A program made the translations under genes and the position numbers. A stretch of DNA of 64,000 nucleotides from an uncultured virus (IMG/VR IMGVR_UViG_3300046513_000233). Lineage: Duplodnaviria; Heunggongvirae; Uroviricota; Caudoviricetes. The stretch is taken from IMG/VR virus record IMGVR_UViG_3300046513_000233, one strand, 5' to 3'. This document shows positions 1 to 64,000 of this stretch, in pieces (positions within the stretch are counted from its first letter, which is position 1; every line of letters begins with the position of its first letter). The notes beneath the pieces were generated by a model. That model was not told the DNA's origin, ran no database searches, and saw only the letters and a list, made by a program, of their open reading frames with translations.

Positions 1-51
1 GTTACGCATAGAGATTTAGACGACGATATTCCATTTTAACGAGGACTCATT

Positions 52-321
52 ATGGCCACCCACGAAGTCAAATCATGGTCGCACTTCTTCGACGCAATCG
101 AGAGCGGCCACAAGAAGCACGACCTACGCAAGAACGATCGCAACTTTAAGATTGGCGACACGCTGCGACTCCGGCGCTACGACAACATCAATGGCATGTT
201 CACCGGCCAGAGCATTGACCGCAAGGTTACCTACATCACGAGTCGCGACGTGCCGTGTGCGTTCTCTAGCGCGGTGTTGGAGTCGGATTACTGCATTTTG
301 AGTCTGGGGGACGCGAGGTGA
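52..321 (+). CDS. ASCH/PUA-like (DUF3850) protein
   Basis: HEVK..FFDAI.SG.KK.DLRKNDRNFKIGD.L.L motif; GAGG RBS. Confidence 0.8.
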   Translation: MATHEVKSWSHFFDAIESGHKKHDLRKNDRNFKIGDTLRLRRYDNINGMFTGQSIDRKVTYITSRDVPCAFSSAVLESDYCILSLGDAR

Positions 322-548
322 AACCCGTACCATTCGACGGAATGAACAAGGTCTACACCGCGCCGAAGAATTGGGACGCGGCCACGATGGGCAAGTGCAT
401 TGATTTGCCGGTGAGAGAAGAGAACGGCGCGATTACGTCCTGCTATGAGCTAGACTCCGACGACCTGTACCGACTTGGCGCCGGAGGCAAGCTCTACTTC
501 ACCGTTTACGCGCCAGTGCAGCCGGTTGTTAGTTGGGAAATCAAGTGA
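318..548 (+). CDS. hypothetical phage protein
   Basis: ORF coupled to the upstream stop (GTGA). Confidence 0.6.
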   Translation: MKPVPFDGMNKVYTAPKNWDAATMGKCIDLPVREENGAITSCYELDSDDLYRLGAGGKLYFTVYAPVQPVVSWEIK

Positions 549-753
549 CCATGCTCGAACTGCGACAACCTTTGTGGATGACGACACCGCACGGCGAAGC
601 GATGGCAATCATCCTCACCGACTACGGCGCGGAGTCAGATCATTTATGGACGTGCATTCAGCAGGAAGAGCCGCATGTTGGCGAGTTGTGGAGTTGGCAC
701 AACAGCGAAGTTCGCGTGCTGGCCAATCGATCAATGTTGAGAGGGAGTCCAGC

Positions 754-1005
754 ATGAAGCCTCAAGACCTAGCCACTCGTTGCATCGATTCAATCGACTT
801 CGCGAGAGAGACAGAATTGCCGATGGAAGAGGCCGCGATTACTCTAACCTTGCCGAAGGGTTGGAAGCCTCCGCTTAAGTTCCCGCGTGGCTATCTCGCT
901 CAAGTTAGATCGGATGGCAGCAAAATTAGAATCTTCAAAGCCATGAACGTTCTAGCGTGGCTAGCCGGCAACGATCTTATTAACTTGGAAGTGAATCCGA
1001 CATGA
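754..1005 (+). CDS. hypothetical protein
   Basis: GGAG RBS, ATGA overlap with upstream ORF. Confidence 0.55.
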   Translation: MKPQDLATRCIDSIDFARETELPMEEAAITLTLPKGWKPPLKFPRGYLAQVRSDGSKIRIFKAMNVLAWLAGNDLINLEVNPT

Positions 1006-1250
1006 ACGCGCCAGCCAACGATAACAACCCGCGGTGGCCACGCGGGCTTTCGCGATTGCGCGCTGCTGCCTACGTCGGAGTGACGCCGCAAGCGTTCGAC
1101 AGAATGGTTCTGTCGGAGGAGATGCCGAAGCCAAAACAGATTGGCGGGGTTCGGCGCTGGGATAAGCTGGCCGTCGATAGGTGCTTTGATGCGCTGTTCA
1201 ATACGCAGACTGACTTCGCAGGCGAAGAAGTCTACGATTTTGCCGCTTGA
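1002..1250 (+). CDS. excisionase / AlpA-like HTH protein
   Basis: PRGLSR..AAAYVGV....FD.MV....MPKP......RRWD motif; upstream of the integrase. Confidence 0.75.
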   Translation: MNAPANDNNPRWPRGLSRLRAAAYVGVTPQAFDRMVLSEEMPKPKQIGGVRRWDKLAVDRCFDALFNTQTDFAGEEVYDFAA

Positions 1251-1275
1251 CTCGTAGGGCGAATCGCCCTATTAA
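1247..1275 (+). promoter_or_regulatory. Promoter/operator repeat copy 1 (TTGACT, GTAGGGC-gaatc-GCCCTAT)
   Basis: -35 TTGACT at 1247, palindrome 1254-1272, -10 TATTAA at 17-bp spacing. Confidence 0.75.
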
Positions 1276-1300
1276 GGGTGAGCAGCAAGGGATGGCTCCA

Positions 1301-1528
1301 ATGACAACCCAGTACGAAGCCGGAAAGAATGCCCGCCTTAGCGGCGCCAAGTCGGACGCTAATCCGCACCGCGGCGAAGTTGTCCGCGGTATTCAGCGTT
1401 ACATGGCCGGCCAAGAGCAGGACGGTTCTGATTGGGCAGTCGGATGGCGCGATCAGAATGACTCAATGTCAAAACAGTTTCCAGCCGTCTCTTCTTTCCG
1501 TCGCAAGCAAAATAGGTATTACAAATGA
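1301..1528 (+). CDS. Rmf/CrpP-like small protein
   Basis: YEAGKNA..SG....NPH...W.VGW pattern; start codon uncertain (1292 or 1301). Confidence 0.5.
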   Translation: MTTQYEAGKNARLSGAKSDANPHRGEVVRGIQRYMAGQEQDGSDWAVGWRDQNDSMSKQFPAVSSFRRKQNRYYK

Positions 1529-1725
1529 ACAAGACGGCATCGGCCAGAAAGAACGGCGTGTGTGGCTACAAGGCTGTTGTTGTGTACGATGGCCGCACGC
1601 ACATACCGATTCAAAAGAATTTTAAAACTCGCGTTGAAGCGGTGGCGTACGCTCAAAAATGGATTGATGCCAACGACAGTCGTCCCGTTGGAGTTAGAAG
1701 CGAAAAGGTTACGGTAGGCAAATGA
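1525..1725 (+). CDS. hypothetical protein
   Basis: ATGA-coupled ORF. Confidence 0.5.
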   Translation: MNKTASARKNGVCGYKAVVVYDGRTHIPIQKNFKTRVEAVAYAQKWIDANDSRPVGVRSEKVTVGK

Positions 1726-1927
1726 TGACCGCGAGAAAATACACAAGGCGAGACGGAAAGCGGTTTGCACAAGAGGGCGAGTGCCCGAGCGCAGATATTC
1801 GCTTCGACAAATTTTCTGGCTGCGATTTCTATTGTAGCACATGCGGCGCACGTCATTGGGACGAGTGCAAGTTGCCGCCGGCAGCCCCGGTTTTTATGTA
1901 CGGCCAGATTTATCAGGAACAATCACA

Positions 1928-2155
1928 ATGAAATTCTATCAACTTCACCGCATCTGTGAGGGTGGGACCAGCGCAGGCTACGAATACTTCGCAAGTAGGC
2001 GCGAGGCCGAAAAGGCCCTAAACGTTTGGAGAAAGAACAGCCCCGGAGACGTAATAGACCAACAAGGCGACATTGAGCTAATCGATGTTGAGCCGACTCG
2101 GGTTGGAATTTTGCACGCTCTGAATCGCTACGCCAACCACGCTGATAACGGTTAG
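1928..2155 (+). CDS. hypothetical protein
   Basis: AGGA RBS and ATGA overlap (MKFYQLHR...). Confidence 0.55.
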   Translation: MKFYQLHRICEGGTSAGYEYFASRREAEKALNVWRKNSPGDVIDQQGDIELIDVEPTRVGILHALNRYANHADNG

Positions 2156-2161
2156 TTCACA

Positions 2162-3241
2162 ATGACCACCCGCCGCAAGCTGCCCAAATACATCACGTGC
2201 GACATCGGGCCGGACAAGAAAGAGCGATTCTATTTTCGCCGCCCAAAGAAGCCGAAGGTTCGCATTGAAGGCGTGCCGTGGACTCCAGCGTTCATGGCCC
2301 GTTGGGCCGCGGCGATGGGTGGCGAAAACGTTGTGGCGATCACACCCGGGCCGATCGTGCCGCGCAAGGTGAACGATTTCAATTGGCTTCTTGAACAGTA
2401 TTACGAAACTGGCGAGTGGAAGGGGCTTGACGACGCGTTGTCAAAGCCGATGCGTGGTCGCATTTATCGCCGCGTCGCTCGCATGCCGATCAAAGACGGC
2501 AGCAAGGTTCTCTTCGGTGACGTGCCGTTGACAGCTTGGAACCGGCAAGCTGTCCGCGCCATCCGCGACCGGCACGCCGAAACGCCAAGCATGTCAAACG
2601 AGATCGTGAAGGCGCTGCATGTTCTCTTTCGTTGGGCTGTCGACGCCGATCATATCGAGACGAATCCGGCTGCGGCCTTCCGTCGATTGAAGCCGAAGAA
2701 TGCTGACGGTCACCACACGTGGACTCTTGAGGAAGTCGAGACGTTCGAATCTACATGGGCCATGGGGACGCAAGAACGGCTAGCACTTGGCTTGCTGCTC
2801 TACACCGGGCAGCGGGCTTCCGACGTTCGGCAGTTCGGGCCGGAGCACGTGAAGCAGCACGAAGACGGCAAATGGTTGGATTTCACGCAACACAAAAACA
2901 GGAATAGCAAGCCGGTTCATTTGCAAATCCCGCTTCGTCCGGAGCTTGAAAAATTGATTGATGGAATTGAAACGAAGACGTTTCTGGCTCAAGCGAGCGG
3001 CAAGCCTCACACGCGGGCGAGCTTCACCGAGTTTTTCGCGGGCGCCTGCATAGCTGCGAACGTCCCCGGCCGATCGCACGGCTTGCGAAAGGCTGCAGCA
3101 ACCCGGCTTGCCGACAACAGCGCGACCGAAAAGGAAATTATGTCTATCACCGGACACACGACCATGAAGGAAGTTGAGCGCTACACGAAGGCCGCCAATC
3201 AGAAGAAGCTTGCTGCGGCTGCAACAAAGAGGGGTGCGTGA
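2162..3241 (+). CDS. int: tyrosine recombinase / phage integrase
   Basis: LLYTGQRASD (R), HGLRKA (HxxR), ITGHTT (H) and ERYT (Y) catalytic motifs; N-terminal arm-binding region. Confidence 0.95.
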   Translation: MTTRRKLPKYITCDIGPDKKERFYFRRPKKPKVRIEGVPWTPAFMARWAAAMGGENVVAITPGPIVPRKVNDFNWLLEQYYETGEWKGLDDALSKPMRGRIYRRVARMPIKDGSKVLFGDVPLTAWNRQAVRAIRDRHAETPSMSNEIVKALHVLFRWAVDADHIETNPAAAFRRLKPKNADGHHTWTLEEVETFESTWAMGTQERLALGLLLYTGQRASDVRQFGPEHVKQHEDGKWLDFTQHKNRNSKPVHLQIPLRPELEKLIDGIETKTFLAQASGKPHTRASFTEFFAGACIAANVPGRSHGLRKAAATRLADNSATEKEIMSITGHTTMKEVERYTKAANQKKLAAAATKRGA

Positions 3242-4336
3242 TGTACGACAAAAACGACCACCTGATGAAGACCAAGGAACGGCTAGACAAAGCTACTAAA
3301 GCTTACGCGTCGGCACAAACGGAATTCATTGAAGCCCAGCGCATACACCGGGACGCTTGGCGGGAACTCACGAGGGAGATTCATTAATGCCCAGACGTAT
3401 CCCGATCGCTACCGCGAAGGCGGTAGCCGAAAAACACGACCTGAAGCAGGTTCTCTTGATCGGCTGGGATGGTGAGCGGACTCACGTCGTCACCTACGGC
3501 AAGACCAAGGCGGATTGCGAGGCAGCCGCCAAGGCGCAAGATTTTTGGACCGGGAAGATTCGAGAGTTTTCGTTTGTGAGTGGCAGTGATGGGCAATCAG
3601 TCACGAAGTGAGGGAATGATGGACCTTTTGAGCGCTGAAAAAATCACATATCGCGGCAAGTTTCTTATCGATCTTTCGAGGGAGGAGTTGATCGATGCCC
3701 TGATGTATACGATCAAGTATATCGAAAAACAAAATCGGTGGCCTGCTAGCGGCTTAACAGTATCCGCCAGTTCTCTTAGTCAGCCACTACCTCGCTCTCC
3801 CTGAGGAATCGAGCATGACCAAACAAGAAGCTAAAGAGTTTTTTGCACGTAACCCGCAAGGGCTTCGAGATATTGAAAAATTGAGAGAGTCCGGTACGCT
3901 AGAAAAGTTGGATTCATACTATCTCATGGGCCGAGCCGCTAACGAACAAGATGGATTGGTGAACTGCGTCCCGGCGTTCCACGCCCTATACTCCCTGAGG
4001 AAGCCCCGATGACCGAACACAACAAGCCAGAAGACGACGATTGGGCGCACGGAGTGTTTTGGTTCCCCAAATACGGCGGGGTTGTTAAATTCATCCGAGG
4101 TAGGCGCCCAGACGATGCGACCCCGATCAAGGCGGAAGTCGCACCTTATCCGCTGATCTCAGAAGATGAGACTCCATGAGCAAGGAGCGCTGAAGTGAGA
4201 ATGATATTCGTATTCGCTACCGGACTGTTCTTCGGCTGGCTCATTGCCAACTACACCGAGCCGCCGAAAGAGGTCGTCCGCGCCAATCTGGCCGACCTAT
4301 ATCATTCACTTACTCGCTCTCCCTGAGGAACCGCCC

Positions 4337-4804
4337 ATGAACTGCCCCAAATGCAATGAGCCCTGCGACCGGGTCGAAGTCGACATTGGAGTCGGGGTCG
4401 AATGCGGCCCCTACGGCTGCCCGGGGTGTGGTTGGTCCGAGTACGAGCGATACGACCTGTCGGACGGAAAGAGCCCTGTAGACGCCCGGGGCGGGGCTAT
4501 AGACCAGTTTGGCTGCTACCATCCGCCCGGCAGTTCAATGGCGCTAGCGTATCGGTTGGCGGACACACCCTGCGGGTGGCGGGACGGAACCCATATCCCC
4601 TTGGCGGCTGCTGGCCTTCGCTCCACCGACCCCATCACCGTCAACGTGACCACGGAGGGGACGATAACCGGGCCGGTAGCAGAAGTTGACATGGCGGCTT
4701 CGTATACGATCGAAGCCACACTGAACGGGAAGACTTACCAGTGGACCGGGCAGAGGCCAAAGCCCCACGGAGACGGGTTCATTTTTCGATTTAAGGCCAC
4801 CTAA
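4337..4804 (+). CDS. Zn-finger hypothetical protein
   Basis: CPKC...CPGC; GAGG RBS. Confidence 0.5.
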   Translation: MNCPKCNEPCDRVEVDIGVGVECGPYGCPGCGWSEYERYDLSDGKSPVDARGGAIDQFGCYHPPGSSMALAYRLADTPCGWRDGTHIPLAAAGLRSTDPITVNVTTEGTITGPVAEVDMAASYTIEATLNGKTYQWTGQRPKPHGDGFIFRFKAT

Positions 4805-5020
4805 ATTGTCCAATAGCCAAAAGCAGCTTGGACAAAACGCAAAAAACCTCAATGTTTTTCGTATGATGTAATACCTCCGTCATACCCTATCGGTAATGCA
4901 GCCCATTGATTTCACTGAAGTTTTAAGCCTCTTGGACAATTTTTCCTATATTGAATTTCCAAGACATCTTGAAAAGTAGTCCAAGACGAAAACGGCGCTT
5001 GTCTATCTTGTCCCAGACGA
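4805..5020. other. putative attP region
   Basis: AT-rich noncoding gap downstream of int with repeated TTGTCCAA/TTGGACAA-type boxes (4806, 4828, 4932, 4979, 5008) flanking a central segment. Confidence 0.55.
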
Positions 5021-5100
5021 TGGCGCAATGAAGGTCTCTGTCAGAAATTTGCATCGTATTTCTTACTGAGCTAGCCTCTCGCTTTCAGCGAGGATTCCGC

Positions 5101-5445
5101 ATGCGTATCGCCTTGGTTGTCGCCACCCTTGCCGCCACGATCGCGCCAGCACTCGCGGATCAGGCCGCGGCCGATCAGTGGCTAGCCGAACAGCGGGCGA
5201 AGATTGCCGTAATGCGAGCCGATACGGTCAAGCGTGAGGCCGATCAAAAGGCGCTGTGCGATCGGCTAGGCGGGGTGAAGATCGGGCAGACGGCCGAAGG
5301 CGTCCGCAAGTCATGCTGGGGCAAGCCAGCCCGGGTCAATGAGACCCTGACAGCCGGCCACCGGCACGAGCAGTGGGTTTATGGAACCGGCCATTACGTC
5401 TACCTGACAGACGGCATCGTCACAGCCGCTCAGGCGGCCCGCTAG
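5101..5445 (+). CDS. exported small protein (signal peptide, WGKP..V....EQWVY motif)
   Basis: Hydrophobic N-terminus ending ALA; SmpA/BamE-like pattern. Confidence 0.55.
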   Translation: MRIALVVATLAATIAPALADQAAADQWLAEQRAKIAVMRADTVKREADQKALCDRLGGVKIGQTAEGVRKSCWGKPARVNETLTAGHRHEQWVYGTGHYVYLTDGIVTAAQAAR

Positions 5446-5637
5446 GGGCCTGTCGGTTTCGGGCACCGATGTAGCTCCCGGGGCGGATTAACGTCCCCAG
5501 CCTCCGCGCTGCCAGATGGCGGCCCGAAAATCATTCCCGCCCACATCCACGCCGCGAGAGCAGCCCCGGCGCTAATCCCAATCCAGAATCCAGCCGTTCG
5601 TACCCATGGTTTGTTCACGCCGCCCCCTACTCGTTAA

Positions 5638-5731
5638 GGTAGCGGTAGCAGATACATCGGGTACACGCTAGCTATTTTCGCTACATGGGGCTTGCTTTGC
5701 GGCGCGCGATCGTGTAGCTATTCTAGCGACA
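5638..5731. promoter_or_regulatory. three type-2 operator boxes TGTNGC-N7-GCNACA
   Basis: GGTAGC-N7-GATACA (5638), GCTAGC-N7-GCTACA (5667), TGTAGC-N7-GCGACA (5713). Confidence 0.6.
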
Positions 5732-5751
5732 CTGGAATCGGGGGAACGAAA

Positions 5752-5988
5752 ATGGCAATCGAATATCGGACGGTTGATCGTCACGGCAAAGGCACTCTGG
5801 ACCTTGAACGCTCCGTTCATTCAGATGGTGCCGATTGGCGCAACTGGCGTCTCGTGGCCGGTGCGATGCCGGCAGCGATTGCTAGCCTGCGTTGTGATTG
5901 CGGGAACGGCTTGCTCTCAGACGAAGAGCGGAAGATTCGTGAACTGGCTTGGTGGCGCTCCCGCAAGAAGCAGAAGGTTGCGGCATGA
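5752..5988 (+). CDS. hypothetical protein
   Basis: GGGG/GGAA RBS; C-terminal AA. Confidence 0.55.
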   Translation: MAIEYRTVDRHGKGTLDLERSVHSDGADWRNWRLVAGAMPAAIASLRCDCGNGLLSDEERKIRELAWWRSRKKQKVAA

Positions 5989-6155
5989 CCACACCATACG
6001 ACAACGGCTATCACGCCGGCCTCTTGAACGACCGCACCAACCCGCACGCGCTCTGGTCTCCGTCTTGGTTGCCTTGGCTTCTTGGCAACAGCCTTGGCCT
6101 AGACGTTCATTGTGCGATCGTCGAAGCCGTCTATTTGAGGAACATGGAAGAATGA
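5985..6155 (+). CDS. Rmf/CrpP-like small protein
   Basis: YDNGYHAG.....NPH....W..WL.G. Confidence 0.45.
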   Translation: MTTPYDNGYHAGLLNDRTNPHALWSPSWLPWLLGNSLGLDVHCAIVEAVYLRNMEE

Positions 6156-6308
6156 GCGTCTGGAAAGAACCAACAACCGTAACTATCCGTCGAGTCAACG
6201 GCCGGTGGTTGATCTTCAATAGCAAGGGCGTTCGCGTCGACAGCAAGGCTCTGTTTAAAGACGCCGACAAGGCCGCAAAAAGATTGTTTCCGGACTCGAA
6301 GATAGTTG

Positions 6309-6337
6309 TTGATTGATAGGGCGTGCCGCCCTATGGT
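6309..6337 (+). promoter_or_regulatory. Promoter/operator repeat copy 2
   Basis: TTGATT-g-ATAGGGC-gtgcc-GCCCTAT, -10 TATGGT at 17 bp. Confidence 0.85.
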
Positions 6338-6366
6338 CTGGTCATCGGCAAACGGGAGCGGCACCA

Positions 6367-6609
6367 ATGACCTTCACCAAGTGGCTTGAAACTTTCATCA
6401 ACGAAAAGGGCCTTGATCTTGAACAGGTGTTCACTGTCAACGGCAAGTCAGGCCCGAACTACATTCCCCTCGCTTGCGTGATCGAAGCAATCAAGAACGC
6501 ACCCGCTCACGAACAGGCCGGGATTAAGTCGATGGTGGTCAAGATCGATTTTCGTAACGGCGATGTCTGCCACTACTTCAAGCATCTGGCGCAAGCCATC
6601 GCGATCTAA
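6367..6609 (+). CDS. hypothetical phage protein
   Basis: GGAG RBS directly after the promoter repeat. Confidence 0.7.
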   Translation: MTFTKWLETFINEKGLDLEQVFTVNGKSGPNYIPLACVIEAIKNAPAHEQAGIKSMVVKIDFRNGDVCHYFKHLAQAIAI

Positions 6610-6624
6610 CCGGGGGATAGAGCA

Positions 6625-6903
6625 ATGATGAACACCGCAGAAAAAATCGAAACGATCGTTCTTTGCTACTTGCGCAGCCGCACCGCGCAAGGCACATGCG
6701 GCTCGTTGTTCGAATTCGAGCCCGGCCGCTACCGTGTCACCGCGGACGGTAAAACCTTCATCGTCTATCGCGAGACCATCGGTTGGTGTGTCCACTTCAA
6801 AGGCTTTCAAGGCGTCGACAGCGAACTGTACCTTGCCGCTTCCAACTCTCTTGACGGCGGTTCGCGCCGTGATGTTTCGACGATGGAAGCCGCCCTGTCA
6901 TGA
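6625..6903 (+). CDS. hypothetical protein
   Basis: ORF in operon. Confidence 0.55.
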   Translation: MMNTAEKIETIVLCYLRSRTAQGTCGSLFEFEPGRYRVTADGKTFIVYRETIGWCVHFKGFQGVDSELYLAASNSLDGGSRRDVSTMEAALS

Positions 6904-8210
6904 ATATGCATGTACCCACCCTGCAGCGCAGCCTTTCCGATGTCGTGTCGGAGTACGAGCACAAGCGCAGCCAAGCGCAGGCAGCGCTAGCCGAGTTCAA
7001 CGCGGCTGGCGATGCGCTCAAGATGGCGGCTACAATCGCGGGGACTTTTGGGCGGACTCAAATCGATACCGGCCACGTTTACGAGTCGGTTCTGTCGGAC
7101 AGCCTCTTGAAGTCGGCATGGCGCCACGTTTACGACGGGCTCAATATCGAACGGATTTGCAGCGCCAACGATAAGCGCCGATTCGATCAGGCGCTAGAGA
7201 AGCCGGAGCCGTTCACCCTCGAAAACATCCGCGCAACGTTCGGCCAGTTCATCTTAGACCCCCGCGGCAACATTTTGCGCGGACTTGCCGAAGTGTTTTG
7301 CAACCTTGATCCGGCATACAAGAGCCACGACAAGGTCAAGATTGGAGTTGCCGGCCTTCCCAAGCGGGTCATCATTCGTAGCGTTGGCAACTATGGCAGC
7401 TATGGGCGTGATCAGGTCGTTAACATCCTGAACGCTTTAGCGGCCTATCAGGGCAAGCCGCTAGTTGAGCATGACGAAGTTTCTGCGCTGCTTAGCGACG
7501 AATGCGCGTTGCTAGAGAACGGCGAAAAGCCATACGGCTACCGCGGCGCAATGGTCAAGGTAACCGCCCGCGGCGTTCGTCTCCGTCGCTTCGCCAACGG
7601 CAACGGACATTTGATTTTCGAACCCGAGACTCTGAAGGATATTAACCGAGCCCTCGCGGAATATTACGGAAACGTTCTGCCGGACACGACCGAAGAGAAG
7701 CCGGAAAAGACTCGGGCAAGCACCGCAGTTTCAAAAGACCTTCAGTATTACCCGACCCCGGCGAAGGTGGTTGAGACCGTGATTGCCGATCTTTATCCGA
7801 TCAAAGGCCAAAAGGTTCTAGAGCCCTCGTGCGGTTGCGGGCGGTTTATGGATGCTCTGCGAAAGGCTGGCGCAGATGTCTACGGAATCGAAGTCGACGC
7901 ACGTAGGGCCGCGGAAACGCGAGCCAAGGGGCATAGCGTGTTGCTGGCCAACTTCCTAGAAACTGTCCCGACTCCGATCTACGACCGAGTCGTGATGAAT
8001 CCGCCATTCTACGGCAAGCACTATGCAAAGCACGTTGAGCACGCCTTAAAGTTTCTGAATCCCGGTGGTGTTCTAACCGCAATCCTGCCGGCTACGGCTC
8101 GATACGATCATGGACTCCTTGATGGCCGGTGGTCTGATTTGCCGGTTGGTTCTTTCAGTGAGAGCGGAACCAACACCAACACAACTATTTTGAAGATGAC
8201 TGCAAAATAG
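6900..8210 (+). CDS. DUF4942-like domain plus SAM-dependent amino (N6-adenine) methyltransferase
   Basis: YYPTP, VLEPSCGCG (motif I), VVMNPPF (motif IV); RFANGNGHL.F upstream domain. Confidence 0.8.
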   Translation: MNMHVPTLQRSLSDVVSEYEHKRSQAQAALAEFNAAGDALKMAATIAGTFGRTQIDTGHVYESVLSDSLLKSAWRHVYDGLNIERICSANDKRRFDQALEKPEPFTLENIRATFGQFILDPRGNILRGLAEVFCNLDPAYKSHDKVKIGVAGLPKRVIIRSVGNYGSYGRDQVVNILNALAAYQGKPLVEHDEVSALLSDECALLENGEKPYGYRGAMVKVTARGVRLRRFANGNGHLIFEPETLKDINRALAEYYGNVLPDTTEEKPEKTRASTAVSKDLQYYPTPAKVVETVIADLYPIKGQKVLEPSCGCGRFMDALRKAGADVYGIEVDARRAAETRAKGHSVLLANFLETVPTPIYDRVVMNPPFYGKHYAKHVEHALKFLNPGGVLTAILPATARYDHGLLDGRWSDLPVGSFSESGTNTNTTILKMTAK

Positions 8211-8213
8211 GTG

Positions 8214-8242
8214 TTGACGTATAGGGCGTGTTGCCCTATCGT
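8214..8242 (+). promoter_or_regulatory. Promoter/operator repeat copy 3
   Basis: TTGACG-t-ATAGGGC-gtgtt-GCCCTAT, -10 TATCGT. Confidence 0.9.
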
Positions 8243-8268
8243 CTGGTCATTGAAACGGAGTTGAGCAG

Positions 8269-8484
8269 ATGACCAAGGCAGAGACCGCTTTCTACACCCG
8301 GGCACAGGCCGCAGGTGCCGCAGCTTTCGCCGCTGGCATCAAGTCTGCACCCTGCCTTGACCCGGCCGTTATGCCTCTGCTTCGCGAAGCTAACCCCACT
8401 GGAAAGATTGGCTGCAAACTCTCAACGGCTGTTTGGAAGGGTTGGGCCAACGGTTGGCACACCGCCAACCTTGCTTCGAATTAA
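8269..8484 (+). CDS. Rmf/CrpP-like small protein
   Basis: AQAAGAAAF.AG...AP.....WKGWANGW; GGAG RBS. Confidence 0.5.
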   Translation: MTKAETAFYTRAQAAGAAAFAAGIKSAPCLDPAVMPLLREANPTGKIGCKLSTAVWKGWANGWHTANLASN

Positions 8485-8493
8485 AAACAGTTG

Positions 8494-8522
8494 TTGACGT
8501 ATAGGGCGTACGGCCCTATATA
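8494..8522 (+). promoter_or_regulatory. Promoter/operator repeat copy 4
   Basis: TTGACG-t-ATAGGGC-gtacg-GCCCTAT, -10 TATATA. Confidence 0.9.
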
Positions 8523-8549
8523 AGAGACACACCGACCGGAGACGCGCAC

Positions 8550-8882
8550 ATGACCATCACCGCTCTTGAAGTTCTCACCCTCGCCCGCACCGCAGCCGAA
8601 GCCAAGGCGCTGGCTATCTGGGACCGCGACGGTAAGGAAGACCGCGGGTCATGCGGTAGCGCGATTATGTACCTAAAGGGCAATACGAAGCTTGCCAAAG
8701 AAGCGATCGCCCATGGCTTCGCGTCCGCTGGCGGAGACATTTCAGTTAAGCACTTCATCCCGGCCGGTGTCTGCAGCCAGAGCGCGGACATTTATCAGGA
8801 CTCAATGTCGGCATTCCGCGAAGTGCTGATTGCTTACGGCTACGAAAAGGCCATCAAAAAGTTTTGGACCTACATCGATTAG
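8550..8882 (+). CDS. hypothetical phage protein
   Basis: GGAG RBS after the promoter; DRGSCG...SQS motif. Confidence 0.7.
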   Translation: MTITALEVLTLARTAAEAKALAIWDRDGKEDRGSCGSAIMYLKGNTKLAKEAIAHGFASAGGDISVKHFIPAGVCSQSADIYQDSMSAFREVLIAYGYEKAIKKFWTYID

Positions 8883-8885
8883 TTG

Positions 8886-8914
8886 TTGACTCATAGGGCT
8901 CCTCGCCCTATGGT
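8886..8914 (+). promoter_or_regulatory. Promoter/operator repeat copy 5
   Basis: TTGACT-c-ATAGGGC-tcctc-GCCCTAT, -10 TATGGT. Confidence 0.9.
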
Positions 8915-8940
8915 CAATCATCAGAACAAAGGAACGCCAC

Positions 8941-9132
8941 ATGCTCTTCATCCACGAAAACACCAGCCGCGAAGAACTTGAAACCGCAGCCCGCGAAGCC
9001 GGCCTTCCGATCTTGGAAGACACCACCAAGCTTCGTCACAGCATTGTGGCTTGGATCGAAGCCGGCGACGAGTGCGGCGCGGAAAACGCCCTTGACGATT
9101 TCAACTACGTTGGCAGCCGCCATCACTACTGA
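8941..9132 (+). CDS. small acidic hypothetical protein
   Basis: AAGGA RBS after the promoter; E/D-rich. Confidence 0.7.
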   Translation: MLFIHENTSREELETAAREAGLPILEDTTKLRHSIVAWIEAGDECGAENALDDFNYVGSRHHY

Positions 9133-9182
9133 AACAGCCGGGGCGCAAATGCCCCACCACTTCCAACCAAAGAGGACTCCCC

Positions 9183-9959
9183 ATGCAATTCCGTGACCAC
9201 GAAGCCGTCAAGGGCAAGCGCGACTCCTACCCCGTCGACCCGCGGGCGCTGAAGGTAGACCCGACGTACAACGTGCGGGACATGAAAGACCCTGAGACCA
9301 TCGCGCACGTTCGCTGGCTGGCCGACTCAATCAAGGAGTCCGGTGTTCGCGTGCCGCTGGAAGTCCGCTTGGAAGGCGAAGACATCTACGTTGTTGCCGG
9401 CCACTGCCGGCACGCTGCAACCATGCTGGCCATCAGCGAGGGCGCGGAGATCGAAACCGTTCCGACCATTCCGGAGCCGAAGGGCACCAACGAAGTTGAG
9501 CGCGTAATCAATCTTGTTATTTCGAACTCCGGCAAGGCGTTGTCGCCGCTGGCTATCGCGGAAGTCGTTCGGCGCCTGATGGCCTTCGGCTGGGATGCCG
9601 CGAAGATCGCGCAGCGACTCGGCTGGAAGTCTGCCGGCGCCGTCGACCAATACGTGACGCTTCTTGGTGCGGCTCCGGACGTGCAAGCCATGGTGCGTAG
9701 TGGCGAGGTTGCGGCCAGCACCGCGGCCAAGGTGGTCAAGAAGGAAGGCGCCAAGGCCGGTGCGACGCTGGCCGCAGCGGCCAAGAGCGGCGGGAAGGTG
9801 ACAGCGAAGACCATCCGGCAGAGCAAAGGCGAATTCGATCCGACGCCGAAGAATGTCGCGGTGCTCGTGAAATTCGTTCGCGACATCGCAGCCGGCAACA
9901 GCGGTCTCAAGCCCGCCGCTCAGAAGATCGTAACGCAGCTTAGCTTGGAAGTGGCGTGA
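9183..9959 (+). CDS. ParB/Srx N-terminal domain protein with HTH
   Basis: YNVR, LADSI...GV..PL.V, VVAGHCR..A; IAQRLG HTH. Confidence 0.85.
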   Translation: MQFRDHEAVKGKRDSYPVDPRALKVDPTYNVRDMKDPETIAHVRWLADSIKESGVRVPLEVRLEGEDIYVVAGHCRHAATMLAISEGAEIETVPTIPEPKGTNEVERVINLVISNSGKALSPLAIAEVVRRLMAFGWDAAKIAQRLGWKSAGAVDQYVTLLGAAPDVQAMVRSGEVAASTAAKVVKKEGAKAGATLAAAAKSGGKVTAKTIRQSKGEFDPTPKNVAVLVKFVRDIAAGNSGLKPAAQKIVTQLSLEVA

Positions 9960-10071
9960 TGACGCCGGAGGAACGAGCGAAAGACTTCTACAGCCTGCCG
10001 CCGTCAGCTAGAACGCTGGCGGCACTGGCGAGAATGATCCGGCAGGCAGAGCGGGACGTGAAGGAATCGAA

Positions 10072-10812
10072 ATGACCAGCGACAAAGACATAGTTACCAA
10101 CAACGAAATCTTGCGCGGCTTAGTCGGCTCTACAGCGCACGGCATCAACATTATTGGTCAAGACGACCGCGACGAAACCGGAATCTTCATTGAGCCTCCG
10201 CAGAATGTCTGCGGTCTTGAGCCGCTAGACCATTACATTTGGCGAACGCAGCCCAACGGCGTTCGTAGCGGCCCCGGCGATCTTGATTTGACGATGTACA
10301 GCCTTCGCAAATTTTGCCGTCTTGCGGCCAAGGGCAATCCGTCTGTAATGATTTTGCTTTGGCTGCCAGAGTATATCAACATCACAGATGAAGGTAAGAT
10401 GTTGGTCAAGGCGCGCGATTGTTTTGTTAGTCGCGAAGCCGGCGAACGTTTCTTAGGTTACCTGATCGCACAGAAACAAAAAATGAAAGGCGAGAAGGCT
10501 CATACCGTCAGCCGTCCGGAGTTGGTCGCGAAGTACGGCTACGATACCAAATTCGCCATGCACGCGTTGCGACTTGGCTTCGAAGGTGTCGAGCTAATGA
10601 GAAGCGGAACGCTAACACTGCCGGTTGCAGAACCGAACCTGACGACTCTCCGCGCTATGAGAGTTGGTGAGATCAACGCGGCCGATGCCTTGCGGTTGAT
10701 CGAAGAGACGGAGTCGACTCTTAGGGCGCTAGTTGAACATTGCCAGTGGGACGCGGATACGGCCGGCATCAATAGGCTTATGGTCGACCTACACAGCAGG
10801 CATTGGCGGTAG
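10072..10812 (+). CDS. Pol-beta superfamily nucleotidyltransferase (RlaP/YcgL-like)
   Basis: GSTAHG....DDRDETGIF, KF..LA.KGNP, YDTK.A.HA.RL. Confidence 0.85.
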   Translation: MTSDKDIVTNNEILRGLVGSTAHGINIIGQDDRDETGIFIEPPQNVCGLEPLDHYIWRTQPNGVRSGPGDLDLTMYSLRKFCRLAAKGNPSVMILLWLPEYINITDEGKMLVKARDCFVSREAGERFLGYLIAQKQKMKGEKAHTVSRPELVAKYGYDTKFAMHALRLGFEGVELMRSGTLTLPVAEPNLTTLRAMRVGEINAADALRLIEETESTLRALVEHCQWDADTAGINRLMVDLHSRHWR

Positions 10813-11009
10813 TGACTCCCCTCCTCCACTTCGTCGGCTTCAAAGACGATCGCTACCACGCCGCGGTCAAGGTCTGGGGCAAGCCGGATTTCTTTCATCG
10901 GTTCTATGACCGTCGCGCGGAGGCTGATATAGCCCCGGGCGACGTTGTCGTTTTTGCCTGCCCTGAAGTGGTGCGTGAATTTTCTTTTGACGATTCTGCA
11001 AATTGGTAG

Positions 11010-11038
11010 TTGACGCCTAGGGCGGTTGGCCCTATGGT
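11010..11038 (+). promoter_or_regulatory. Promoter/operator repeat copy 6
   Basis: TTGACG-c-CTAGGGC-ggttg-GCCCTAT, -10 TATGGT. Confidence 0.9.
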
Positions 11039-11065
11039 GAGTCTATCAGGAACGGAGTTAAGCAG

Positions 11066-11344
11066 ATGCACACCCGCAGCGCGAAGAACAAGGTGACCGG
11101 CAAGTTCACCGTGACGGTTACCGACTGGAATGGCGTTGAGTGCTTCCGCGGAGAGTTCGCAGATATGCATGACGCCGATTTGGCCGCCTCCCGCGAAGAG
11201 CGGGCTATGATGCTCCGCATGCAGGCGACACCGAGCGGACAGAGCGCACGCAGCTACATGGATGCGATGGAAGATGACGCGCCGTTGTCGCTTGATGAAA
11301 TCTTCATGTCGGACGACGAGCTTTTGCGGGAGTTGGAGTCGTGA
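11066..11344 (+). CDS. hypothetical protein with acidic C-terminus
   Basis: GGAG RBS after the promoter. Confidence 0.7.
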   Translation: MHTRSAKNKVTGKFTVTVTDWNGVECFRGEFADMHDADLAASREERAMMLRMQATPSGQSARSYMDAMEDDAPLSLDEIFMSDDELLRELES

Positions 11345-11516
11345 AACAGCCAACCGGAATGGAAGAAGTCATAGCCCTAGAGAACGCCATCAGGGCGGGG
11401 CTGCCGAAGGCCGTGGGGCGTTTGGCCGATGAAGCCCGGGCGATCATGGGCGGGAAGCGTCCGGCCTCCGGCAGCCGCCTAGAGGCTCTGCGGGAGATAG
11501 TCGGGAGGATGGGGAA

Positions 11517-11747
11517 ATGAAGGGCTACTACGTCACCCTACAACGGGGCGAGCGTACCGCATGGTTGCTAGGTCCATTTAAAGACCATCAACGAGCCAAA
11601 GATGCCGTCCGAGAGGCCACGGCTAAGGCGAATGAGCTAGACCCCAGAGTTCACTTCGACGCGTATGGGACCTCGTCCATGGATGCGGCCACCCTGCCCC
11701 CGGGAAAACTAAATTCGATCCTGCCGCATTTAGTTGTTGACGCATAG
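11517..11747 (+). CDS. hypothetical phage protein
   Basis: YYVT......LLGPF motif; stop codon lies inside the next promoter repeat. Confidence 0.6.
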   Translation: MKGYYVTLQRGERTAWLLGPFKDHQRAKDAVREATAKANELDPRVHFDAYGTSSMDAATLPPGKLNSILPHLVVDA

Positions 11748-11765
11748 GGCCGTCTGCCCTATGTT
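11737..11765 (+). promoter_or_regulatory. Promoter/operator repeat copy 7
   Basis: TTGACG-c-ATAGGGC-cgtct-GCCCTAT, -10 TATGTT. Confidence 0.9.
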
Positions 11766-11789
11766 TGTTTCAACAGAAGGAACGAGCAC

Positions 11790-12053
11790 ATGGCCATCAA
11801 CAAGTCGGCTTCCAAAATCGGTACCCTCCGCTTCAACAACGGCAACGAAACCGCCCTCTACATCGGCGCCAACAGCAACACCGGGGCAACGATCGTTTGG
11901 CAGGTTCTGAACGGCGGCAAGTCCACCCGCCTCACCGGCAAGCACATTGCCGCGCTCGCCAAGGAACTGGCCGCGGTGTTCACCAAGAAGGAAGCCGCGT
12001 GGATCGATGAAGTCAACTTCGCCGCGCTCGATTGCCTCACCCGGTTGGCGTAA
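11790..12053 (+). CDS. hypothetical protein
   Basis: AAGGA RBS after the promoter. Confidence 0.7.
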   Translation: MAINKSASKIGTLRFNNGNETALYIGANSNTGATIVWQVLNGGKSTRLTGKHIAALAKELAAVFTKKEAAWIDEVNFAALDCLTRLA

Positions 12054-12056
12054 GTC

Positions 12057-12092
12057 AAAAAAAATAGCCCCGCCGAAGCGGGGCTTTTCTTT
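12057..12092. terminator. bidirectional rho-independent terminator
   Basis: A8-T-AGCCCCGC-cgaa-GCGGGGCT-TTTCTTTT between convergent operons. Confidence 0.9.
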
Positions 12093-12607
12093 TATGCGCT
12101 GCCCTTAACCAGCTTCAGCCCGAACCCGCCGCTGTAGGCTCGCCAGCCGAGATAGAATTCTACCGGGCCGCTGTACGACACGAACGGCAGAGGCCCCGCG
12201 ATCTTAAGTGCAGCGAACGCCGCCAAGATCGCCAGAGGCCACCACAACCAGATAGCGCCTACGATCGCCAGCGCAGCCACGACAGCGGCCCCAGCGCTGA
12301 AGGGCGTCCACAGGACCGACCACTTCCAGCCCCGCGCTGGCGGGCTCGCGTCGCGCCATGTGGTGAGCAGCACGGGCGCCAGCCCGACAGCCGTATAGTT
12401 CTTGTCTTCCACCCCCAGCACATAGCCAACCAGATTCATGCCCGGGTTACGGCAGAACCAATAGAAGTTTCGCAGTAGCTGATTGGTCACCCCGGGAAGG
12501 TATGGCGTGCCGTTGTTGATCGTCGGCGCCGTCCACCCATCAGGCCCGACAAGCCACCACAGCGGGTTGAGCTTGTTCCAGATGGGTACCGGAGTCCTGT
12601 TCGTCAT
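12092..12607 (-). CDS. membrane protein
   Basis: Hydrophobic W/A/L-rich segments. Confidence 0.55.
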   Translation of the reverse strand: MTNRTPVPIWNKLNPLWWLVGPDGWTAPTINNGTPYLPGVTNQLLRNFYWFCRNPGMNLVGYVLGVEDKNYTAVGLAPVLLTTWRDASPPARGWKWSVLWTPFSAGAAVVAALAIVGAIWLWWPLAILAAFAALKIAGPLPFVSYSGPVEFYLGWRAYSGGFGLKLVKGSA

Positions 12608-12641
12608 TTGAATTCGTTCGTACATTGTATCTCCAAAACAG

Positions 12642-12672
12642 AAAAAGCGCCCCGCTCGAATGAGCAGGGCGC
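12642..12672 (-). terminator. rho-independent terminator
   Basis: GCGCCC..GCTC/GAGC..GGGCGC hairpin followed by a U-tract on the minus strand. Confidence 0.6.
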
Positions 12673-12923
12673 GGGTAACGAAGGCTATAGGTTCGCGACA
12701 AACTCGCGAACGTCCGTAGGTGGTTTATTTGATCGAACCGGCAAGCCGTCCCCTAGCTCACCGGAAGCCCGGCGCCTTTCAAGGTCTTCAAACGCTTTGT
12801 TCATCTGCTCGCAAATCTCCTCCGCGGTTGCCGGCTTGTCTCCGCGGGTGAATTTGAAGTTCACCAACTTGCGCGATGGATCGCCAAATAGACGATCCAT
12901 CAGCTTGGTTTGCTCCGGCCCCA

Positions 12924-13457
12924 TCACGCAGCCCAACTCAGATCGCGAGCGAACTCGTTGACCTTGTCGCGCAACTCTTCAATCGTGCCGCTGTTGTCGA
13001 TTACCGCGGCCGGGTTCTTTGGCTTGAACTGCTCCGACACATGATCGCTGTTGATGCCGCCTCGCCCGACAAGCTGCAGCACCACACCGCCCCGCAGCAC
13101 AATCGCGGCCTCTTCGTTGTCGTGGCGAAGGTCGTCGAAAAGCAGGTTCTCTGCTTCGCTCTTCGCCCCGAACTCGATATCAACCCAAAAGTCTTCGCCG
13201 CCGAACTCCCTGCCCCACTGGCCAATGCCCTGCATGAACTCACGCGGAGACTTGTTGTTCAGGTACGGAGATGGCAGTTCTTTTAGATCGCCTTCAACAT
13301 ATCGTTCGATGTCCTCAACGCCCTGATACCTCAACAGAGCGCGAAACATTTCCTTCAAAGCGTTGGCGAACTTGCCGCGGGTAAATCCGCGCTCCAACAG
13401 AACGTCTGCCGTGGTGCCCTTGCCGCTGCCTGCCTCGCCAGCGATTCCGATAATCAT
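12924..13457 (-). CDS. deoxynucleoside monophosphate kinase
   Basis: IIGIAGEAGSGKGT P-loop, FANALKE, SPRE.MQ..G, DDLR..NE, H.SE. Confidence 0.85.
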   Translation of the reverse strand: MIIGIAGEAGSGKGTTADVLLERGFTRGKFANALKEMFRALLRYQGVEDIERYVEGDLKELPSPYLNNKSPREFMQGIGQWGREFGGEDFWVDIEFGAKSEAENLLFDDLRHDNEEAAIVLRGGVVLQLVGRGGINSDHVSEQFKPKNPAAVIDNSGTIEELRDKVNEFARDLSWAA

Positions 13458-13792
13458 AGATACATCACTTTCAAATCAAGAGCCTCTGCAACTGCCTTCT
13501 CCGCAATCGCGCCTTTGCTGGTCGTCCAGTTCGGTAGCAACGCAACGGCTTCGGCGTGGCTGCAGACGAACTCTAAATCCTTGCCGAACACTAGTCGGCC
13601 ATCAATTCCAGCTATTGCCTCGTCGCCAGAGGGATTGTCGCGATAGATACCCGGGCCGTAAATCTTCTCCGCGCTCTCTACCGGATTGAACACCTCGTGA
13701 CCTTCAGCGCGTAGCTTGGCCGTCGCGTCATTGAATGCCTGATAGCCGAAATATGGCAAACCACGCATTTTGCCAGCAACGTAAATCTTCAT
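13454..13792 (-). CDS. DUF4406 (nucleoside 2-deoxyribosyltransferase-like) protein
   Basis: KIYVAG.M.G.P....AF, VFNP, LLPNW..SKGA.AE. Confidence 0.8.
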   Translation of the reverse strand: MKIYVAGKMRGLPYFGYQAFNDATAKLRAEGHEVFNPVESAEKIYGPGIYRDNPSGDEAIAGIDGRLVFGKDLEFVCSHAEAVALLPNWTTSKGAIAEKAVAEALDLKVMYL

Positions 13793-13793
13793 G

Positions 13794-14174
13794 TCACCAC
13801 TTCTTTCCGTTCGCAGCCATACGAGCTTCGCGGGTGTGATCTTTGCGAGTGGCGTTGTACGCCATCTTTTCATGAACCGCGCCGTCAAGGTCTAGGCCGT
13901 TGTCGCCGGCATAGTCGAAGATTCGAATGAGAGCGTCCGCCAACTCGACTTCAACTCCCTTGCGATGCGGCAAGTGATCGTCCATCAAGTTTTTGCGTTC
14001 GGCCTCGAATGCCTCCGATAGCTCCGAATGCATCAGTGCGAAGCGTTCACCCTTATTGAGAGTTAGCGGCTCGCCTGTCTCAAGATTGGTGTAGAAGTGG
14101 GACGCAGCGGCCCGGCAATGTCGGGCCAGATCGTTGAGGGGAGTCGACGATGTAACTTGGAACACCGGCATCAT
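13794..14174 (-). CDS. MazG-like NTP pyrophosphohydrolase
   Basis: LMHSELSEAFE, VELADALIRIFD, EKM.YN..R. Confidence 0.85.
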   Translation of the reverse strand: MMPVFQVTSSTPLNDLARHCRAAASHFYTNLETGEPLTLNKGERFALMHSELSEAFEAERKNLMDDHLPHRKGVEVELADALIRIFDYAGDNGLDLDGAVHEKMAYNATRKDHTREARMAANGKKW

Positions 14175-14734
14175 TGCCCCGCCCTCACGCGTCCGGAGAT
14201 ATGCTCAATAGCGTCCTGAACGTCATACGTGACCAACGTTGCAAAGTTGTACATCACGTCATAGCGCTCCGGCTCCTCTTCCAATAGGATCACAGCCGGC
14301 ACGCCACCGCGAGCCGCCCAGCCGAATTCGATATGGCCCGACCTACCGGCCGGCATGACCATAATGACGCCTTCGCTTCGAAGGATGTTGTCACGGTCCA
14401 ACGCGAAAGTGTTCTGAGCCGCCCGACCGGCCAGAGCTTCCACGAACGATCGGCCGCGAATCTTCTCGTACTCAAACCAATGGTCGTCGGCCTTCTCACC
14501 CGTCCCCCACCAATCATCGAAGGCTTCGAAGCCGGCTGCTCGTACGGCGTTGCCTACTGTCGGGATGTTCTTGTTTCTCAGTGAGCCAATGATGTAGATG
14601 CACGGCTTGCGGACGTGCGCTACAGGCCACGGCTTAGCCGCAGAAACGTGCGACTGTGACGGCAATTCGGATGCGCTTAACGTGTGCGTGAAACACGGTT
14701 CTGCCTTCGTAGTCAGATCAATGGTCGTTAGCAA
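14171..14734 (-). CDS. nucleoside 2-deoxyribosyltransferase-like protein
   Basis: IYIIGS.RN, F..D...I..S..V.MV.PAGRSGH.EFG; start uncertain. Confidence 0.65.
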   Translation of the reverse strand: MLTTIDLTTKAEPCFTHTLSASELPSQSHVSAAKPWPVAHVRKPCIYIIGSLRNKNIPTVGNAVRAAGFEAFDDWWGTGEKADDHWFEYEKIRGRSFVEALAGRAAQNTFALDRDNILRSEGVIMVMPAGRSGHIEFGWAARGGVPAVILLEEEPERYDVMYNFATLVTYDVQDAIEHISGRVRAGQ

Positions 14735-14747
14735 TTTGCTTTCTCCT

Positions 14748-14984
14748 CTAAAGCGTTTTTCTAGTCCCAATAACCGTGCCGCAGAATGCTCCAGCCATTG
14801 CGGGTAGCAGCATCCACGGATCATTGACGTAGTTGATTGCGGCGTACCCGCTCAACGCTATGATAGCTGCGGCGTAGACACCGGCAATCATGGCGCGATG
14901 TGCCGTAATGGCCGCGGTGTACTTTGCCCACACGAGATCAAGAACGAACAAGGCCACGAACACGATTGCGCATTGAACAAGCAT
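14748..14984 (-). CDS. small membrane protein
   Basis: Three hydrophobic segments; GAF.GT. Confidence 0.6.
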   Translation of the reverse strand: MLVQCAIVFVALFVLDLVWAKYTAAITAHRAMIAGVYAAAIIALSGYAAINYVNDPWMLLPAMAGAFCGTVIGTRKTL

Positions 14985-15349
14985 CAGTAATAAGCCTTCG
15001 GGTCAAAGCCATGAACGCTGCATACTTCTTCGGCCAGATGTCTAAATGCGCCGCTGTGCGTATCTGGCGTTCCGCGGCTGTCCATCTTCAATTCCTCTAG
15101 GTGAAGGTGAACCATTTCATGACTCATTTTCTCAAGAAGCGTTGAACTGTGTGCAACGGCGTTCGATGAAATTTCGATAGTGTGTCGCTTGCCGTTCCAT
15201 CGGTATCGCGCGAACCACCTTCGCGAGCGCGATACCTTGAAAATGATTTCCTCAGACTCCGGCAGGCCCCACTCACTGAAAGGCGGCGTGGTCCGCAGAT
15301 AGTCATATGCGGCTGCCAGCGTTTCCGGCGTGAGTGGAAGTGTCATCAA
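14984..15349 (-). CDS. SprT-like Zn metalloprotease
   Basis: HEMVH plus downstream H...F. Confidence 0.7.
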   Translation of the reverse strand: MMTLPLTPETLAAAYDYLRTTPPFSEWGLPESEEIIFKVSRSRRWFARYRWNGKRHTIEISSNAVAHSSTLLEKMSHEMVHLHLEELKMDSRGTPDTHSGAFRHLAEEVCSVHGFDPKAYY

Positions 15350-15499
15350 TCCGAATCCCGTTCCGCCTTCAATTTTCTAGCGTGAGACAGGTTTCGCTTG
15401 CCGGTAGCGTTTAGCTTGCCGCGTCTATTCATGGACTCCAGCCACTTCAATTCGTCGTCGTTATCCCAATGATCTTCAATATCGTCATCGTCAAACATG

Positions 15500-15898
15500 C
15501 TAGGCAGCCTTCTCAAATGTCTCTGCTAAATTGTCGTTTTCCGGCTCCGGAAGGTGGCGCCATCGCTTTGAACGCTTGCGGCTGGCGTTCTCTGCCGGCG
15601 TTACCCATTCGAGGTTATTGCGCTGGCAGTCGAGCGAGTCGGAGTTGGCGTGATCTCCAATAGTGTGTTTTTCGGATGGTGGGATTTCCCCCATGCGTTC
15701 CGATAGAATCTGCTTGTGCAAGTACAGCGTCTTTGGTCGACCGTTGATCTTGGTCGACCGAGTGGCGTACATCTTGCGCCGGTGACGGTCGAATCTGTAA
15801 TGCCACTTCCATTGTTGACACCAATTGTAATCCTCCGGAGAGACGACAGCGAAAATGCTGTCATCTCTCGTACACAGGTAGATTCGACACTCGCTCAT
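15500..15898 (-). CDS. HNH endonuclease
   Basis: YLHK.I...GDHANSDSLDCQR.NL.WVT..EN. Confidence 0.8.
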   Translation of the reverse strand: MSECRIYLCTRDDSIFAVVSPEDYNWCQQWKWHYRFDRHRRKMYATRSTKINGRPKTLYLHKQILSERMGEIPPSEKHTIGDHANSDSLDCQRNNLEWVTPAENASRKRSKRWRHLPEPENDNLAETFEKAA

Positions 15899-16142
15899 TA
15901 CGCGGCCTGCCATTCCTTCGGCGGGTATTGCACCCACGACGGGCGACCGTCCTTGTCCCAATCGTGGCGAATAATACGATCCGGCTTGCGATAGACAGCC
16001 CCGTCTTGATGGTAATGAGGCTCCCAATGTTCTTTAGGAAGTCCGTAAGTTCTGTTGTATTTGCTGCACACGCAACCGACTTCATAAGCATAAGGTCCGT
16101 GCGGCATTCGGTAGCCATACTGAACAGTCCAGACGCGCTCGG

Positions 16143-16631
16143 TCATGCTGCTACCTGTGTTTGTTTGTTGTCGTTTGCAGCGACACCACAAACGTATTCG
16201 TACCTACTTCTAGGCAGTAATTCCGTCTTGTCTTCGCGCGGCCTGCTTTTTACGCTCCACGACTTACCGGGCGTTCGGTTTGTAAAACGCCACCCGGCAG
16301 CTTTGAGAGATGTACCGGGCTCGTCTTCTCGGATAAACGTTCCGATGCGATGATAGCCCAGCGCCTTTCCTGCCCTAGCAACAGCGCCATACAGAAACGA
16401 ACAAACGTGTTCTGTACCGTCAGTGCATAGCCGCGTTATTTCCAGTGAAACTCCATCGTCAAGACGCCTTGCAACCGGCCTGCCAACAATAGCAACGCCA
16501 ACAACGACACCGTCTTGAACTGCAGAGATCGAAAACTTATGACCCTGCACTTTCTTGTGGTGACGGTGAAGCCTAGCAACATACTCGTTTGCTGCAGCTA
16601 GGCTTATCGTCTTGACTTGGAATTTGCTCAT
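16143..16631 (-). CDS. XF1762-family (Mom-like GNAT fold) protein
   Basis: AN.YV...HRHH, GVAIVGRPVAR.LDDG, LE.TRLCT, E.GTSLKAAGW. Confidence 0.75.
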   Translation of the reverse strand: MSKFQVKTISLAAANEYVARLHRHHKKVQGHKFSISAVQDGVVVGVAIVGRPVARRLDDGVSLEITRLCTDGTEHVCSFLYGAVARAGKALGYHRIGTFIREDEPGTSLKAAGWRFTNRTPGKSWSVKSRPREDKTELLPRSRYEYVCGVAANDNKQTQVAA

Positions 16632-17914
16632 GCCGCCTGCCGAAGCTCTACGGGCCGGTTGTCGTTCGCCGCGAGCGCAGGCTTACCGCGGCTAGGCGGG
16701 AAGTTCTGTCTCTGCCGGCCGGTTTCGCCGTCGAAGCGATGCAGCGTTACTGACTGCATGGCGCTACCGGAGCGGTAGGCGTGGCTATGTGCGTATGAAT
16801 CACGGGGCACGGGCTGCGAGAATGATTCACAAATCAGCGAACCGATTTGCTTCTTGGTCTCGTGGTGGATGTGCCCGAAGATGCACCACCGATAGAGCGA
16901 AGCGTTCCAGTATTCCGGATTGTCTTCGGCCATCATGACATACATACGGTCGGGCTTCATCGTGTGGCCGTGCGTCGCGCCAGTGTAGTTCACGCCGAAC
17001 AGATGAAAGAAGTGATCGTTGTTCGCTTCGGCCGGGTCCAATTCGACTCGCGGTTCGTTGGAATAGAACATACCGAGAGCTATGTTCAGCCACATAGCCG
17101 AATTGTTGTCGTGGTTGCCCTTCAGGTTCTTTACGATGACCTTCTTGTGACGCTGTAGGGCTAGGTCAATCGTGGTGCGCAGCATGTTGACGCCAGCCCA
17201 CTTTACCTTCTGATCGCGTCCGTCAACGTCAAGCTGATGGCCCGAACCTTCGGTTACGTTCTGCTGATTGTCCGCGTGGAAGAAGTCGCCAGTATTGACG
17301 ATAACGGCAGTCTCTGCGGGCGGGGACCAACCGATAAGGCGCTGTAGCGTGCCCTGTACCCGGTTGATGCCGATATCAAGATTGTTTGACTCGCCGGTTT
17401 CTCTCCCGAAGGAAAGCATCCCGAAGTGAGGGTCAACGATCGGGTAGTAATTGCAAAGGTCTGCGTACGTTTCCTTCGGAGGCGGAACCAATTTCGCGTA
17501 GCCTTCGTATTGGCTGAACTCGCTTTTGATGGCTTCGCCAAGAGCGATCTGGGACGCGGCGCCGGGCATTGCCCGAATCCAGTCTTGAACCACGCGCCCG
17601 TCAGCGTCGCGCTGAACGGTCATCTTTCCAAGGAAGTGAGTCTTCGGCATTTCGAAGACTTCGCCGCGGGTTTCCTGCTTTTGTGTAATCGTCTGCCCGC
17701 CGTTCGGGGCTGTCGAAACCTTGGTGATTTCGAACCCCGGCCAAGCCGGCTTGTGGTCTAGCATCAATCCTGATGCAGCCGCCCGACGAAGCCAGCCTCT
17801 GAAGGTCGACTCCGCGACGCCTGCCGCGGTTGCGGCAGCGCGCTTAGAGCCATGCTCTCCATAAAGCCTAACGGCCTCTAGCATGTCTTCGTCGGACGGC
17901 GGCTGAATTCTCAA
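16628..17914 (-). CDS. calcineurin-like metallophosphoesterase with N-terminal HTH
   Basis: DPHFG, GDFFH, GNHD, THGH, GHIHH. Confidence 0.85.
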   Translation of the reverse strand: MRIQPPSDEDMLEAVRLYGEHGSKRAAATAAGVAESTFRGWLRRAAASGLMLDHKPAWPGFEITKVSTAPNGGQTITQKQETRGEVFEMPKTHFLGKMTVQRDADGRVVQDWIRAMPGAASQIALGEAIKSEFSQYEGYAKLVPPPKETYADLCNYYPIVDPHFGMLSFGRETGESNNLDIGINRVQGTLQRLIGWSPPAETAVIVNTGDFFHADNQQNVTEGSGHQLDVDGRDQKVKWAGVNMLRTTIDLALQRHKKVIVKNLKGNHDNNSAMWLNIALGMFYSNEPRVELDPAEANNDHFFHLFGVNYTGATHGHTMKPDRMYVMMAEDNPEYWNASLYRWCIFGHIHHETKKQIGSLICESFSQPVPRDSYAHSHAYRSGSAMQSVTLHRFDGETGRQRQNFPPSRGKPALAANDNRPVELRQAA

Positions 17915-17982
17915 AACTAATCCCCTTCTCAGTGATCGAATATGTACCGATTTTAGCTACAAAAAGCAATGCCGTTCAAGCT

Positions 17983-18333
17983 TTAGGCGTGCGTGGCGCC
18001 CATACGCGTGAACATACCGTCGATACGGGTTCCCAAGTTGGCGATAGCGTCGACAAGCCGGTTTTCGAGCGTTACGAGATGTTTGTACGAAACATATTCT
18101 TTGGCTGTATCTTCGCGGTGCTTGGCAAGCTCAGTGGCGACGCGCTCAACCTTCAGCGTGTTGGCTGCCACGTTGATGCCGGCAATATCAGCCCGGCCGG
18201 AGGCGGCCACTGCAGTGGCCTTAACTTCAGCGATATCGTTTCCGACTGTTCGTGTGATCTTCACGACATAGCCAACGCAGGTCAAAACCAAGCCGACCGT
18301 TGCAACGATCGCGACCCAAAGTGCGACTTCCAT
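17983..18333 (-). CDS. membrane protein of the lysis cassette (holin candidate)
   Basis: N-terminal TM plus coiled coil; adjacent to the spanins. Confidence 0.45.
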   Translation of the reverse strand: MEVALWVAIVATVGLVLTCVGYVVKITRTVGNDIAEVKATAVAASGRADIAGINVAANTLKVERVATELAKHREDTAKEYVSYKHLVTLENRLVDAIANLGTRIDGMFTRMGATHA

Positions 18334-18334
18334 T

Positions 18335-18610
18335 CTACTTCCAATTTGCTCTTAGCGACTCGTACCAACTAAGGAAGCGATTGCCGCATTTCTTCATTAC
18401 GATGAATTTGACCCGATCAGACTTCCACAGCGACTCAACGTCGTATGCGGTTAGAGCCCGATCGGGGACAGTGGTAGAACTCGCCCGGAAGCACGTCTGA
18501 ATGTCAGCCGGCACGGGCGGTAGTTGACTGGCAGAGTCGCTACCTGATGTTACGCACCCGCCTAGCAGCATCAACGTCAAGGCAAGCGTTGCCATTAGCC
18601 GGAGTTTCAC
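18335..18610 (-). CDS. o-spanin (Rz1-like lipoprotein)
   Basis: Lipobox LGGC, Pro-rich; overlaps the 3' end of the i-spanin. Confidence 0.75.
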   Translation of the reverse strand: MKLRLMATLALTLMLLGGCVTSGSDSASQLPPVPADIQTCFRASSTTVPDRALTAYDVESLWKSDRVKFIVMKKCGNRFLSWYESLRANWK

Positions 18611-18929
18611 TTGATAGCCCTTTCAATCTTTCAATCTCTTTCGCGTCCTCAATAGCGAGAGCCGCGTCCTTTTCACTCGCTGTGTTCAGCGTCGTAATTC
18701 TGCCGTTGAGCAAAGCCACCTTAATGGCCATGTCTCTTTCGATCTGCAGATTTACGCCATGCATAACGGCGCCCTGATACATGAAGCCTGCGATGGCAAC
18801 CGCGATGGCTGCCAAGGCAAACTTCAAGTTCTTGAAGACGTACGCCGCTGCACCCAACGCCACGACAGCAAGCACGGTGATAATCACCAAAACCCAATGT
18901 GAGGCGAGATAGAGCAACAAAGCCGACAT
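18540..18929 (-). CDS. i-spanin (Rz-like)
   Basis: N-terminal TM segments, coiled coil, C-terminal Cys. Confidence 0.7.
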   Translation of the reverse strand: MSALLLYLASHWVLVIITVLAVVALGAAAYVFKNLKFALAAIAVAIAGFMYQGAVMHGVNLQIERDMAIKVALLNGRITTLNTASEKDAALAIEDAKEIERLKGLSSETPANGNACLDVDAARRVRNIR

Positions 18930-19744
18930 TACGAAACCTGCTTTCGAACCCACGTCCGAACGTCGCTAGGCCCCATGAACAACACGATTAGAATCGCGAT
19001 GACCAAGAGACAGGCGAAGACGGCAACGATTGCCCAAGGGCTAGTGAGATACCCCAGCAAGCCCGTAGCGCCGCCACCCATGGCCCAACCGCTAAGGCCG
19101 CGCCATTTGCGCTTCAGCCAAGAAGCACGCGGCTCGGCGTCGCGCTCTGCGCTGTCCTGTACCTGCTGTTCCTGTTCGGCCGGTGTCGCGTCGTTGGGAA
19201 CAACGGTTGTGTCAGCATCGGAACCGTTATCGGTCTGCGGGTCATCAAGAAGCGTAGCCGGCTTGTATGTATCGCCCGCGTCGCAGAACTCAAAATGCAT
19301 CGGGTCTGTGCGATTTTTGTAATTTCCGCCCCAGCGAGCGCCCTGCCGCTTGAACGCATCAATCACCGGCTGCGGAATGTTACCGTGGCCAGCGCCGAAT
19401 CCGTTGGCATCCGCATTGATATCGATCGCAGCGCCGTAGGCGTGGTTTGACCACTTGGTGGTGCTGCCTCGAATGAAGCGGGGGTTGTAAGCGCCGTTGT
19501 ATTTGGAGATGCCAAGCGCATCAATCTTCTCTTGGTCCTTGCCGTAGTGTTCCCAAATCTCAGTGAGAGCAGCAAGCAACGCAGAGGCTGCCTTCTTGTG
19601 AAACTTGATAGAGGCTACGGGCTTTCCGTCATAGTACATCTTGAACGGCGGAACGACCGGTACAAGCTGCGCTTCAACCTGCGGGCCGGGGGTGCCGTAG
19701 AACTGCAATAGGTCCGCTTGATTATCGCGCGGCCATCTAGACAT
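18929..19744 (-). CDS. endolysin, M15-family peptidase with C-terminal TM segments
   Basis: YNPR.IRG, SNHAYGAAIDIN, WGG.Y..R.DPMHFE. Confidence 0.85.
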   Translation of the reverse strand: MSRWPRDNQADLLQFYGTPGPQVEAQLVPVVPPFKMYYDGKPVASIKFHKKAASALLAALTEIWEHYGKDQEKIDALGISKYNGAYNPRFIRGSTTKWSNHAYGAAIDINADANGFGAGHGNIPQPVIDAFKRQGARWGGNYKNRTDPMHFEFCDAGDTYKPATLLDDPQTDNGSDADTTVVPNDATPAEQEQQVQDSAERDAEPRASWLKRKWRGLSGWAMGGGATGLLGYLTSPWAIVAVFACLLVIAILIVLFMGPSDVRTWVRKQVS

Positions 19745-19749
19745 TTAAT

Positions 19750-20067
19750 TTATTCCCTCGAAATGGTGACGCGCCCGACCCCGACTCCGGTGAGTCCAAT
19801 CGCCTTGGCGGCGCCTAATGAAAGATCGATATCGCGGCCACGTATGAACGGGCCTCTATCGGTGATGCGGACTGTTACGCAGCCATCACGACAGACACGA
19901 AGCTTCGTGCCGAATGGCAACGTACGGTGAGCCGCAGTCATGGCCAGCGGCTTGAAATACTCGCCGCTCGCCGTCTGTTGTCCGCGTGAATAGTAGCTAG
20001 CGACTTCCGCGCTCACTGATGCAGGCAATAAAAAAACCGCCACAAGGGCGGCTAGAAGAACTCGCAA
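19750..20067 (-). CDS. RlpA-like lytic transglycosylase (DPBB fold), signal peptide
   Basis: ASYY, TASGE, TAAHRTLPFGT, V.I.DRGPF..GR.IDLS..AA. Confidence 0.9.
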   Translation of the reverse strand: MRVLLAALVAVFLLPASVSAEVASYYSRGQQTASGEYFKPLAMTAAHRTLPFGTKLRVCRDGCVTVRITDRGPFIRGRDIDLSLGAAKAIGLTGVGVGRVTISRE

Positions 20068-20077
20068 TGAACGGACC

Positions 20078-20371
20078 CTAGTTGAGTTGCTTGAACGCGG
20101 GGCCGTCAATCGGCACGTAATTATTGACAGTCGCTACCACGTTGCGAAGGCTCTCAACCGCGGCGCCCGTCTGGCGCGACTGTTGAGCGTTCTCAATCAG
20201 AAGCGCTGGCAACCACCTGTCTGTGCAGTCGTACGCGTCGACGGGCTGGCCTGTGTTAGGGCTCATGCCGACAACATGAACCCACTTAGGGCAATTGTGT
20301 TTGGTCACGCCGTCGAAGCACGTCTTCGTAAAGCCGGTGTACGGACATTTAACTTTCTTATCAGGCAGCAA
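20078..20371 (-). CDS. hypothetical phage protein
   Basis: CP...C...W...G..P.TG......C; LLIEN....QTGAAVES.RN. Confidence 0.65.
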   Translation of the reverse strand: MLPDKKVKCPYTGFTKTCFDGVTKHNCPKWVHVVGMSPNTGQPVDAYDCTDRWLPALLIENAQQSRQTGAAVESLRNVVATVNNYVPIDGPAFKQLN

Positions 20372-20615
20372 TTTCTTTCCTCGCTTCTAATTCCCAAGCA
20401 TCCACGAACTTTTGATACGGTGCGAAGTCGTCAATTTTCAGTGGAGGCTTCAAACCGACAGTAACGCCGGGCGGGTGCCAGTACTCGACTTCACCGTGAT
20501 CGCCGTACCACTGCACAGCATGAATGTCCGCATCGTATAAAGTAGAACAATCAACTTCCTGCGAAAACCCTTCAACGTTCACCCGATTTTCTTCAACGAT
20601 AATTGTTACGCGCAT
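20361..20615 (-). CDS. tail-associated hypothetical protein
   Basis: IHAVQW....GEVE motif; position after the fibre gene. Confidence 0.5.
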   Translation of the reverse strand: MRVTIIVEENRVNVEGFSQEVDCSTLYDADIHAVQWYGDHGEVEYWHPPGVTVGLKPPLKIDDFAPYQKFVDAWELEARKEIAA

Positions 20616-20629
20616 TCGAATCCTCCAAA

Positions 20630-21322
20630 TTAGTCTTTGCTACAAATAATCAAATCAACATAGGCAATGTTCATCGTGATCCCATGGCTATGTGCGCCGT
20701 CGCCGCCTGTGCTTCCCGTTGTGCCGGGGATGTGAAAGCTCATTGTACTAACGGTCGCGGTGCCGTCGTTTCTAACCTGCGAGAACGTCTCGTACGCGTG
20801 GCTATGCGAAGGCATTGTAGAGACACTGAGCGTGCCGCCATTTGTACCGATCGTGCCATTTAAAATAGACGAAAACGCCGTGGCACCACCGGACCCAGCG
20901 GCGCCACTAACGACACGCAACGCCTTGTCGTTGTGCGTTACCTGCTTAGTCCAATAGACCGGTGCCGTTGTCTGCTGGAACAGCATCAGCACACCCGAGT
21001 TGAAGCAGCTTTTAAGCGCGTTGCCGAACTGGGCCGGCAAAGCGCAAAACACATCCTTCGTTCCAGCGGGGAAGTTGACAAGAGCGCCAGCATTTGAGGA
21101 ATCGTATACCTGACTACGCTGCAGCGTGTTGCCAGTTACCCACGTGCCAAATCCAACCTCCCAAGCACTACCCGGCAAGACAATGCAATAGAATGTGGTA
21201 TCACCATTAGCCATGCCCGAGCTAAACGTTTTGTAGCCCGGAAGCGCTCCACCTAGAGCGATAGCACCCGTTCCAGTTGTCGAGGTTACTTCGCGAGTCC
21301 GGTCTTTTAGAATATGCGCCAT
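20630..21322 (-). CDS. tail fibre / collar-like protein
   Basis: DR.RE...TTGTG N-terminus; MLF.QT.AP..WTK; MPSHSH...HSH. Confidence 0.7.
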   Translation of the reverse strand: MAHILKDRTREVTSTTGTGAIALGGALPGYKTFSSGMANGDTTFYCIVLPGSAWEVGFGTWVTGNTLQRSQVYDSSNAGALVNFPAGTKDVFCALPAQFGNALKSCFNSGVLMLFQQTTAPVYWTKQVTHNDKALRVVSGAAGSGGATAFSSILNGTIGTNGGTLSVSTMPSHSHAYETFSQVRNDGTATVSTMSFHIPGTTGSTGGDGAHSHGITMNIAYVDLIICSKD

Positions 21323-21325
21323 TGC

Positions 21326-22108
21326 TTAAAGTCGCTCTTCAATCGTGTACTGTTTTGTAAATGTCGAAACGGACGGCTGCACGACTGGCGTTAGCGAAGT
21401 CATCAGGCCCCACACTGAGTCTCGCGCCAAATTCGCGCTGTCAGGGTTCGTAACGAAAAGGACATCAGTCTTTAGCGCGTTCGTGCGGTCAACGTCTTCA
21501 ACAAACCCGTCTCTGTCCGATTGAGTCAAGAAATCGAACGTGACATCAATTGTTCTAAACACGGTGTCTGGAAACACCTGCGTTTGTCCACCTCTCGTCT
21601 TGGACCTCAATGAAAGATCGGAGTATGTCCGCGACCAGCCCTTCGCAAAATTGTAGCTGAACTGCGTTCTTAGACCGATGAATACTCTACCGACTTCCAC
21701 TAGTCCGCCGCTGTCGTCAAACTTATCGATGCGAAAATATCGCGCGCTCAATGGGGCTGGAAGCAGCGCAATACTCGAATTGTATCGCTGGTCATAGAAT
21801 ATGCCATTAACAGAACCGATCATGTCAGGCTGGGTAAAGACCTCACCGGCAGCGCCGGTTGAGTCAATCGCCGACGCTTTCATGCGAATGGCGTTGCCGG
21901 TTAGACCAAAGGCAGCCATGGTATCGAAATTTACCATGGCGCCCATATCAATAATGATTGAGTCTTGAGCGGGAGTCGTCCCGCGCCATTTACGCGCAAT
22001 ATGAGGATTCGTGATATTTGAAACCGGCAAAAGAAGATTGGAAGACGTTGCAGTAATCAGCGCTGCCGTATCGACCAAATTTGTATATGCAATGCAGGCG
22101 TTACCCAT
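21326..22108 (-). CDS. tail protein
   Basis: Position in tail module; beta-rich. Confidence 0.55.
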   Translation of the reverse strand: MGNACIAYTNLVDTAALITATSSNLLLPVSNITNPHIARKWRGTTPAQDSIIIDMGAMVNFDTMAAFGLTGNAIRMKASAIDSTGAAGEVFTQPDMIGSVNGIFYDQRYNSSIALLPAPLSARYFRIDKFDDSGGLVEVGRVFIGLRTQFSYNFAKGWSRTYSDLSLRSKTRGGQTQVFPDTVFRTIDVTFDFLTQSDRDGFVEDVDRTNALKTDVLFVTNPDSANLARDSVWGLMTSLTPVVQPSVSTFTKQYTIEERL

Positions 22109-23666
22109 AAGCTACCATTTCGATTGTGTTGTCTTTGGCGTTCTCCGTCATTTCAACAATGCGAAGGTTTCGACCGACTGTTAAGTCCCAACGTGGGTAC
22201 GTCAGATTAATGATGTCACCTAAGTCCAAGGCGAACGGCTGCACGCCAACGCTTACACGATACAAGCCGGCTTTGGCCCGATACAGCGCTAGAAGCCGAT
22301 CTGACTCGGCCTGCGCATCAGCCTGATTGACAAAGTAGCTGACAATAGGGTCTCTATCATGCGCGAATGGGTGATCAGTTTTCACCGTCAAGTCAGTGGA
22401 GTCCGAGTAGCGATCAGCTTGCGCTAGAAAGCTTTTCATCGTCGCGCTAACGCTGCCGGCAACGTCAGTCTGTACCGTCCAATTATGTTGATATCCGCAT
22501 CGGAACCTATACGGCGGAGGCGTCAACGATGACGGCAACGCTTCCCGCGAAATTTGCAGCACGTCGCTGCGATCGAAAACCGCATTTGGTTGCGTACCTG
22601 TTGGCGTTTTGAAAATGCCAAGTTCGAACTGGCCGGTGCGTCTAAACCCACCCCACCCACCTATGCCACCCATGATATTTGAAATGGCGTCGGCAACCGT
22701 GTTGGTATCGTCTGGCGCGATGTAGTAACCAACGTCTGCCGTGTTCGAAATTGCATTGAACGACGGCAGGTACAGGCCCTGCGGATCAGCAATAGTTGTG
22801 GTTTGCAGCAACCGTCTAACGATAGCCGCTGAAGTTCGCGACCACACACCGCCCTTATTGTCACCCTGAATATCGCAAGTCACCGTGCCTGTCGGTGAGC
22901 TACCGAGTTTGAACCAACCGGCCGTCTTGCACGTACCGTATTTGCCGCTCGTGATCGATGCAGCCGCGAGAGTCGTTGTATCCGCGAAATCAGCCTGAAA
23001 TGTCAGCGGCGTTCCGCGGTCATAAACGGCAACAACGGCGTTTATCGAGCCGTCGTGAACTTGATACATCAAGGAAGATGGAATGACTAAGGGCGGAGAT
23101 ATGTTGTAGCACGTGCCGAAGCAACGCGGTTTTCGTTTGCCCTTTAGATCGGACGTGCCTTCTGTGCTTCCCGTGCCAGCATAGTTGTTTGGCTGCGCTG
23201 CAACGTCCAATAGGTAGCCATTGTCTACCAACTTAATCTTAACTGCATCTTCGGCAACAACCCAATCAGAAGCCGTGCCGTTGAACACCGTGAAGAACGT
23301 GTTGTATGCGTCCCCTTCTCGCCCGACCTTTACGATAATGTCTCTTCCATCGATCGCAAAATTCTGGATTAGAAAGTCATACGTACCGTCCGTATTTGCA
23401 ATCTCAAGATCGCCCGTGCCGGATGAAAAGTTTCCAATGATATCTGAACCAAGCAACGATCTTGTGAAACTAAGCGGCTGCACCAGCGTTCCGAAAAACG
23501 GAGTCGATGCTGGCGCGTCGCTGTCGTTTGTTACGAATTCATTCGTAGCAGAGAAGATTCGAAACTCGCGCGAAATAGTAAGGTGAGACTCGCTCAGAAG
23601 CGAAGTCCTAGCGGACCAAAACGCGTCGCTAAACGTGTATTCTCCGAAGGCTTCGCTTCCGAACAT
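22101..23666 (-). CDS. tail tip / hub-like protein
   Basis: Y.GTG..EG..DLKGK.KP..FG...N..P; LDLGD.I.LT.PR. Confidence 0.65.
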   Translation of the reverse strand: MFGSEAFGEYTFSDAFWSARTSLLSESHLTISREFRIFSATNEFVTNDSDAPASTPFFGTLVQPLSFTRSLLGSDIIGNFSSGTGDLEIANTDGTYDFLIQNFAIDGRDIIVKVGREGDAYNTFFTVFNGTASDWVVAEDAVKIKLVDNGYLLDVAAQPNNYAGTGSTEGTSDLKGKRKPRCFGTCYNISPPLVIPSSLMYQVHDGSINAVVAVYDRGTPLTFQADFADTTTLAAASITSGKYGTCKTAGWFKLGSSPTGTVTCDIQGDNKGGVWSRTSAAIVRRLLQTTTIADPQGLYLPSFNAISNTADVGYYIAPDDTNTVADAISNIMGGIGGWGGFRRTGQFELGIFKTPTGTQPNAVFDRSDVLQISREALPSSLTPPPYRFRCGYQHNWTVQTDVAGSVSATMKSFLAQADRYSDSTDLTVKTDHPFAHDRDPIVSYFVNQADAQAESDRLLALYRAKAGLYRVSVGVQPFALDLGDIINLTYPRWDLTVGRNLRIVEMTENAKDNTIEMVAYG

Positions 23667-23675
23667 AGTCTTTCC

Positions 23676-24368
23676 TTACTGAGATAGAGTCCACGGCGAG
23701 ATTTCCGCCGCATAGATCAGCTTCCGTTTGTTGTCGGTAGCCAAGATTTTTTTGTAGTTCGATGTTGGCACGCCGCCAACAAAGCCAGTCCCAAGCATTG
23801 CCACAGACAATTGCACGATAGACGTAGTAAGCGGGAATTCGATTCCGCGACCAAACCATTGTGCGTGCGTTGGTAGACGCGGCCTAAAGCGTACCGGCTC
23901 CGAGAATGGCGCGTACCAACGATCGGCCGAAACAGCTTCATAGAATGGTGCGAATTGAACAAAGCTTGCAAACTGTTGAAGTCTAGTTGGCAGCGAAGGA
24001 CGAAACCGAACCGGTTCATTAAGAGGAACGAACCATCTGTCTGCCGACACACTTTCAGCAAACGGAGCAAACTGAATAAATGACGCAAATTGCTGCGCAC
24101 CCGTGTGAAGCGAGGAGCGGAGTTGTTTGAAACGCGTGGGTTCGTTAAATGGCACGAACCACTTATCTGCCGATACCCTTTCAGCAAACGGAGCGAACTG
24201 AACAAAACTAGCGAACTGTTGCGCCCCGGTGTGCATTGGCTTTCGCGAACGCACAATGTCCGTATTGAACGGTTGATGCCAACTGTCTTCGTTCGCGTTC
24301 ACGACCGGCGCAGCGGTCGTAATCTGGCCTAGCGCAACACGCCCTAGTGCGTCACCGCCTAAAAGCAT
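23676..24368 (-). CDS. repeat-containing virion protein
   Basis: Three ~38-40 aa repeats QQFASFVQFAPF.E.VSAD.W..P..EP.RF. Confidence 0.6.
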   Translation of the reverse strand: MLLGGDALGRVALGQITTAAPVVNANEDSWHQPFNTDIVRSRKPMHTGAQQFASFVQFAPFAERVSADKWFVPFNEPTRFKQLRSSLHTGAQQFASFIQFAPFAESVSADRWFVPLNEPVRFRPSLPTRLQQFASFVQFAPFYEAVSADRWYAPFSEPVRFRPRLPTHAQWFGRGIEFPLTTSIVQLSVAMLGTGFVGGVPTSNYKKILATDNKRKLIYAAEISPWTLSQ

Positions 24369-24371
24369 GGC

Positions 24372-25727
24372 TTACAACCTCGCGTTAGCGGTCCAGTGAC
24401 ACGAGAGCACCAAGATAGTTCCTGCTGTAATAGTGCCGTAAACACGGAACCCATTTTCGCCGATAAGATCAGGGCCTCCGGGAGTCAGGTCTACATTGTT
24501 TTGGCGGTCGCGTATTTTATTCACGGCTCCGGTTTCTGAATATACGACAACAGTCGGGGCCGCACGTTTGGATACTTTGAACCTCGGAGTCAGTGCTCCA
24601 TTGAGGACGGTCGCCGAAGTCGTGGCAAGAAACATATTTTCCACGCCATTTGCCGACGACGTGCCGAGAGCCGTCGCATAGTCGTAAGACTTCTCATAGT
24701 AGCGCTTACAGCTAACGATATCGTTGTTGAAATCCGGTAGTACAAACGCTGGAGCAGAACCACCCTCTACAAACAGCGCATCGAACATTTCACACACGTT
24801 GCCATTGGTGGCGAACACGTTCGCGCTTTGGCTTGGATGCATCAAGAACAACTGCACTGAGATGCCAGAAGTGTTGTCCGTAGCCCAAGTACCTGTCGTC
24901 ATTCCGGCAAGCGTAACCTGCTTCGATACGTCTGTTCCGACTTCCGGTGCAGCAACAGTAATGAGGCCAGATGTCGCAGATGCACCTGATGCGTTCGTAG
25001 CCTGAACTACGTACGTTCCAGATACTGGCGGCTTGAAGCCAACAGAGAACGTCGCCGTCTTTGCGGACGCAGTGCCCCACATAAGGTCTGCAACTCGCTG
25101 GCCTTCAATCTTCTGTTGCAAGTATACAAGCGTAGAACCAACTGTAGCCTGCGCCGCCGTGACAGTGACGCGAAGGCGATGCGTTGATCCACCCGGAGTA
25201 GCCGACGCAACTTGAGCAGCGGAGAATGTAGCAGTGCCGGGGGACGAAGTCTGAATGGACCACTGATCTGCGAGAAAGTACCCACTGGTAGTTCCGGCCG
25301 CGGTGCCGTTCTCTTGCGAAATCTGCATGCCGCCGTTTAGGAGATAATTCTTTTTTAGAGCATCGATATTCGCGCGGGCTTGCGCCTTTTGCAGATAGCT
25401 CCACGCGTTAGCTTCATCGATAAGAAGCAAATCTTCCTTGAGCAATACAATCGCCACGCTAGGCGTAAGCGTGAAACTAATCTTCGATGTCGAGCCGGAC
25501 GAATTGAAAAGCACAGTTGTTCGCGAGAGGACGCCAGAACTATACGTGCCCTCCCCCACTTCCCACTGAGAAAGGTCCGCGCTCTCAGCGCGATATTTAT
25601 ACAAGCGACCATTCACCACGCCGGCCGCTGTAGGCGATTGATACCCGACGACTGCCGACGAAAAAGTGAAATCTGATGTGCCGCCCGCCGTGGGGGCGAA
25701 GCGGCAACCGTCAAGTTGACCAGCCAT
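24372..25727 (-). CDS. tail fibre / receptor-binding protein
   Basis: QARANI, KNYLLNG.M.I.Q, C.RYYEKSY, W.ANARL; S/T/G-rich. Confidence 0.75.
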   Translation of the reverse strand: MAGQLDGCRFAPTAGGTSDFTFSSAVVGYQSPTAAGVVNGRLYKYRAESADLSQWEVGEGTYSSGVLSRTTVLFNSSGSTSKISFTLTPSVAIVLLKEDLLLIDEANAWSYLQKAQARANIDALKKNYLLNGGMQISQENGTAAGTTSGYFLADQWSIQTSSPGTATFSAAQVASATPGGSTHRLRVTVTAAQATVGSTLVYLQQKIEGQRVADLMWGTASAKTATFSVGFKPPVSGTYVVQATNASGASATSGLITVAAPEVGTDVSKQVTLAGMTTGTWATDNTSGISVQLFLMHPSQSANVFATNGNVCEMFDALFVEGGSAPAFVLPDFNNDIVSCKRYYEKSYDYATALGTSSANGVENMFLATTSATVLNGALTPRFKVSKRAAPTVVVYSETGAVNKIRDRQNNVDLTPGGPDLIGENGFRVYGTITAGTILVLSCHWTANARL

Positions 25728-25996
25728 TTAAAATCCGTATGTGCGAAGTGTCCGCGCTCGACTTTCGGCGCGCTCTAATTTCTTTTCGAATGGGTCACAG
25801 TTGCCGCGATCGGCGCATGAAGGACAGACTAACGACCAACAGAGCGAACAGCTTCCGCCTAAATCCTCCGGACGCTCCTTCGGCTTCACTATCGTGAGTC
25901 CGTTGCAGTGACCGCATGTGATCGTGTGCATTTCGATCGTCTCGAATTCGCTTGTGATCACGTAGCAACCAAACTTCTTCATTCTCTCCCCCAATG

Positions 25997-26026
25997 AAAA
26001 ACCCGCCACGCGTTAGCGTGACGGGT
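25997..26026 (-). terminator. rho-independent terminator
   Basis: ACCCGTCACGC/GCGTGGCGGGT hairpin plus U-tract. Confidence 0.65.
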
Positions 26027-26051
26027 CGTAAGAAAGTGCAGTCCAGTCTTA

Positions 26052-26525
26052 TTACTGCTCAACAAACTCCAACTGAGCAACAGCAGTACCCGTATAGCCC
26101 GGCGATTTCACGCGGAAGGCAAGACCGGCAGCCGTCGTAGCGGGAATAACCAATTCCTGCCCGGGATAGGCAACCCAACGATGCGTAGCACGTTGGTTCA
26201 TGCCGGCTGCCCACTGCGAAGTGTTGGCCGTGAAAGTTGGTTCAACCGTCTGATTGATCGTCGACACACCGCTAAACGCAGCGTCCGCAACATCAATAGG
26301 AACAACGTTGCCAGTCGTTCCCGTACCGACCGCGGTAGTTCGCGACACATCCCACGTCATGGCGTTGTCGGCCGGCGTACCGTCAGTACCGAAAACAAAC
26401 TCGTGCAGCTTGATCCGCCGCGGCGTAGCGCCTGCAGACAGATTAATAAGGGTCTTGAACGTTGTTGTAATGGCCTGCTGTGCAGGCGTCGTAGCGTTAA
26501 GGTTGGAAGCCGCGAAACCGGCCAT
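26052..26525 (-). CDS. virion structural protein
   Basis: T/A-rich, in tail module, AGGA RBS. Confidence 0.55.
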   Translation of the reverse strand: MAGFAASNLNATTPAQQAITTTFKTLINLSAGATPRRIKLHEFVFGTDGTPADNAMTWDVSRTTAVGTGTTGNVVPIDVADAAFSGVSTINQTVEPTFTANTSQWAAGMNQRATHRWVAYPGQELVIPATTAAGLAFRVKSPGYTGTAVAQLEFVEQ

Positions 26526-26540
26526 AGGTGCTATTCCTTG

Positions 26541-26948
26541 TTAATCGAATTGAATAATGAACTGGCCAGCCGAGAACTGTACCGATTCACCAATTGGAGT
26601 CGTCTGCACAATAGTTAGAGGCCCAAATAACATCATATTGCCACCACCAGAGTTGTCACTGATGCTGACGTGCGTGATAGTTCCCCAATCTGATAAAGCT
26701 GGTCCGAACGTAACCGCGGCGTTATTGTTGGAGATGCCGGTTACTGAATCAGTCACGTTCATCTTCGACGTTGCAGCAATACGGGCATATCCCGTGCCGG
26801 TAGTCGACACCTCCGCAGCGAACGACCCCGCCTGTGTCGGATCGGCCGTATGAAGGCCAATGTACACGGTGGCAGGCATCGCGTAGGCTGCTAGACCAAG
26901 TGAATGGTCTAGCAGTTTCTTTTGCAGATAAGACGTAAGAGAGGCCAT
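26541..26948 (-). CDS. phage tail fibre-like small protein
   Basis: VYIGLHTADP...EVS..GYAR...WGTITH....D...GGN. Confidence 0.7.
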   Translation of the reverse strand: MASLTSYLQKKLLDHSLGLAAYAMPATVYIGLHTADPTQAGSFAAEVSTTGTGYARIAATSKMNVTDSVTGISNNNAAVTFGPALSDWGTITHVSISDNSGGGNMMLFGPLTIVQTTPIGESVQFSAGQFIIQFD

Positions 26949-26951
26949 GGC

Positions 26952-29900
26952 TTATGCCGCCTTTTGATTTGAACCCGGCACACGCCGTTGATTGCTCGTC
27001 TGGCGAGTCGTATCTTCAAGTTTCTTGATGCGATCGGACATGCCGTTAATCGCATCAACGATTGCGACGGTTTGTCCGTTGAACCCTTGCGTTAGAATTC
27101 GCGCAATCTCCGGACTCTCTGTCGGAGCCTTTCCGGTTCGGTTGATGAAGTCGAGAGCCGAGCGAGTTGCGCCATTGACGCTACTTGCCTTTGTCACGTG
27201 CTCGCCACCGGCAAGCCTCGCCGTGACGCTATCGACTCCGTACTTTCCGTTCGTAACGTAACCGCCTTCGGCATAGTGATTTCCGTTTGCGATGTAGCGA
27301 ACGTTCAACGCTTCCGAAGCTAGCTGATCGGCAGTCTGAGCCGTATTCGGTGCAAGCTGCGTAGAGGCTGAAAGGTTATTGCCACCAGCCAGCTTAGTAA
27401 CAGCATCCGTAACACTCTGGTAGATTGTGCTGTACCCCGTTGACGACGCGTAGAACGCCTGCGCCAGCGTCAACAGACTCTGAGCGTCTGCAGTCACGGA
27501 GTTGAGCGCATCCTGATCACCGTTTTGGGCGGATGAAACATCGGTATTGAATTTCGACTGAGCGAACTTCAACTGATCTTCCGGTGACAACGTCGAAAGC
27601 GAGCCGGTTTTAATCGACGCAAGAAAGTCATTCAGAGATTTTGTAATCGCTTGATTGGCTTTATCAACGATGTCCTGCCGCTGCTTCGCTAGGTCTTTTT
27701 CAAGAGCGATGATTGCCCCATTGCCGGCCAAAGCTTCTTGCGCGCGCTTCTGTTGTGCAGCCGCGTCAAACTGTGCAAGCTGTCCCGACAGTGTGTTGGT
27801 ATCTACGCCTGACAGCGCAGCTTCCGAGTTGTACTGTTCGGTCCTCTGCTTTGCAGAGATATACTCCGCATCCGCCTTCTGATCAGCAGCGGCTTTACGA
27901 GCAGCTTCTTCTTCTTTCTTTTTGCTGTCGCCAGAGAGCCATTGCGTGATGACACCAATTCCAGTTTCGACATAACCAACGGGGCTAGTCGGGTCTTTGA
28001 TAATGTTGTTGATGCCAGCCGACGTTAGGCTTTTGCCAAGATCGTTCGCGGAACTCTTAAGCGAATCCATTGCGCTTTTTCCGCTCATGATCCCGCTGAC
28101 GAAGTTGTTAGCGAAAGCTCCAGCGGCGTTTTTGATCTCGTCAACAACACCTTTCATTGCATCTTGCCAACGAATTGTGGCTGCCTCTGCAGAATGCAAC
28201 GCAGCCGGAATATCGTCGCCGTAGATTCCCTTCAGTTGGTTGGCAATCTTTACGTCTTCAGCCGAAGCAAACATAAGCTGATTGCCACGACTGATTTCGG
28301 AAGCGACCTTTGCCTTTTCCAAGGCAACGGCAGCCGCACTCGCTTCATCCTTCAGCCTAGCGAACGCCTCTTTCTGAGCGTCTGTTTCTTTGCCTCCGTT
28401 GGCAAGTACCGCGGCTGTCTCAACAGCCTGTGCCCTGAATGCAGCCAGTTGGCCGGCGCCAAGACCAACGGCCTTAGCGTCCGCCTCTTGCTGCAGAACA
28501 TGCTTCTGCAGGGAGTTAATTGCGCGGTCTACAGCGTCGTTGTAGTCTTGCGTCGCTTGTGTCGCCTTATTGATTTCATTCGACGTGTCGGGCCGCATGA
28601 AGTCAGAGACTCCAGTGGTTTGCCTTCGCGCCGCTGATACCGTGTTCGGATTCGATAAACCTGAAGCAAAACCGGCCGGGTAGTTCGTGGCCGGGGCCGC
28701 GGGGCCGTTCAAATGGTCCGAAGCGGCACTGCCAAGTTGGCCAGCGACCTTGAACGCGGCCGGTGTCAACGCATTGGCTGATGCACTCCATGCTGTCTTC
28801 AGCCAACCCGGAATCTCAATACTAGTGATCTTGCTAGCGAACTTCTCAAGTCCGCTAACGGCGGCCGCAATATCCTCAACGATCGTGACCCACGCGCGAT
28901 GCAGCGCCATTCCGCCTTCGGTAATGGTTTCCTGAAACGGAATCCACTTCTCGGACAGAATCTTTACGGCGTCGTCGTACCGATTCTTGAGCGCTGTCGC
29001 ATCGTCGATATCTTGCTGGTTTACAAGCTTCGTTGCCGCGATCTTATCGGCTGAAGCCTGCATCTGCAGGAAGTATTCGCTGTTCTGTCTGAAAGCTTCC
29101 AACTGATCCGGGGAAGAGAATGTTGCAGCAATATCTAACGCCGCTAACTTCCTACCTTCGTCCGTCATTTGCTTGAGCAAATCGAGAACGGCCCGGTACT
29201 TGTCTTCAGTTCCGATAGCGTCACTGACCTTGTCGACGCCAGAATTCTTGTCAAGATTTCCAGCATCAATATGCGAGTCGATTTTCTTCTGAAGATCGCT
29301 ACCGCCAAGCTTGTCAGTACTAACCGCGTAGAACTTCTTCAGAAGGTCCGTAGCGTCTGAAATTTTCCCGCCTGCATCTTCGAAGCTCTTTCCGACCCGT
29401 TGCATGTACTCTGGCGTGACGCCAACTGACAGCGCGTCCTTAGAAATCGTGCTGTACTGCTCCAGCTTTTCGCCGGCTGAAGACCACGCGAATTCAATCA
29501 GCTTGATAGCGTCAAGAACCAATAGGACCGGACCCGCAACGCGAAGCATTGTGGCAGTGAATGAGAGCAACCTGCCGGTGAGTCCGAGTACTGCATTTCC
29601 GGCTAGCCCTGTGAAGCCAGAGAACCCGGCCATTGCCGTCCCGGCTGTTGTCACTGCCCCCGCGATAGGCGTGAAAGCTGGCCCTAACCTGCCGATCGCC
29701 GCAGCGCCGGTAACGGTAGCGGCGCCAAGCGCCTGAATGCCCGTCGTAGTGGCCGCAGCGGCGGCACCGATCGCCGTTACGCCAGTAGCAACGCCGGCAT
29801 TCACGAGACCGCGGAACGCTGGAGACAGCACGTAGGCTGCCTCTGCGGCCTGCTTCAGATGGTTTACGACGCTCGCGGCCTCGATACCTGTCTTACTGAA

Positions 29901-30245
29901 GCCTTCTTTGACGTTATCGTTCGCCGCTCCGACCTCGCCGTACTTCTCTTTGAGAAGGGCGAGGTTCTGATTGTATTTTTCCTGCGTAATGAGGCCCTGA
30001 GCCAGAGCATCGTTTAGGGTACGCGTTCCCTTCTCAATCGCGTTCTGAGACCTAGCTGTATCGTCGATTTGATTCGACAACTTGGCATATGCTGCTTCGG
30101 CGGACAGCGCCCGCTTCGCGTTCGTGTCTGTGACCGTCGCCAAATTTTGATTGGCGGCTGTCAGCTTTTCTAACTTACCGGTTTGTTCGTCGATACCGGT
30201 AGAAGTGGCGCTGATAGTTAGGCGCCGGATAACTTCGTTCGCCAC
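26952..30245 (-). CDS. tape measure protein
   Basis: 1097 aa, A/helix-rich; YAEGGYV...G.DSV.ARL..GE C-terminus; follows the chaperones. Confidence 0.9.
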   Translation of the reverse strand: MANEVIRRLTISATSTGIDEQTGKLEKLTAANQNLATVTDTNAKRALSAEAAYAKLSNQIDDTARSQNAIEKGTRTLNDALAQGLITQEKYNQNLALLKEKYGEVGAANDNVKEGFSKTGIEAASVVNHLKQAAEAAYVLSPAFRGLVNAGVATGVTAIGAAAAATTTGIQALGAATVTGAAAIGRLGPAFTPIAGAVTTAGTAMAGFSGFTGLAGNAVLGLTGRLLSFTATMLRVAGPVLLVLDAIKLIEFAWSSAGEKLEQYSTISKDALSVGVTPEYMQRVGKSFEDAGGKISDATDLLKKFYAVSTDKLGGSDLQKKIDSHIDAGNLDKNSGVDKVSDAIGTEDKYRAVLDLLKQMTDEGRKLAALDIAATFSSPDQLEAFRQNSEYFLQMQASADKIAATKLVNQQDIDDATALKNRYDDAVKILSEKWIPFQETITEGGMALHRAWVTIVEDIAAAVSGLEKFASKITSIEIPGWLKTAWSASANALTPAAFKVAGQLGSAASDHLNGPAAPATNYPAGFASGLSNPNTVSAARRQTTGVSDFMRPDTSNEINKATQATQDYNDAVDRAINSLQKHVLQQEADAKAVGLGAGQLAAFRAQAVETAAVLANGGKETDAQKEAFARLKDEASAAAVALEKAKVASEISRGNQLMFASAEDVKIANQLKGIYGDDIPAALHSAEAATIRWQDAMKGVVDEIKNAAGAFANNFVSGIMSGKSAMDSLKSSANDLGKSLTSAGINNIIKDPTSPVGYVETGIGVITQWLSGDSKKKEEEAARKAAADQKADAEYISAKQRTEQYNSEAALSGVDTNTLSGQLAQFDAAAQQKRAQEALAGNGAIIALEKDLAKQRQDIVDKANQAITKSLNDFLASIKTGSLSTLSPEDQLKFAQSKFNTDVSSAQNGDQDALNSVTADAQSLLTLAQAFYASSTGYSTIYQSVTDAVTKLAGGNNLSASTQLAPNTAQTADQLASEALNVRYIANGNHYAEGGYVTNGKYGVDSVTARLAGGEHVTKASSVNGATRSALDFINRTGKAPTESPEIARILTQGFNGQTVAIVDAINGMSDRIKKLEDTTRQTSNQRRVPGSNQKAA

Positions 30246-30247
30246 TT

Positions 30248-30598
30248 CTACTCTTCCTGTTCGTTCGGTTTCTTGCTCGCTTGTTCAGCGGCGTACTTCA
30301 TATAAACGGAGTCCATGGCCTGCATGAACGTTACAAACGGTTCTAGTGGTATTGCGTTGTCATGAGCATATCGGCTCAACGACTCGTAATAGATGCCGCC
30401 CATGCCGCCCATTGCTCCAAAGCTGCGATCGTCGCGGAGAACTCGCCACGCGTGTTGCAGATAGCCGGACCACGACGGCCACTCTGCAACATCTTCATTG
30501 ACTTGCGGCGCATCGGACTCTTCATCCTGCAAATCCAAGAGGAATGAGTCCGTAGCCTTCTCGTTTAGCTCGTAAGAGAAGGCGTCGCAGAGTTTTTT
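30248..30598 (-). CDS. tail assembly chaperone GT, -1 frameshift part
   Basis: No own start; entered through slippery A AAA AAC at 30598-30592. Confidence 0.7.
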   Translation of the reverse strand, partial: KKLCDAFSYELNEKATDSFLLDLQDEESDAPQVNEDVAEWPSWSGYLQHAWRVLRDDRSFGAMGGMGGIYYESLSRYAHDNAIPLEPFVTFMQAMDSVYMKYAAEQASKKPNEQEE

Positions 30599-30984
30599 GT
30601 TGCGTCCGCGATGAACTCTACATCGCTCTCGCCAACCTGCGCAGCAGCCCAAAGCGTCTGCTTGACCAAGTCGCGGCCTTCCGCTGCGCTCATGGTGTCA
30701 AGAGCGGTCTGAGCGTCGTACTCTTCATCGAAGCCGCTCCAGCCGAACAGAATATGTTCTGCAAGCAACTTGCCGACATCGGAGTCACGAACCTCCGGAG
30801 GCGCGTTCTTGCCCTTGTACTTGCGCGCGTATCGCTGCACGAGTTGGTCAAGAGCAAGCTTGTATGCCGGAAGCTCAAGAGATCGAACGCCAAGCTTCAC
30901 GCCCGGCCATTCCGGAATCTCGATAAACTCGCCGTTGCGTTCTGCGTCAACGTTCTTCTTGATAGACGAAAATTTGATAGTCAT
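30565..30984 (-). CDS. tail assembly chaperone G
   Basis: Between tail tube and TMP; LA..IL.GWSG motif. Confidence 0.75.
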   Translation of the reverse strand: MTIKFSSIKKNVDAERNGEFIEIPEWPGVKLGVRSLELPAYKLALDQLVQRYARKYKGKNAPPEVRDSDVGKLLAEHILFGWSGFDEEYDAQTALDTMSAAEGRDLVKQTLWAAAQVGESDVEFIADATKNSATPSLTS

Positions 30985-31118
30985 TGAAATCGGTTTCTTT
31001 CTATAAGGTGGAGGGGGCGGCACCGACATGCCACCCCCTATAGTTGCCACGGCCACAAGCCGCATCCCGCGCACCTACGCGGTAGGCAATTCAGTACCCG
31101 CCGTGTTCGGCAACGGGC

Positions 31119-32588
31119 TTAGCTCTCGAAATATTCAACTCGGTCGACGATGATATGAGATGCTGTCAAGCTGTCGTAGCTCGCCTGATAGCTGAAGTCC
31201 GCCATAACGTCTGTGTTCTTGCCGGTAGCATTCGGGTTGCCGCCGTCACGATATGTTGCACGCGGAATCTGGAAGATGATGGCTTGACCATTCTTCGCAA
31301 CACGCGTGTTGATGGGCCGGGTTGTACCAGCGTAGAAAGCAGCAAGCTCGGTATCGCTACCGAAGTAGGTAGACATCTTGCCGGTGACCTTGCATTCGCC
31401 TTCGCGAACGGCAACCGGTGCGGTCGCGTCAACTGACTCGATCGTTCGAAGGTTGTTTTCGATGACGAAAGACACTTCCTTCGCCCAATTAGGCCCAACC
31501 AACTGCGAACCATTGACACCGAGACGACCAACGTTTGCGTTGGCAGCCATCACGAGGCCAGTAGTTGCAGCGTCCGGAGACGCGCTCAACGTAACGGTGG
31601 ACTCGCCGCCGCCCATGCCAGTGAAGGCAAACGAGCCGGTAATTTTCGCCTTGGAAACAATGTTGAACGTTGCCGTACCAACCTGCATACCGGTGTTGAC
31701 GATGTAGGTAGGAACGGTCTGGCCGAGAAAGCCGCGCTCAATCGTCATGGACGACGCAACAACGCCGTTCTGAATCTGATCGCCGTACCAAACCTTAATG
31801 GTCTTGCCGGTGCCTGCGTCGACAGCCCAACCAACCGGCAGGTTGTCGCACGGAATATCCGTAGCGGTCACCGTACCAGAGACGCGAATCCAATCGTTGT
31901 TGGCTGCCGTCGCAAACTTATCGCCAGTGGCAGTTCCGCCAACCTTCAGCCAGTCACCCGGGCCAATACCAAGCGTTGTCAAGTTCAGCGCGGTGGAGTG
32001 GAGCCCGGTAGAAGTTGCGGTGATGTCCGCCGAAGCACCTTGGAAGCCAACTACCTTAAGGCGGGCCGTAGCGGGTGGCGCAGCTTCTGCAGTGAGCGAA
32101 AGCGCCGTGCCGACGATCGTGGTTGCCGTCGAAGACGCGGCCTTGAAAACCTGATTGTTGGCAGAGTTTGTAAAGCCAGTTGCGCGAACCAGCATGCCGG
32201 CAACTACAGCGGCGCCGCCAGAGGCAACAGCGTAAGTGTTGGCGACCGTGCCCGCATCGGTTACGATAGAGTCCGCAACGCCATCGTTGTAGAAGACGGG
32301 ACGATTTGCCCACGCATTGAACATCGCGGAGCGAATACACTCAGACAGCGGCGTATTGTCATCTGGATATGAAAGCTCGAAATTGATACCGCCAGCCGAA
32401 GCCTGCATGTTCTTGATGGGGTCACCCAACATGCGGTCTGCGCGAAGCTCATCAGAGTCAACGTAATTCGGGGAGAAGCTAAGCGACTCGCCGGTGATAC
32501 GCATTGTACGCATGCGCGGAGTTACGGGAGTCGTGCCCGGCGTGGTCTCGCGGACAATGGCCAACTGTGTACGATTTGCAGAAGTCAA
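31119..32588 (-). CDS. tail tube (major tail) protein
   Basis: ETTPG.TP, R.TGESL, S.E.R.DR, GG.NFELS, I.NNL, VTG.M..YF. Confidence 0.85.
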   Translation of the reverse strand: MTSANRTQLAIVRETTPGTTPVTPRMRTMRITGESLSFSPNYVDSDELRADRMLGDPIKNMQASAGGINFELSYPDDNTPLSECIRSAMFNAWANRPVFYNDGVADSIVTDAGTVANTYAVASGGAAVVAGMLVRATGFTNSANNQVFKAASSTATTIVGTALSLTAEAAPPATARLKVVGFQGASADITATSTGLHSTALNLTTLGIGPGDWLKVGGTATGDKFATAANNDWIRVSGTVTATDIPCDNLPVGWAVDAGTGKTIKVWYGDQIQNGVVASSMTIERGFLGQTVPTYIVNTGMQVGTATFNIVSKAKITGSFAFTGMGGGESTVTLSASPDAATTGLVMAANANVGRLGVNGSQLVGPNWAKEVSFVIENNLRTIESVDATAPVAVREGECKVTGKMSTYFGSDTELAAFYAGTTRPINTRVAKNGQAIIFQIPRATYRDGGNPNATGKNTDVMADFSYQASYDSLTASHIIVDRVEYFES

Positions 32589-32605
32589 AGGTAAATTCTT
32601 TCAAT

Positions 32606-32630
32606 AAAAAAGCCGCCCACAAAGGCGGCT
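32606..32630 (-). terminator. rho-independent terminator
   Basis: AGCCGCC/GGCGGCT plus U-tract. Confidence 0.65.
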
Positions 32631-32656
32631 GCAAACAAACTCGATTTTGAAATTGA

Positions 32657-33070
32657 CTAGGCTTCCATACGGCGCCAGTTGATGTAGACAGTCACGGCAT
32701 ACTTCGTGCCGCTCTCGTGGCCGCCTTGGCCCTTGCCAATGAACGCGTCTCTGAATTCAAGGCTATCGTTCAGAAGAAGAAGGCCCCTGAACAAATCGGC
32801 AAGTGACTTCGCGTATGTTCGGACGGTTGAACCGCCCGTGTTGATGGGAACAAGAACACGGAGCCAAAGGACTCCCTCCTCATCCCATCGATTATCTTTC
32901 TGATGGCTCGCACCGATCGACTCTTGTCCGTAGAACGTGCCTGTCATTTCAACATCAACGAAGCTGGCAGGCAGTGGGTCTAGCGGCTCATTCTCAAAGC
33001 GAACCGGTGTGGTTGTCCAAGAGGATGAAATGTAAGATTTGATTGCGTCGAATACTGCGCCCGACGCCAT
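32657..33070 (-). CDS. tail terminator-like protein
   Basis: W..T.V.FEN; G......VP..TG.......A..L..LF. Confidence 0.7.
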   Translation of the reverse strand: MASGAVFDAIKSYISSSWTTTPVRFENEPLDPLPASFVDVEMTGTFYGQESIGASHQKDNRWDEEGVLWLRVLVPINTGGSTVRTYAKSLADLFRGLLLLNDSLEFRDAFIGKGQGGHESGTKYAVTVYINWRRMEA

Positions 33071-33732
33071 TAGACCGCGACCCTAATTGCAGGGTGACGG
33101 TTCGTAGATTTGTTGTGCTGCAATTTCGTGCTGTGTCCTCTTAACGCGTAAGACTCTGTCGTCCCACTGAAGACACCCAAGTAATCAATGAACGAAATCT
33201 TCGCAACGTTTCCAAATCTTGCCTGTGCTTGAAAAGCTACTAGCTCGTAAACGCCTTGCGGTGCCTGCGATGACTGGCCGCTTTCAATCTTGGTGGAATA
33301 AGGCAGCGTGTTTACAAAAACGTACTCGCGAGCCTCCGGAATCCTGTCCGTCACAGGAATTTCGATGCCGTCCGCAAATAGAATATGCGACGACTGATAA
33401 AGCCCCGGGTGGAGATCACGGCCCGAACCGATCGGGGAATGCTTTTGCAATTCGTCGTAGATGAACTGCAGAACGTCGGTAACGAGTCCGAACTCGTACA
33501 CGATGACGCTGTGAAGCTTGATTGCCTGTTCGCCGGCATCTAGCACACCATCAATCCAGCTTTTCACTGTGACGGCATGCTCTAGAATTTGTTCGTCGAT
33601 AAGTTGGGCGGCTAATTTGCTCTCAAGAGCGAAGTCTACTAGCTCGCTGATCTGTGCCGCGGTCGAAAGCGTGTCGTCAATGAACGCCTTGATATCGCGG
33701 TCTATGGGGTCGACCTTTACCGCGATAGCCAT
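33070..33732 (-). CDS. neck / tail completion protein (HK97 gp10-like)
   Basis: SP......G.Y..SH; N..PY..KIE.G.S.QAP.GV. Confidence 0.7.
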   Translation of the reverse strand: MAIAVKVDPIDRDIKAFIDDTLSTAAQISELVDFALESKLAAQLIDEQILEHAVTVKSWIDGVLDAGEQAIKLHSVIVYEFGLVTDVLQFIYDELQKHSPIGSGRDLHPGLYQSSHILFADGIEIPVTDRIPEAREYVFVNTLPYSTKIESGQSSQAPQGVYELVAFQAQARFGNVAKISFIDYLGVFSGTTESYALRGHSTKLQHNKSTNRHPAIRVAV

Positions 33733-34073
33733 CAACGCACCTGAAGCTCAATTCTGACAAGCACGTCGCGAACGTAGATGCCAACCCCGGCCTGAACCGA
33801 TCGCAGAACCCCGTTGATGAAGCACATATCGCCCCGGTTCTTGCTGGGGATAGGAGATTGCCCCGCACCCGGCCACACCGCGGCGTTGATCTGGGTGGGG
33901 CTGATGATCACGAAGGAATCTTGCTGGGTAATGCCCTCTGTAAGCTCGTTTGGCTGGTAGCCCCGAACTACTGCCGGGATGCCGGTTAGATCAACCGTAG
34001 GCAGCCGCCGTAGCGTCACTGTCTGGCCTGATCTGGCTAGTCCCCTGTCGAGTGCGTCAATCTCTACGGTCAA
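33732..34073 (-). CDS. head-tail joining (head closure) protein
   Basis: G..VTLRR; position in neck module. Confidence 0.6.
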   Translation of the reverse strand: MTVEIDALDRGLARSGQTVTLRRLPTVDLTGIPAVVRGYQPNELTEGITQQDSFVIISPTQINAAVWPGAGQSPIPSKNRGDMCFINGVLRSVQAGVGIYVRDVLVRIELQVR

Positions 34074-34233
34074 TGGGCGGGCCTCTCTGTGGCCTCTGCG
34101 GCCGGTTTACGTTGGGCTGCCTGACCCCTCCCCGGCGCTGGCTCATAGGCGGGTTGCTTAGGGGCATCCCCGGCCGCCTTTTCGATAGCCGCGAGGGATT
34201 CCGCATACGACATAAAATTACTCAAAATAGGTG

Positions 34234-34262
34234 TTGACTCATAGGGCGGTTGGCCCTATCAA
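34234..34262 (+). promoter_or_regulatory. Promoter/operator repeat copy 8
   Basis: TTGACT-c-ATAGGGC-ggttg-GCCCTAT, -10 TATCAA. Confidence 0.9.
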
Positions 34263-34288
34263 TGGAACATCAGAAACGGAGACGGAAA

Positions 34289-34573
34289 ATGACCACCTAC
34301 GCACAGTACCTCAACGGCGAGACCAAAATCGGCGGGCTCAACGAAGCTGATCGCAAGACTCTTGTTCTTGGCTGGCTTGTCGCAAACAACGCGGCGCAGA
34401 CTGAAACACGCTATGCCCTGTTCTGGGGTGGCCGCATCCTGAAGAGCGAGCCAATCGAGATGTTCACTCGCCGGAACGACTCCTTCTCTGTGAAGGGCGG
34501 CAAATGGGTTGAGGTGAACGAAATTCCCGCAGATGCAGAGTTCATCGGCCGATACCCGGCACCGAAGCAGTAA
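34289..34573 (+). CDS. hypothetical protein (antisense island)
   Basis: GGAG RBS after the promoter repeat. Confidence 0.7.
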   Translation: MTTYAQYLNGETKIGGLNEADRKTLVLGWLVANNAAQTETRYALFWGGRILKSEPIEMFTRRNDSFSVKGGKWVEVNEIPADAEFIGRYPAPKQ

Positions 34574-34711
34574 CCGAGACGACCACCCGGCTAGGGCAAT
34601 CCAGCCCTAGCCTTGCCCGCGAAAGGGGCGAGTCATGTCGCATCTGGCCGTTGCTTTGCTCTTCGCAATCCCGGGCTTTCCCGCGCTCGCGATCTACCTT
34701 CTATTTTTTTA

Positions 34712-34741
34712 TTGACGAACTAGGGCGTTGTGCCCTAGGGT
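34712..34741 (+). promoter_or_regulatory. Promoter/operator repeat copy 9
   Basis: TTGACG-aa-CTAGGGC-gttgt-GCCCTAG, -10 TAGGGT (18-bp spacing). Confidence 0.8.
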
Positions 34742-34760
34742 GCGCAAAAGGATTCGAAAA

Positions 34761-34979
34761 ATGACTGAGTCTCAGAACGAAATTGACCGCGCTTACGGTC
34801 AAGGCAAGAGAGCATACAGAATAGATTTCGGCGGGCACGGTCCAACTTTGCGCGAACGCAAGTTCATCGTTCAAGCCAACCCCTACGCATCTGGCACCGT
34901 GCTATTCAAGGCTTGGGAACGCGGCTACGCTCAAGATACCCGACGCATCGTTTCCGGCATGGTGTGCAATGGCACGTGA
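34761..34979 (+). CDS. Rmf/CrpP-like small protein
   Basis: AYGQGKRAY...NPY......AWERGY. Confidence 0.55.
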   Translation: MTESQNEIDRAYGQGKRAYRIDFGGHGPTLRERKFIVQANPYASGTVLFKAWERGYAQDTRRIVSGMVCNGT

Positions 34980-35208
34980 ACGAATCTACGATTACCCAGA
35001 AACTGAGTACGCCCGGGCCGTAGAGCGCCTAGGGTGGTCACAGGTAGGCGCTGCGAAGCGGCTGGGTATCGACCCCCGCACGTCGCGGCGCTACATCAGC
35101 GGCGATTTGCAGCTACCTAGGCCGCTGCAAATCCTGCTTCGTGTGCTCGTGAACCTGAAGCGTTCCGACGGCTGGCTTGCTGACGTGGCAGAGACCGAAA
35201 TCAAATAG
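34969..35208 (+). CDS. small XRE-type HTH transcription regulator
   Basis: LGWSQVGAAKRLGIDPRTSRRYISG..LP. Confidence 0.85.
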   Translation: MARERIYDYPETEYARAVERLGWSQVGAAKRLGIDPRTSRRYISGDLQLPRPLQILLRVLVNLKRSDGWLADVAETEIK

Positions 35209-35839
35209 CTGGATTCCGGTAAGGCGCAATCAGCGTCTCGACATCAAGCGGCAAGCCGTTTGACTTTTCCCCTACTCCACCAACCCAGAACGTTTGCGAC
35301 AGCACGCCCGGAATGTCTTCGCTCTTAAGCAGCGGGTCGCGTTGCGCAGCGTATCTAAACTGCTTCACTAGCGAGATGCATGCTCGCTCAATTGCCTCCG
35401 GCAATGTACCGAGTAGCTGGTAACCAGCGACGTACGTGACTGCCAGCGTTCGGAACCACCAACGCCGCTCAAAGTCGCCTATCAGGCGAGTAATGATTCC
35501 GGAGTCCTTATCGACTTCATAATCAGTTCCAGACACCAACGTGTTGCCGTCTTCCACCAACGTTGTGATTGACGCAACAGGATTGCGTGTCAGAACGATT
35601 CTCTCATACTCCGGCCATTGCATGCCGATCGGAGCGCGAACGCGAAACGACTCTAACACCGTTTCTTGACCAAACACACGATTGCATTCGCCAGCGATCA
35701 CGCTACTTGCTTGGTCAATCCAAAGATTGATGTTCGTATCTTCGGCCGTCCCGGTGATTCCAATCTCCGCTTTGACGTTCGCAAGCGTCGTTAAATCTTG
35801 CGTAGAGGCTGGCGTTACGACCGTAAGAATCGACTTCAT
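35201..35839 (-). CDS. head-tail connector (gp6-like)
   Basis: LTTLA.VKA....I..AS..I...C.R.F; VTY.AGY..LP..IE.A; L..PYR. Confidence 0.8.
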   Translation of the reverse strand: MKSILTVVTPASTQDLTTLANVKAEIGITGTAEDTNINLWIDQASSVIAGECNRVFGQETVLESFRVRAPIGMQWPEYERIVLTRNPVASITTLVEDGNTLVSGTDYEVDKDSGIITRLIGDFERRWWFRTLAVTYVAGYQLLGTLPEAIERACISLVKQFRYAAQRDPLLKSEDIPGVLSQTFWVGGVGEKSNGLPLDVETLIAPYRNPAI

Positions 35840-36066
35840 TATTTCTTTTTCTTGGACTTCGTGAAGCCTTCAGCTTCGATATAATCTTCGTCGACAAGGC
35901 CCTGTGTGGCTTCGCCGAAGTCTTCGTATTCGTCACCTGTCTTAAGATGTACGATGTCCCACCCGTTAGGCGAGTACGGAAAATTCTTGAGAACTGTAGC
36001 CATTTGAATCCCCTCCAAAGAGAAACAGGGCAGCACGAATGCCGCCCTGTATTAGTGAACCGTCTA

Positions 36067-36495
36067 TTAGTTCGGCGGATTCGCTGTTGGCTTCAGCGCG
36101 GGCTGACCCATGATCCACACGCCGGCAATCGGCGCAGAACCGGTGTTGTTGGTAGGCGTAACAGTCACGCGCACGTAGCGCTTGTTACCGACGTAACCAA
36201 TCTTGAAGCACTGATTGTCGTTGGCAAATGTGAAGCTAGCGAGCGCAGTCGTACCGAGCAAATCAGTAGACGCAACGGCGGAGGCATCGGAAAGATTGGC
36301 CTGATTGCCTTCGTCAACGGTAACAGCAAACGTAGCATCGGCATCGGCAAGAATGCCGGCGGCAATGACGTAAGTAACCGACTCGTAGCCAAGTGTATCC
36401 ACAACCGCGGAAACCTGAGCGGTGTTGTCGGACGTGGTAGTTGCAAGAACACCGAACTTGGGATTGATGTTGTTGAAAAGATCGCGAATGGGCAT
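36067..36495 (-). CDS. capsid-associated (decoration) protein
   Basis: VDT.GY.S; IGYVG.KRYVRV; follows MCP. Confidence 0.7.
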   Translation of the reverse strand: MPIRDLFNNINPKFGVLATTTSDNTAQVSAVVDTLGYESVTYVIAAGILADADATFAVTVDEGNQANLSDASAVASTDLLGTTALASFTFANDNQCFKIGYVGNKRYVRVTVTPTNNTGSAPIAGVWIMGQPALKPTANPPN

Positions 36496-36531
36496 TAAGC
36501 CTCGACTCCTAAAAAACGAAAAACGGAAATG

Positions 36532-36563
36532 AAAAGCGGGGATGCCAACTCAGACACCCCCGC
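36532..36563 (-). terminator. terminator after major capsid gene
   Basis: GCGGGGGTGTC/GGCATCCCCGC hairpin plus TTTT. Confidence 0.65.
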
Positions 36564-36575
36564 GAGTCTCGACTA

Positions 36576-37955
36576 TTAGCCGACCTTCAGAAGCTTGAAG
36601 GCTTCGAAGTTGATCACGTCAGCACCGACGCGCCGACGATTGTAGAACTTCACGTACGGCTTGGCAGTGAGGTTATCGCGCAAAAGCGTGATGCCCAAAC
36701 GGTCGACGATCTGGTAACCGCTCTTGAAGTCACCGAAGGCAACAGCAAGCGCGTTCGTCGCGACCACTGGCATATCTTCCTCACGGTTGATAGCGTAGGT
36801 CATCAGTGTCGACGGCTGGCCGTTCTTTACGTCGCCCATCTGCCAGAGGTAGTTCCCCTGACCGTCCTTCAGCTTCATCGTGTCGCGAACGACCGTACGA
36901 GACATCAGGAAGGAAGCGTTGCGATTGTAGAAATCCTTCAGCGAGTAAACGAGATTGTAGATACCGTCAGCGGTAAGAGCACCGGAAGCACCGGAAGCAA
37001 TCTGCTCAATCGCGCCGTTCTGAGTGACGCCCGGGGTTGTCCAGTTGGCGTAAGTCAGAATGCCACGCGGCTGATTGGTGCCAGTTCCGGTGAAGAACGA
37101 AGTCGCCTCGATACGGCCAAACTTCTGGCCGACCTTGTTTGCAACCCAACTCTCAACGTCAAGGCCGGAATCTTCCAGCATCTGCTGCGTAACGCGAGGC
37201 TCCGAGAACATCTCATGCACCGCAATCTTGGACTCACCAAGCTGTGCAGTCGAAGTCTCGCTAGGCGCCGTGGTCTCACCGACCCAGCCGCCGAAACCGA
37301 ACTCGCCTTCATCGCGAGGAACAATCAATTCCTTGCCTGCGATTGTCTGAACGTCCGCGAGGGCGCGAAGGTTCGAAGTCTCATAAACGCGGCTCACAAC
37401 CTTCGTGCTGTAAGTCGGCGTGACGGTGTAGCCGCCATCCGGATCAGAACCGGTTGTCATCGCGGCGTTGATGTCGACCGACAGACGCTCTGGACGCGAG
37501 CGCATATAGATCGGGAACGCATCGAAGTACGTCTGAATAGCTTCGCGATCGGGCTCAGAATTACCCGACGCCTTCAGCTTGCCTTCCGACACAAGACGCG
37601 CCTTGTGGAATTCAAACGCGTCCTTCGCGGCCTTGGCTTCGTCGTCGTTGGCCCAACCGCCACGCACGCCGGGGCGCTTGTTCACGGCTTCAAGAGCATC
37701 AGCACGGGTTTCGAGCGAGGCAAGAACGGCCTTGTCTTTCTCATGTGCGCCTGACAGAGTCTCAACAGACGCGGCGATGGTGTCAATCTTGTTGACGAAC
37801 ACCGGGTCAAGCTGCGCCTTCTTGGAGACGGTATCCAGTTCGCTACGAAGGGCCGCAAGATCACGCTGCGCGGCCTCGAAAAGCTTGGTGGTGTCTTCCT
37901 TGATCGCCTTCGTCTGGTTAACGATAAGGTCGATATCTTTCTGTTCAACGGGCAT
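36576..37955 (-). CDS. major capsid protein, HK97 fold
   Basis: GSDPDGGY.V, WVGET, Q.MLEDS, F..G.G..QP.G, KD..G.YLW, FGDF..GY.I.DR, RVG. Confidence 0.95.
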   Translation of the reverse strand: MPVEQKDIDLIVNQTKAIKEDTTKLFEAAQRDLAALRSELDTVSKKAQLDPVFVNKIDTIAASVETLSGAHEKDKAVLASLETRADALEAVNKRPGVRGGWANDDEAKAAKDAFEFHKARLVSEGKLKASGNSEPDREAIQTYFDAFPIYMRSRPERLSVDINAAMTTGSDPDGGYTVTPTYSTKVVSRVYETSNLRALADVQTIAGKELIVPRDEGEFGFGGWVGETTAPSETSTAQLGESKIAVHEMFSEPRVTQQMLEDSGLDVESWVANKVGQKFGRIEATSFFTGTGTNQPRGILTYANWTTPGVTQNGAIEQIASGASGALTADGIYNLVYSLKDFYNRNASFLMSRTVVRDTMKLKDGQGNYLWQMGDVKNGQPSTLMTYAINREEDMPVVATNALAVAFGDFKSGYQIVDRLGITLLRDNLTAKPYVKFYNRRRVGADVINFEAFKLLKVG

Positions 37956-37961
37956 TAAAAC

Positions 37962-38822
37962 TCAATTCCTTTTGGAAATATTCCAGTCGCCGAATTCGGC
38001 AACGAGTTGGCTCAAATCAATTGTTGGTTCTGTTTCAGCGTCCCGCTGAATTTCATCACGCTCGCTATCGCGATGGCTAAGCGCCTTGCGTGCTTCGGTT
38101 CGTGACCACCCTGCATCCCGCAGGGCGCGTTCCGCGTCTCTCACCGTCTTCGGCTCGTCTTCGTCGCTGTACTTCAGCGACTCCGGAGCGTTATCGAATA
38201 CGGTTAAATCAAATTTCGCCTGTGACTTCTTGTCGACAGGCTGTAGAATTTCGGTAGCAAAGCCGTTGTCTTTGGCTTCCTTGCCGCTCATCCAAGTTTC
38301 GTCGGCCATCATTTGCTTAATGGCTCGAATACCCGGGGTACCTTTTTGCGAAGCGTATGTGAGCGCTAGAGCACCATCGATCTTCGAAAGAACTGCGGCC
38401 TGCGCCGTCATCTCCTCCGCATTGCCAACGGCGACGGTCCACGCGTTGTGAATCATCATCATTCCGTTTTCGGCAATGGCGATTTCGTCACCGGCCATCG
38501 CAATGATTGAAGCGATGCTTGCCGCAATGCCTGTAATCTCTACGCGGACATTGCCTTTGTGCGCCTTCAGATCGTTGTAGATGGCAACGCCATCAAAAAC
38601 GCTTCCGCCCGGCGAGTTGATCTTTAGAACAACGTCGCCAGCACCCTTAAGCTTCGATCGAAAGTCCTTGGCGTTTACACCCCAAAAACCGATTTCGTCG
38701 TACAACTCAATTTCAGTCACCGCGTCTGTCGTCGACTGAGCGGCAAACTTCGTCCCGACAGAGCGCGCAAAGAAGCGTTCGCGCCGGCTATCTGCCGGCA
38801 CGTTGATATCAATAAAGTCCAT
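37962..38822 (-). CDS. ClpP-type prohead protease
   Basis: INSPGG.VFDG.AIYN, G.AASIAS.I.MAG, MMIHN, ETW....EA...GF. Confidence 0.95.
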   Translation of the reverse strand: MDFIDINVPADSRRERFFARSVGTKFAAQSTTDAVTEIELYDEIGFWGVNAKDFRSKLKGAGDVVLKINSPGGSVFDGVAIYNDLKAHKGNVRVEITGIAASIASIIAMAGDEIAIAENGMMMIHNAWTVAVGNAEEMTAQAAVLSKIDGALALTYASQKGTPGIRAIKQMMADETWMSGKEAKDNGFATEILQPVDKKSQAKFDLTVFDNAPESLKYSDEDEPKTVRDAERALRDAGWSRTEARKALSHRDSERDEIQRDAETEPTIDLSQLVAEFGDWNISKRN

Positions 38823-38826
38823 CTCT

Positions 38827-40056
38827 CTATGCGGCTTTCTTGTCCGGTGCTGCCGGCGCCTGAATGTTGTTCGTCTCTACGAGCTTATCGCCGCCCTCAA
38901 TTGGGTTTTGATTTTCCTTGGCCCGCAATTCATTTGGCGTTGCAAGTCTGTTCTGAATCTGCAGCGCGTAACCCTGCATGCGTGTGAAGAAGTCACCGCG
39001 AAGCATCCCGTCAATCAGGAATTCAACGAAGTATTCTTGCTGCTCTGCAGGCATGAGAAGGTCACGATTGATGGCCTGCTCAATGCGGACTAGCCACGCT
39101 CTCAACGACTGTTGGATAAAATCCAACGTCTGATGTTCAATGTTGGAGAATGTCGCATGCTCCATATCATTGACGAAATGAGCAGGAACCCTGAAGATGC
39201 CGGCGATCTCCGAACGCTGAAACTTTCGCGTCTCAAGAAATTGAGCGTCGTCAGGATTGATCGATAGCGGCACCCAATCCATTCCTTCTTCAAGAATGAG
39301 TGGCTTGTGTGCGTTGTCCAATCCGGAATGGCGATCGGCAAATTGCGTCTTCAATCTGTCTTGAGCGGGAGTAAGAAGAACCTTTGGATGCTTCAACACT
39401 CCGGACGGCTTCGCTCCATTCTCAAAAAGAGAAGAGCCGAATTTTTCGGTAGCAAGACCGAGTCCGATGGCTTCACGCGCAAGCGTGATGATAGATCGCC
39501 CCTTGTAACCTCGCGGTAGAGGCCCGCGAATGTGATGCATCTCTAACTTCGAGAGCTTGGACTTCGTGTTGTCCGGCATCACCGCTTCGTATGTCGGTGT
39601 CCAATCGGACGCCTGTTTAATCTCTACACCATCCGGGTTCAGCGGAATCAATCCGACTGTCTGCCCCCTGTTGTTTCTCTCTACGAACGAATACCCGTTA
39701 CCGCGCGATGCCAAATTGTGCATCGTTCCTTCAAAGTATTCGAACGATGTATTCCAGCCGTTCGACTTGTCGTGAAGCACCTTGTAAAGAGGATGGTCCG
39801 TAGCGCGATCTTTGCCGCCGTCTTTACGGCGCTTGTAAAGAATGCATGGCAAGCTTGCGACACTCTCCGCAAGAACTCGCTGGCAAATCAATACTGTGGT
39901 ATGGCGCAGTGCTGACTCTGGCGAAACGTTCACGCCAGATGTTGTTCGCAATCCCTGCGCTTCAGCAATGAGCCTCGCCCACTGCTCCATAGGAATCGAT
40001 TCTGTAATATCGGCCTTCGGATTGAAGACGTTCGCGATACGTTGAAGAACGCCCAT
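38827..40056 (-). CDS. HK97-family portal protein
   Basis: LAESVASLP, GNGY, F.NGA.PSG, ILEEG, AQFLE.RKF...EIA..FRVP, TFSNIE. Confidence 0.95.
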   Translation of the reverse strand: MGVLQRIANVFNPKADITESIPMEQWARLIAEAQGLRTTSGVNVSPESALRHTTVLICQRVLAESVASLPCILYKRRKDGGKDRATDHPLYKVLHDKSNGWNTSFEYFEGTMHNLASRGNGYSFVERNNRGQTVGLIPLNPDGVEIKQASDWTPTYEAVMPDNTKSKLSKLEMHHIRGPLPRGYKGRSIITLAREAIGLGLATEKFGSSLFENGAKPSGVLKHPKVLLTPAQDRLKTQFADRHSGLDNAHKPLILEEGMDWVPLSINPDDAQFLETRKFQRSEIAGIFRVPAHFVNDMEHATFSNIEHQTLDFIQQSLRAWLVRIEQAINRDLLMPAEQQEYFVEFLIDGMLRGDFFTRMQGYALQIQNRLATPNELRAKENQNPIEGGDKLVETNNIQAPAAPDKKAA

Positions 40057-40099
40057 TTAAATTGTCACCATCGAATAGACGTTCTTGAAAATGGAAATG

Positions 40100-40130
40100 A
40101 AAAAAGCGACGGCTAACCCCGTCGCTTTTT
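40100..40130. terminator. rho-independent terminator
   Basis: AAAAAGCGACGG/CCGTCGCTTTTT. Confidence 0.75.
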
Positions 40131-40160
40131 GGGTGCAAATAGGGGTTGCGTTGGATCGGT

Positions 40161-40179
40161 TGTTGCTATATTAGATACA
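40161..40179. promoter_or_regulatory. type-2 operator box
   Basis: TGTTGC-tatatta-GATACA upstream of an antisense ORF. Confidence 0.55.
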
Positions 40180-40202
40180 TCCCAGCCCCTGAGGAATCTA
40201 GC

Positions 40203-40403
40203 ATGACAGACCAAGATAAAAGCGATGAGGTGAAGTGGTTTGACTCTGAGGGACGAGAAACTACCTTCGTGAAAGGACGCTATTTCAGCTATGTGCAGGA
40301 TAATCCACTGTATGTGGAAGTTGGCGCACCCAGACTCGATTTCTTGCATCAAGAGGATGGGTCCACCATCGTTATTGAAACTAGGCCGACGAAAGCGGAT
40401 TAG
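40203..40403 (+). CDS. hypothetical protein (moron-like, antisense to head operon)
   Basis: GAGG RBS; own promoter/operator region. Confidence 0.55.
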   Translation: MTDQDKSDEVKWFDSEGRETTFVKGRYFSYVQDNPLYVEVGAPRLDFLHQEDGSTIVIETRPTKAD

Positions 40404-42451
40404 ATCGCACCAAGACCGCTAAGCAATTCATGGCAGATATCCGAGAACAGCAATTCTTTACCGGTTGGCGACGCGCCCCAGCCCGCCATAGCGATCCTTC
40501 GTGCAGAGAAGTTCGTCGCATCCGCACCACAAATCCATGCCTCTTGCGACGCGATCGCAGTGGAGGTGACCGATCTATCGGAGCCCAATTGAGCACCATC
40601 TTTGAATAGTCTAGAAGCGGCGCTGCTAGTGCGCTGTGCCATGAATAGGCCGATCGAACTTGCGCTCGCAGGGTTAGTGCCGCCTCCGCCATCGTTGACG
40701 CTCCACGACGCAAACCCACCCGATAACGGGTTGATGAACGAGCGCGGAGCGGTGACGCTACCAATGTCTGCGGCACCGGCCGCATCGACGTTCGAAAGAG
40801 AATATTCAAACATCGCGTAGTTGTTCAGCGTGCCCTGAACGCCATTTACACTTGGCGTGAACTGGGTGCGGCAGCGCGAATTGGTGCCGTTGCCGGCCCA
40901 GCCTCGATAAGCAAGGAAGTTCGGCGAGTTGACGGGAATTAGCGTAAAAGCGGCCGGTGCCATTACGTTGAGCGATCCAGCCTGACTATCTGCTAACGCC
41001 GTTAGATAAAGCACGTCCCAAATTGAAAACAGCCCGTTGTTCTTTAGTGCACTGATCCAGTTATCAACCAAGAACTTGTCACGGTCAGTCTGCGGGCCGG
41101 TCATAGCTGCGAACATCGCGGCGGCTTCAGTATTAGAAATGCTGTAAGCCGGCTTGACGTAGTTCTTCTTTGCGGCGTAGCGCATTGTCGTCGCGTAGGT
41201 CTGATATGTCGTATATGACCCATAGAGGAAGAACACCACGGCATCGTCACCATGACCAACCGCACTGAACGGCCGGAAGTGGTGATACGTCTGGTCAGTC
41301 GAGATATCGCGTGTCTTTGTAGCTATGTTGGTTGTCTCGTTAAACGACCATTCCGAGATAGTATATTTTGCCGTCGAAGACGCCACCAGACACATATAGA
41401 TCGTGTCCGTCGTGTTGCCGTCGAAGCAGAGACCACCGGCATAGTGGTTTTCGTTGGCATAGAGCGAGATTTGCCCCGTCGCCAGTCGCGTCTTTAACCA
41501 CGCTGAGCCAGTCCAACGGGCGTGCCAATATTCAACATCGGTAAAAGCGATATTACGCGCGCCAGTACTGGACGGAAACTTCGCATACAGAACACGCGGC
41601 TTCCCATCCGCTCCTAGCTTGATATTCCAATTCCAGCAACGCCCACCTGTCGTATCATCCACCAGTGTACATGACACAGAGGGGTCTAGCGGAAGCGCGT
41701 CGAGAATTTCTGTATCGTCAGACTTAAAGTATCGTTCAACACCAGCGATCACCTTCATGTAACAATGGTAGAGAGAAGTCGCGATTTCGTTAGGATGACC
41801 ATTGGTCAGAAAGAAATCGATACGGTCCACTCCGTTGTCAACTATGTGAACGTATGGCCGCTGCAATGTCACTTGGAAGATAGACGAAAATGTCCACGTC
41901 GCAGTACCGGCCTCAACAGACGCCGCCGACGCCTTCATCATCTTCTGCGGCATCGTGTTGGGGGATGAGTTAGACCGATAGAAGTTACGAAGAAAACCGT
42001 CCGCGGAAAGCAACGTTGGCTTGGCGTATGAAGTCACGACCCCGCTATCAGATACCGTTACTTCCGTATTGAAAGATTGGGTGTCAGGCAGAGGATTAGT
42101 CGAGACGCGGTAATGAAACCCCTCAGTACCAGCCGCATGCTTTGAATAGAATGGCGCTATTCTGCCTCCGGGCAGCACGATAGGGGCCGCGTCGTCGTGG
42201 TCGTCTGTTTCCAGCCCTGACTTTAATCGGGTGTTCCAAACAACATCGTTCTGCATCTTGTGCAGGTTGGAGTTACCCGCCGATGAGATAGACCCGACAT
42301 AGTATGCGCCGCTAGAATAGATGGCGGTCGGCATGTTGAACCATGTTTTGGCTGCATCAGCATTCAGTTGCAGACCGCCAAGGAATGGCGCAATAACTCC
42401 TCCAATAGAACAAAGCGATGACGACCAAAGCCCTACTTGCGCGCCGATCAC
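40400..42451 (-). CDS. BNR-4/beta-propeller-like head fibre or spike protein
   Basis: DDH..A......GRI..FY..H, RPY, YAGG..FD; beta-rich C-terminal domain. Confidence 0.6.
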   Translation of the reverse strand: MIGAQVGLWSSSLCSIGGVIAPFLGGLQLNADAAKTWFNMPTAIYSSGAYYVGSISSAGNSNLHKMQNDVVWNTRLKSGLETDDHDDAAPIVLPGGRIAPFYSKHAAGTEGFHYRVSTNPLPDTQSFNTEVTVSDSGVVTSYAKPTLLSADGFLRNFYRSNSSPNTMPQKMMKASAASVEAGTATWTFSSIFQVTLQRPYVHIVDNGVDRIDFFLTNGHPNEIATSLYHCYMKVIAGVERYFKSDDTEILDALPLDPSVSCTLVDDTTGGRCWNWNIKLGADGKPRVLYAKFPSSTGARNIAFTDVEYWHARWTGSAWLKTRLATGQISLYANENHYAGGLCFDGNTTDTIYMCLVASSTAKYTISEWSFNETTNIATKTRDISTDQTYHHFRPFSAVGHGDDAVVFFLYGSYTTYQTYATTMRYAAKKNYVKPAYSISNTEAAAMFAAMTGPQTDRDKFLVDNWISALKNNGLFSIWDVLYLTALADSQAGSLNVMAPAAFTLIPVNSPNFLAYRGWAGNGTNSRCRTQFTPSVNGVQGTLNNYAMFEYSLSNVDAAGAADIGSVTAPRSFINPLSGGFASWSVNDGGGGTNPASASSIGLFMAQRTSSAASRLFKDGAQLGSDRSVTSTAIASQEAWICGADATNFSARRIAMAGWGASPTGKELLFSDICHELLSGLGAI

Positions 42452-42726
42452 TACCAGCCAACCACAATGTTGGTTGCCGTGGTGCCCGTCGCGAAAATAC
42501 GCGTAGCGCGAATTGGATGCGGCACGCCAACAGCAAGAACGCCAGACAGAATCGTAACCGTCTCACCGCCTGCAGTTATGATTTTCAAGTCACCCGCAAC
42601 GCCGATATAGATTGCGCGGGACTCATGCGCCAAATCTGTTGCGTCGTTTGTAGTGACGACAGCTATGTGATTCAGCGGGCCGTCGAGTCCAGTAGAGAGC
42701 CCCGCGAAGTCGTCAGTAGAAGCCAT
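42451..42726 (-). CDS. GTA head-spike base-like protein (Rcc01079-like)
   Basis: D..DL....RAIYIG..GDL.....GG.TV......G..HPIR.TRI.ATGTTA..IV. Confidence 0.75.
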   Translation of the reverse strand: MASTDDFAGLSTGLDGPLNHIAVVTTNDATDLAHESRAIYIGVAGDLKIITAGGETVTILSGVLAVGVPHPIRATRIFATGTTATNIVVGW

Positions 42727-42728
42727 AG

Positions 42729-44618
42729 TTAAATCTCCGCGAAGCCGCGTGTCTCGTAAATGGAAGGCCCTACGGCCGGTGTAATGTTTGAAGTGGCTGC
42801 ACCGATCGCCATGGCTAACGCCACGACAGGGTCAATTCGGTTCGTTGCCTTGCGCTTTGAAAACCAATAGTTGTCAAAGAGCGGGTCTCGCTCCAACGCC
42901 GCGGACATGATTGCTGAAATTATTACAGGGCTGCGCTGGATTCGAATTCGCTTTTCAAAGATTAGCGACTCGAATTCCTTGATAGAACCCGGCATCCACA
43001 AACCAAGCGGAGGTTCGGTGCCATTGTCTTTCGCTTCCTGTAACTGCGCATCAGTTGGCTTCGCACGCTTGCGGCCACCTTGCGGGTGCTCTACTTCGTT
43101 GAGCTTCAGCCCGATCGCGTCTAGCTCTTCGGTAAGTTTCCGGTAGCCGTATCGATCATAAGCGAGTACCTTAAGAGCATACTCATTATTGAGTGTCGCA
43201 AGAGCGGCAGCGATAAAATCCAGACGAATAGCTTTGCCCGGAATGGCATGCAGCCATTCTTGCGTAACCCATACGTCATACGGCGCCTTGTCTCTTAGTG
43301 AGCGCTCTTCAAGAGTGTCCTTTGGTGTCCACGCATCAACCCACGCGTCGTACATCATCTTGCCGAAGCCGGGGTGCCCTTCTTCTTGGCAAATGCCGGT
43401 TTCGACAATGCACCCGCGGGCCGTCAAATCCTGTGCCGCGGACAAGTCGAGTCCTGCGTACAGGTCTTTGCCTTCGTGAATACTTGGGTCGAAGTCGGCC
43501 AACACTTCTTCAAGAGCGGCACGAGACATCCAAGACTCGTCGGCGTCCGTCCACATGCAGAAGTGCAAACGAAGAATGCCGTTGAGGCTGCCCGGGATGG
43601 CCTTCGCCTGTCGCACAACGCCCGCGAGATAGCCCCGCGTAATCGTCACATCCAACAGCGGGTTAGCCTTAGCCCAACACAGAGGGTCTTTAAGAGGGTC
43701 GTCGTTGCTGTCGAGTGAACAAACAAACGAAAACATGTCGTCGAATGTAACAACGTCGTCTAGATCGTAGACGAACGTTCCTTCTTGATCTGGCGTGCGA
43801 GTGCCCGCGGCAGCCTTGATGGCTGTCACGTGCTCTTCATAGCAAACCGTATTCCGATCGGAGCCGGAATTTGTAATCATGATCAAGAGCGGCTGTCGAC
43901 GAAACTTGAAACCGCGTTCAAGCATTTCGATAACGGCACGACTCGGGTGCTCGTGGATTTCGTCGCACAGCGCCACGTAAGGACGCGGGCCGCTCTTAAC
44001 CTCGCCAGTGATCGGGCGGAAGAACGAAGCCGTCTTTAGGTCCGCGAGATTCCATTCTTTGCCGGCTCCGCCTGAAGGCGTAAGCCGGGCATTGAGGGCG
44101 GGGGATTGAGTGCACATGGCAACGGCATCGCGGAACAGGACCATGGCTTGGTCCTTGTCCTTACCGGCTGCATAGATTTCGGCGCGTGGCTCCCCGTCAG
44201 CCAATAGGCAATACATGCCTGTGCCGGCCGCCCACGGAGACTTGCCATTACCCTTGCCTTCCTCGATATAGGCGCGACGAAAGCGCCGCGTGCCGTCTGC
44301 CCGCTTCCATCCGAATAGCGAACCGGTCTTGAAAGCCTGCGACGCGTGAAGATGAAACGGATTGCCTTCGAACTGGCCGCCATTTAAGCGCAGCACGTCC
44401 GGAAAGAAGTTGATTGCCTTCAGGGCCGCATCTAAGTCCCAAGTGAGTCCGCGCTCGTGGCCGTGCTCTAGGTCTTTGAGATGCCTTCTACACGCGTTGC
44501 GGATATGCGGGCCGGCAATGACCTTGCCGTCAACAACCGCGTGCGCCCATTCGGTAACGGGGTCACGCAGTGCCTTAGAAATACTTTTTGCTGGGGTCTT
44601 CGTCGCTCTTTTTGCCAT
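42729..44618 (-). CDS. terL: terminase large subunit
   Basis: RRFR.AYI..GKGNGKS (Walker A), DEIH (Walker B), WAKANP, GLDLS...DLTA, RIDP.VAL.MA. Confidence 0.95.
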   Translation of the reverse strand: MAKRATKTPAKSISKALRDPVTEWAHAVVDGKVIAGPHIRNACRRHLKDLEHGHERGLTWDLDAALKAINFFPDVLRLNGGQFEGNPFHLHASQAFKTGSLFGWKRADGTRRFRRAYIEEGKGNGKSPWAAGTGMYCLLADGEPRAEIYAAGKDKDQAMVLFRDAVAMCTQSPALNARLTPSGGAGKEWNLADLKTASFFRPITGEVKSGPRPYVALCDEIHEHPSRAVIEMLERGFKFRRQPLLIMITNSGSDRNTVCYEEHVTAIKAAAGTRTPDQEGTFVYDLDDVVTFDDMFSFVCSLDSNDDPLKDPLCWAKANPLLDVTITRGYLAGVVRQAKAIPGSLNGILRLHFCMWTDADESWMSRAALEEVLADFDPSIHEGKDLYAGLDLSAAQDLTARGCIVETGICQEEGHPGFGKMMYDAWVDAWTPKDTLEERSLRDKAPYDVWVTQEWLHAIPGKAIRLDFIAAALATLNNEYALKVLAYDRYGYRKLTEELDAIGLKLNEVEHPQGGRKRAKPTDAQLQEAKDNGTEPPLGLWMPGSIKEFESLIFEKRIRIQRSPVIISAIMSAALERDPLFDNYWFSKRKATNRIDPVVALAMAIGAATSNITPAVGPSIYETRGFAEI

Positions 44619-44964
44619 CCGGCATCGTCACCTTTGATGCGTCGGAAGGCGTCGCGCCAAGCTGGCCGAGACACTGCCGCAATAGGTTCAATGCCTGAAC
44701 GCCAACTTCCTCGCCCGCGATCAAGCGGCCAAGGATTTCAGCGGCAATGCCGACGATTGAACGGTGTGATTTGTTGAGCCATGGAAGGTCATCAGAGAGC
44801 GTTCGCCACGCTTCAATCTGACTCGCCTTCTTCATCCACTTCGGCGGCTCGCCAAGCGGGCTACTGACTTGCGGCTCTTCGCGCTCTTCAAAGCGCTTCT
44901 TGTTAGTGCCGATGTCTTGACCGGTAGCTTTCGCCTTGGCCTTCGGCGTACGAGGCCGGGGCAT
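44575..44964 (-). CDS. terS: terminase small subunit
   Basis: MPRPRTP; LG.PP.W; LGATP...SKV; directly upstream of terL. Confidence 0.75.
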   Translation of the reverse strand: MPRPRTPKAKAKATGQDIGTNKKRFEEREEPQVSSPLGEPPKWMKKASQIEAWRTLSDDLPWLNKSHRSIVGIAAEILGRLIAGEEVGVQALNLLRQCLGQLGATPSDASKVTMPDGKKSDEDPSKKYF

Positions 44965-44975
44965 TGCATTACTTT

Positions 44976-45539
44976 CTATGCGGCTAGGCTTGCGCCCTTC
45001 GCCCAATTATCTACACACCATAATGGCTGTAGATTTGACAATGCCCACGCTTCTTTAAACTGCGGGCAGTCTGGTGTTGAATAATTGAATGAGCACAGCG
45101 GACGCTTGTGGTCTATGTGCCACCCGTGGAATCCATAATTGTCCCACGTCATGCCCGGTTCAAATTGTTTTTCAATTGATGCCGAGAATTCTTCGAATGT
45201 AAATCCCAATAGATCGAACTTACTACGGCCATTACGAGACCCTTTGGCAAGCTTGCGAGAGAGGCCAGCGCCAATAGCGTTGTCTAGTTTGCCTCGTATC
45301 GTCGCATTGTTATCGTTCGCAGCCTTGCGGAGTTGTTCGGCATTGGCTGCATAGTAGCTGCGCCCATATGCTCTGGCCGAGTCGATGTCGGCTACCCGCC
45401 TGTCATGCCGATCCTTACCACAGCACTCTTTGCATACGGATCGTCTGCCGTACTTGCCTGTTGAGTGAGTATAGAAGCACTCCAAATCTTTTTCTTGAAG
45501 GCAAGTAGTGCAGATTCTATGCAATTTTACCCCCAACAT
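44976..45539 (-). CDS. HNH homing-type endonuclease
   Basis: CxxC...CKEC; QF..GMTWDNYG...WHIDH..P; NLQPLW..DN..K. Confidence 0.85.
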   Translation of the reverse strand: MLGVKLHRICTTCLQEKDLECFYTHSTGKYGRRSVCKECCGKDRHDRRVADIDSARAYGRSYYAANAEQLRKAANDNNATIRGKLDNAIGAGLSRKLAKGSRNGRSKFDLLGFTFEEFSASIEKQFEPGMTWDNYGFHGWHIDHKRPLCSFNYSTPDCPQFKEAWALSNLQPLWCVDNWAKGASLAA

Positions 45540-45687
45540 TTGAATTGAGAATTTGCGAATCAAGGCCCATGTCGGTGCTAGCTCCCATGAAGCTGCAGAC
45601 TCTTGACCCCCCCCTATACTGTTCGTTAAAACAGAAGGGATAGCAACAGCATCAACACAACATGCGCAACGATCACAACAACCGTAA

Positions 45688-45987
45688 TCACTGCATCGCG
45701 CTCGTTTGTGTTGGCCAGCCATCCGCATCACAACCAATCACCTTGAACACACCATTACTCTTGCGTGTGCCATCAGGCTTTTCCTTTACTTGATTGTCAT
45801 GCAGTCTACATAGGTGACGTGCATTGCTCTCGTGATCACGTCCACCCATGGCACGTGATACGATGTGGTCTACTACCTTGCCCGGTGATGTGCACCCCTT
45901 AACCTCGCACACACCACCCGACCTATGCTTTACATCTGCACACACAGCACGCCATACAGATGTGTGGTAGAATGGATCATTAGGCAC
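45688..45987 (-). CDS. packaging-associated HNH endonuclease
   Basis: FY....WR; CE..GC....VVDHI.....GG......N...LC..H; GCDADGWP. Confidence 0.85.
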   Translation of the reverse strand: MPNDPFYHTSVWRAVCADVKHRSGGVCEVKGCTSPGKVVDHIVSRAMGGRDHESNARHLCRLHDNQVKEKPDGTRKSNGVFKVIGCDADGWPTQTSAMQ

Positions 45988-46528
45988 GGTACATCTTCTG
46001 TAGTGCGCTTACCAAGAGACACAAGACAACGTACGCACAGACAAGAACAAACGGTGCAGCCAACACTAATGCTACGATGCTCATTTGATGTACGTAACAA
46101 CGTAGATGATTGCTGCAATAAGCAAGACAACTAACCAGAATGACATTTCGCATTCTCCTCACGCAACTTAGCTAGCTCTTGCAAAGCCAACTGACACACG
46201 TTGATTACTTCGGCGTAGCGTGTCCGCCTGCCCTTAGCTGCAGCGACAGTCGCATGCAGCATGTGGTCAACTAGGGGTGTGTCCATCTAAAGCACACCGA
46301 CAGTTTCGAACGAACCGTCTCCTTCGTCCTCAAGGAATTCGTTGACTTCTTCCACCGTCATAGGTCGAACGTTTTCTAACGGTGCACCAACAAGTGACTT
46401 GGTGAGAACGTCGCCAAGAATTTCTAGATTCAGCGAAGATAGATCGCTGACAGTAAATGACCCTTTGACGACGCAATCGCATTCGTCGCTAGTGTTCATC
46501 GACTGCAGTGTCACCCTATACAATTGTG

Positions 46529-47164
46529 TCATGACAGCACGTTCAGTTTCGCGCTATCGAACTGCGTAAACACCAACGCTAGCCAATGCCTGACGTAGCC
46601 ACGCAACACGGGGCTCTTGTCTCCACCGATGTAGGCAAGAAACGACTTGCTCTCTGCATCAACGTTTTCGCAAGCACGTGCATTCAGCATCGGGATATCA
46701 AGCGACCCAGCGGGGAAATCAAACTTCGTATCGTTGATACGATTTCCTACAGCGACATAGCGCGAACTCGCGATAGATGCTGTAATCGACTGAACCTCTG
46801 TAAGCGAATCCTGCGTGTTTCCGAGAACATGAAGAACAGTCAGGCTGCACTTTTCGGGATCAAGGAATCCGATATCCTTAAGCGTGTTGATTGTCGGCGT
46901 AAGCAACCCGGCGCGAAGATCGATCACGGTTACGGCGGAGCCGAGCGTATCGAAAACCTTCATCTGCCCATCAGAGTCGGTCAAGTCGACCAATTCTGTT
47001 TTGTCATCGTGGAAGCGCTTCAGCACACCAAGCGGCGTTTCCGTATCAAAAGCGCGGTGCTCGATTGTGTTGGTCTTGAGATAATCAAGCAACGCACGCG
47101 TGACCGTCGTTTTGCCGACGCCGCCCTTATTCGCTCCGACGATAATTACTTTCGGCTTGGTCAT
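46529..47164 (-). CDS. ParA/MinD-like P-loop NTPase
   Basis: GANKGGVGKTT deviant Walker A; AFDTE; VIDL.AG. Confidence 0.8.
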   Translation of the reverse strand: MTKPKVIIVGANKGGVGKTTVTRALLDYLKTNTIEHRAFDTETPLGVLKRFHDDKTELVDLTDSDGQMKVFDTLGSAVTVIDLRAGLLTPTINTLKDIGFLDPEKCSLTVLHVLGNTQDSLTEVQSITASIASSRYVAVGNRINDTKFDFPAGSLDIPMLNARACENVDAESKSFLAYIGGDKSPVLRGYVRHWLALVFTQFDSAKLNVLS

Positions 47165-47460
47165 GCCACATCTCCGTCAGTCTGCGGCGCTTCTGATGCA
47201 GCCTGCGCCTTGCGGAAGTTCGCGAAGTCAACAACATTGTCGACGACAAGCACGGGAGTAGCAGGGTTGTTCTCTGCGAGCCGTACGCGGTTCATCGGCA
47301 TCGCAAGCGACATGACGCCGCTGTTCATCTGCACGGCGCTAACGCCAAGCATCTTTTCCGAGCCGACGTAAACGCTAAGCTCGCCTTCCTGATTGCGAAC
47401 AACGGTCACATTGCTAAAAATAATCTGATCGGCCACAGGGGCCACAATCTCATTTGACAC
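47161..47460 (-). CDS. hypothetical protein
   Basis: AGGAG RBS, GTG start, NVVDF motif. Confidence 0.6.
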   Translation of the reverse strand: MSNEIVAPVADQIIFSNVTVVRNQEGELSVYVGSEKMLGVSAVQMNSGVMSLAMPMNRVRLAENNPATPVLVVDNVVDFANFRKAQAASEAPQTDGDVA

Positions 47461-47956
47461 TTCGTCTCCTCTACGAATTTGTACTAATGAAGTGCTTCGC
47501 CCAAAACCAAGCGAAGCAAGCGATTTCGAAATGGCTTAACACGGACACCCAAGCGGCATTGGCCGGCAGGCATCCTTCAGGCGTTGTAGAATTCGTTCAA
47601 GCAGAGTCATTGGCGGTCCTTTGTTTGGTGCACGATGGCGAAACAAATTTTTTGCCACCGGGGAGTAACACGAACCAACGCGGCAGTGCCGCACGCTCGT
47701 AACTCAACCCGGTGGCGTCACGGTGCGGAGGAGGCGCACGCGTGAATTGAATTTATGTGGCGGTAGGTCCGTCGACCTTTGGGGCTAGCGTGATCGTGCT
47801 TCCCTATCCCGTGCACGGGACCGCCGTAGACCGCGCATCAACGCGGGGTAATTAAGGACTGCGCTTCGTAGGCATTACTCTATCGCCAGTGTGTGCAGTC
47901 TTACGCATGATCGGGAAGCCGATCGTATCGCGCCCATACGGTACGCGAATTCTAAT

Positions 47957-48032
47957 TGGTGCCGCGTGATGGGATTGAACCACCGACCTAATCGTTACAA
48001 GTGATTTGCTGCTACCACTGAGCTAACGCGGC
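47957..48032 (-). tRNA. tRNA-Thr(TGT), CCA encoded
   Basis: GCCGCGT/ACGCGGC acceptor, loop CTTGTAA, T-loop TTCAATC, ACCA end. Confidence 0.85.
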
Positions 48033-48034
48033 CT

Positions 48035-48247
48035 TTACGCTGGATCAGACTTTTCGGACTTGAACTCACAGCCGGCCATGACAAAGAATTCTTTGCCGGT
48101 GCCGTTCAAAAATTCTGCCTTCTCTTTGATCTTCGCAATCTCGTCTACGCAAACCTGATAGCTTTCGACTTCGTTGCGCTTGACCTCCGGCTGTGTCATT
48201 CCCGGCGCTAAGAACACCAACACAATAAAAATCTTCAGCACTTCCAT
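48035..48247 (-). CDS. small exported hypothetical protein between tRNAs
   Basis: GAGG RBS, hydrophobic N-terminus, two Cys. Confidence 0.55.
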   Translation of the reverse strand: MEVLKIFIVLVFLAPGMTQPEVKRNEVESYQVCVDEIAKIKEKAEFLNGTGKEFFVMAGCEFKSEKSDPA

Positions 48248-48268
48248 TCCTCTCAATGAAAACGAATT

Positions 48269-48344
48269 TGGTCAAAGCGATAGGACTTGAACCTACGACC
48301 CCTGCGCCCCAAACGCAGTGCTCTACCAACTGAGCTACGCTAAG
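48269..48344 (-). tRNA. tRNA-Pro(TGG), CCA encoded
   Basis: CTGCG-TTTGGGG-CGCAG anticodon arm, GTTCAAGT, ACCA; two U.U mismatches in the acceptor stem. Confidence 0.8.
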
Positions 48345-48452
48345 AAACTTGAGCATGTTTTATTAGCGACACGATCTTGTGTCGCACCGGCCCTTTCGGA
48401 TTGGCGGCCATGCTCTACCGGCTAGTTAGACGTTCACACTAGCAACTCACGT

Positions 48453-48530
48453 TGGTTGCGGAGAATGGGATTTGAACCCATGACCTACAGGTTATGAGCC
48501 TGTCGCGCTACCGGGCTGCGCCATCCCGCT
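48453..48530 (-). tRNA. tRNA-Met(CAT), initiator-like, CCA encoded
   Basis: ACAGG-CTCATAA-CCTGT; D-loop AGCCCGGTA; 1:72 mismatch; 1-nt bulge in the acceptor stem. Confidence 0.85.
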
Positions 48531-48538
48531 GAATTCGT

Positions 48539-48643
48539 GAGAGTGTCCTACCGCTAGACGAACGCCGCACGTTGCAAATACGACTTGGCGCGAGCAACGT
48601 ATTCACGGCGTAAAGGAATCGAACCTCTGTCTCTCTCTGCTCT
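48539..48643 (-). ncRNA. circularly permuted tRNA-like RNA, copy A
   Basis: AGAGCA-GAGAG-AGAC-[AGAGG TTCGATT CCTTT]-ACGCCGT-hairpin linker-GCGGCGT-TC-[GTCT AGCGGTA GGAC]-A-CTCTC. Confidence 0.75.
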
Positions 48644-48787
48644 TTGTCGAGTAGGCGTGTAATGACGCCTCGTTCTTTCTCACAGTGCATACCGGTGCTG
48701 GCTCAAGGCCAGCAAATCGCGTTAATCAGACGCGACACTAGCGGGTGATTAGCCCACACCGGACCCTATGACTCTCGACTGTTTAGT

Positions 48788-48861
48788 GATGGTGTCTTTC
48801 CAAAAGACGAACGACGCAATTCACGCCGTAGAGGATTCGAACCCCTGTTTCCATCTGCTCT
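48788..48861 (-). ncRNA. circularly permuted tRNA-like RNA, copy B
   Basis: AGAGCA-GATGG-AAAC-[AGGGG TTCGAAT CCTCT]-ACGGCGT-GAATT-GCGTCGT-TC-[GTCTT TTGGA AAGAC]-A-CCATC. Confidence 0.75.
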
Positions 48862-49333
48862 GCTAGCGCTCGATTTGCGCTAGACTGAATTAAACACCAC
48901 CAACCCAGATTGCGGAATACCGCCGTTTTTTGATGCCGTGCTTAAACTACGAACCGAAGCTCGCTGGGTAGGGAACGAATTGGACTAGCTGCCATTGCAC
49001 CGCTTCTGCTCTGCGCATAATACGTGGCTAGTGAATTCAATGCCGGACACTCCACCGCAGAGCGTCCGGCTACATTACGCGTACAGCCCTATAATCGCGG
49101 CGGCTGGTAGCTGTGTTAGTGGAGCTTGGCCTTATCGGCCGCCCTCGTATTTTGTTTTATGAATGTGTCAGACGCTTTGACGACTTCCCCGATGTCAAAC
49201 CGGGTGTCTTCGATGTCGCTTCCGTATGGCCTTGCAAAACGCGGTCTAGCGATTGCAGCCGCTAAAACCGCGTCCACTTCCATTTTCCTCTGGGGTTCTC
49301 CCCCGCGAGGGGGAATTATCACCGTGCAATAGT

Positions 49334-49352
49334 TGTAGCTCGAAAAGGTACA
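49334..49352. promoter_or_regulatory. type-2 operator box upstream of the RNA array and late region
   Basis: TGTAGC-tcgaaaa-GGTACA. Confidence 0.5.
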
Positions 49353-49377
49353 AAAAGCAATAGTGTTCACGCTTTCG

Positions 49378-49953
49378 CTACACCACGTACCCGTAATGCC
49401 GGGCCAAGAGGTACAAACCGGCCGTAAAGCGCTCGATTGCCACAGCCCGGGCCGTATGGGGGCTAGCAGCCCCGCTGGCGGTTCTGCCGATCGCGACTAG
49501 ATCGCCGCAGCCCTCCAGAATGACCGCCTCCAGCGGCCTCCTGTACTTGCTGCCGAGCACAGCCCGGGCCGCTCGATAGTTTGCCCGGCTCTGTGCAGCC
49601 ATCCTGCTAGGTGGCATGGAACTACCCGCACCGCCCTGCCCGCCCTGAACCTTGCCGTAATCGATCGCCTGCAAGCCACCCATGCCGGCGCCGTACCAAT
49701 CAGCGTAATACTTCTCGCCGGCCAACTGGCACGCCTCGTTGATCTTGGCATCCGGGTAAAGCTGCCCCTTGCTGCCCATGCGGGTTAGCAGCTCGTCTTG
49801 GAACTGGCGGGTTTCGCCAACCATGACAGACTCACCCTTGGCCAGCCGATCCGGTGTAGCCGCATCATTGTCGACCACAAGCCGAAGATTGTGAGGCTGG
49901 GGGCGTGTAACGATGTTGTAGCCATTGGCGTTCTTCTTCTCGGTGATGGTCAA
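49378..49953 (-). CDS. putative late regulator (DUF6456-like)
   Basis: AGE.Y..D.......A.DY..V.GG; L..LARHYG C-terminus; precedes the late region. Confidence 0.55.
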   Translation of the reverse strand: MTITEKKNANGYNIVTRPQPHNLRLVVDNDAATPDRLAKGESVMVGETRQFQDELLTRMGSKGQLYPDAKINEACQLAGEKYYADWYGAGMGGLQAIDYGKVQGGQGGAGSSMPPSRMAAQSRANYRAARAVLGSKYRRPLEAVILEGCGDLVAIGRTASGAASPHTARAVAIERFTAGLYLLARHYGYVV

Positions 49954-50161
49954 TTCAATTTCCCCCCGGGTGATGCGTCATCGATCGGCCTAGCGTTGTG
50001 TCTCGCGATCACTGCCGGCCATTCGCTAGGCGGAAGGCGGCGCTTGTTCTCACCGTCAATGCTTTCCGCGAATGCGTTTCCATAAAGCAGGATGTCGGTG
50101 TATGCCGCCATCATGTCAGGCGCCGACAGCCCTGTTAGAAATTCGCTGATACTGTGTTTGG

Positions 50162-50605
50162 TCAATGCAACGTGCCCCTAATCATTCCTGTTAAAATCTT
50201 GCGGCACTTGCTAGCCGCTTCTACTTCGGTCGACGCTTGCACCACATGAATCTTGAAGCCCAACGCTTCTAGTTTCCCATGCCGCTTGATTTGGTCGTCG
50301 CTCAACTCGCCTTTCTCGTTCTTCATTTCGATCATGCCGAGCTTCGCACCGGGGAGGTAAATCCTGATATCGGCCTCACCCGCCTTCAACCCTGTCAGCT
50401 TCGCCCGGGCTCCGTTGCGCTTGCCTGCATTCATGTCCCCAGCAAATTCGAAGTCCCAGCCCATGTCTTGGCACTTGTGAAAATCAGACACGACAGCCGC
50501 TTGTAATTTCCACTCCGGCTTGGGTTTTGGTTTGCGGGGCTTCTTGGTGCGGAAGAGGTTTCTGGGTTTCTGTTTGGATTCGCTGGGTCTACTCTCACCC
50601 CCCAT
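50162..50605 (-). CDS. VRR-NUC nuclease
   Basis: E..LQ, GL.AG.ADI, IEMK...G.LS..Q...H..L...G. Confidence 0.85.
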   Translation of the reverse strand: MGGESRPSESKQKPRNLFRTKKPRKPKPKPEWKLQAAVVSDFHKCQDMGWDFEFAGDMNAGKRNGARAKLTGLKAGEADIRIYLPGAKLGMIEMKNEKGELSDDQIKRHGKLEALGFKIHVVQASTEVEAASKCRKILTGMIRGTLH

Positions 50606-50609
50606 GGGG

Positions 50610-50792
50610 CTACCTCATTTCTAGGGGTTTATTAGTATCCCCCCTTATATTTACAATAAACTATCTAAGACTATTGAAATGATTGAAGAAAAGCTTTGCA
50701 GTAAAAACCCCAAATAACCGGTTCTTTGCAAACAAAAAACCTACCCCAATCGTGCGCGTCTTTTGCAATCAACCGGTTTCTGCAAAAACCCT
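50610..50792. other. putative replication origin
   Basis: AT-rich stretch plus repeated T(T/C)TGCA..AAAAACC and AACCGGTT at the 3' end of the primase gene. Confidence 0.4.
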
Positions 50793-53165
50793 CGCAACAT
50801 ACCTAGTGCTGGGTCGACCGCCCTTTGCGGTAGAGCTTGTCATCTTGGAGTCTATCAAATCTGTACTCACGAGATATTCGATAGCGCCCTTGAAGTCTTG
50901 AGGCTTGGCGGCTGCGATGCCCCGCTTTCGTCGCAGAACAGAGAACGAAATTCCATCGCACCCAGCGGACTCGATGGCGCTCAAGATGGTCTTGTGCAGC
51001 GTCTCGAATTCCGACCCGCTCATATGCTTGCGTACACCGTCATCGATCATGTCGATAGACCGCTGAACGATCGCGTAGCCATATTCAACGTCTTCTAATT
51101 CAACAACGGGATTGCCCGGGTCGCGAGAGATAGCTCGAATGGTGGCAATCTTTAGAGTTTGCTCCGCGGTACGACCAACGATACCTTCGTACTCCGGCCT
51201 TTCAAACATATAGTCGATTTGCCATTGCTCATATTGCTTCCAACGATCTTCCGCGTCTTCGCCCCAAACGCATAGGTGCATGGATGGCTTTTGCTTCGCG
51301 TCACGCGACGCCGTGATAGCTAGATTGCCCTTGACCGGTGCTGCGGTGTACGCCTTCTTCAATTGCTCCACGAGCAACGTGGGCGTCTTAAGCAGGCTCT
51401 TTCCGTTCTGTCGTTTTGGCTGTGTTGTCGCACCTATGATCGTAAGGCGGGCCATGAAGCCGTCGCCAAAGTTGGCTTCAGTAATGCCTGCGTAGAACTC
51501 TGTTGGCGTTGACATTCCAAGCATTGACACGGTTGGAAACCACACGGGGTCACCGCTGGAGTCCTGCTTGTCGTCTGCTTTTTCTTTACCGGTCCACACG
51601 GCCGTGCTCTTGGAATAAAGCTCCAACAACGATTTTCGAATTGAACGCGCCCAACTTGCTGCATTTTTCCCCGACATAGATTGGAAGAGAACGCCGACTT
51701 CATCGAACGGCATAACGAAGCACGGTCGACGACGGACAACCTTTTCAATTGCGCTATCGCTGGTTACGTCGTTCGGCCCAATCAGGTGAGACATTCCGGC
51801 GCTGTGCCCCAACATTTCTATTGCGCGTCTCGGGTGATCTTTGCCAAATCCCGGTCCCGCTATCCCGATCATATAGATATTCAGACCTAATTCCGTGGGT
51901 GTTACATATCTGCGACCGAAGAATGCCGAAAGAAAAGTGATTGACGCGATGGTTGCGAATTCCGGCACTGGTGCGCGGGAGGTTTCTAGAATCCATTGTG
52001 AGATTTCCTCTAACAGCCCACCTTGGTTCGGAAGATAGAACGGGTCTACCTTGCCGCGTGGTGCACCGATCTTGCTTACGACAGCTTCTATCGACTCAAT
52101 AAATGGCGCGGGCTCCGGAGCTACTAGCGGCGTTGCAATTTCCTCTTTTTTTGCCATCGCTCGCGCAACGAATCCGGCAACGTCGAAATTGTCTTCTTTC
52201 TCTTCGATGCCAAGTTTTTCGACCAACCACGCCGTTGCGGCGTACAAGTCGCAAGAGTTGCTAGTCATAACCAAGCTAATCGGCGTGTAGTTCTCGCTCG
52301 TTCCCCAATCTGTAATTCCCTTTGGATTAAAAGAAAGAGCTTCACCTTTTGCGTTCGAATTTATTTCAGGGCGCCAGTGCGCAACGGCACGATATCCATT
52401 ACCGGCCTTAGCGAGTCCAGTTAGACCGAGCGCCGGAACCCATGCGGAAAGATTCCGAAGCGCCGTGTCGTTGATCTTGCGCCAATACGTTTCGCCCTCA
52501 CCAGCCATCAAGGCGTGGTGCTCTTCGGTCGGCTCGTATCCCCAAGGCTTCAGGACTTCGGCCAGAAGCTCAGCAATATTATCCGGCAATAACGGCAAGG
52601 ATTTCTGGTCTACGCCCTCTAGCGTCTCCGTTCCTAGCCAATGATACGGCTGACCAGTATCGGGGTGAATAGTTGGAGGAAGAACAGTTTGGCGACCATA
52701 GGCGAGCAAGTCAACGACACGAATCTGCTTACCAAAGTTGAATCGATCTGGGATGCTGAACGGCTCGCTTACAATCGCAGGGCTACCGCGATAGAACGCG
52801 CTGAAGCCTTTCTGGCCTCGTTTCTTAACATCACTGTCCGGGATAACTGACAGAACTGCGGCCATCATATCCGGATCGTCAGTGTCGATATCGATAACCT
52901 TGATGGTCTGATTCAGCGGCAGGCACACGCCTGCATCCGGCCAGTTTCGCCAAAGCTCTGTTTCAATTTCGGTCGGAAGACGATCGCACCAACGCTGCCA
53001 CTCGCTAGTACACCACCAATCTTTCATGCTGTAGCTGCCCGGAACCTTACGGCCCGGGAATACTGGAATGACGCTATAACCGTTGTCGATTAGGCGGTGG
53101 GCTGTACGATTGTATGGTGAGTCAATTACCGATGCCACTGAACAATGTTCCCCGCTGCATTCCAA
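50769..53165 (-). CDS. bifunctional primase-polymerase with DUF3987-like helicase domain
   Basis: GYSVIPV..G.K.P, VIDIDTDD, G.Q.VLPP.IHPDTG.PY.W; G.GK, FDEVG, DGF.AR. Confidence 0.85.
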   Translation of the reverse strand: MECSGEHCSVASVIDSPYNRTAHRLIDNGYSVIPVFPGRKVPGSYSMKDWWCTSEWQRWCDRLPTEIETELWRNWPDAGVCLPLNQTIKVIDIDTDDPDMMAAVLSVIPDSDVKKRGQKGFSAFYRGSPAIVSEPFSIPDRFNFGKQIRVVDLLAYGRQTVLPPTIHPDTGQPYHWLGTETLEGVDQKSLPLLPDNIAELLAEVLKPWGYEPTEEHHALMAGEGETYWRKINDTALRNLSAWVPALGLTGLAKAGNGYRAVAHWRPEINSNAKGEALSFNPKGITDWGTSENYTPISLVMTSNSCDLYAATAWLVEKLGIEEKEDNFDVAGFVARAMAKKEEIATPLVAPEPAPFIESIEAVVSKIGAPRGKVDPFYLPNQGGLLEEISQWILETSRAPVPEFATIASITFLSAFFGRRYVTPTELGLNIYMIGIAGPGFGKDHPRRAIEMLGHSAGMSHLIGPNDVTSDSAIEKVVRRRPCFVMPFDEVGVLFQSMSGKNAASWARSIRKSLLELYSKSTAVWTGKEKADDKQDSSGDPVWFPTVSMLGMSTPTEFYAGITEANFGDGFMARLTIIGATTQPKRQNGKSLLKTPTLLVEQLKKAYTAAPVKGNLAITASRDAKQKPSMHLCVWGEDAEDRWKQYEQWQIDYMFERPEYEGIVGRTAEQTLKIATIRAISRDPGNPVVELEDVEYGYAIVQRSIDMIDDGVRKHMSGSEFETLHKTILSAIESAGCDGISFSVLRRKRGIAAAKPQDFKGAIEYLVSTDLIDSKMTSSTAKGGRPSTRYVARVFAETG

Positions 53166-53524
53166 TGAGATTCAGAATCGTCAAAAGTAAATTCGTCCCA
53201 CCAACCACGCCAGTTTATCCAGCATTGATCTGGTGTGAGTCCACACAGCAATATTCCAGCGGTGCCATTCCCAACAAAATACTTGAACATTTTGTCTGCG
53301 GTCGAATGATCAAATGACGTAATAGGTTTGACCTCAACGAATTCCGGATGAATACCCCAATGAATAAGGAAGTCCGGAGACCATCCGCCGAAGTCAATCG
53401 GCTCATACACCCACTTGTATTCGTAAGAATCAAAGAAACACGCCCACCTCGCTTCAAGACGTGAACGGAAATTGACTCCGCGGTACGTTGTAGGCTTAGC
53501 TCTGATGTCGTACTTTACAGTCAC
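53126..53524 (-). CDS. PD-(D/E)XK nuclease-like protein
   Basis: T.Y.GV.FRSRLEARWA.FFD....W.YEP......PDF.....VEVKP. Confidence 0.8.
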   Translation of the reverse strand: MTVKYDIRAKPTTYRGVNFRSRLEARWACFFDSYEYKWVYEPIDFGGWSPDFLIHWGIHPEFVEVKPITSFDHSTADKMFKYFVGNGTAGILLCGLTPDQCWINWRGWWDEFTFDDSESHWNAAGNIVQWHR

Positions 53525-53764
53525 TCTACTTTCCTTGTGACCTTGTCGTTATTTGCTGACTCGTTATCTAACGGCGGCGTATCAAGTAAGATACGCAACT
53601 CCTCCATTTCCCTACGAACGTGCATGACCTGATGTAGACAAAAGTCATAAACATCCGGCATATTCTTTAGATATCGGTCTACCTCAAAAATCGCATCGTG
53701 CATTACATCTGATATCATAGAAACACCTCCCTTATTTCCGTAGCTGTCACTATTAGAATCGTGG

Positions 53765-54199
53765 TCACAGACACGCCTTAAGCTCCAAATAGAATTCGTG
53801 ATACCGCACCATGCGAGCAACGTCCTTTTCAGTAACGCCCTTCAGGCGCTTGATGTCGCTGTTATGCCGAAGGTCTGACATCTTCACGCGGATAGCGTCG
53901 GGGTTGGTCTTGACCCATTCTCGGTATGTTGCTTCCGACATACCTTCCCATTTGGTAAGGTCGCGGATTCCATTTCCGATACGATCACCAAACAGATTTC
54001 GAATCTCGCTTTCCGTCGTGCTCGTATCCTCCAACAGATCATGCCCGACCGCGATGCATTGCAACTCTTCATCGTCGGTGTGAAGCTTGTGCATCACGGC
54101 CAGCGGATGAAGAATGTACGGCCTCCCGCCCTTGTCGAATTGGCCCGCGTGTCGCTCTGTCGCGAGCGAAATCATTTTCGACAACATCTCGCCGTTCAT
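53765..54199 (-). CDS. HD-domain (p)ppGpp hydrolase-like protein (SpoT-HD/Mesh1-like)
   Basis: A...H.GQ.DK.G.PYI.HP..V, HDLLEDT, VK..D..HN. Confidence 0.85.
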   Translation of the reverse strand: MNGEMLSKMISLATERHAGQFDKGGRPYILHPLAVMHKLHTDDEELQCIAVGHDLLEDTSTTESEIRNLFGDRIGNGIRDLTKWEGMSEATYREWVKTNPDAIRVKMSDLRHNSDIKRLKGVTEKDVARMVRYHEFYLELKACL

Positions 54200-54249
54200 T
54201 TTCCATCCCCCAAAAGCAGAAATCGCCAGCATGCGAATGCATGCCAGCG

Positions 54250-54540
54250 CTATGACTGTGCTCTGTAATCGTCAATTACTTCCTGCACCAACTGATTCAG
54301 AATCTGACTCTCCGCATTCTCCGCGACAATGCGTTCAATTTCATCAATCACTTCGTTTGCCGTCTTCGCTGGCGGGTCTATGTCCGCTTTCTTCGCCTGC
54401 TCCCAACCTTCAAGCCAATCCGCCCGGTGGAATTGCGCAATCCAACTCGCACCGATCTTGTACGGGCAGCGCTCTTCAGCATCGCCGCCGCGGTAGTACG
54501 CGTTGCGGCCTTCGCGGCGGTAGCGTGAGGGGCTGGCCAT
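54250..54540 (-). CDS. Rmf/CrpP-like protein
   Basis: REGRNAY..G.....CPY.......WLEGW. Confidence 0.55.
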   Translation of the reverse strand: MASPSRYRREGRNAYYRGGDAEERCPYKIGASWIAQFHRADWLEGWEQAKKADIDPPAKTANEVIDEIERIVAENAESQILNQLVQEVIDDYRAQS

Positions 54541-54715
54541 TAGCGATTGACCATTTCGTCAGGATCGAATCCGAACCTTAGGCACAATTCACGTGAGTAA
54601 GACGAGCCCAATACGAACACATCCATAACGGCGACCCAGCGATAATGCTTTCTGCCATGGTTCTTACTTCTGCAATTCGTTATGGCACGCCGCAGCAGAT
54701 CGTCATCAGTTATGT

Positions 54716-55069
54716 TCACTTCGCCATCTCCTCAAAAGCTGTTTTCATCGCGTCTTCGTATCCGCCCATGAACTTCGCGAAGAACCCAACGAACTGAAAC
54801 TGATTCAGTTCAGCTAGGTCCGTCTGCCCGATGCTATCGAGGTACGCACCGGCTGCTTCGCCGCCCTTCTGCATCGCGTGTGTTTCGTAGATGTCGAATT
54901 GTTTTTTGGTCAACGATGCGGCCTCTTGCATGAACTGTGCGCAGTGATCGCAAAACCACTTGATTGGAAACGTTGGAGATGCCCTGTAACCGATGTTGTA
55001 GTGTCTGCGTTTGCAGACTCGGCAGGCGCCTACAGGGCCGATGTCAGCGGCGCGTTGAGATAGTCCCAT
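54716..55069 (-). CDS. DUF6511-like Zn-ribbon protein
   Basis: C.VC.R...C..C; E..A...GG..AGAYL.SIG.TDLA.L. Confidence 0.65.
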   Translation of the reverse strand: MGLSQRAADIGPVGACRVCKRRHYNIGYRASPTFPIKWFCDHCAQFMQEAASLTKKQFDIYETHAMQKGGEAAGAYLDSIGQTDLAELNQFQFVGFFAKFMGGYEDAMKTAFEEMAK

Positions 55070-55351
55070 TTATTGGTTGTCCAATTCCACGCCGTGTACC
55101 CATCTCGGTACGGTACTTGTCTGAATTTGCCACGCTTGAAATACACAGCGTTCGTCTGCAACGTCGGGCAGCTTCTCGCGTGCTTGCCTTCCTCGTGGCC
55201 GCAGCTAGCACAGTCGGTGGCTTTATCTCCCCACATCAGACTAGGACCACGAGAACGATAAGTAGAAGCGGGATGCCGTAGGGCGTAAGGCCAAGCGCCA
55301 GTGCGCCAAGGTTGGCTAGCACGTCACCAAAGGTGCGGTTGGGAATGAGCA

Positions 55352-55918
55352 TCAGGTTGCACGCTGTGGGCGCGAATGTGCGAGAGCGGCATGGCGCAGC
55401 CGCTCGACTACGGCGATAAACGAACCTCGCAGCACCACAGTCCCGCCGCTGTCTTTTCCGGCCACGGCGTTGTCATCAACAGCAAGCAGCACGTCATTTA
55501 TCGCAGTTTGCAGGGTATCTGGCACTTCCTGCGGTACTGCTGGCATGTGGCCGATCAGTTCAAGGACGAACTCAAGGCTCCGCTTGCGACCCTCGTAGAA
55601 CCGTTCATTGCCCCATTGGGTCTTGTTCTCTGGATTGCGGTTTGCTGCGATGGTGTCTAGGGCACCTTGGCAATCGGTCAGTTCGCGCTTTATCTCGCCC
55701 TCGATCCCGGCAGAAGAGCATTGAACCGGGGCGATCTTCAACAACTGCCCCATCGTCTCACACAGTTCGGGGCTGGCCTGCAACGCCGCAACAGCCTCGC
55801 CAATGTCGACAACGATTGCACCGGCATTCACGAGCCGTTCGCAGTCGGAGCGGAAAGAACTGTGTCCGCAGTATTCCGCTAGCATGTCTTCGTAGATCGC
55901 TTCTTGCGCTTCGTTCAT
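55352..55918 (-). CDS. hypothetical protein
   Basis: AAGG RBS, 188-aa ORF. Confidence 0.55.
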   Translation of the reverse strand: MNEAQEAIYEDMLAEYCGHSSFRSDCERLVNAGAIVVDIGEAVAALQASPELCETMGQLLKIAPVQCSSAGIEGEIKRELTDCQGALDTIAANRNPENKTQWGNERFYEGRKRSLEFVLELIGHMPAVPQEVPDTLQTAINDVLLAVDDNAVAGKDSGGTVVLRGSFIAVVERLRHAALAHSRPQRAT

Positions 55919-55985
55919 GACGCCACCTTATCAATTAGGAAACATGCGATTACCGCAAGGAAGAGCGACCACCCTACAATCTTGC

Positions 55986-56711
55986 TCACGCCGCCTTCGC
56001 AATCGCGTCTTCAAGGTCGATTTGCGCGTTATCGTTGGCAGGCTTCAAAGCCAGCCGCTTCTTCGCTACATTGTAGTAATCGCTATCGATCTCGATACCG
56101 ACGAAGCGTCGACCGATGTTCTGGCAAGCAACGCCCGTGGTGCCGCTGCCCATGAACGGGTCAAGCACCTTCCATCCGGGCTTCGTTGAATTGCCAACGT
56201 AGCGCTGCATCAACTCAACCGGCTTTTCAGTTGGATGCATCTTGCCGCGGGGGTTGTCGCATTCGAACGACTGCTTATCGCCGGGGTTGTTGATCGGACG
56301 CGCCGGGGGTTTGTAGAAGTACAGAACGATTTCCGTATCCTTCATGTACCAACGCGAAGGCGTGCAGTTGTTCTTGATCCACGGAAGCATGCCGTGAAAT
56401 TTGAATCCGACATCCTCTGCCGCGTTCAGCATCTCGCAAAGCGTGATGTTGTTGGTCATGAAATACGCATCACGGCCCGTCCTCAGCACGCGGTAGCACT
56501 CCGCGAGGTAGTCAGCCGGCTTGATGCTGTTGTGCTTGAAAATCTTTCCGTCGTTTTTGGCGAGAATTCCGGTTGGCCTGCCGTCATCAGCGCCGATGTT
56601 CGAACCGCCAGATATCACCTTGAACGGCGGGTCTGTCAGGATCAGGTCGACGCTGGCAGCTTTCATGCTGGCCATGGTGGCGATTGCATCGCCTAGGATA
56701 AGATCGGTCAT
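55986..56711 (-). CDS. DNA methyltransferase, N4-C/N6-A beta class
   Basis: VDLILTDPPF, HPTEKP..L, VLDPFMGSGTTG.A, GIE. Confidence 0.95.
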   Translation of the reverse strand: MTDLILGDAIATMASMKAASVDLILTDPPFKVISGGSNIGADDGRPTGILAKNDGKIFKHNSIKPADYLAECYRVLRTGRDAYFMTNNITLCEMLNAAEDVGFKFHGMLPWIKNNCTPSRWYMKDTEIVLYFYKPPARPINNPGDKQSFECDNPRGKMHPTEKPVELMQRYVGNSTKPGWKVLDPFMGSGTTGVACQNIGRRFVGIEIDSDYYNVAKKRLALKPANDNAQIDLEDAIAKAA

Positions 56712-57472
56712 CGCGGAGCGACCGTGGCGTTAGGATACGGTGCATGGGGGTAGGCCGTGCCAGCCGGCACGAAAACCATCGTCTCACGTGCGCTCGTGCT
56801 CACGAGATAGAGCCAGCCACCCGGGACGGCTAACCGCGAAGTGTGGTACGGCGTGACGTTCAATACTTCCCAATTCATCACATCTCCTTCGTAGTTGGAT
56901 GTTGCTCAATCGGCACGACGCAGAAACCGTTGTCCGATAGCTCTGCGATGAACTGATCAACATCAAATGACGGATCACGATCACGATGAATCACTGAGCT
57001 TCGCGCTTCTGCGTTTTTGATCGCTTCTCGCATTTCCATTTCCACCTCCTCTAAAAATCTGGCGTACAGCCCCATCCTAAAGCGTTGCAGGCAGCACCCG
57101 AAGGTCGTACCTCGCCCCTTTGAAGAGCTTGCAACAACACGCTGCACACATTGGCCCGCAACACTAATGCGAAGCCCCCGATAGTCCGTGACGCCTAGCT
57201 TCGTCCGACCACCTGTCGCCGTCCTAGTGCTAGGATCAGGCGACCGCTTCCGTAGCCCGCTTGGGGGCAATTGATGACTCCACTTCGCAGGACTCGCTAG
57301 CAGCCTACGAAACACCGTGTTGATTCACGCGCTGGCGTACCGATCCTGTTTCCCTTGCGGGCGATCTAGCCGCGGCCGGAGTCGACCGATTAAGACGTGC
57401 GCTACTCCGCTCTAGCTTCCGCCAGTGATATCCAGTGATGCCACACCGGCCACGGCTACTAGCGCACGTCTA

Positions 57473-57685
57473 TTAGAAATCTGAAATCACGGAGTACATC
57501 ATCCCACCGAATAACATCGCCATCCCACCAAGGAATCCAATCAGGCCGATACACAAAAGCCAATCGACTGAACCCCAAGGCACGTCTACGACTGAGCCTG
57601 TGCAGATGTTGTGAATATGATTCACGCCGAAGTCGGTTGATTCTTTTAGGCACTTCGCAAGGTTGACATTCAAGTCTTCGGTCAT
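57473..57685 (-). CDS. small membrane protein
   Basis: GAGG RBS; C-terminal TM. Confidence 0.5.
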   Translation of the reverse strand: MTEDLNVNLAKCLKESTDFGVNHIHNICTGSVVDVPWGSVDWLLCIGLIGFLGGMAMLFGGMMYSVISDF

Positions 57686-57701
57686 TTCGTTTCCTCGTCT
57701 G

Positions 57702-57775
57702 TACTTACTGAAGCCGTTTCGATCGCTGCAGCGAACCGGGCGATTACATCCCGGGCAAAACGGCTTCAGTAAGTA
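57702..57775. repeat. perfect 18-bp inverted repeat
   Basis: TACTTACTGAAGCCGTTT (57702-57719) / AAACGGCTTCAGTAAGTA (57758-57775). Confidence 0.9.
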
Positions 57776-58697
57776 AAGGTGCGGTCTTTCCCGCCGTCAC
57801 ACATCTAGGCGCCCCGTGTTCGGGCCAGTTCTAAAAGATCAGTCTTTTTCATCTAAGCCCCGGCTTGACGGGGACTGCATACATAAAGAGGAGTTCTGTT
57901 AGAGCTTCATGAGAGCACCTACTTTGTTGCGAGTTCTTTGGGTTTCAATCGTCAACTTCGTTTTTCAATTTACGGGTTTACAGTGTGATACCTAGAACGG
58001 GACAACCTCCTATGTTTGGCGTGTTGCTCGCGTCGGCTTCCTTAATCCACCAACCGCGAAGTTGCCTCACGCTTCGTGTACTCACGCCGCTACACAGCGC
58101 CGCGAATTTCGTAATGACCGGGCGCGCACTTCACCTGTGCAATGCGCCACTTGTCTGAATGATAAAGCGGATGCTCGCTCTTCCACTTCGCGACGTTTGC
58201 GATGCCGTGAATTTGGCAATCGATGAACGTCAATTCGGGTGTCAGATCGGAGTTGGTAACGATCTCCTCAACCCGCGACTCCTGCGGGGCGCAATCGCGA
58301 TCGGCGGACATTGGCCCGGGGACGATCAGTTTGCACATGATGGCAACGACGGTGACGAACATCAGAAGCCCGCCGCTGCTCGGAAGGCGTGTACGATCGT
58401 ACCGAGCCAATGGCCGTAGCTCTCCGGCCAAAAGAACGCGTAGACCACGAACAGAATTCCGCCAGTAAATGGAATCACGTTCCGCGTGTTCACGTTCGAA
58501 AGGTACTGGCCGAATGCGAACCCGGCCTTGTCTGTATTGTCTGTCACTGCACCGTCCCCATGCGCAGAGGGTCAACGGCGCCAACCACGATCGGCGGCCA
58601 CTCAAAAGAAAACGGCACGCCCGACTTTCCGTCGTTGCGTGCCTTCTGGTTTTCTTGCCGCTTGGTCATTTGTCTGTCCCCTCAATGTGGGACAAGC

Positions 58698-58716
58698 TGT
58701 AGCCCGATTAGCTACA
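58698..58716. promoter_or_regulatory. type-2 operator box
   Basis: TGTAGC-ccgatta-GCTACA. Confidence 0.65.
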
Positions 58717-59186
58717 AATTACAAGACCGTTCAAGCTTTCTCCGTTGCGAACTGTTGAACGAACTGTACGAGGCGCGCGTTCAAAGGGATTGTAAACCAG
58801 TGACGCCCCGATTGGGCGCTCTTCCCATATCTGCTTGGCGAATTGCCCGCGGATGACCGCCCCCGGGTCCGTTCTCTCTGCCCACAGGTAGAGCGCGGCT
58901 AGGCGCTTCCTGTCTACGGCTCGTTGATGGTCTGGCAGCACCCTATCCGCTCTAGGGGCCTCACCCGGTGGCTGCCAGACATACCAGATAACAGCCAATT
59001 CAGAACAGGCTACAGCGAATGACTTCATGTTAAACGTAGAAAGAAGAATGCAAGTATCGACCGCGCTATGACTCATAACCCCGCCCCGAACTTTCACTTA
59101 GGTTGCAACCTGATTGTTGCGCCACCCAGTGCGCTTGTAGCCAAAACGGCTGCGGAGCGTATCCGGTTAACTACGGAGATTAAGAC

Positions 59187-59852
59187 TTATTTTAGAATTC
59201 TCGTCATGCGACGTATGATGGCCACAACTTTTACGGTTTCGCCCTCTTCTCTGCGCTTCTTCATGCCGGTAGTGTGGACAATAACGGGCCTATGACCATC
59301 GCAGAGGTATTCAGTCCGGTCTTTGTATATTTTCACCACTCGTGGGGATACTTCAATAAGACCGGAACGAGTCCGCTGGATTACGACTTGCTTTCCGTCA
59401 GTGATCTTTTCGACCGGCGCGATACAAATTAGCGTATCGCCATTGAGTATGCCGGACGAAATCATGCACTCGCCCTTCATCCGGAACGCGAAATGTTCCG
59501 CAGAAGGGTGCTCAAAGTCGGATGGAACAACAATCGTTTCAGCGTCATGTGAGTTCAATTCGTCTTGCTCCCGCCAAACGCCGGCAGCAATTTCCTTTTC
59601 AACTCTAAGCGTCTGTAGGTTTTCTAACGAACCCTGCACAGGCATGTTGGGTACGGGCTCTTCTATGTATGCAGCGATGGCCGCTAGTTCGTTGCTGAAA
59701 ATCTTCCGAGTGCCCCAAGTCATTTTGTAAACAGTCTGACGCGTCATCCGCGTTTCCAGCTTCAGCGCCTTCGTTAGCGCCGCAGCTAGGCCAACTGCGC
59801 TCTTGCCGGGTTTCTTAAGTCCTTCCTTTAGCCACTTCTCATACATTCCCAT
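59187..59852 (-). CDS. CI-like repressor (HTH plus S24/LexA-like domain)
   Basis: N-terminal HTH (LA..L...RQTVYKM..G.R.I...EL..IA.YI); IAAGVW, F.M.G.CM...I.NGD. Confidence 0.8.
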   Translation of the reverse strand: MGMYEKWLKEGLKKPGKSAVGLAAALTKALKLETRMTRQTVYKMTWGTRKIFSNELAAIAAYIEEPVPNMPVQGSLENLQTLRVEKEIAAGVWREQDELNSHDAETIVVPSDFEHPSAEHFAFRMKGECMISSGILNGDTLICIAPVEKITDGKQVVIQRTRSGLIEVSPRVVKIYKDRTEYLCDGHRPVIVHTTGMKKRREEGETVKVVAIIRRMTRILK

Positions 59853-59946
59853 CACCCTCTGAAAACTCAAAACACTACGCTAAAGTACAATCAATGTTCC
59901 CTTTCAAGCGGCGTGTCAAATTTTTAGCTTGAACACCCTAGCAATT

Positions 59947-59996
59947 TGTCGCGAATCTAGCTACACACTACCCACGATGTTGCTCGATTGGCGACA
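59947..59996. promoter_or_regulatory. tandem type-2 operator boxes in the divergent switch region
   Basis: TGTCGC-gaatcta-GCTACA (59947), TGTTGC-tcgattg-GCGACA (59978). Confidence 0.7.
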
Positions 59997-60016
59997 CTAT
60001 TTGGGGGTACTGCTAG

Positions 60017-60514
60017 ATGCAGAATGGGTTGATTGCACAAGCACTTACTAGACGTGAAGAGCGCCCGGATATTCATAAGCCTGTCGCCAAAGTTCGAAGC
60101 GGAGAATCTTTCCGCGGCAACATAGCCGAAATGGTCCGCGACCTCAAAGAGCACGTCCCCGGCCTATCAGTTAGGCAGTTGTCCACATTGATTGGCGTCA
60201 GCGTCGGCACCGTTCATAACAACCTTCCCAAGACGACAGAGGCCAATGACCATTCGGAACATTGGACGACCGACGACAACGAGTCGGCTTCAGCCGCTCA
60301 CTTGTCAGCTTTGCGTAAGCATCATGAATGCTATCGCGATGAAGTTTCGTACATCCTTTTTGACGGCAAGACCGCCGATCGCGACGAGTGGTCGACCGTG
60401 CCTGCAGTCTACACCACCCCGGAATTTCGCGACCCTTACCGCCGTGCCGATCAGTCTCACACGATCAAGCGGCCGATTACCTTAGCTACCCGCCCGTTCA
60501 GCGTCGCGGCTTAA
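60017..60514 (+). CDS. HTH-containing protein divergent from the repressor
   Basis: GLSVRQLS.LIGVSVGTVH. Confidence 0.65.
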   Translation: MQNGLIAQALTRREERPDIHKPVAKVRSGESFRGNIAEMVRDLKEHVPGLSVRQLSTLIGVSVGTVHNNLPKTTEANDHSEHWTTDDNESASAAHLSALRKHHECYRDEVSYILFDGKTADRDEWSTVPAVYTTPEFRDPYRRADQSHTIKRPITLATRPFSVAA

Positions 60515-60746
60515 ACCAAACCCCAACACACCCAAACCGAAACAACATCTGAGGAGATGTGATGCAGGATTTTGCTTATTCGCTGGATGACGAAGTCATG
60601 GTTGGCAACGTCAAAGCAAGCGTCGTTGGTGCCGCAGCATTCTCGCACAAGAGCGACGAATATCTGTTGCGGCTGATCGATGACGAAGGACTCCCGTCCG
60701 AACGTTGGTTCACTGAAAGCGCAATCAGAAAGGCGAGGACTCATTA

Positions 60747-61649
60747 ATGAATACGTTCAAGAAGGGTGACGTTGTCAGCGTGTATGGCAAGGGCCGGCAT
60801 ATCGTGGATTACATCGATGGTCCGTACGTCTATCACGACAAGGGCGGGTGCTCCTATCACGGTGACTGCAAGCTCGTGCCACAGCCGAAGTTTGGGCCGG
60901 GGGATGTTGTCAGTAACGGCAGCAGTAGCGGCGAATTCACTATCAAGTGCGTGAAGACGAGCTTCCAAGACGGAACACCGTACAACGGCGAGGCTGCTTA
61001 CGATTACGCGGACTCGTACAAGGGCGCTTGGGATTACGAGCGCCATCTGACTCTCGTCCGTCGCGCCAACCCCGCACCGACGCTTGGCGACATCGTTAGT
61101 GATGCGTTGAAGAGCCGGAGCGGTATCAAGGTTGGCGATCGCGTTCGATTGGACTCGCCCGAATATGACGACATCCCGGGCACGGTTACGTCGATTGAGT
61201 GGCCGCACTTCAAGGCTCGTTGGGACGGCGGGGGAGGCGATTCCGTTCCATTCCCGATCAAGTACGCCGTCGTTATTTCGTCAGCGCCCGGCCTCGAAAC
61301 TGTTTTTTCGGAGATCAGGGCCGGTCGCGTCATTAACGCGATCAAGGAGTATCGCGCGGTATACGGCGTCGGCCTGAAGGAAGCCAAGGACTCCGTTGAA
61401 GCGATCCGAGAGGCAATGAATTTGGCGGCCCCGGCCCCCGTATCCGCCCCACGCGACTCGATCGTGGTTCGGTTCGAGAACGGCAAGTACGAACCGAACT
61501 CGCCGCCGAAGGTGCACCCGTCGCTTGCGGAAGCCACGGCGGAAGCCGAACGGCTCGCGAAGAAAGAGCCCGGCATCGCGTTCGCAACGTTCTCGCTGAT
61601 GTCGCACAGCACCGCGACGAAGCCGACTGTTTCGACGGTGGCGAAATGA
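60747..61649 (+). CDS. multidomain protein with ribosomal bL12 C-terminal-like domain
   Basis: INAIKEYRAVYGVGLKEAKDSVE; repeated F..GD.V (KOW/SH3-like) modules. Confidence 0.7.
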   Translation: MNTFKKGDVVSVYGKGRHIVDYIDGPYVYHDKGGCSYHGDCKLVPQPKFGPGDVVSNGSSSGEFTIKCVKTSFQDGTPYNGEAAYDYADSYKGAWDYERHLTLVRRANPAPTLGDIVSDALKSRSGIKVGDRVRLDSPEYDDIPGTVTSIEWPHFKARWDGGGGDSVPFPIKYAVVISSAPGLETVFSEIRAGRVINAIKEYRAVYGVGLKEAKDSVEAIREAMNLAAPAPVSAPRDSIVVRFENGKYEPNSPPKVHPSLAEATAEAERLAKKEPGIAFATFSLMSHSTATKPTVSTVAK

Positions 61650-61776
61650 CCACAGACAAGCCGCAACAGCTTCCGCGGCGTCCACCTCCGGGCGCTGCAT
61701 ACACAACATGGGTTGCCGATGCCAAAGGCGCCCTCACCGAGCAGCCGGCGTACGTCGCGCCAGAGAGTGACGCAGC

Positions 61777-62358
61777 ATGACGGAATTTGAACCGTTTCCG
61801 AAGATCGGCCGGCTTCGCCGCGACTGCGTCGTTACGGAGAAGATTGACGGCACGAATGCACAGGTTTGCATTGTTGCAGACGGTGAACTTGACGGCGCCG
61901 TTGCCTACGTCGGCGGGTACTCGATTTATGCCGGCTCGCGTAGCCGGTGGCTGCAGCCCGGTAAAGGCAATGACAACTTTGGCTTTGCCGGCTGGGTTGT
62001 CGACAACGCCGCGGAATTGGTCAAGCTTGGCGAGGGAAGGCACTACGGCGAGTGGTGGGGCGTTGGAATCCAACGCGGCTACGATCTGACGGAGCGCCGC
62101 TTTTCCCTCTTCAACGCCTACCGCTGGCGCGAGGAACGGCCTTCGTGCTGCGGCGTGGTGCCGATCTTGTATGCCGGGCCGTTCAACACAACCGCAGTCG
62201 ATGCTGTTGTTTGGGAGTTGGAGCGAACCGGCTCCGTTGCCAAGCCTGATTTCATGAAGCCAGAGGGAATCATCGTCTATCACGCGGCGACGAAGACGTA
62301 CTTCAAGCGGCTCTTGGAGAACGACGAGATTTCCAAGGGCGAGGCGCTAGCCGCCTAG
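61777..62358 (+). CDS. RNA ligase (Rnl2-like nucleotidyltransferase domain)
   Basis: VTEKIDGTN (KxDG), GSR, DNFGFA.W, YGEWWG.GIQ, F.LF, PEGIIV. Confidence 0.85.
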   Translation: MTEFEPFPKIGRLRRDCVVTEKIDGTNAQVCIVADGELDGAVAYVGGYSIYAGSRSRWLQPGKGNDNFGFAGWVVDNAAELVKLGEGRHYGEWWGVGIQRGYDLTERRFSLFNAYRWREERPSCCGVVPILYAGPFNTTAVDAVVWELERTGSVAKPDFMKPEGIIVYHAATKTYFKRLLENDEISKGEALAA

Positions 62359-62682
62359 CTCCCCAGACGGCACCACTACCAATTGTAGCCGGCGCCGCCA
62401 AAACACCAGCCCGTTGGGCAAGTTCTGAATTTTCGAACCCGCTGTTGACCACAGTTCGGGAAACCCATATTTCTGCCAATCAGAAAGGTACGTATCAATG
62501 AACTGCGGCATCGGCATTTGGTTCGGCGTGTTCTGAGTGCTCGACATCATCCACGGCACCCTAGCATCTTTGGATGCTAGCTACTTCGTCGCTTGGATAT
62601 TTGGACTCATGCTCGCGGTAGTCGTCGCCTGCATTATCGGTCACTTTATCCTGAAACTTATTGACCACTGGAGATTTCAGAT

Positions 62683-63495
62683 TTGGCTAAATCAATTGCA
62701 TCGTTAGTTTCGACCAAGTCCGACAGGCCGCCGATTTTGTTGCTCTACGGTGTCGGCGGCGTCGGAAAGACCTCGCTTGCCGCGGAATTTCCCGACCCTG
62801 TCTATCTGCATACGCAGGGCGAAGAGCCGCCAAGCAACGTTGAGCTTGCGACCCCCGGTGTCGTCGAGTCCTACGACGAAATGATTGAACTGATGACAGA
62901 GCTTGTCGTTGGCGATCACGACCGGAAGACTGTCATTATCGATAGCCTTGACGGCTTCGAGTCGTTGGTTTGGGCGAAGACATGCGGTCGACTCGGCGTC
63001 AACTCGATTGAAGACCCCGGCTACGGCAAGGGCTACATCGAAACCGATCAGGAATGGCAGTATTTCATTGACGGTGCCTTGGCCCTGAAGCAGCGCGGAA
63101 TTTGCGTTGTGATCTTGGCTCACCCTGAAATCGTTCGTTTCGACTCGCCTATCACGGACCCGTACAGCCGATACACCGTGAAGCTTCACAAGCGAGCCAA
63201 CGCGATTATCCGTGAGAAATCCGACATCGTCGGATTCATGAACTACCGCACCACCATCAAAGAGAAGGAAGTTGCCCGGCAGAAGACAGTTGCTCACGGC
63301 GAAGGCGGCGGAGATCGGCAGATTCATCTTGAGGAACGGCCGGGCTTCCTAGCCAAGAACCGATACCAAATGCCGACAGTGATTCAATACAAGATCGGCA
63401 AGGGTTACGAAGAACTTTCGAAGCACTTCCCGGCGCCATACGGCGCTGTGGTGGCGAACGACAACACCAAGACGACCAAGAAGAAAGCAGCGTGA
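62683..63495 (+). CDS. AAA_24 / Sak4-like ATPase
   Basis: LLYG..GVGKTSLA, TVIIDSLD, GYGKGY, ILAH, AKNR. Confidence 0.85.
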   Translation: MAKSIASLVSTKSDRPPILLLYGVGGVGKTSLAAEFPDPVYLHTQGEEPPSNVELATPGVVESYDEMIELMTELVVGDHDRKTVIIDSLDGFESLVWAKTCGRLGVNSIEDPGYGKGYIETDQEWQYFIDGALALKQRGICVVILAHPEIVRFDSPITDPYSRYTVKLHKRANAIIREKSDIVGFMNYRTTIKEKEVARQKTVAHGEGGGDRQIHLEERPGFLAKNRYQMPTVIQYKIGKGYEELSKHFPAPYGAVVANDNTKTTKKKAA

Positions 63496-64000
63496 TGGGA
63501 CAGTTTAAGATTGGGGACAAGGTCACTAATAGCGGCGTTGTCGCGACGGTGATTGGAGTTGAGCAACTGCTACGCGTCGATTGGGGTAACGGCATCTTTG
63601 GTTTCTGGCCGGCTTCTTCTTTTACGCTCGTGCAGCGCAAGTTCAAGGAAGGCGATTTCGTCCGCAGTATCGCTGACGACGAAACCAATGGCACCGTTGG
63701 AGTCGTCTTCGAAGACGACGGCAGCGAGGAAGATAGCGACCCGTATTGGGTTGGTTTGTTCGATGCTGACTGCAGCGAATTTCCGTTCTCTGCACACGAG
63801 CTAATTCCTTGGGTGCCGATTGTTGGTGAACGCGTCATCGAGGCAGACGCGGACGATGACGAAGAAGGCACGATCGTTTCGGTTGCCGATGGTCGCGCGG
63901 TTGTTCTCTGGGACTCGTTCCCTCTCGCTCAAGACTGGCCATTGTCTGATCTTGAGCCGGCCGAAGAGTTCGAAGAAGACGATTTCGAAGTTGGGGACGA
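63495..64000 (+). CDS. partial protein with F..GD.V repeats (runs off the window)
   Basis: MGQFKIGDKV..., KFKEGDFV, FEVGD; open to the window end. Confidence 0.6.
   Translation, partial: MGQFKIGDKVTNSGVVATVIGVEQLLRVDWGNGIFGFWPASSFTLVQRKFKEGDFVRSIADDETNGTVGVVFEDDGSEEDSDPYWVGLFDADCSEFPFSAHELIPWVPIVGERVIEADADDDEEGTIVSVADGRAVVLWDSFPLAQDWPLSDLEPAEEFEEDDFEVGD

Follow-up and report, generated by a model that had tools for sequence, protein, structure and literature searches.

A promoter with a built-in palindrome, repeated nine times in a soil phage, is linked to a putative Aca-like repressor gene

The PR promoter of phage lambda carries OR1, a 17-bp operator, in the spacer between its –35 and –10 boxes, and in phage P1 the C1 operators are scattered across many operons under one repressor. 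The regulator of the acr-aca1 operon of Pseudomonas phage JBD30 is a small XRE-type HTH dimer (PMC8633003, PMC13551039), which binds IR2 (ATTAGGCACAATGTGCCTAAT), a 17-bp TAGG...CCTA palindrome (PMC8633003). This motif sits within a strong promoter, about 10 nt before the point where transcription starts, and a regulatory reach into neighbouring operons is predicted for Aca proteins (PMC13551039). In this operon the variable small genes come first and the regulator last, and an RNA hairpin follows the start site. Aca10 of Pseudomonas citronellolis (PDB 7XI5) is also a dimeric HTH protein, and its palindrome overlaps the –35 and –10 boxes (PMC9410881). The PeSLs of T4-like phages are stem-loops that adjoin a promoter, act as terminators with no repressor taking part, and mediate cassette shuffling (PMC2839356); repeated strong early promoters flank ORFans there at indel or replacement borders, and mini-circles were shown in these lytic myoviruses (PMC2839356, PMC4122927).

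We analysed a 64,000-nucleotide stretch of DNA from an uncultured soil phage (IMG/VR IMGVR_UViG_3300046513_000233; hereafter the window), in which nine blocks of small genes each follow a copy of one predicted strong promoter with a putative repressor site. A first-pass annotation had placed this repeat at nine positions, and the scan of the whole window agrees. The palindrome TAGGGC-N5-GCCCTA has ten matches at no more than one mismatch, nine exact (starting at 1255, 6317, 8222, 8502, 8894, 11018, 11745, 34242 and 34721) and one with a single mismatch, where 0.06 is expected by chance and the maximum in 100 shuffles was 1. Exact copies of the full promoter word TTGAY-N3-TAGGGC-N5-GCCCTAT stand at 1247, 6309 (as the TTGAT variant), 8214, 8494, 8886, 11010, 11737 and 34234 (expected 0.02), and the copy at 34712 has TTGACG, an 18-bp spacer with one extra base, as the annotation had stated, and TAGGGT as its –10 box. 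All nine copies lie on the + strand, with fixed palindrome arms and differing 5-bp centres; the general geometry is TTGACN, 17 bp, TAtNNt. A consensus promoter scan flagged four of the seven copies in 1–13000 and neither of the two in 33000–37000, its total being not above that of shuffles (7 vs 5.0 ± 2.0). The one-mismatch site at 24330, which has no –35 box and lies inside a – strand gene, was treated as a chance match. The copies and the genes behind them are as follows.

1247..1275, + strand: promoter-operator copy 1 (TTGACT, 17 bp, TATTAA; palindrome 1255–1271), heading the + strand block with the integrase
1301..6316, + strand: block behind copy 1, with small ORFs, a tyrosine integrase (2162–3241), more small ORFs and a last gene at 6152–6316
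6309..6337, + strand: promoter-operator copy 2 (TTGATT, 17 bp, TATGGT; palindrome 6317–6333)
6367..8210, + strand: cassette behind copy 2, with an 80-aa protein (phrog_6004), a 92-aa protein and a 436-aa DUF4942 plus methyltransferase protein
8214..8242, + strand: promoter-operator copy 3 (TTGACG, 17 bp, TATCGT)
8269..8484, + strand: cassette behind copy 3, a single 71-aa ORFan
8494..8522, + strand: promoter-operator copy 4 (TTGACG, 17 bp, TATATA)
8550..8882, + strand: cassette behind copy 4, a single 110-aa ORFan
8886..8914, + strand: promoter-operator copy 5 (TTGACT, 17 bp, TATGGT)
8941..11009, + strand: cassette behind copy 5, with a 63-aa ORF, a ParB-like gene (9183–9959), a 38-aa ORF, an RlaP-type nucleotidyltransferase (10072–10812) and a 68-aa ORF
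11010..11038, + strand: promoter-operator copy 6 (TTGACG, 17 bp, TATGGT)
11066..11747, + strand: cassette behind copy 6, with 92-aa, 59-aa and 76-aa ORFs
11737..11765, + strand: promoter-operator copy 7 (TTGACG, 17 bp, TATGTT)
11790..12053, + strand: cassette behind copy 7, a single 87-aa ORFan
12066..12085, no strand assigned: two-way terminator-like hairpin, closing the array against a convergent – strand block
34234..34262, + strand: promoter-operator copy 8 (TTGACT, 17 bp, TATCAA), opening a + strand island among – strand structural genes
34289..34573, + strand: cargo gene behind copy 8, 94 aa, with a 70% identical homologue in the relative L139
34592..34609, + strand: tenth palindrome, TAGGGC-N6-GCCCTA, with no –35 box, between the first island gene and copy 9
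34712..34741, + strand: promoter-operator copy 9 (TTGACG, 18 bp, TAGGGT), heading the HTH-gene operon, with a homologous copy in L139
34761..34979, + strand: cargo gene between copy 9 and the HTH gene, 72 aa, with a sub-threshold Rmf/CrpP-like match; L139 has an unrelated gene instead
34969..35208, + strand: XRE-type HTH gene (P0001, 79 aa), proposed Aca-like repressor binding the palindrome

At each of the nine copies, an ATG with a ribosome-binding site stands 23–33 nt 3' of GCCCTA. Stop codons in or beside the repeat, as first described, are seen for five upstream ORFs (1002–1250, 6152–6316, 8550–8882, 10803–11009 and 11517–11747), and the first of these, a small gene for an 82-aa 'transcriptional regulator', ends inside copy 1. 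The mosaic sharing of flanks was confirmed for all three pieces: caaaataggtgTTGAC is common to the 8214 and 34234 copies, aacggagtt(g/a)agcagatg to the 8214 and 11010 copies, and (g/c)gtctggtcat to the 6309 and 8214 copies. The terminase is 58–59% identical to those of Sinorhizobium and Rhizobium phages, and the host is likely rhizobial.

Our comparison with related phages reveals that the conserved promoter marks borders where gene content differs. Both the promoter and the conserved genes that flank it are retained in the relatives, with different genes behind the promoter, and several matches cover nothing but the promoter. Homology with L184, a relative with five copies, stops at 1272, at the end of copy 1; in L139 the promoter and the regulator are conserved around a swapped cargo gene; and one metagenome contig (run X8, depth 4) departs from the window at 6334, the exact 3' edge of the 6309 copy. 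Five near-identical contigs showed no cassette difference. The earlier proposal that modules are shuffled at the repeat finds its cassette breakpoints at the promoter between relatives, but no recombination product or circular joint was seen among the assembled contigs, and the evidence that recombination at the repeat does the shuffling is only circumstantial.

Specific linkage between the promoter and the HTH gene is found across viral contigs. In the window this gene begins 248 bp after copy 9 and 727 bp after copy 8. The exact promoter word occurs at 77 loci in 64 viral contigs with unrelated flanks, and linkage was counted over 59 non-redundant motif contigs. When the window ORFs were compared with these by tblastn, the HTH gene had the most homologues (14; next best 7), with five for the integrase. 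An HTH profile search gave 54 matches in 49 of the 59 motif loci, and in 47 of the 59 unrelated contigs a homologue lies on the same strand within 2.5 kb downstream of the motif, a zone covering 8.7% of the space searched (binomial p about 1e-42). No HTH gene was found downstream in the other 12 contigs, five of which hold less than 500 bp of downstream sequence; L184, whose contig ends early, is among the 12. Unrelated ORFans occupy the space between motif and homologue, and the 31 ORFs directly 5' of the HTH gene fall into 29 clusters, both pairs coming from near-identical contigs. The linkage also holds in the reverse direction. Among 35 loci found by the protein alone, a same-strand upstream palindrome is present with zero, one or two mismatches in 12, 8 and 6 cases and absent in 9, and a second set of 66 such loci gave 19, 12, 16 and 19; at no more than one mismatch this is 20 of 35 and 31 of 66, where about 0.006 palindromes per locus are expected. 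Furthermore, symmetric arm variants stand beside variant proteins, TACGAC..GTCGTA with RTVQRW and TAGGTA..TACCTA with HVRKW, as expected for a co-evolving protein and site; TAGGTC..GACCTA is a further symmetric variant in the protein-found loci. Fixed arms around a variable centre had been read as the operator of a dimeric protein, and this reading has gained a candidate in the HTH gene, which is motif-linked in both search directions and whose product is predicted to self-pair. From sequence, the palindrome most probably serves this 79-aa protein as its operator.

It is unlikely that the palindrome instead belongs to another regulator, such as the CI-like S24 repressor (59187–59870), the 82-aa regulator or a host factor. 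The phage does encode a CI-like repressor with a Peptidase_S24 domain, the 82-aa gene runs into copy 1, and the same word occurs in host promoters, at tRNA-Met in Oxalobacteraceae and at rpmB (ribosomal protein L28) in Bradyrhizobium, with no sign of the HTH gene. However, the intergenic region next to the CI-like gene contains no such palindrome, this gene is absent among the homologues listed from the 59 motif contigs by tblastn, and only two of these contigs have a homologue of the 82-aa regulator. A single host factor is also at odds with a motif present in contigs binned to many phyla, a point limited by the unreliable binning of phage contigs, with about 17 of 54 matches expected by chance. 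Lambda-type CI/Cro immunity operators were rejected as a class for the repeat, there being no copy in 59871–60016 beside the CI-like S24 gene. The window resembles lambda PR in its 17-bp spacer operator and P1 C1 in having one putative repressor for many promoters; unlike in those phages, the candidate repressor is not the immunity repressor, and the CI-like S24 gene has its own region at 59187–60016.

The PeSL cassettes, which the first-pass annotation had offered as the known analogue, proved a poorer one because their stem-loop is a terminator beside the promoter. What they share with the window is a strong early promoter repeated beside ORFans and coinciding with borders of insertion, deletion and replacement between relatives. 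If the repeat were of this kind, its palindrome would form a nucleic-acid hairpin, an attenuator of upstream transcription or a recombination hot spot with no dedicated binding protein. The upstream stop codons, the differing cassette content of relatives and the shuffling by PeSLs described in PMC2839356 fit such a hairpin. In addition, the palindrome arms drift in the tRNA-Met promoter of Oxalobacteraceae, and the changes keep pairing (TAGGGG/CCCCTA; TGGGGC opposite GCCCTA as G-T). By comparison, the window palindrome sits in the –35/–10 spacer and not beside the promoter, only one of nine copies passes a terminator-like scan (11742–11764), and the other eight have no T run. The same arm letters, with no compensatory change, recur in the nine copies and in 75 distinct copies of unrelated phages, the latter count being biased because the search required those letters. 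A hairpin would also leave the tight linkage to one HTH family unexplained, and we regard it as quite improbable.

That the palindrome only makes a good spacer for a strong promoter and was copied together with that promoter, the HTH gene being a passenger, is very improbable: host genes with high expression (tRNA-Met and ribosomal protein L28) are headed by the same word and early phage promoters resemble strong host promoters (PMC9410906), but symmetric arm variants occupy the same position in protein-found loci, binding to a closely similar 17-bp site has been shown for the homologue Aca1 (PMC8633003), and a few chance events, inherited within two genera, can account for the host cases.

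The preferred reading, an operator of the HTH protein, is consistent with the likeness of this protein to Aca regulators. Its domain matches (HTH_31, HTH_3 and HTH_8) are all weak, and its AlphaFold model has five helices (pLDDT 82.5). The homodimer model scored 0.86 versus 0.00 for the best of three controls, with runs agreeing on at least 97% of contacts and partner pLDDT of at least 86; in the tool's calibration, 20 of 30 proteins with a structure solved as a pair of one chain passed this mark, as did 1 of 23 solved as single chains, and the pass may reflect likeness because Aca1 and Aca10 dimers are already solved. Small HTH domains easily resemble one another. The best matches of the family profile to solved proteins are Aca10 (7xi5; 3.4e-7), Aca3 (7.7e-7) and Aca1 (1.4e-6), and the top five Foldseek hits of the AlphaFold model are all Aca1 chains (33–35% identity, E 0.08–0.11), Aca10 being only 34th by fold. 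The likeness to Aca1 is remote, since the single window protein reaches only a weak E of 0.07. In the Aca1 alignment, the 79-aa protein keeps the residues matching R22, S31, Q32, R44, R47 and Y49, which contact DNA in Aca1 (PMC8633003), while the V45 and Y48 positions are T and R.

Further hallmarks of Aca operons are present in the layout. An inverted repeat lies in the promoter of the regulator's own operon (copy 9), an arrangement shared by 47 of 59 motif contigs, and the conserved regulator ends an operon behind variable small genes, as in the 29 clusters of upstream ORFs and the L139 gene swap. Like JBD30 acr-aca1, the window combines a small XRE-type HTH protein, here a predicted dimer, with a 17-bp TAGG...CCTA inverted repeat in a strong promoter and a predicted start about 10 nt after the site. 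The half-sites differ, being GGGC with a 5-bp centre in the window and GGCAC with a 3-bp centre in Aca1 (TAGGCAC-N3-GTGCCTA); a strict Aca1-type operator was rejected, as only the outer TAGG/CCTA and the 17-bp length are shared. The window also has nine operator promoters over two genome regions as compared with 'up to three' neighbouring motifs in published accounts, its cargo includes no known anti-CRISPR, and JBD30 infects Pseudomonas rather than a likely rhizobial host. The Aca10 site TACGC...GCGTA resembles the TACGAC..GTCGTA variants beside some members of the window family, but it is 21 bp long with a 1-bp centre and controls a single operon.

The motif–HTH linkage and the Aca likeness therefore point to an autorepressor circuit of the Aca type that has been extended to nine promoters, including one that precedes the integrase. 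We consider it likely that these are nine sigma-70-type promoters with a 17-bp putative operator, all repressed by a dimer of the 79-aa HTH protein in an Aca-type circuit with takeover or anti-defence cargo. The dimer would bind TAGGGC-N5-GCCCTA in the –35/–10 spacer and, its gene lying behind one such promoter, would repress its own synthesis and simultaneously the eight other copies. On entry, the nine promoters would fire with host RNA polymerase until the repressor builds up and lowers all of them together, an acr-aca operon design that would be widened to about 25 genes. The regulated set consists mostly of small ORFans, together with a DNA methyltransferase, a ParB-like protein, a nucleotidyltransferase and the integrase block. 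Given this makeup and the acr-aca design, the cargo is, by analogy, most likely made up of early host-takeover or anti-defence genes. The earlier suggestion of a co-repressed early or anti-defence regulon accords with Aca1-, Aca3- and Aca10-type repressors, but its anti-defence part gained no cargo match: searches of PHROGs, Pfam and NCBIfam gave no known anti-CRISPR or anti-defence family name and left the small ORFs blank, and in relatives 75 of 88 cargo ORFs have no PHROG and no match is named anti-CRISPR or anti-restriction. The nine blocks of mostly unknown small genes under an Aca-like site are thus good candidates for new anti-defence functions.

More tentatively, one Aca-like repressor might time the nine-promoter early programme and couple an anti-defence burst to the integrase block and the lysogeny choice, with the promoter as a portable unit for gaining, losing and exchanging anti-defence genes (arrays of up to seven cassettes) and an operator hairpin in the mRNA as a second, translational brake in relatives. 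In this regard, a leader hairpin GGGC-N4-9-GCCC, recalling the RNA hairpin after the JBD30 start site, is absent from the nine short leaders of the window and occurs in 21 of 75 distinct leaders of its relatives. The tenth palindrome at 34592–34609 could provide a second site for binding or form a hairpin in the RNA.

The palindrome TAGGGC-N5-GCCCTA has nine exact matches in the window, all on the + strand (within promoter copies 1-9 at 1247, 6309, 8214, 8494, 8886, 11010, 11737, 34234 and 34712), against an expectation of 0.06, and one additional match with a single mismatch at 24330. When the -35 and the T of the -10 are also required, eight exact copies remain against 0.02 expected; the repeated promoter with a built-in palindrome described in the first-pass annotation is thus real, at counts far above expectation. 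The copies are laid out as TTGACN, 17 bp and TAtNNt, with an ATG and its ribosome-binding site 23-33 nt later, and the 18-bp spacer noticed at 34712 was seen again, its -10 reading TAGGGT. The palindrome arms are invariant among the nine copies while the five central bases vary, the stop codons of upstream ORFs fall within or adjoining the repeat, and the mosaic flank pieces recorded at first pass are all present. Since a simple consensus promoter scan flagged only 4 of the 9 copies, with a total count not above that of shuffled sequences, promoter activity is assigned from geometry and comparison. A tenth palindrome, TAGGGCAATCCAGCCCTA at 34592-34609, has a 6-nt centre and no -35; it lies between copy 9 and the first gene of the + strand island that starts with copy 8, and could act at the RNA level as an intergenic site. 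PHROG and Pfam scans identify the window as phage DNA with the following layout:

1-12053, + strand, gene block
2162-3241, + strand, tyrosine integrase
6900-8210, + strand, DUF4942 plus methyltransferase protein
9183-9959, + strand, ParB-like protein
10072-10812, + strand, RlaP-type nucleotidyltransferase
12092-59870, - strand, long block of lysis, tail, head, portal, terminase and primase genes
59187-59870, CI-like repressor with a Peptidase_S24 domain
from 60017, + strand, further genes

The exact 26-bp word, TTGAC-N3-TAGGGC-N5-GCCCTAT, was found at 77 loci in 64 IMG/VR contigs (82 instances) with unrelated flanks. Five of these contigs are near-identical to the window, and the remaining 59 were used as motif contigs; arrays also occur in unrelated contigs, with five copies in L184 and five in L153. 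Neither chance nor a recent duplication accounts for the repeat, whose copies have different flanks and centres and whose word is found again in unrelated contigs. Tyrosine recombinases and integron-like enzymes require identical overlap regions; the centres are unlike between copies, and only 5 of the 59 motif contigs have an integrase homologue, from which a recombination site of either type was rejected. A promoter for a phage-type RNA polymerase, or an N4-type hairpin promoter, was dismissed as no such polymerase is present among the window genes.

Among the window ORFs, 34969-35208 (+), encoding a 79-aa XRE-type HTH protein, has the most homologues in the 59 motif contigs (14), as compared with 7 for a methyltransferase, 5 for the integrase and 2 for the 82-aa regulator (1002-1250); the CI-like repressor was not listed among the window ORFs with homologues there. 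A profile derived from the HTH matches recovered 54 members, distributed over 49 of the 59 loci; 47 of them lie on the same strand and at most 2.5 kb downstream of the motif, a zone comprising 8.7% of the sequence searched (binomial p ~1e-42). The linkage holds in 47 of the 59 loci, and in 5 of the 12 exceptions, fewer than 500 bp of the contig follow the motif. That the palindrome instead serves another regulator, be it the CI-like repressor, the 82-aa regulator or a host factor, is unlikely: neither of the first two co-occurs with the motif across the 59 contigs, and the region 59187-60016, comprising the CI-like S24 gene and a divergent intergenic region, contains no palindrome copy. The ORFs directly preceding the HTH gene (31 in total) fall into 29 clusters, both pairs coming from near-identical contigs. 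Because this preceding gene differs nearly everywhere, the conserved unit consists of the promoter and, downstream, the HTH gene, with variable small genes between them. A toxin-antitoxin pair, with the toxin first and an HTH antitoxin second, is ruled out by the lack of a conserved upstream partner.

The linkage was also examined in reverse, using loci fetched purely by protein likeness with two subfamily alignments and searching for the palindrome on the same strand in up to 2.5 kb of the sequence retrieved upstream. For the RTVRRWE subfamily (35 loci), the palindrome was present with 0, 1 and 2 mismatches at 12, 8 and 6 loci, respectively, and absent from 9. For the window's own subfamily, RT[SAG]RR[WY] (66 loci, 2 of them the window's twins), the corresponding numbers were 19, 12, 16 and 19, where the chance per locus in these tests is ~0.006 for at most one mismatch and ~0.09 for at most two. 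These palindromes mostly stand in a ttgac context. In addition, a small number of family members have symmetric arm variants in the same promoter position, such as TACGAC..GTCGTA with an RTVQRW protein, TAGGTA..TACCTA with HVRKW, TAGGTC..GACCTA and TAGGAC..GTCCTA.

The 79-aa protein is modelled as five helices with a pLDDT of 82.5. At least 1320 proteins of a large collection belong to its family, most of them unnamed or annotated as 'YiaG'-type regulators, and NCBIfam gives only sub-threshold MqsA-family matches (24 of 27 members). Against solved structures, the family profile matches Aca10 (PDB 7xi5, confirmed as Aca10; 3.4e-7), Aca3 (7.7e-7) and Aca1 (1.4e-6), then HigA2, whereas the window protein as a single query weakly retrieves Aca1 first (E 0.07). 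The top five Foldseek hits of the model are Aca1 chains with 33-35% identity (E 0.08-0.11). A homodimer is predicted with a score of 0.86 versus 0.00 for the best of three controls, at least 97% contact agreement between runs and a partner pLDDT of at least 86; in calibration on proteins of known structure, 20 of 30 homodimers and 1 of 23 monomers reached this mark. This outcome may reflect likeness to the solved Aca1 and Aca10 dimers rather than independent support.

Our comparison with characterized Aca (anti-CRISPR-associated) repressors points to the same kind of circuit. As described in the text of PMC8633003, Aca1 of JBD30 binds IR2, ATTAGGCACAATGTGCCTAAT, as a dimer through the half-site GGCAC, for which R44, R47, Y48 and R59 are needed. 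The IR2 core there, TAGGCAC-AAT-GTGCCTA, spans 17 bp like the window operator, and the outer TAGG/CCTA is common to both. In an alignment, the window protein retains the residues matching Aca1 R22, S31, Q32, R44, R47 and Y49 but differs at V45 (T) and Y48 (R), changes that could explain the different inner operator bases. According to the text of PMC9410881, Aca10 binds AATACGCTCATTGAGCGTATT spanning the -35 and -10, a site that resembles the TACG...CGTA arm variants found near family members. Furthermore, the acr-aca1 operons described in the text of PMC13551039 carry a DNA motif in the promoter with the transcription start ~10 nt downstream, the same geometry as in the window, and an Aca1-bound RNA hairpin directly after the start. 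This RNA motif is matched by a leader hairpin in relatives, GGGC-N4-9-GCCC (often GGGCAATGGTGCCCGCC), which copies the inner arms of the operator and lies ~17 nt after the motif in 21 of 75 distinct leaders (L143, L154, L156, L159, L164, L181, L188, L195, L196, L204, L205 and others). Other relatives have a different hairpin at the equivalent position, and the nine leaders of the window, too short for one, lack GGGC-N4-9-GCCC. In many relatives (L307, L324, L326, L332, L341 and others), a second full or half site overlaps the -35 or directly precedes it, as with TAGGGCC ahead of TTGACA, an arrangement that recalls the IR1/IR2 pair of JBD30 (PMC8633003, text). The nine promoters of the window compare with up to three neighbouring motifs in the text of PMC13551039.

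Taken together, the nine promoters most likely form an Aca-type repressor circuit that uses a new operator word and a distant Aca1/Aca10-like protein. Circuits of this kind are known; within the literature that we searched, neither this variant nor its scale has been described before. A search of running text, as distinct from figure logos and supplements, found, among the papers listed, no use of the operator word as a phage promoter of this kind, and TAGGGC and GCCCTA are absent from the main text, figures and supplements apart, of PMC12658196 and PMC9410906. The repeated word, the promoter geometry and the two-way linkage are direct observations. In the mechanism that we infer, all nine promoters would fire on entry and would later be turned down jointly, a dimer of the 79-aa protein binding the palindrome and blocking RNA polymerase; the shut-off would include copy 9, the promoter of the regulator's own operon.

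An explanation in which the palindrome acts only as a hairpin, without a dedicated binding protein, is quite improbable, as it leaves the invariant arm letters and the HTH linkage unexplained. The PeSL (promoter-early stem-loop) cassettes of T4-like phages, offered as the analogue at first pass, are a poor match: their stem-loops adjoin the promoter, and only one of the nine copies here is terminator-like.

It is more doubtful still that the palindrome is a plain strong promoter spacer with the HTH gene as a passenger, an idea favoured by occurrence of the word in host promoters, those of tRNA-Met in Oxalobacteraceae and rpmB in Bradyrhizobium. The word is found at 54 loci in bacterial genomes, a mixed set since ~17 are expected by chance with equal base frequencies assumed. 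In Pseudoduganella, Duganella and Massilia, it lies 16 nt before the tRNA-Met gene (L079, L081, L088, L092 and 12 of 23 genus loci, L273-L295; compared at genus level). Within the genus, the left arm reads either TAGGGC or TGGGGC; the arms are TAGGGG/CCCCTA in one species, and the spacer is rearranged in four. In Bradyrhizobium (L086, L093, L097, L106, L131), the word lies ~95 nt before the gene for ribosomal protein L28 (L086:422-625, Pfam E 2.8e-26), and an Rfam search of the interval found nothing. These cases can be a small number of chance events inherited within genera, and the arms in the tRNA-Met promoter drift among species.

With regard to the proposed shuffling of cassettes at the repeat, relatives at 65-83% DNA identity retain the promoter copies and conserved genes (the DUF3850 gene, regulator, integrase, ParB-like gene and Sak4-like gene) and carry different genes behind the promoters. 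Homology with L184 stops at 1272, the end of copy 1, and several matches to relatives cover the promoter and leader alone. In L139, the regulator-operon promoter, the gene before it and the regulator are conserved, and the 72-aa gene between that promoter and the regulator is swapped for an unrelated gene of ~80 aa. A contig from metagenome run X8 matches the window to 6334, the last base of the GCCCTAT of copy 2, and continues with 17 other letters and then 27 that coincide with the leader and beginning of the 8269 cassette before becoming unlike; this junction is weak evidence, since it comes from one contig at a depth of 4 that is short on one side. The claim therefore stands for differing cassette content with borders at the promoter, and not for recombination products, none of which was seen; the five near-identical contigs have no cassette differences. 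The borders fit shuffling at the repeat, but a similar picture would be expected from ordinary phage mosaicism at gene borders. Short unaligned stretches at 14225-14248 and 12244-12283 are all that structurally separates the window from the near-identical contigs. A 32-bp patch inside the ParB-like gene (9820-9852) joins contigs of other sequence in 3 of 4 runs, as does the terminator hairpin at 12058-12099 in 4 of 4; both are short stretches common to other DNA of the same habitats.

The cargo of the window consists mostly of ORFans, and 75 of 88 cargo ORFs of relatives have no PHROG. Because no match is named anti-CRISPR or anti-restriction, the suggested anti-defence role would be assigned by analogy, together with the methyltransferase and ParB-like genes, and not from any match. 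The 72-aa gene before the regulator (34761-34979) is Rmf/CrpP-like below threshold (Pfam RMF, 25.3 bits versus a cut-off of 27.9; NCBIfam Rmf_like_phage, E 0.002), and it aligns with regulon ORFs 1301-1528, 5985-6155 and 8269-8484 at 18-26% identity with invariant N, P, W and G. As copy 1 precedes the block holding the integrase, and motif copies in L184 and L137 likewise stand upstream of an integrase, the integrase is a possible member of the regulon. It is plausible that one Aca-type repressor controls all nine promoters, the one ahead of the integrase among them. To our knowledge, Aca-controlled promoters are the most productive signpost to anti-CRISPR and other anti-defence genes, and their use has so far centred on elements of Pseudomonas, Pectobacterium, Neisseria and Streptococcus. 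The operator word and HTH subfamily described here are distinct, and they flag ~25 genes in one soil phage together with unrelated cargo genes in at least 59 further viral contigs. Most of these genes lack any family, and they can be taken directly into tests as candidate anti-defence genes of phages that infect rhizosphere bacteria.

No close DNA relative was found among isolated phages. The large terminase is 58-59% identical to Sinorhizobium and Rhizobium phage terminases and the array is present in 21 public runs, all of rhizosphere metagenome DNA and none of RNA among those listed, so the host is probably a rhizobial or other soil proteobacterium. In addition, a - strand cluster at 12924-17914, encoding a dNMP kinase, two nucleoside deoxyribosyltransferase-like proteins, a Mom-like protein and an HNH endonuclease, resembles a DNA-modification and nucleotide cluster and suggests that the phage DNA is modified.
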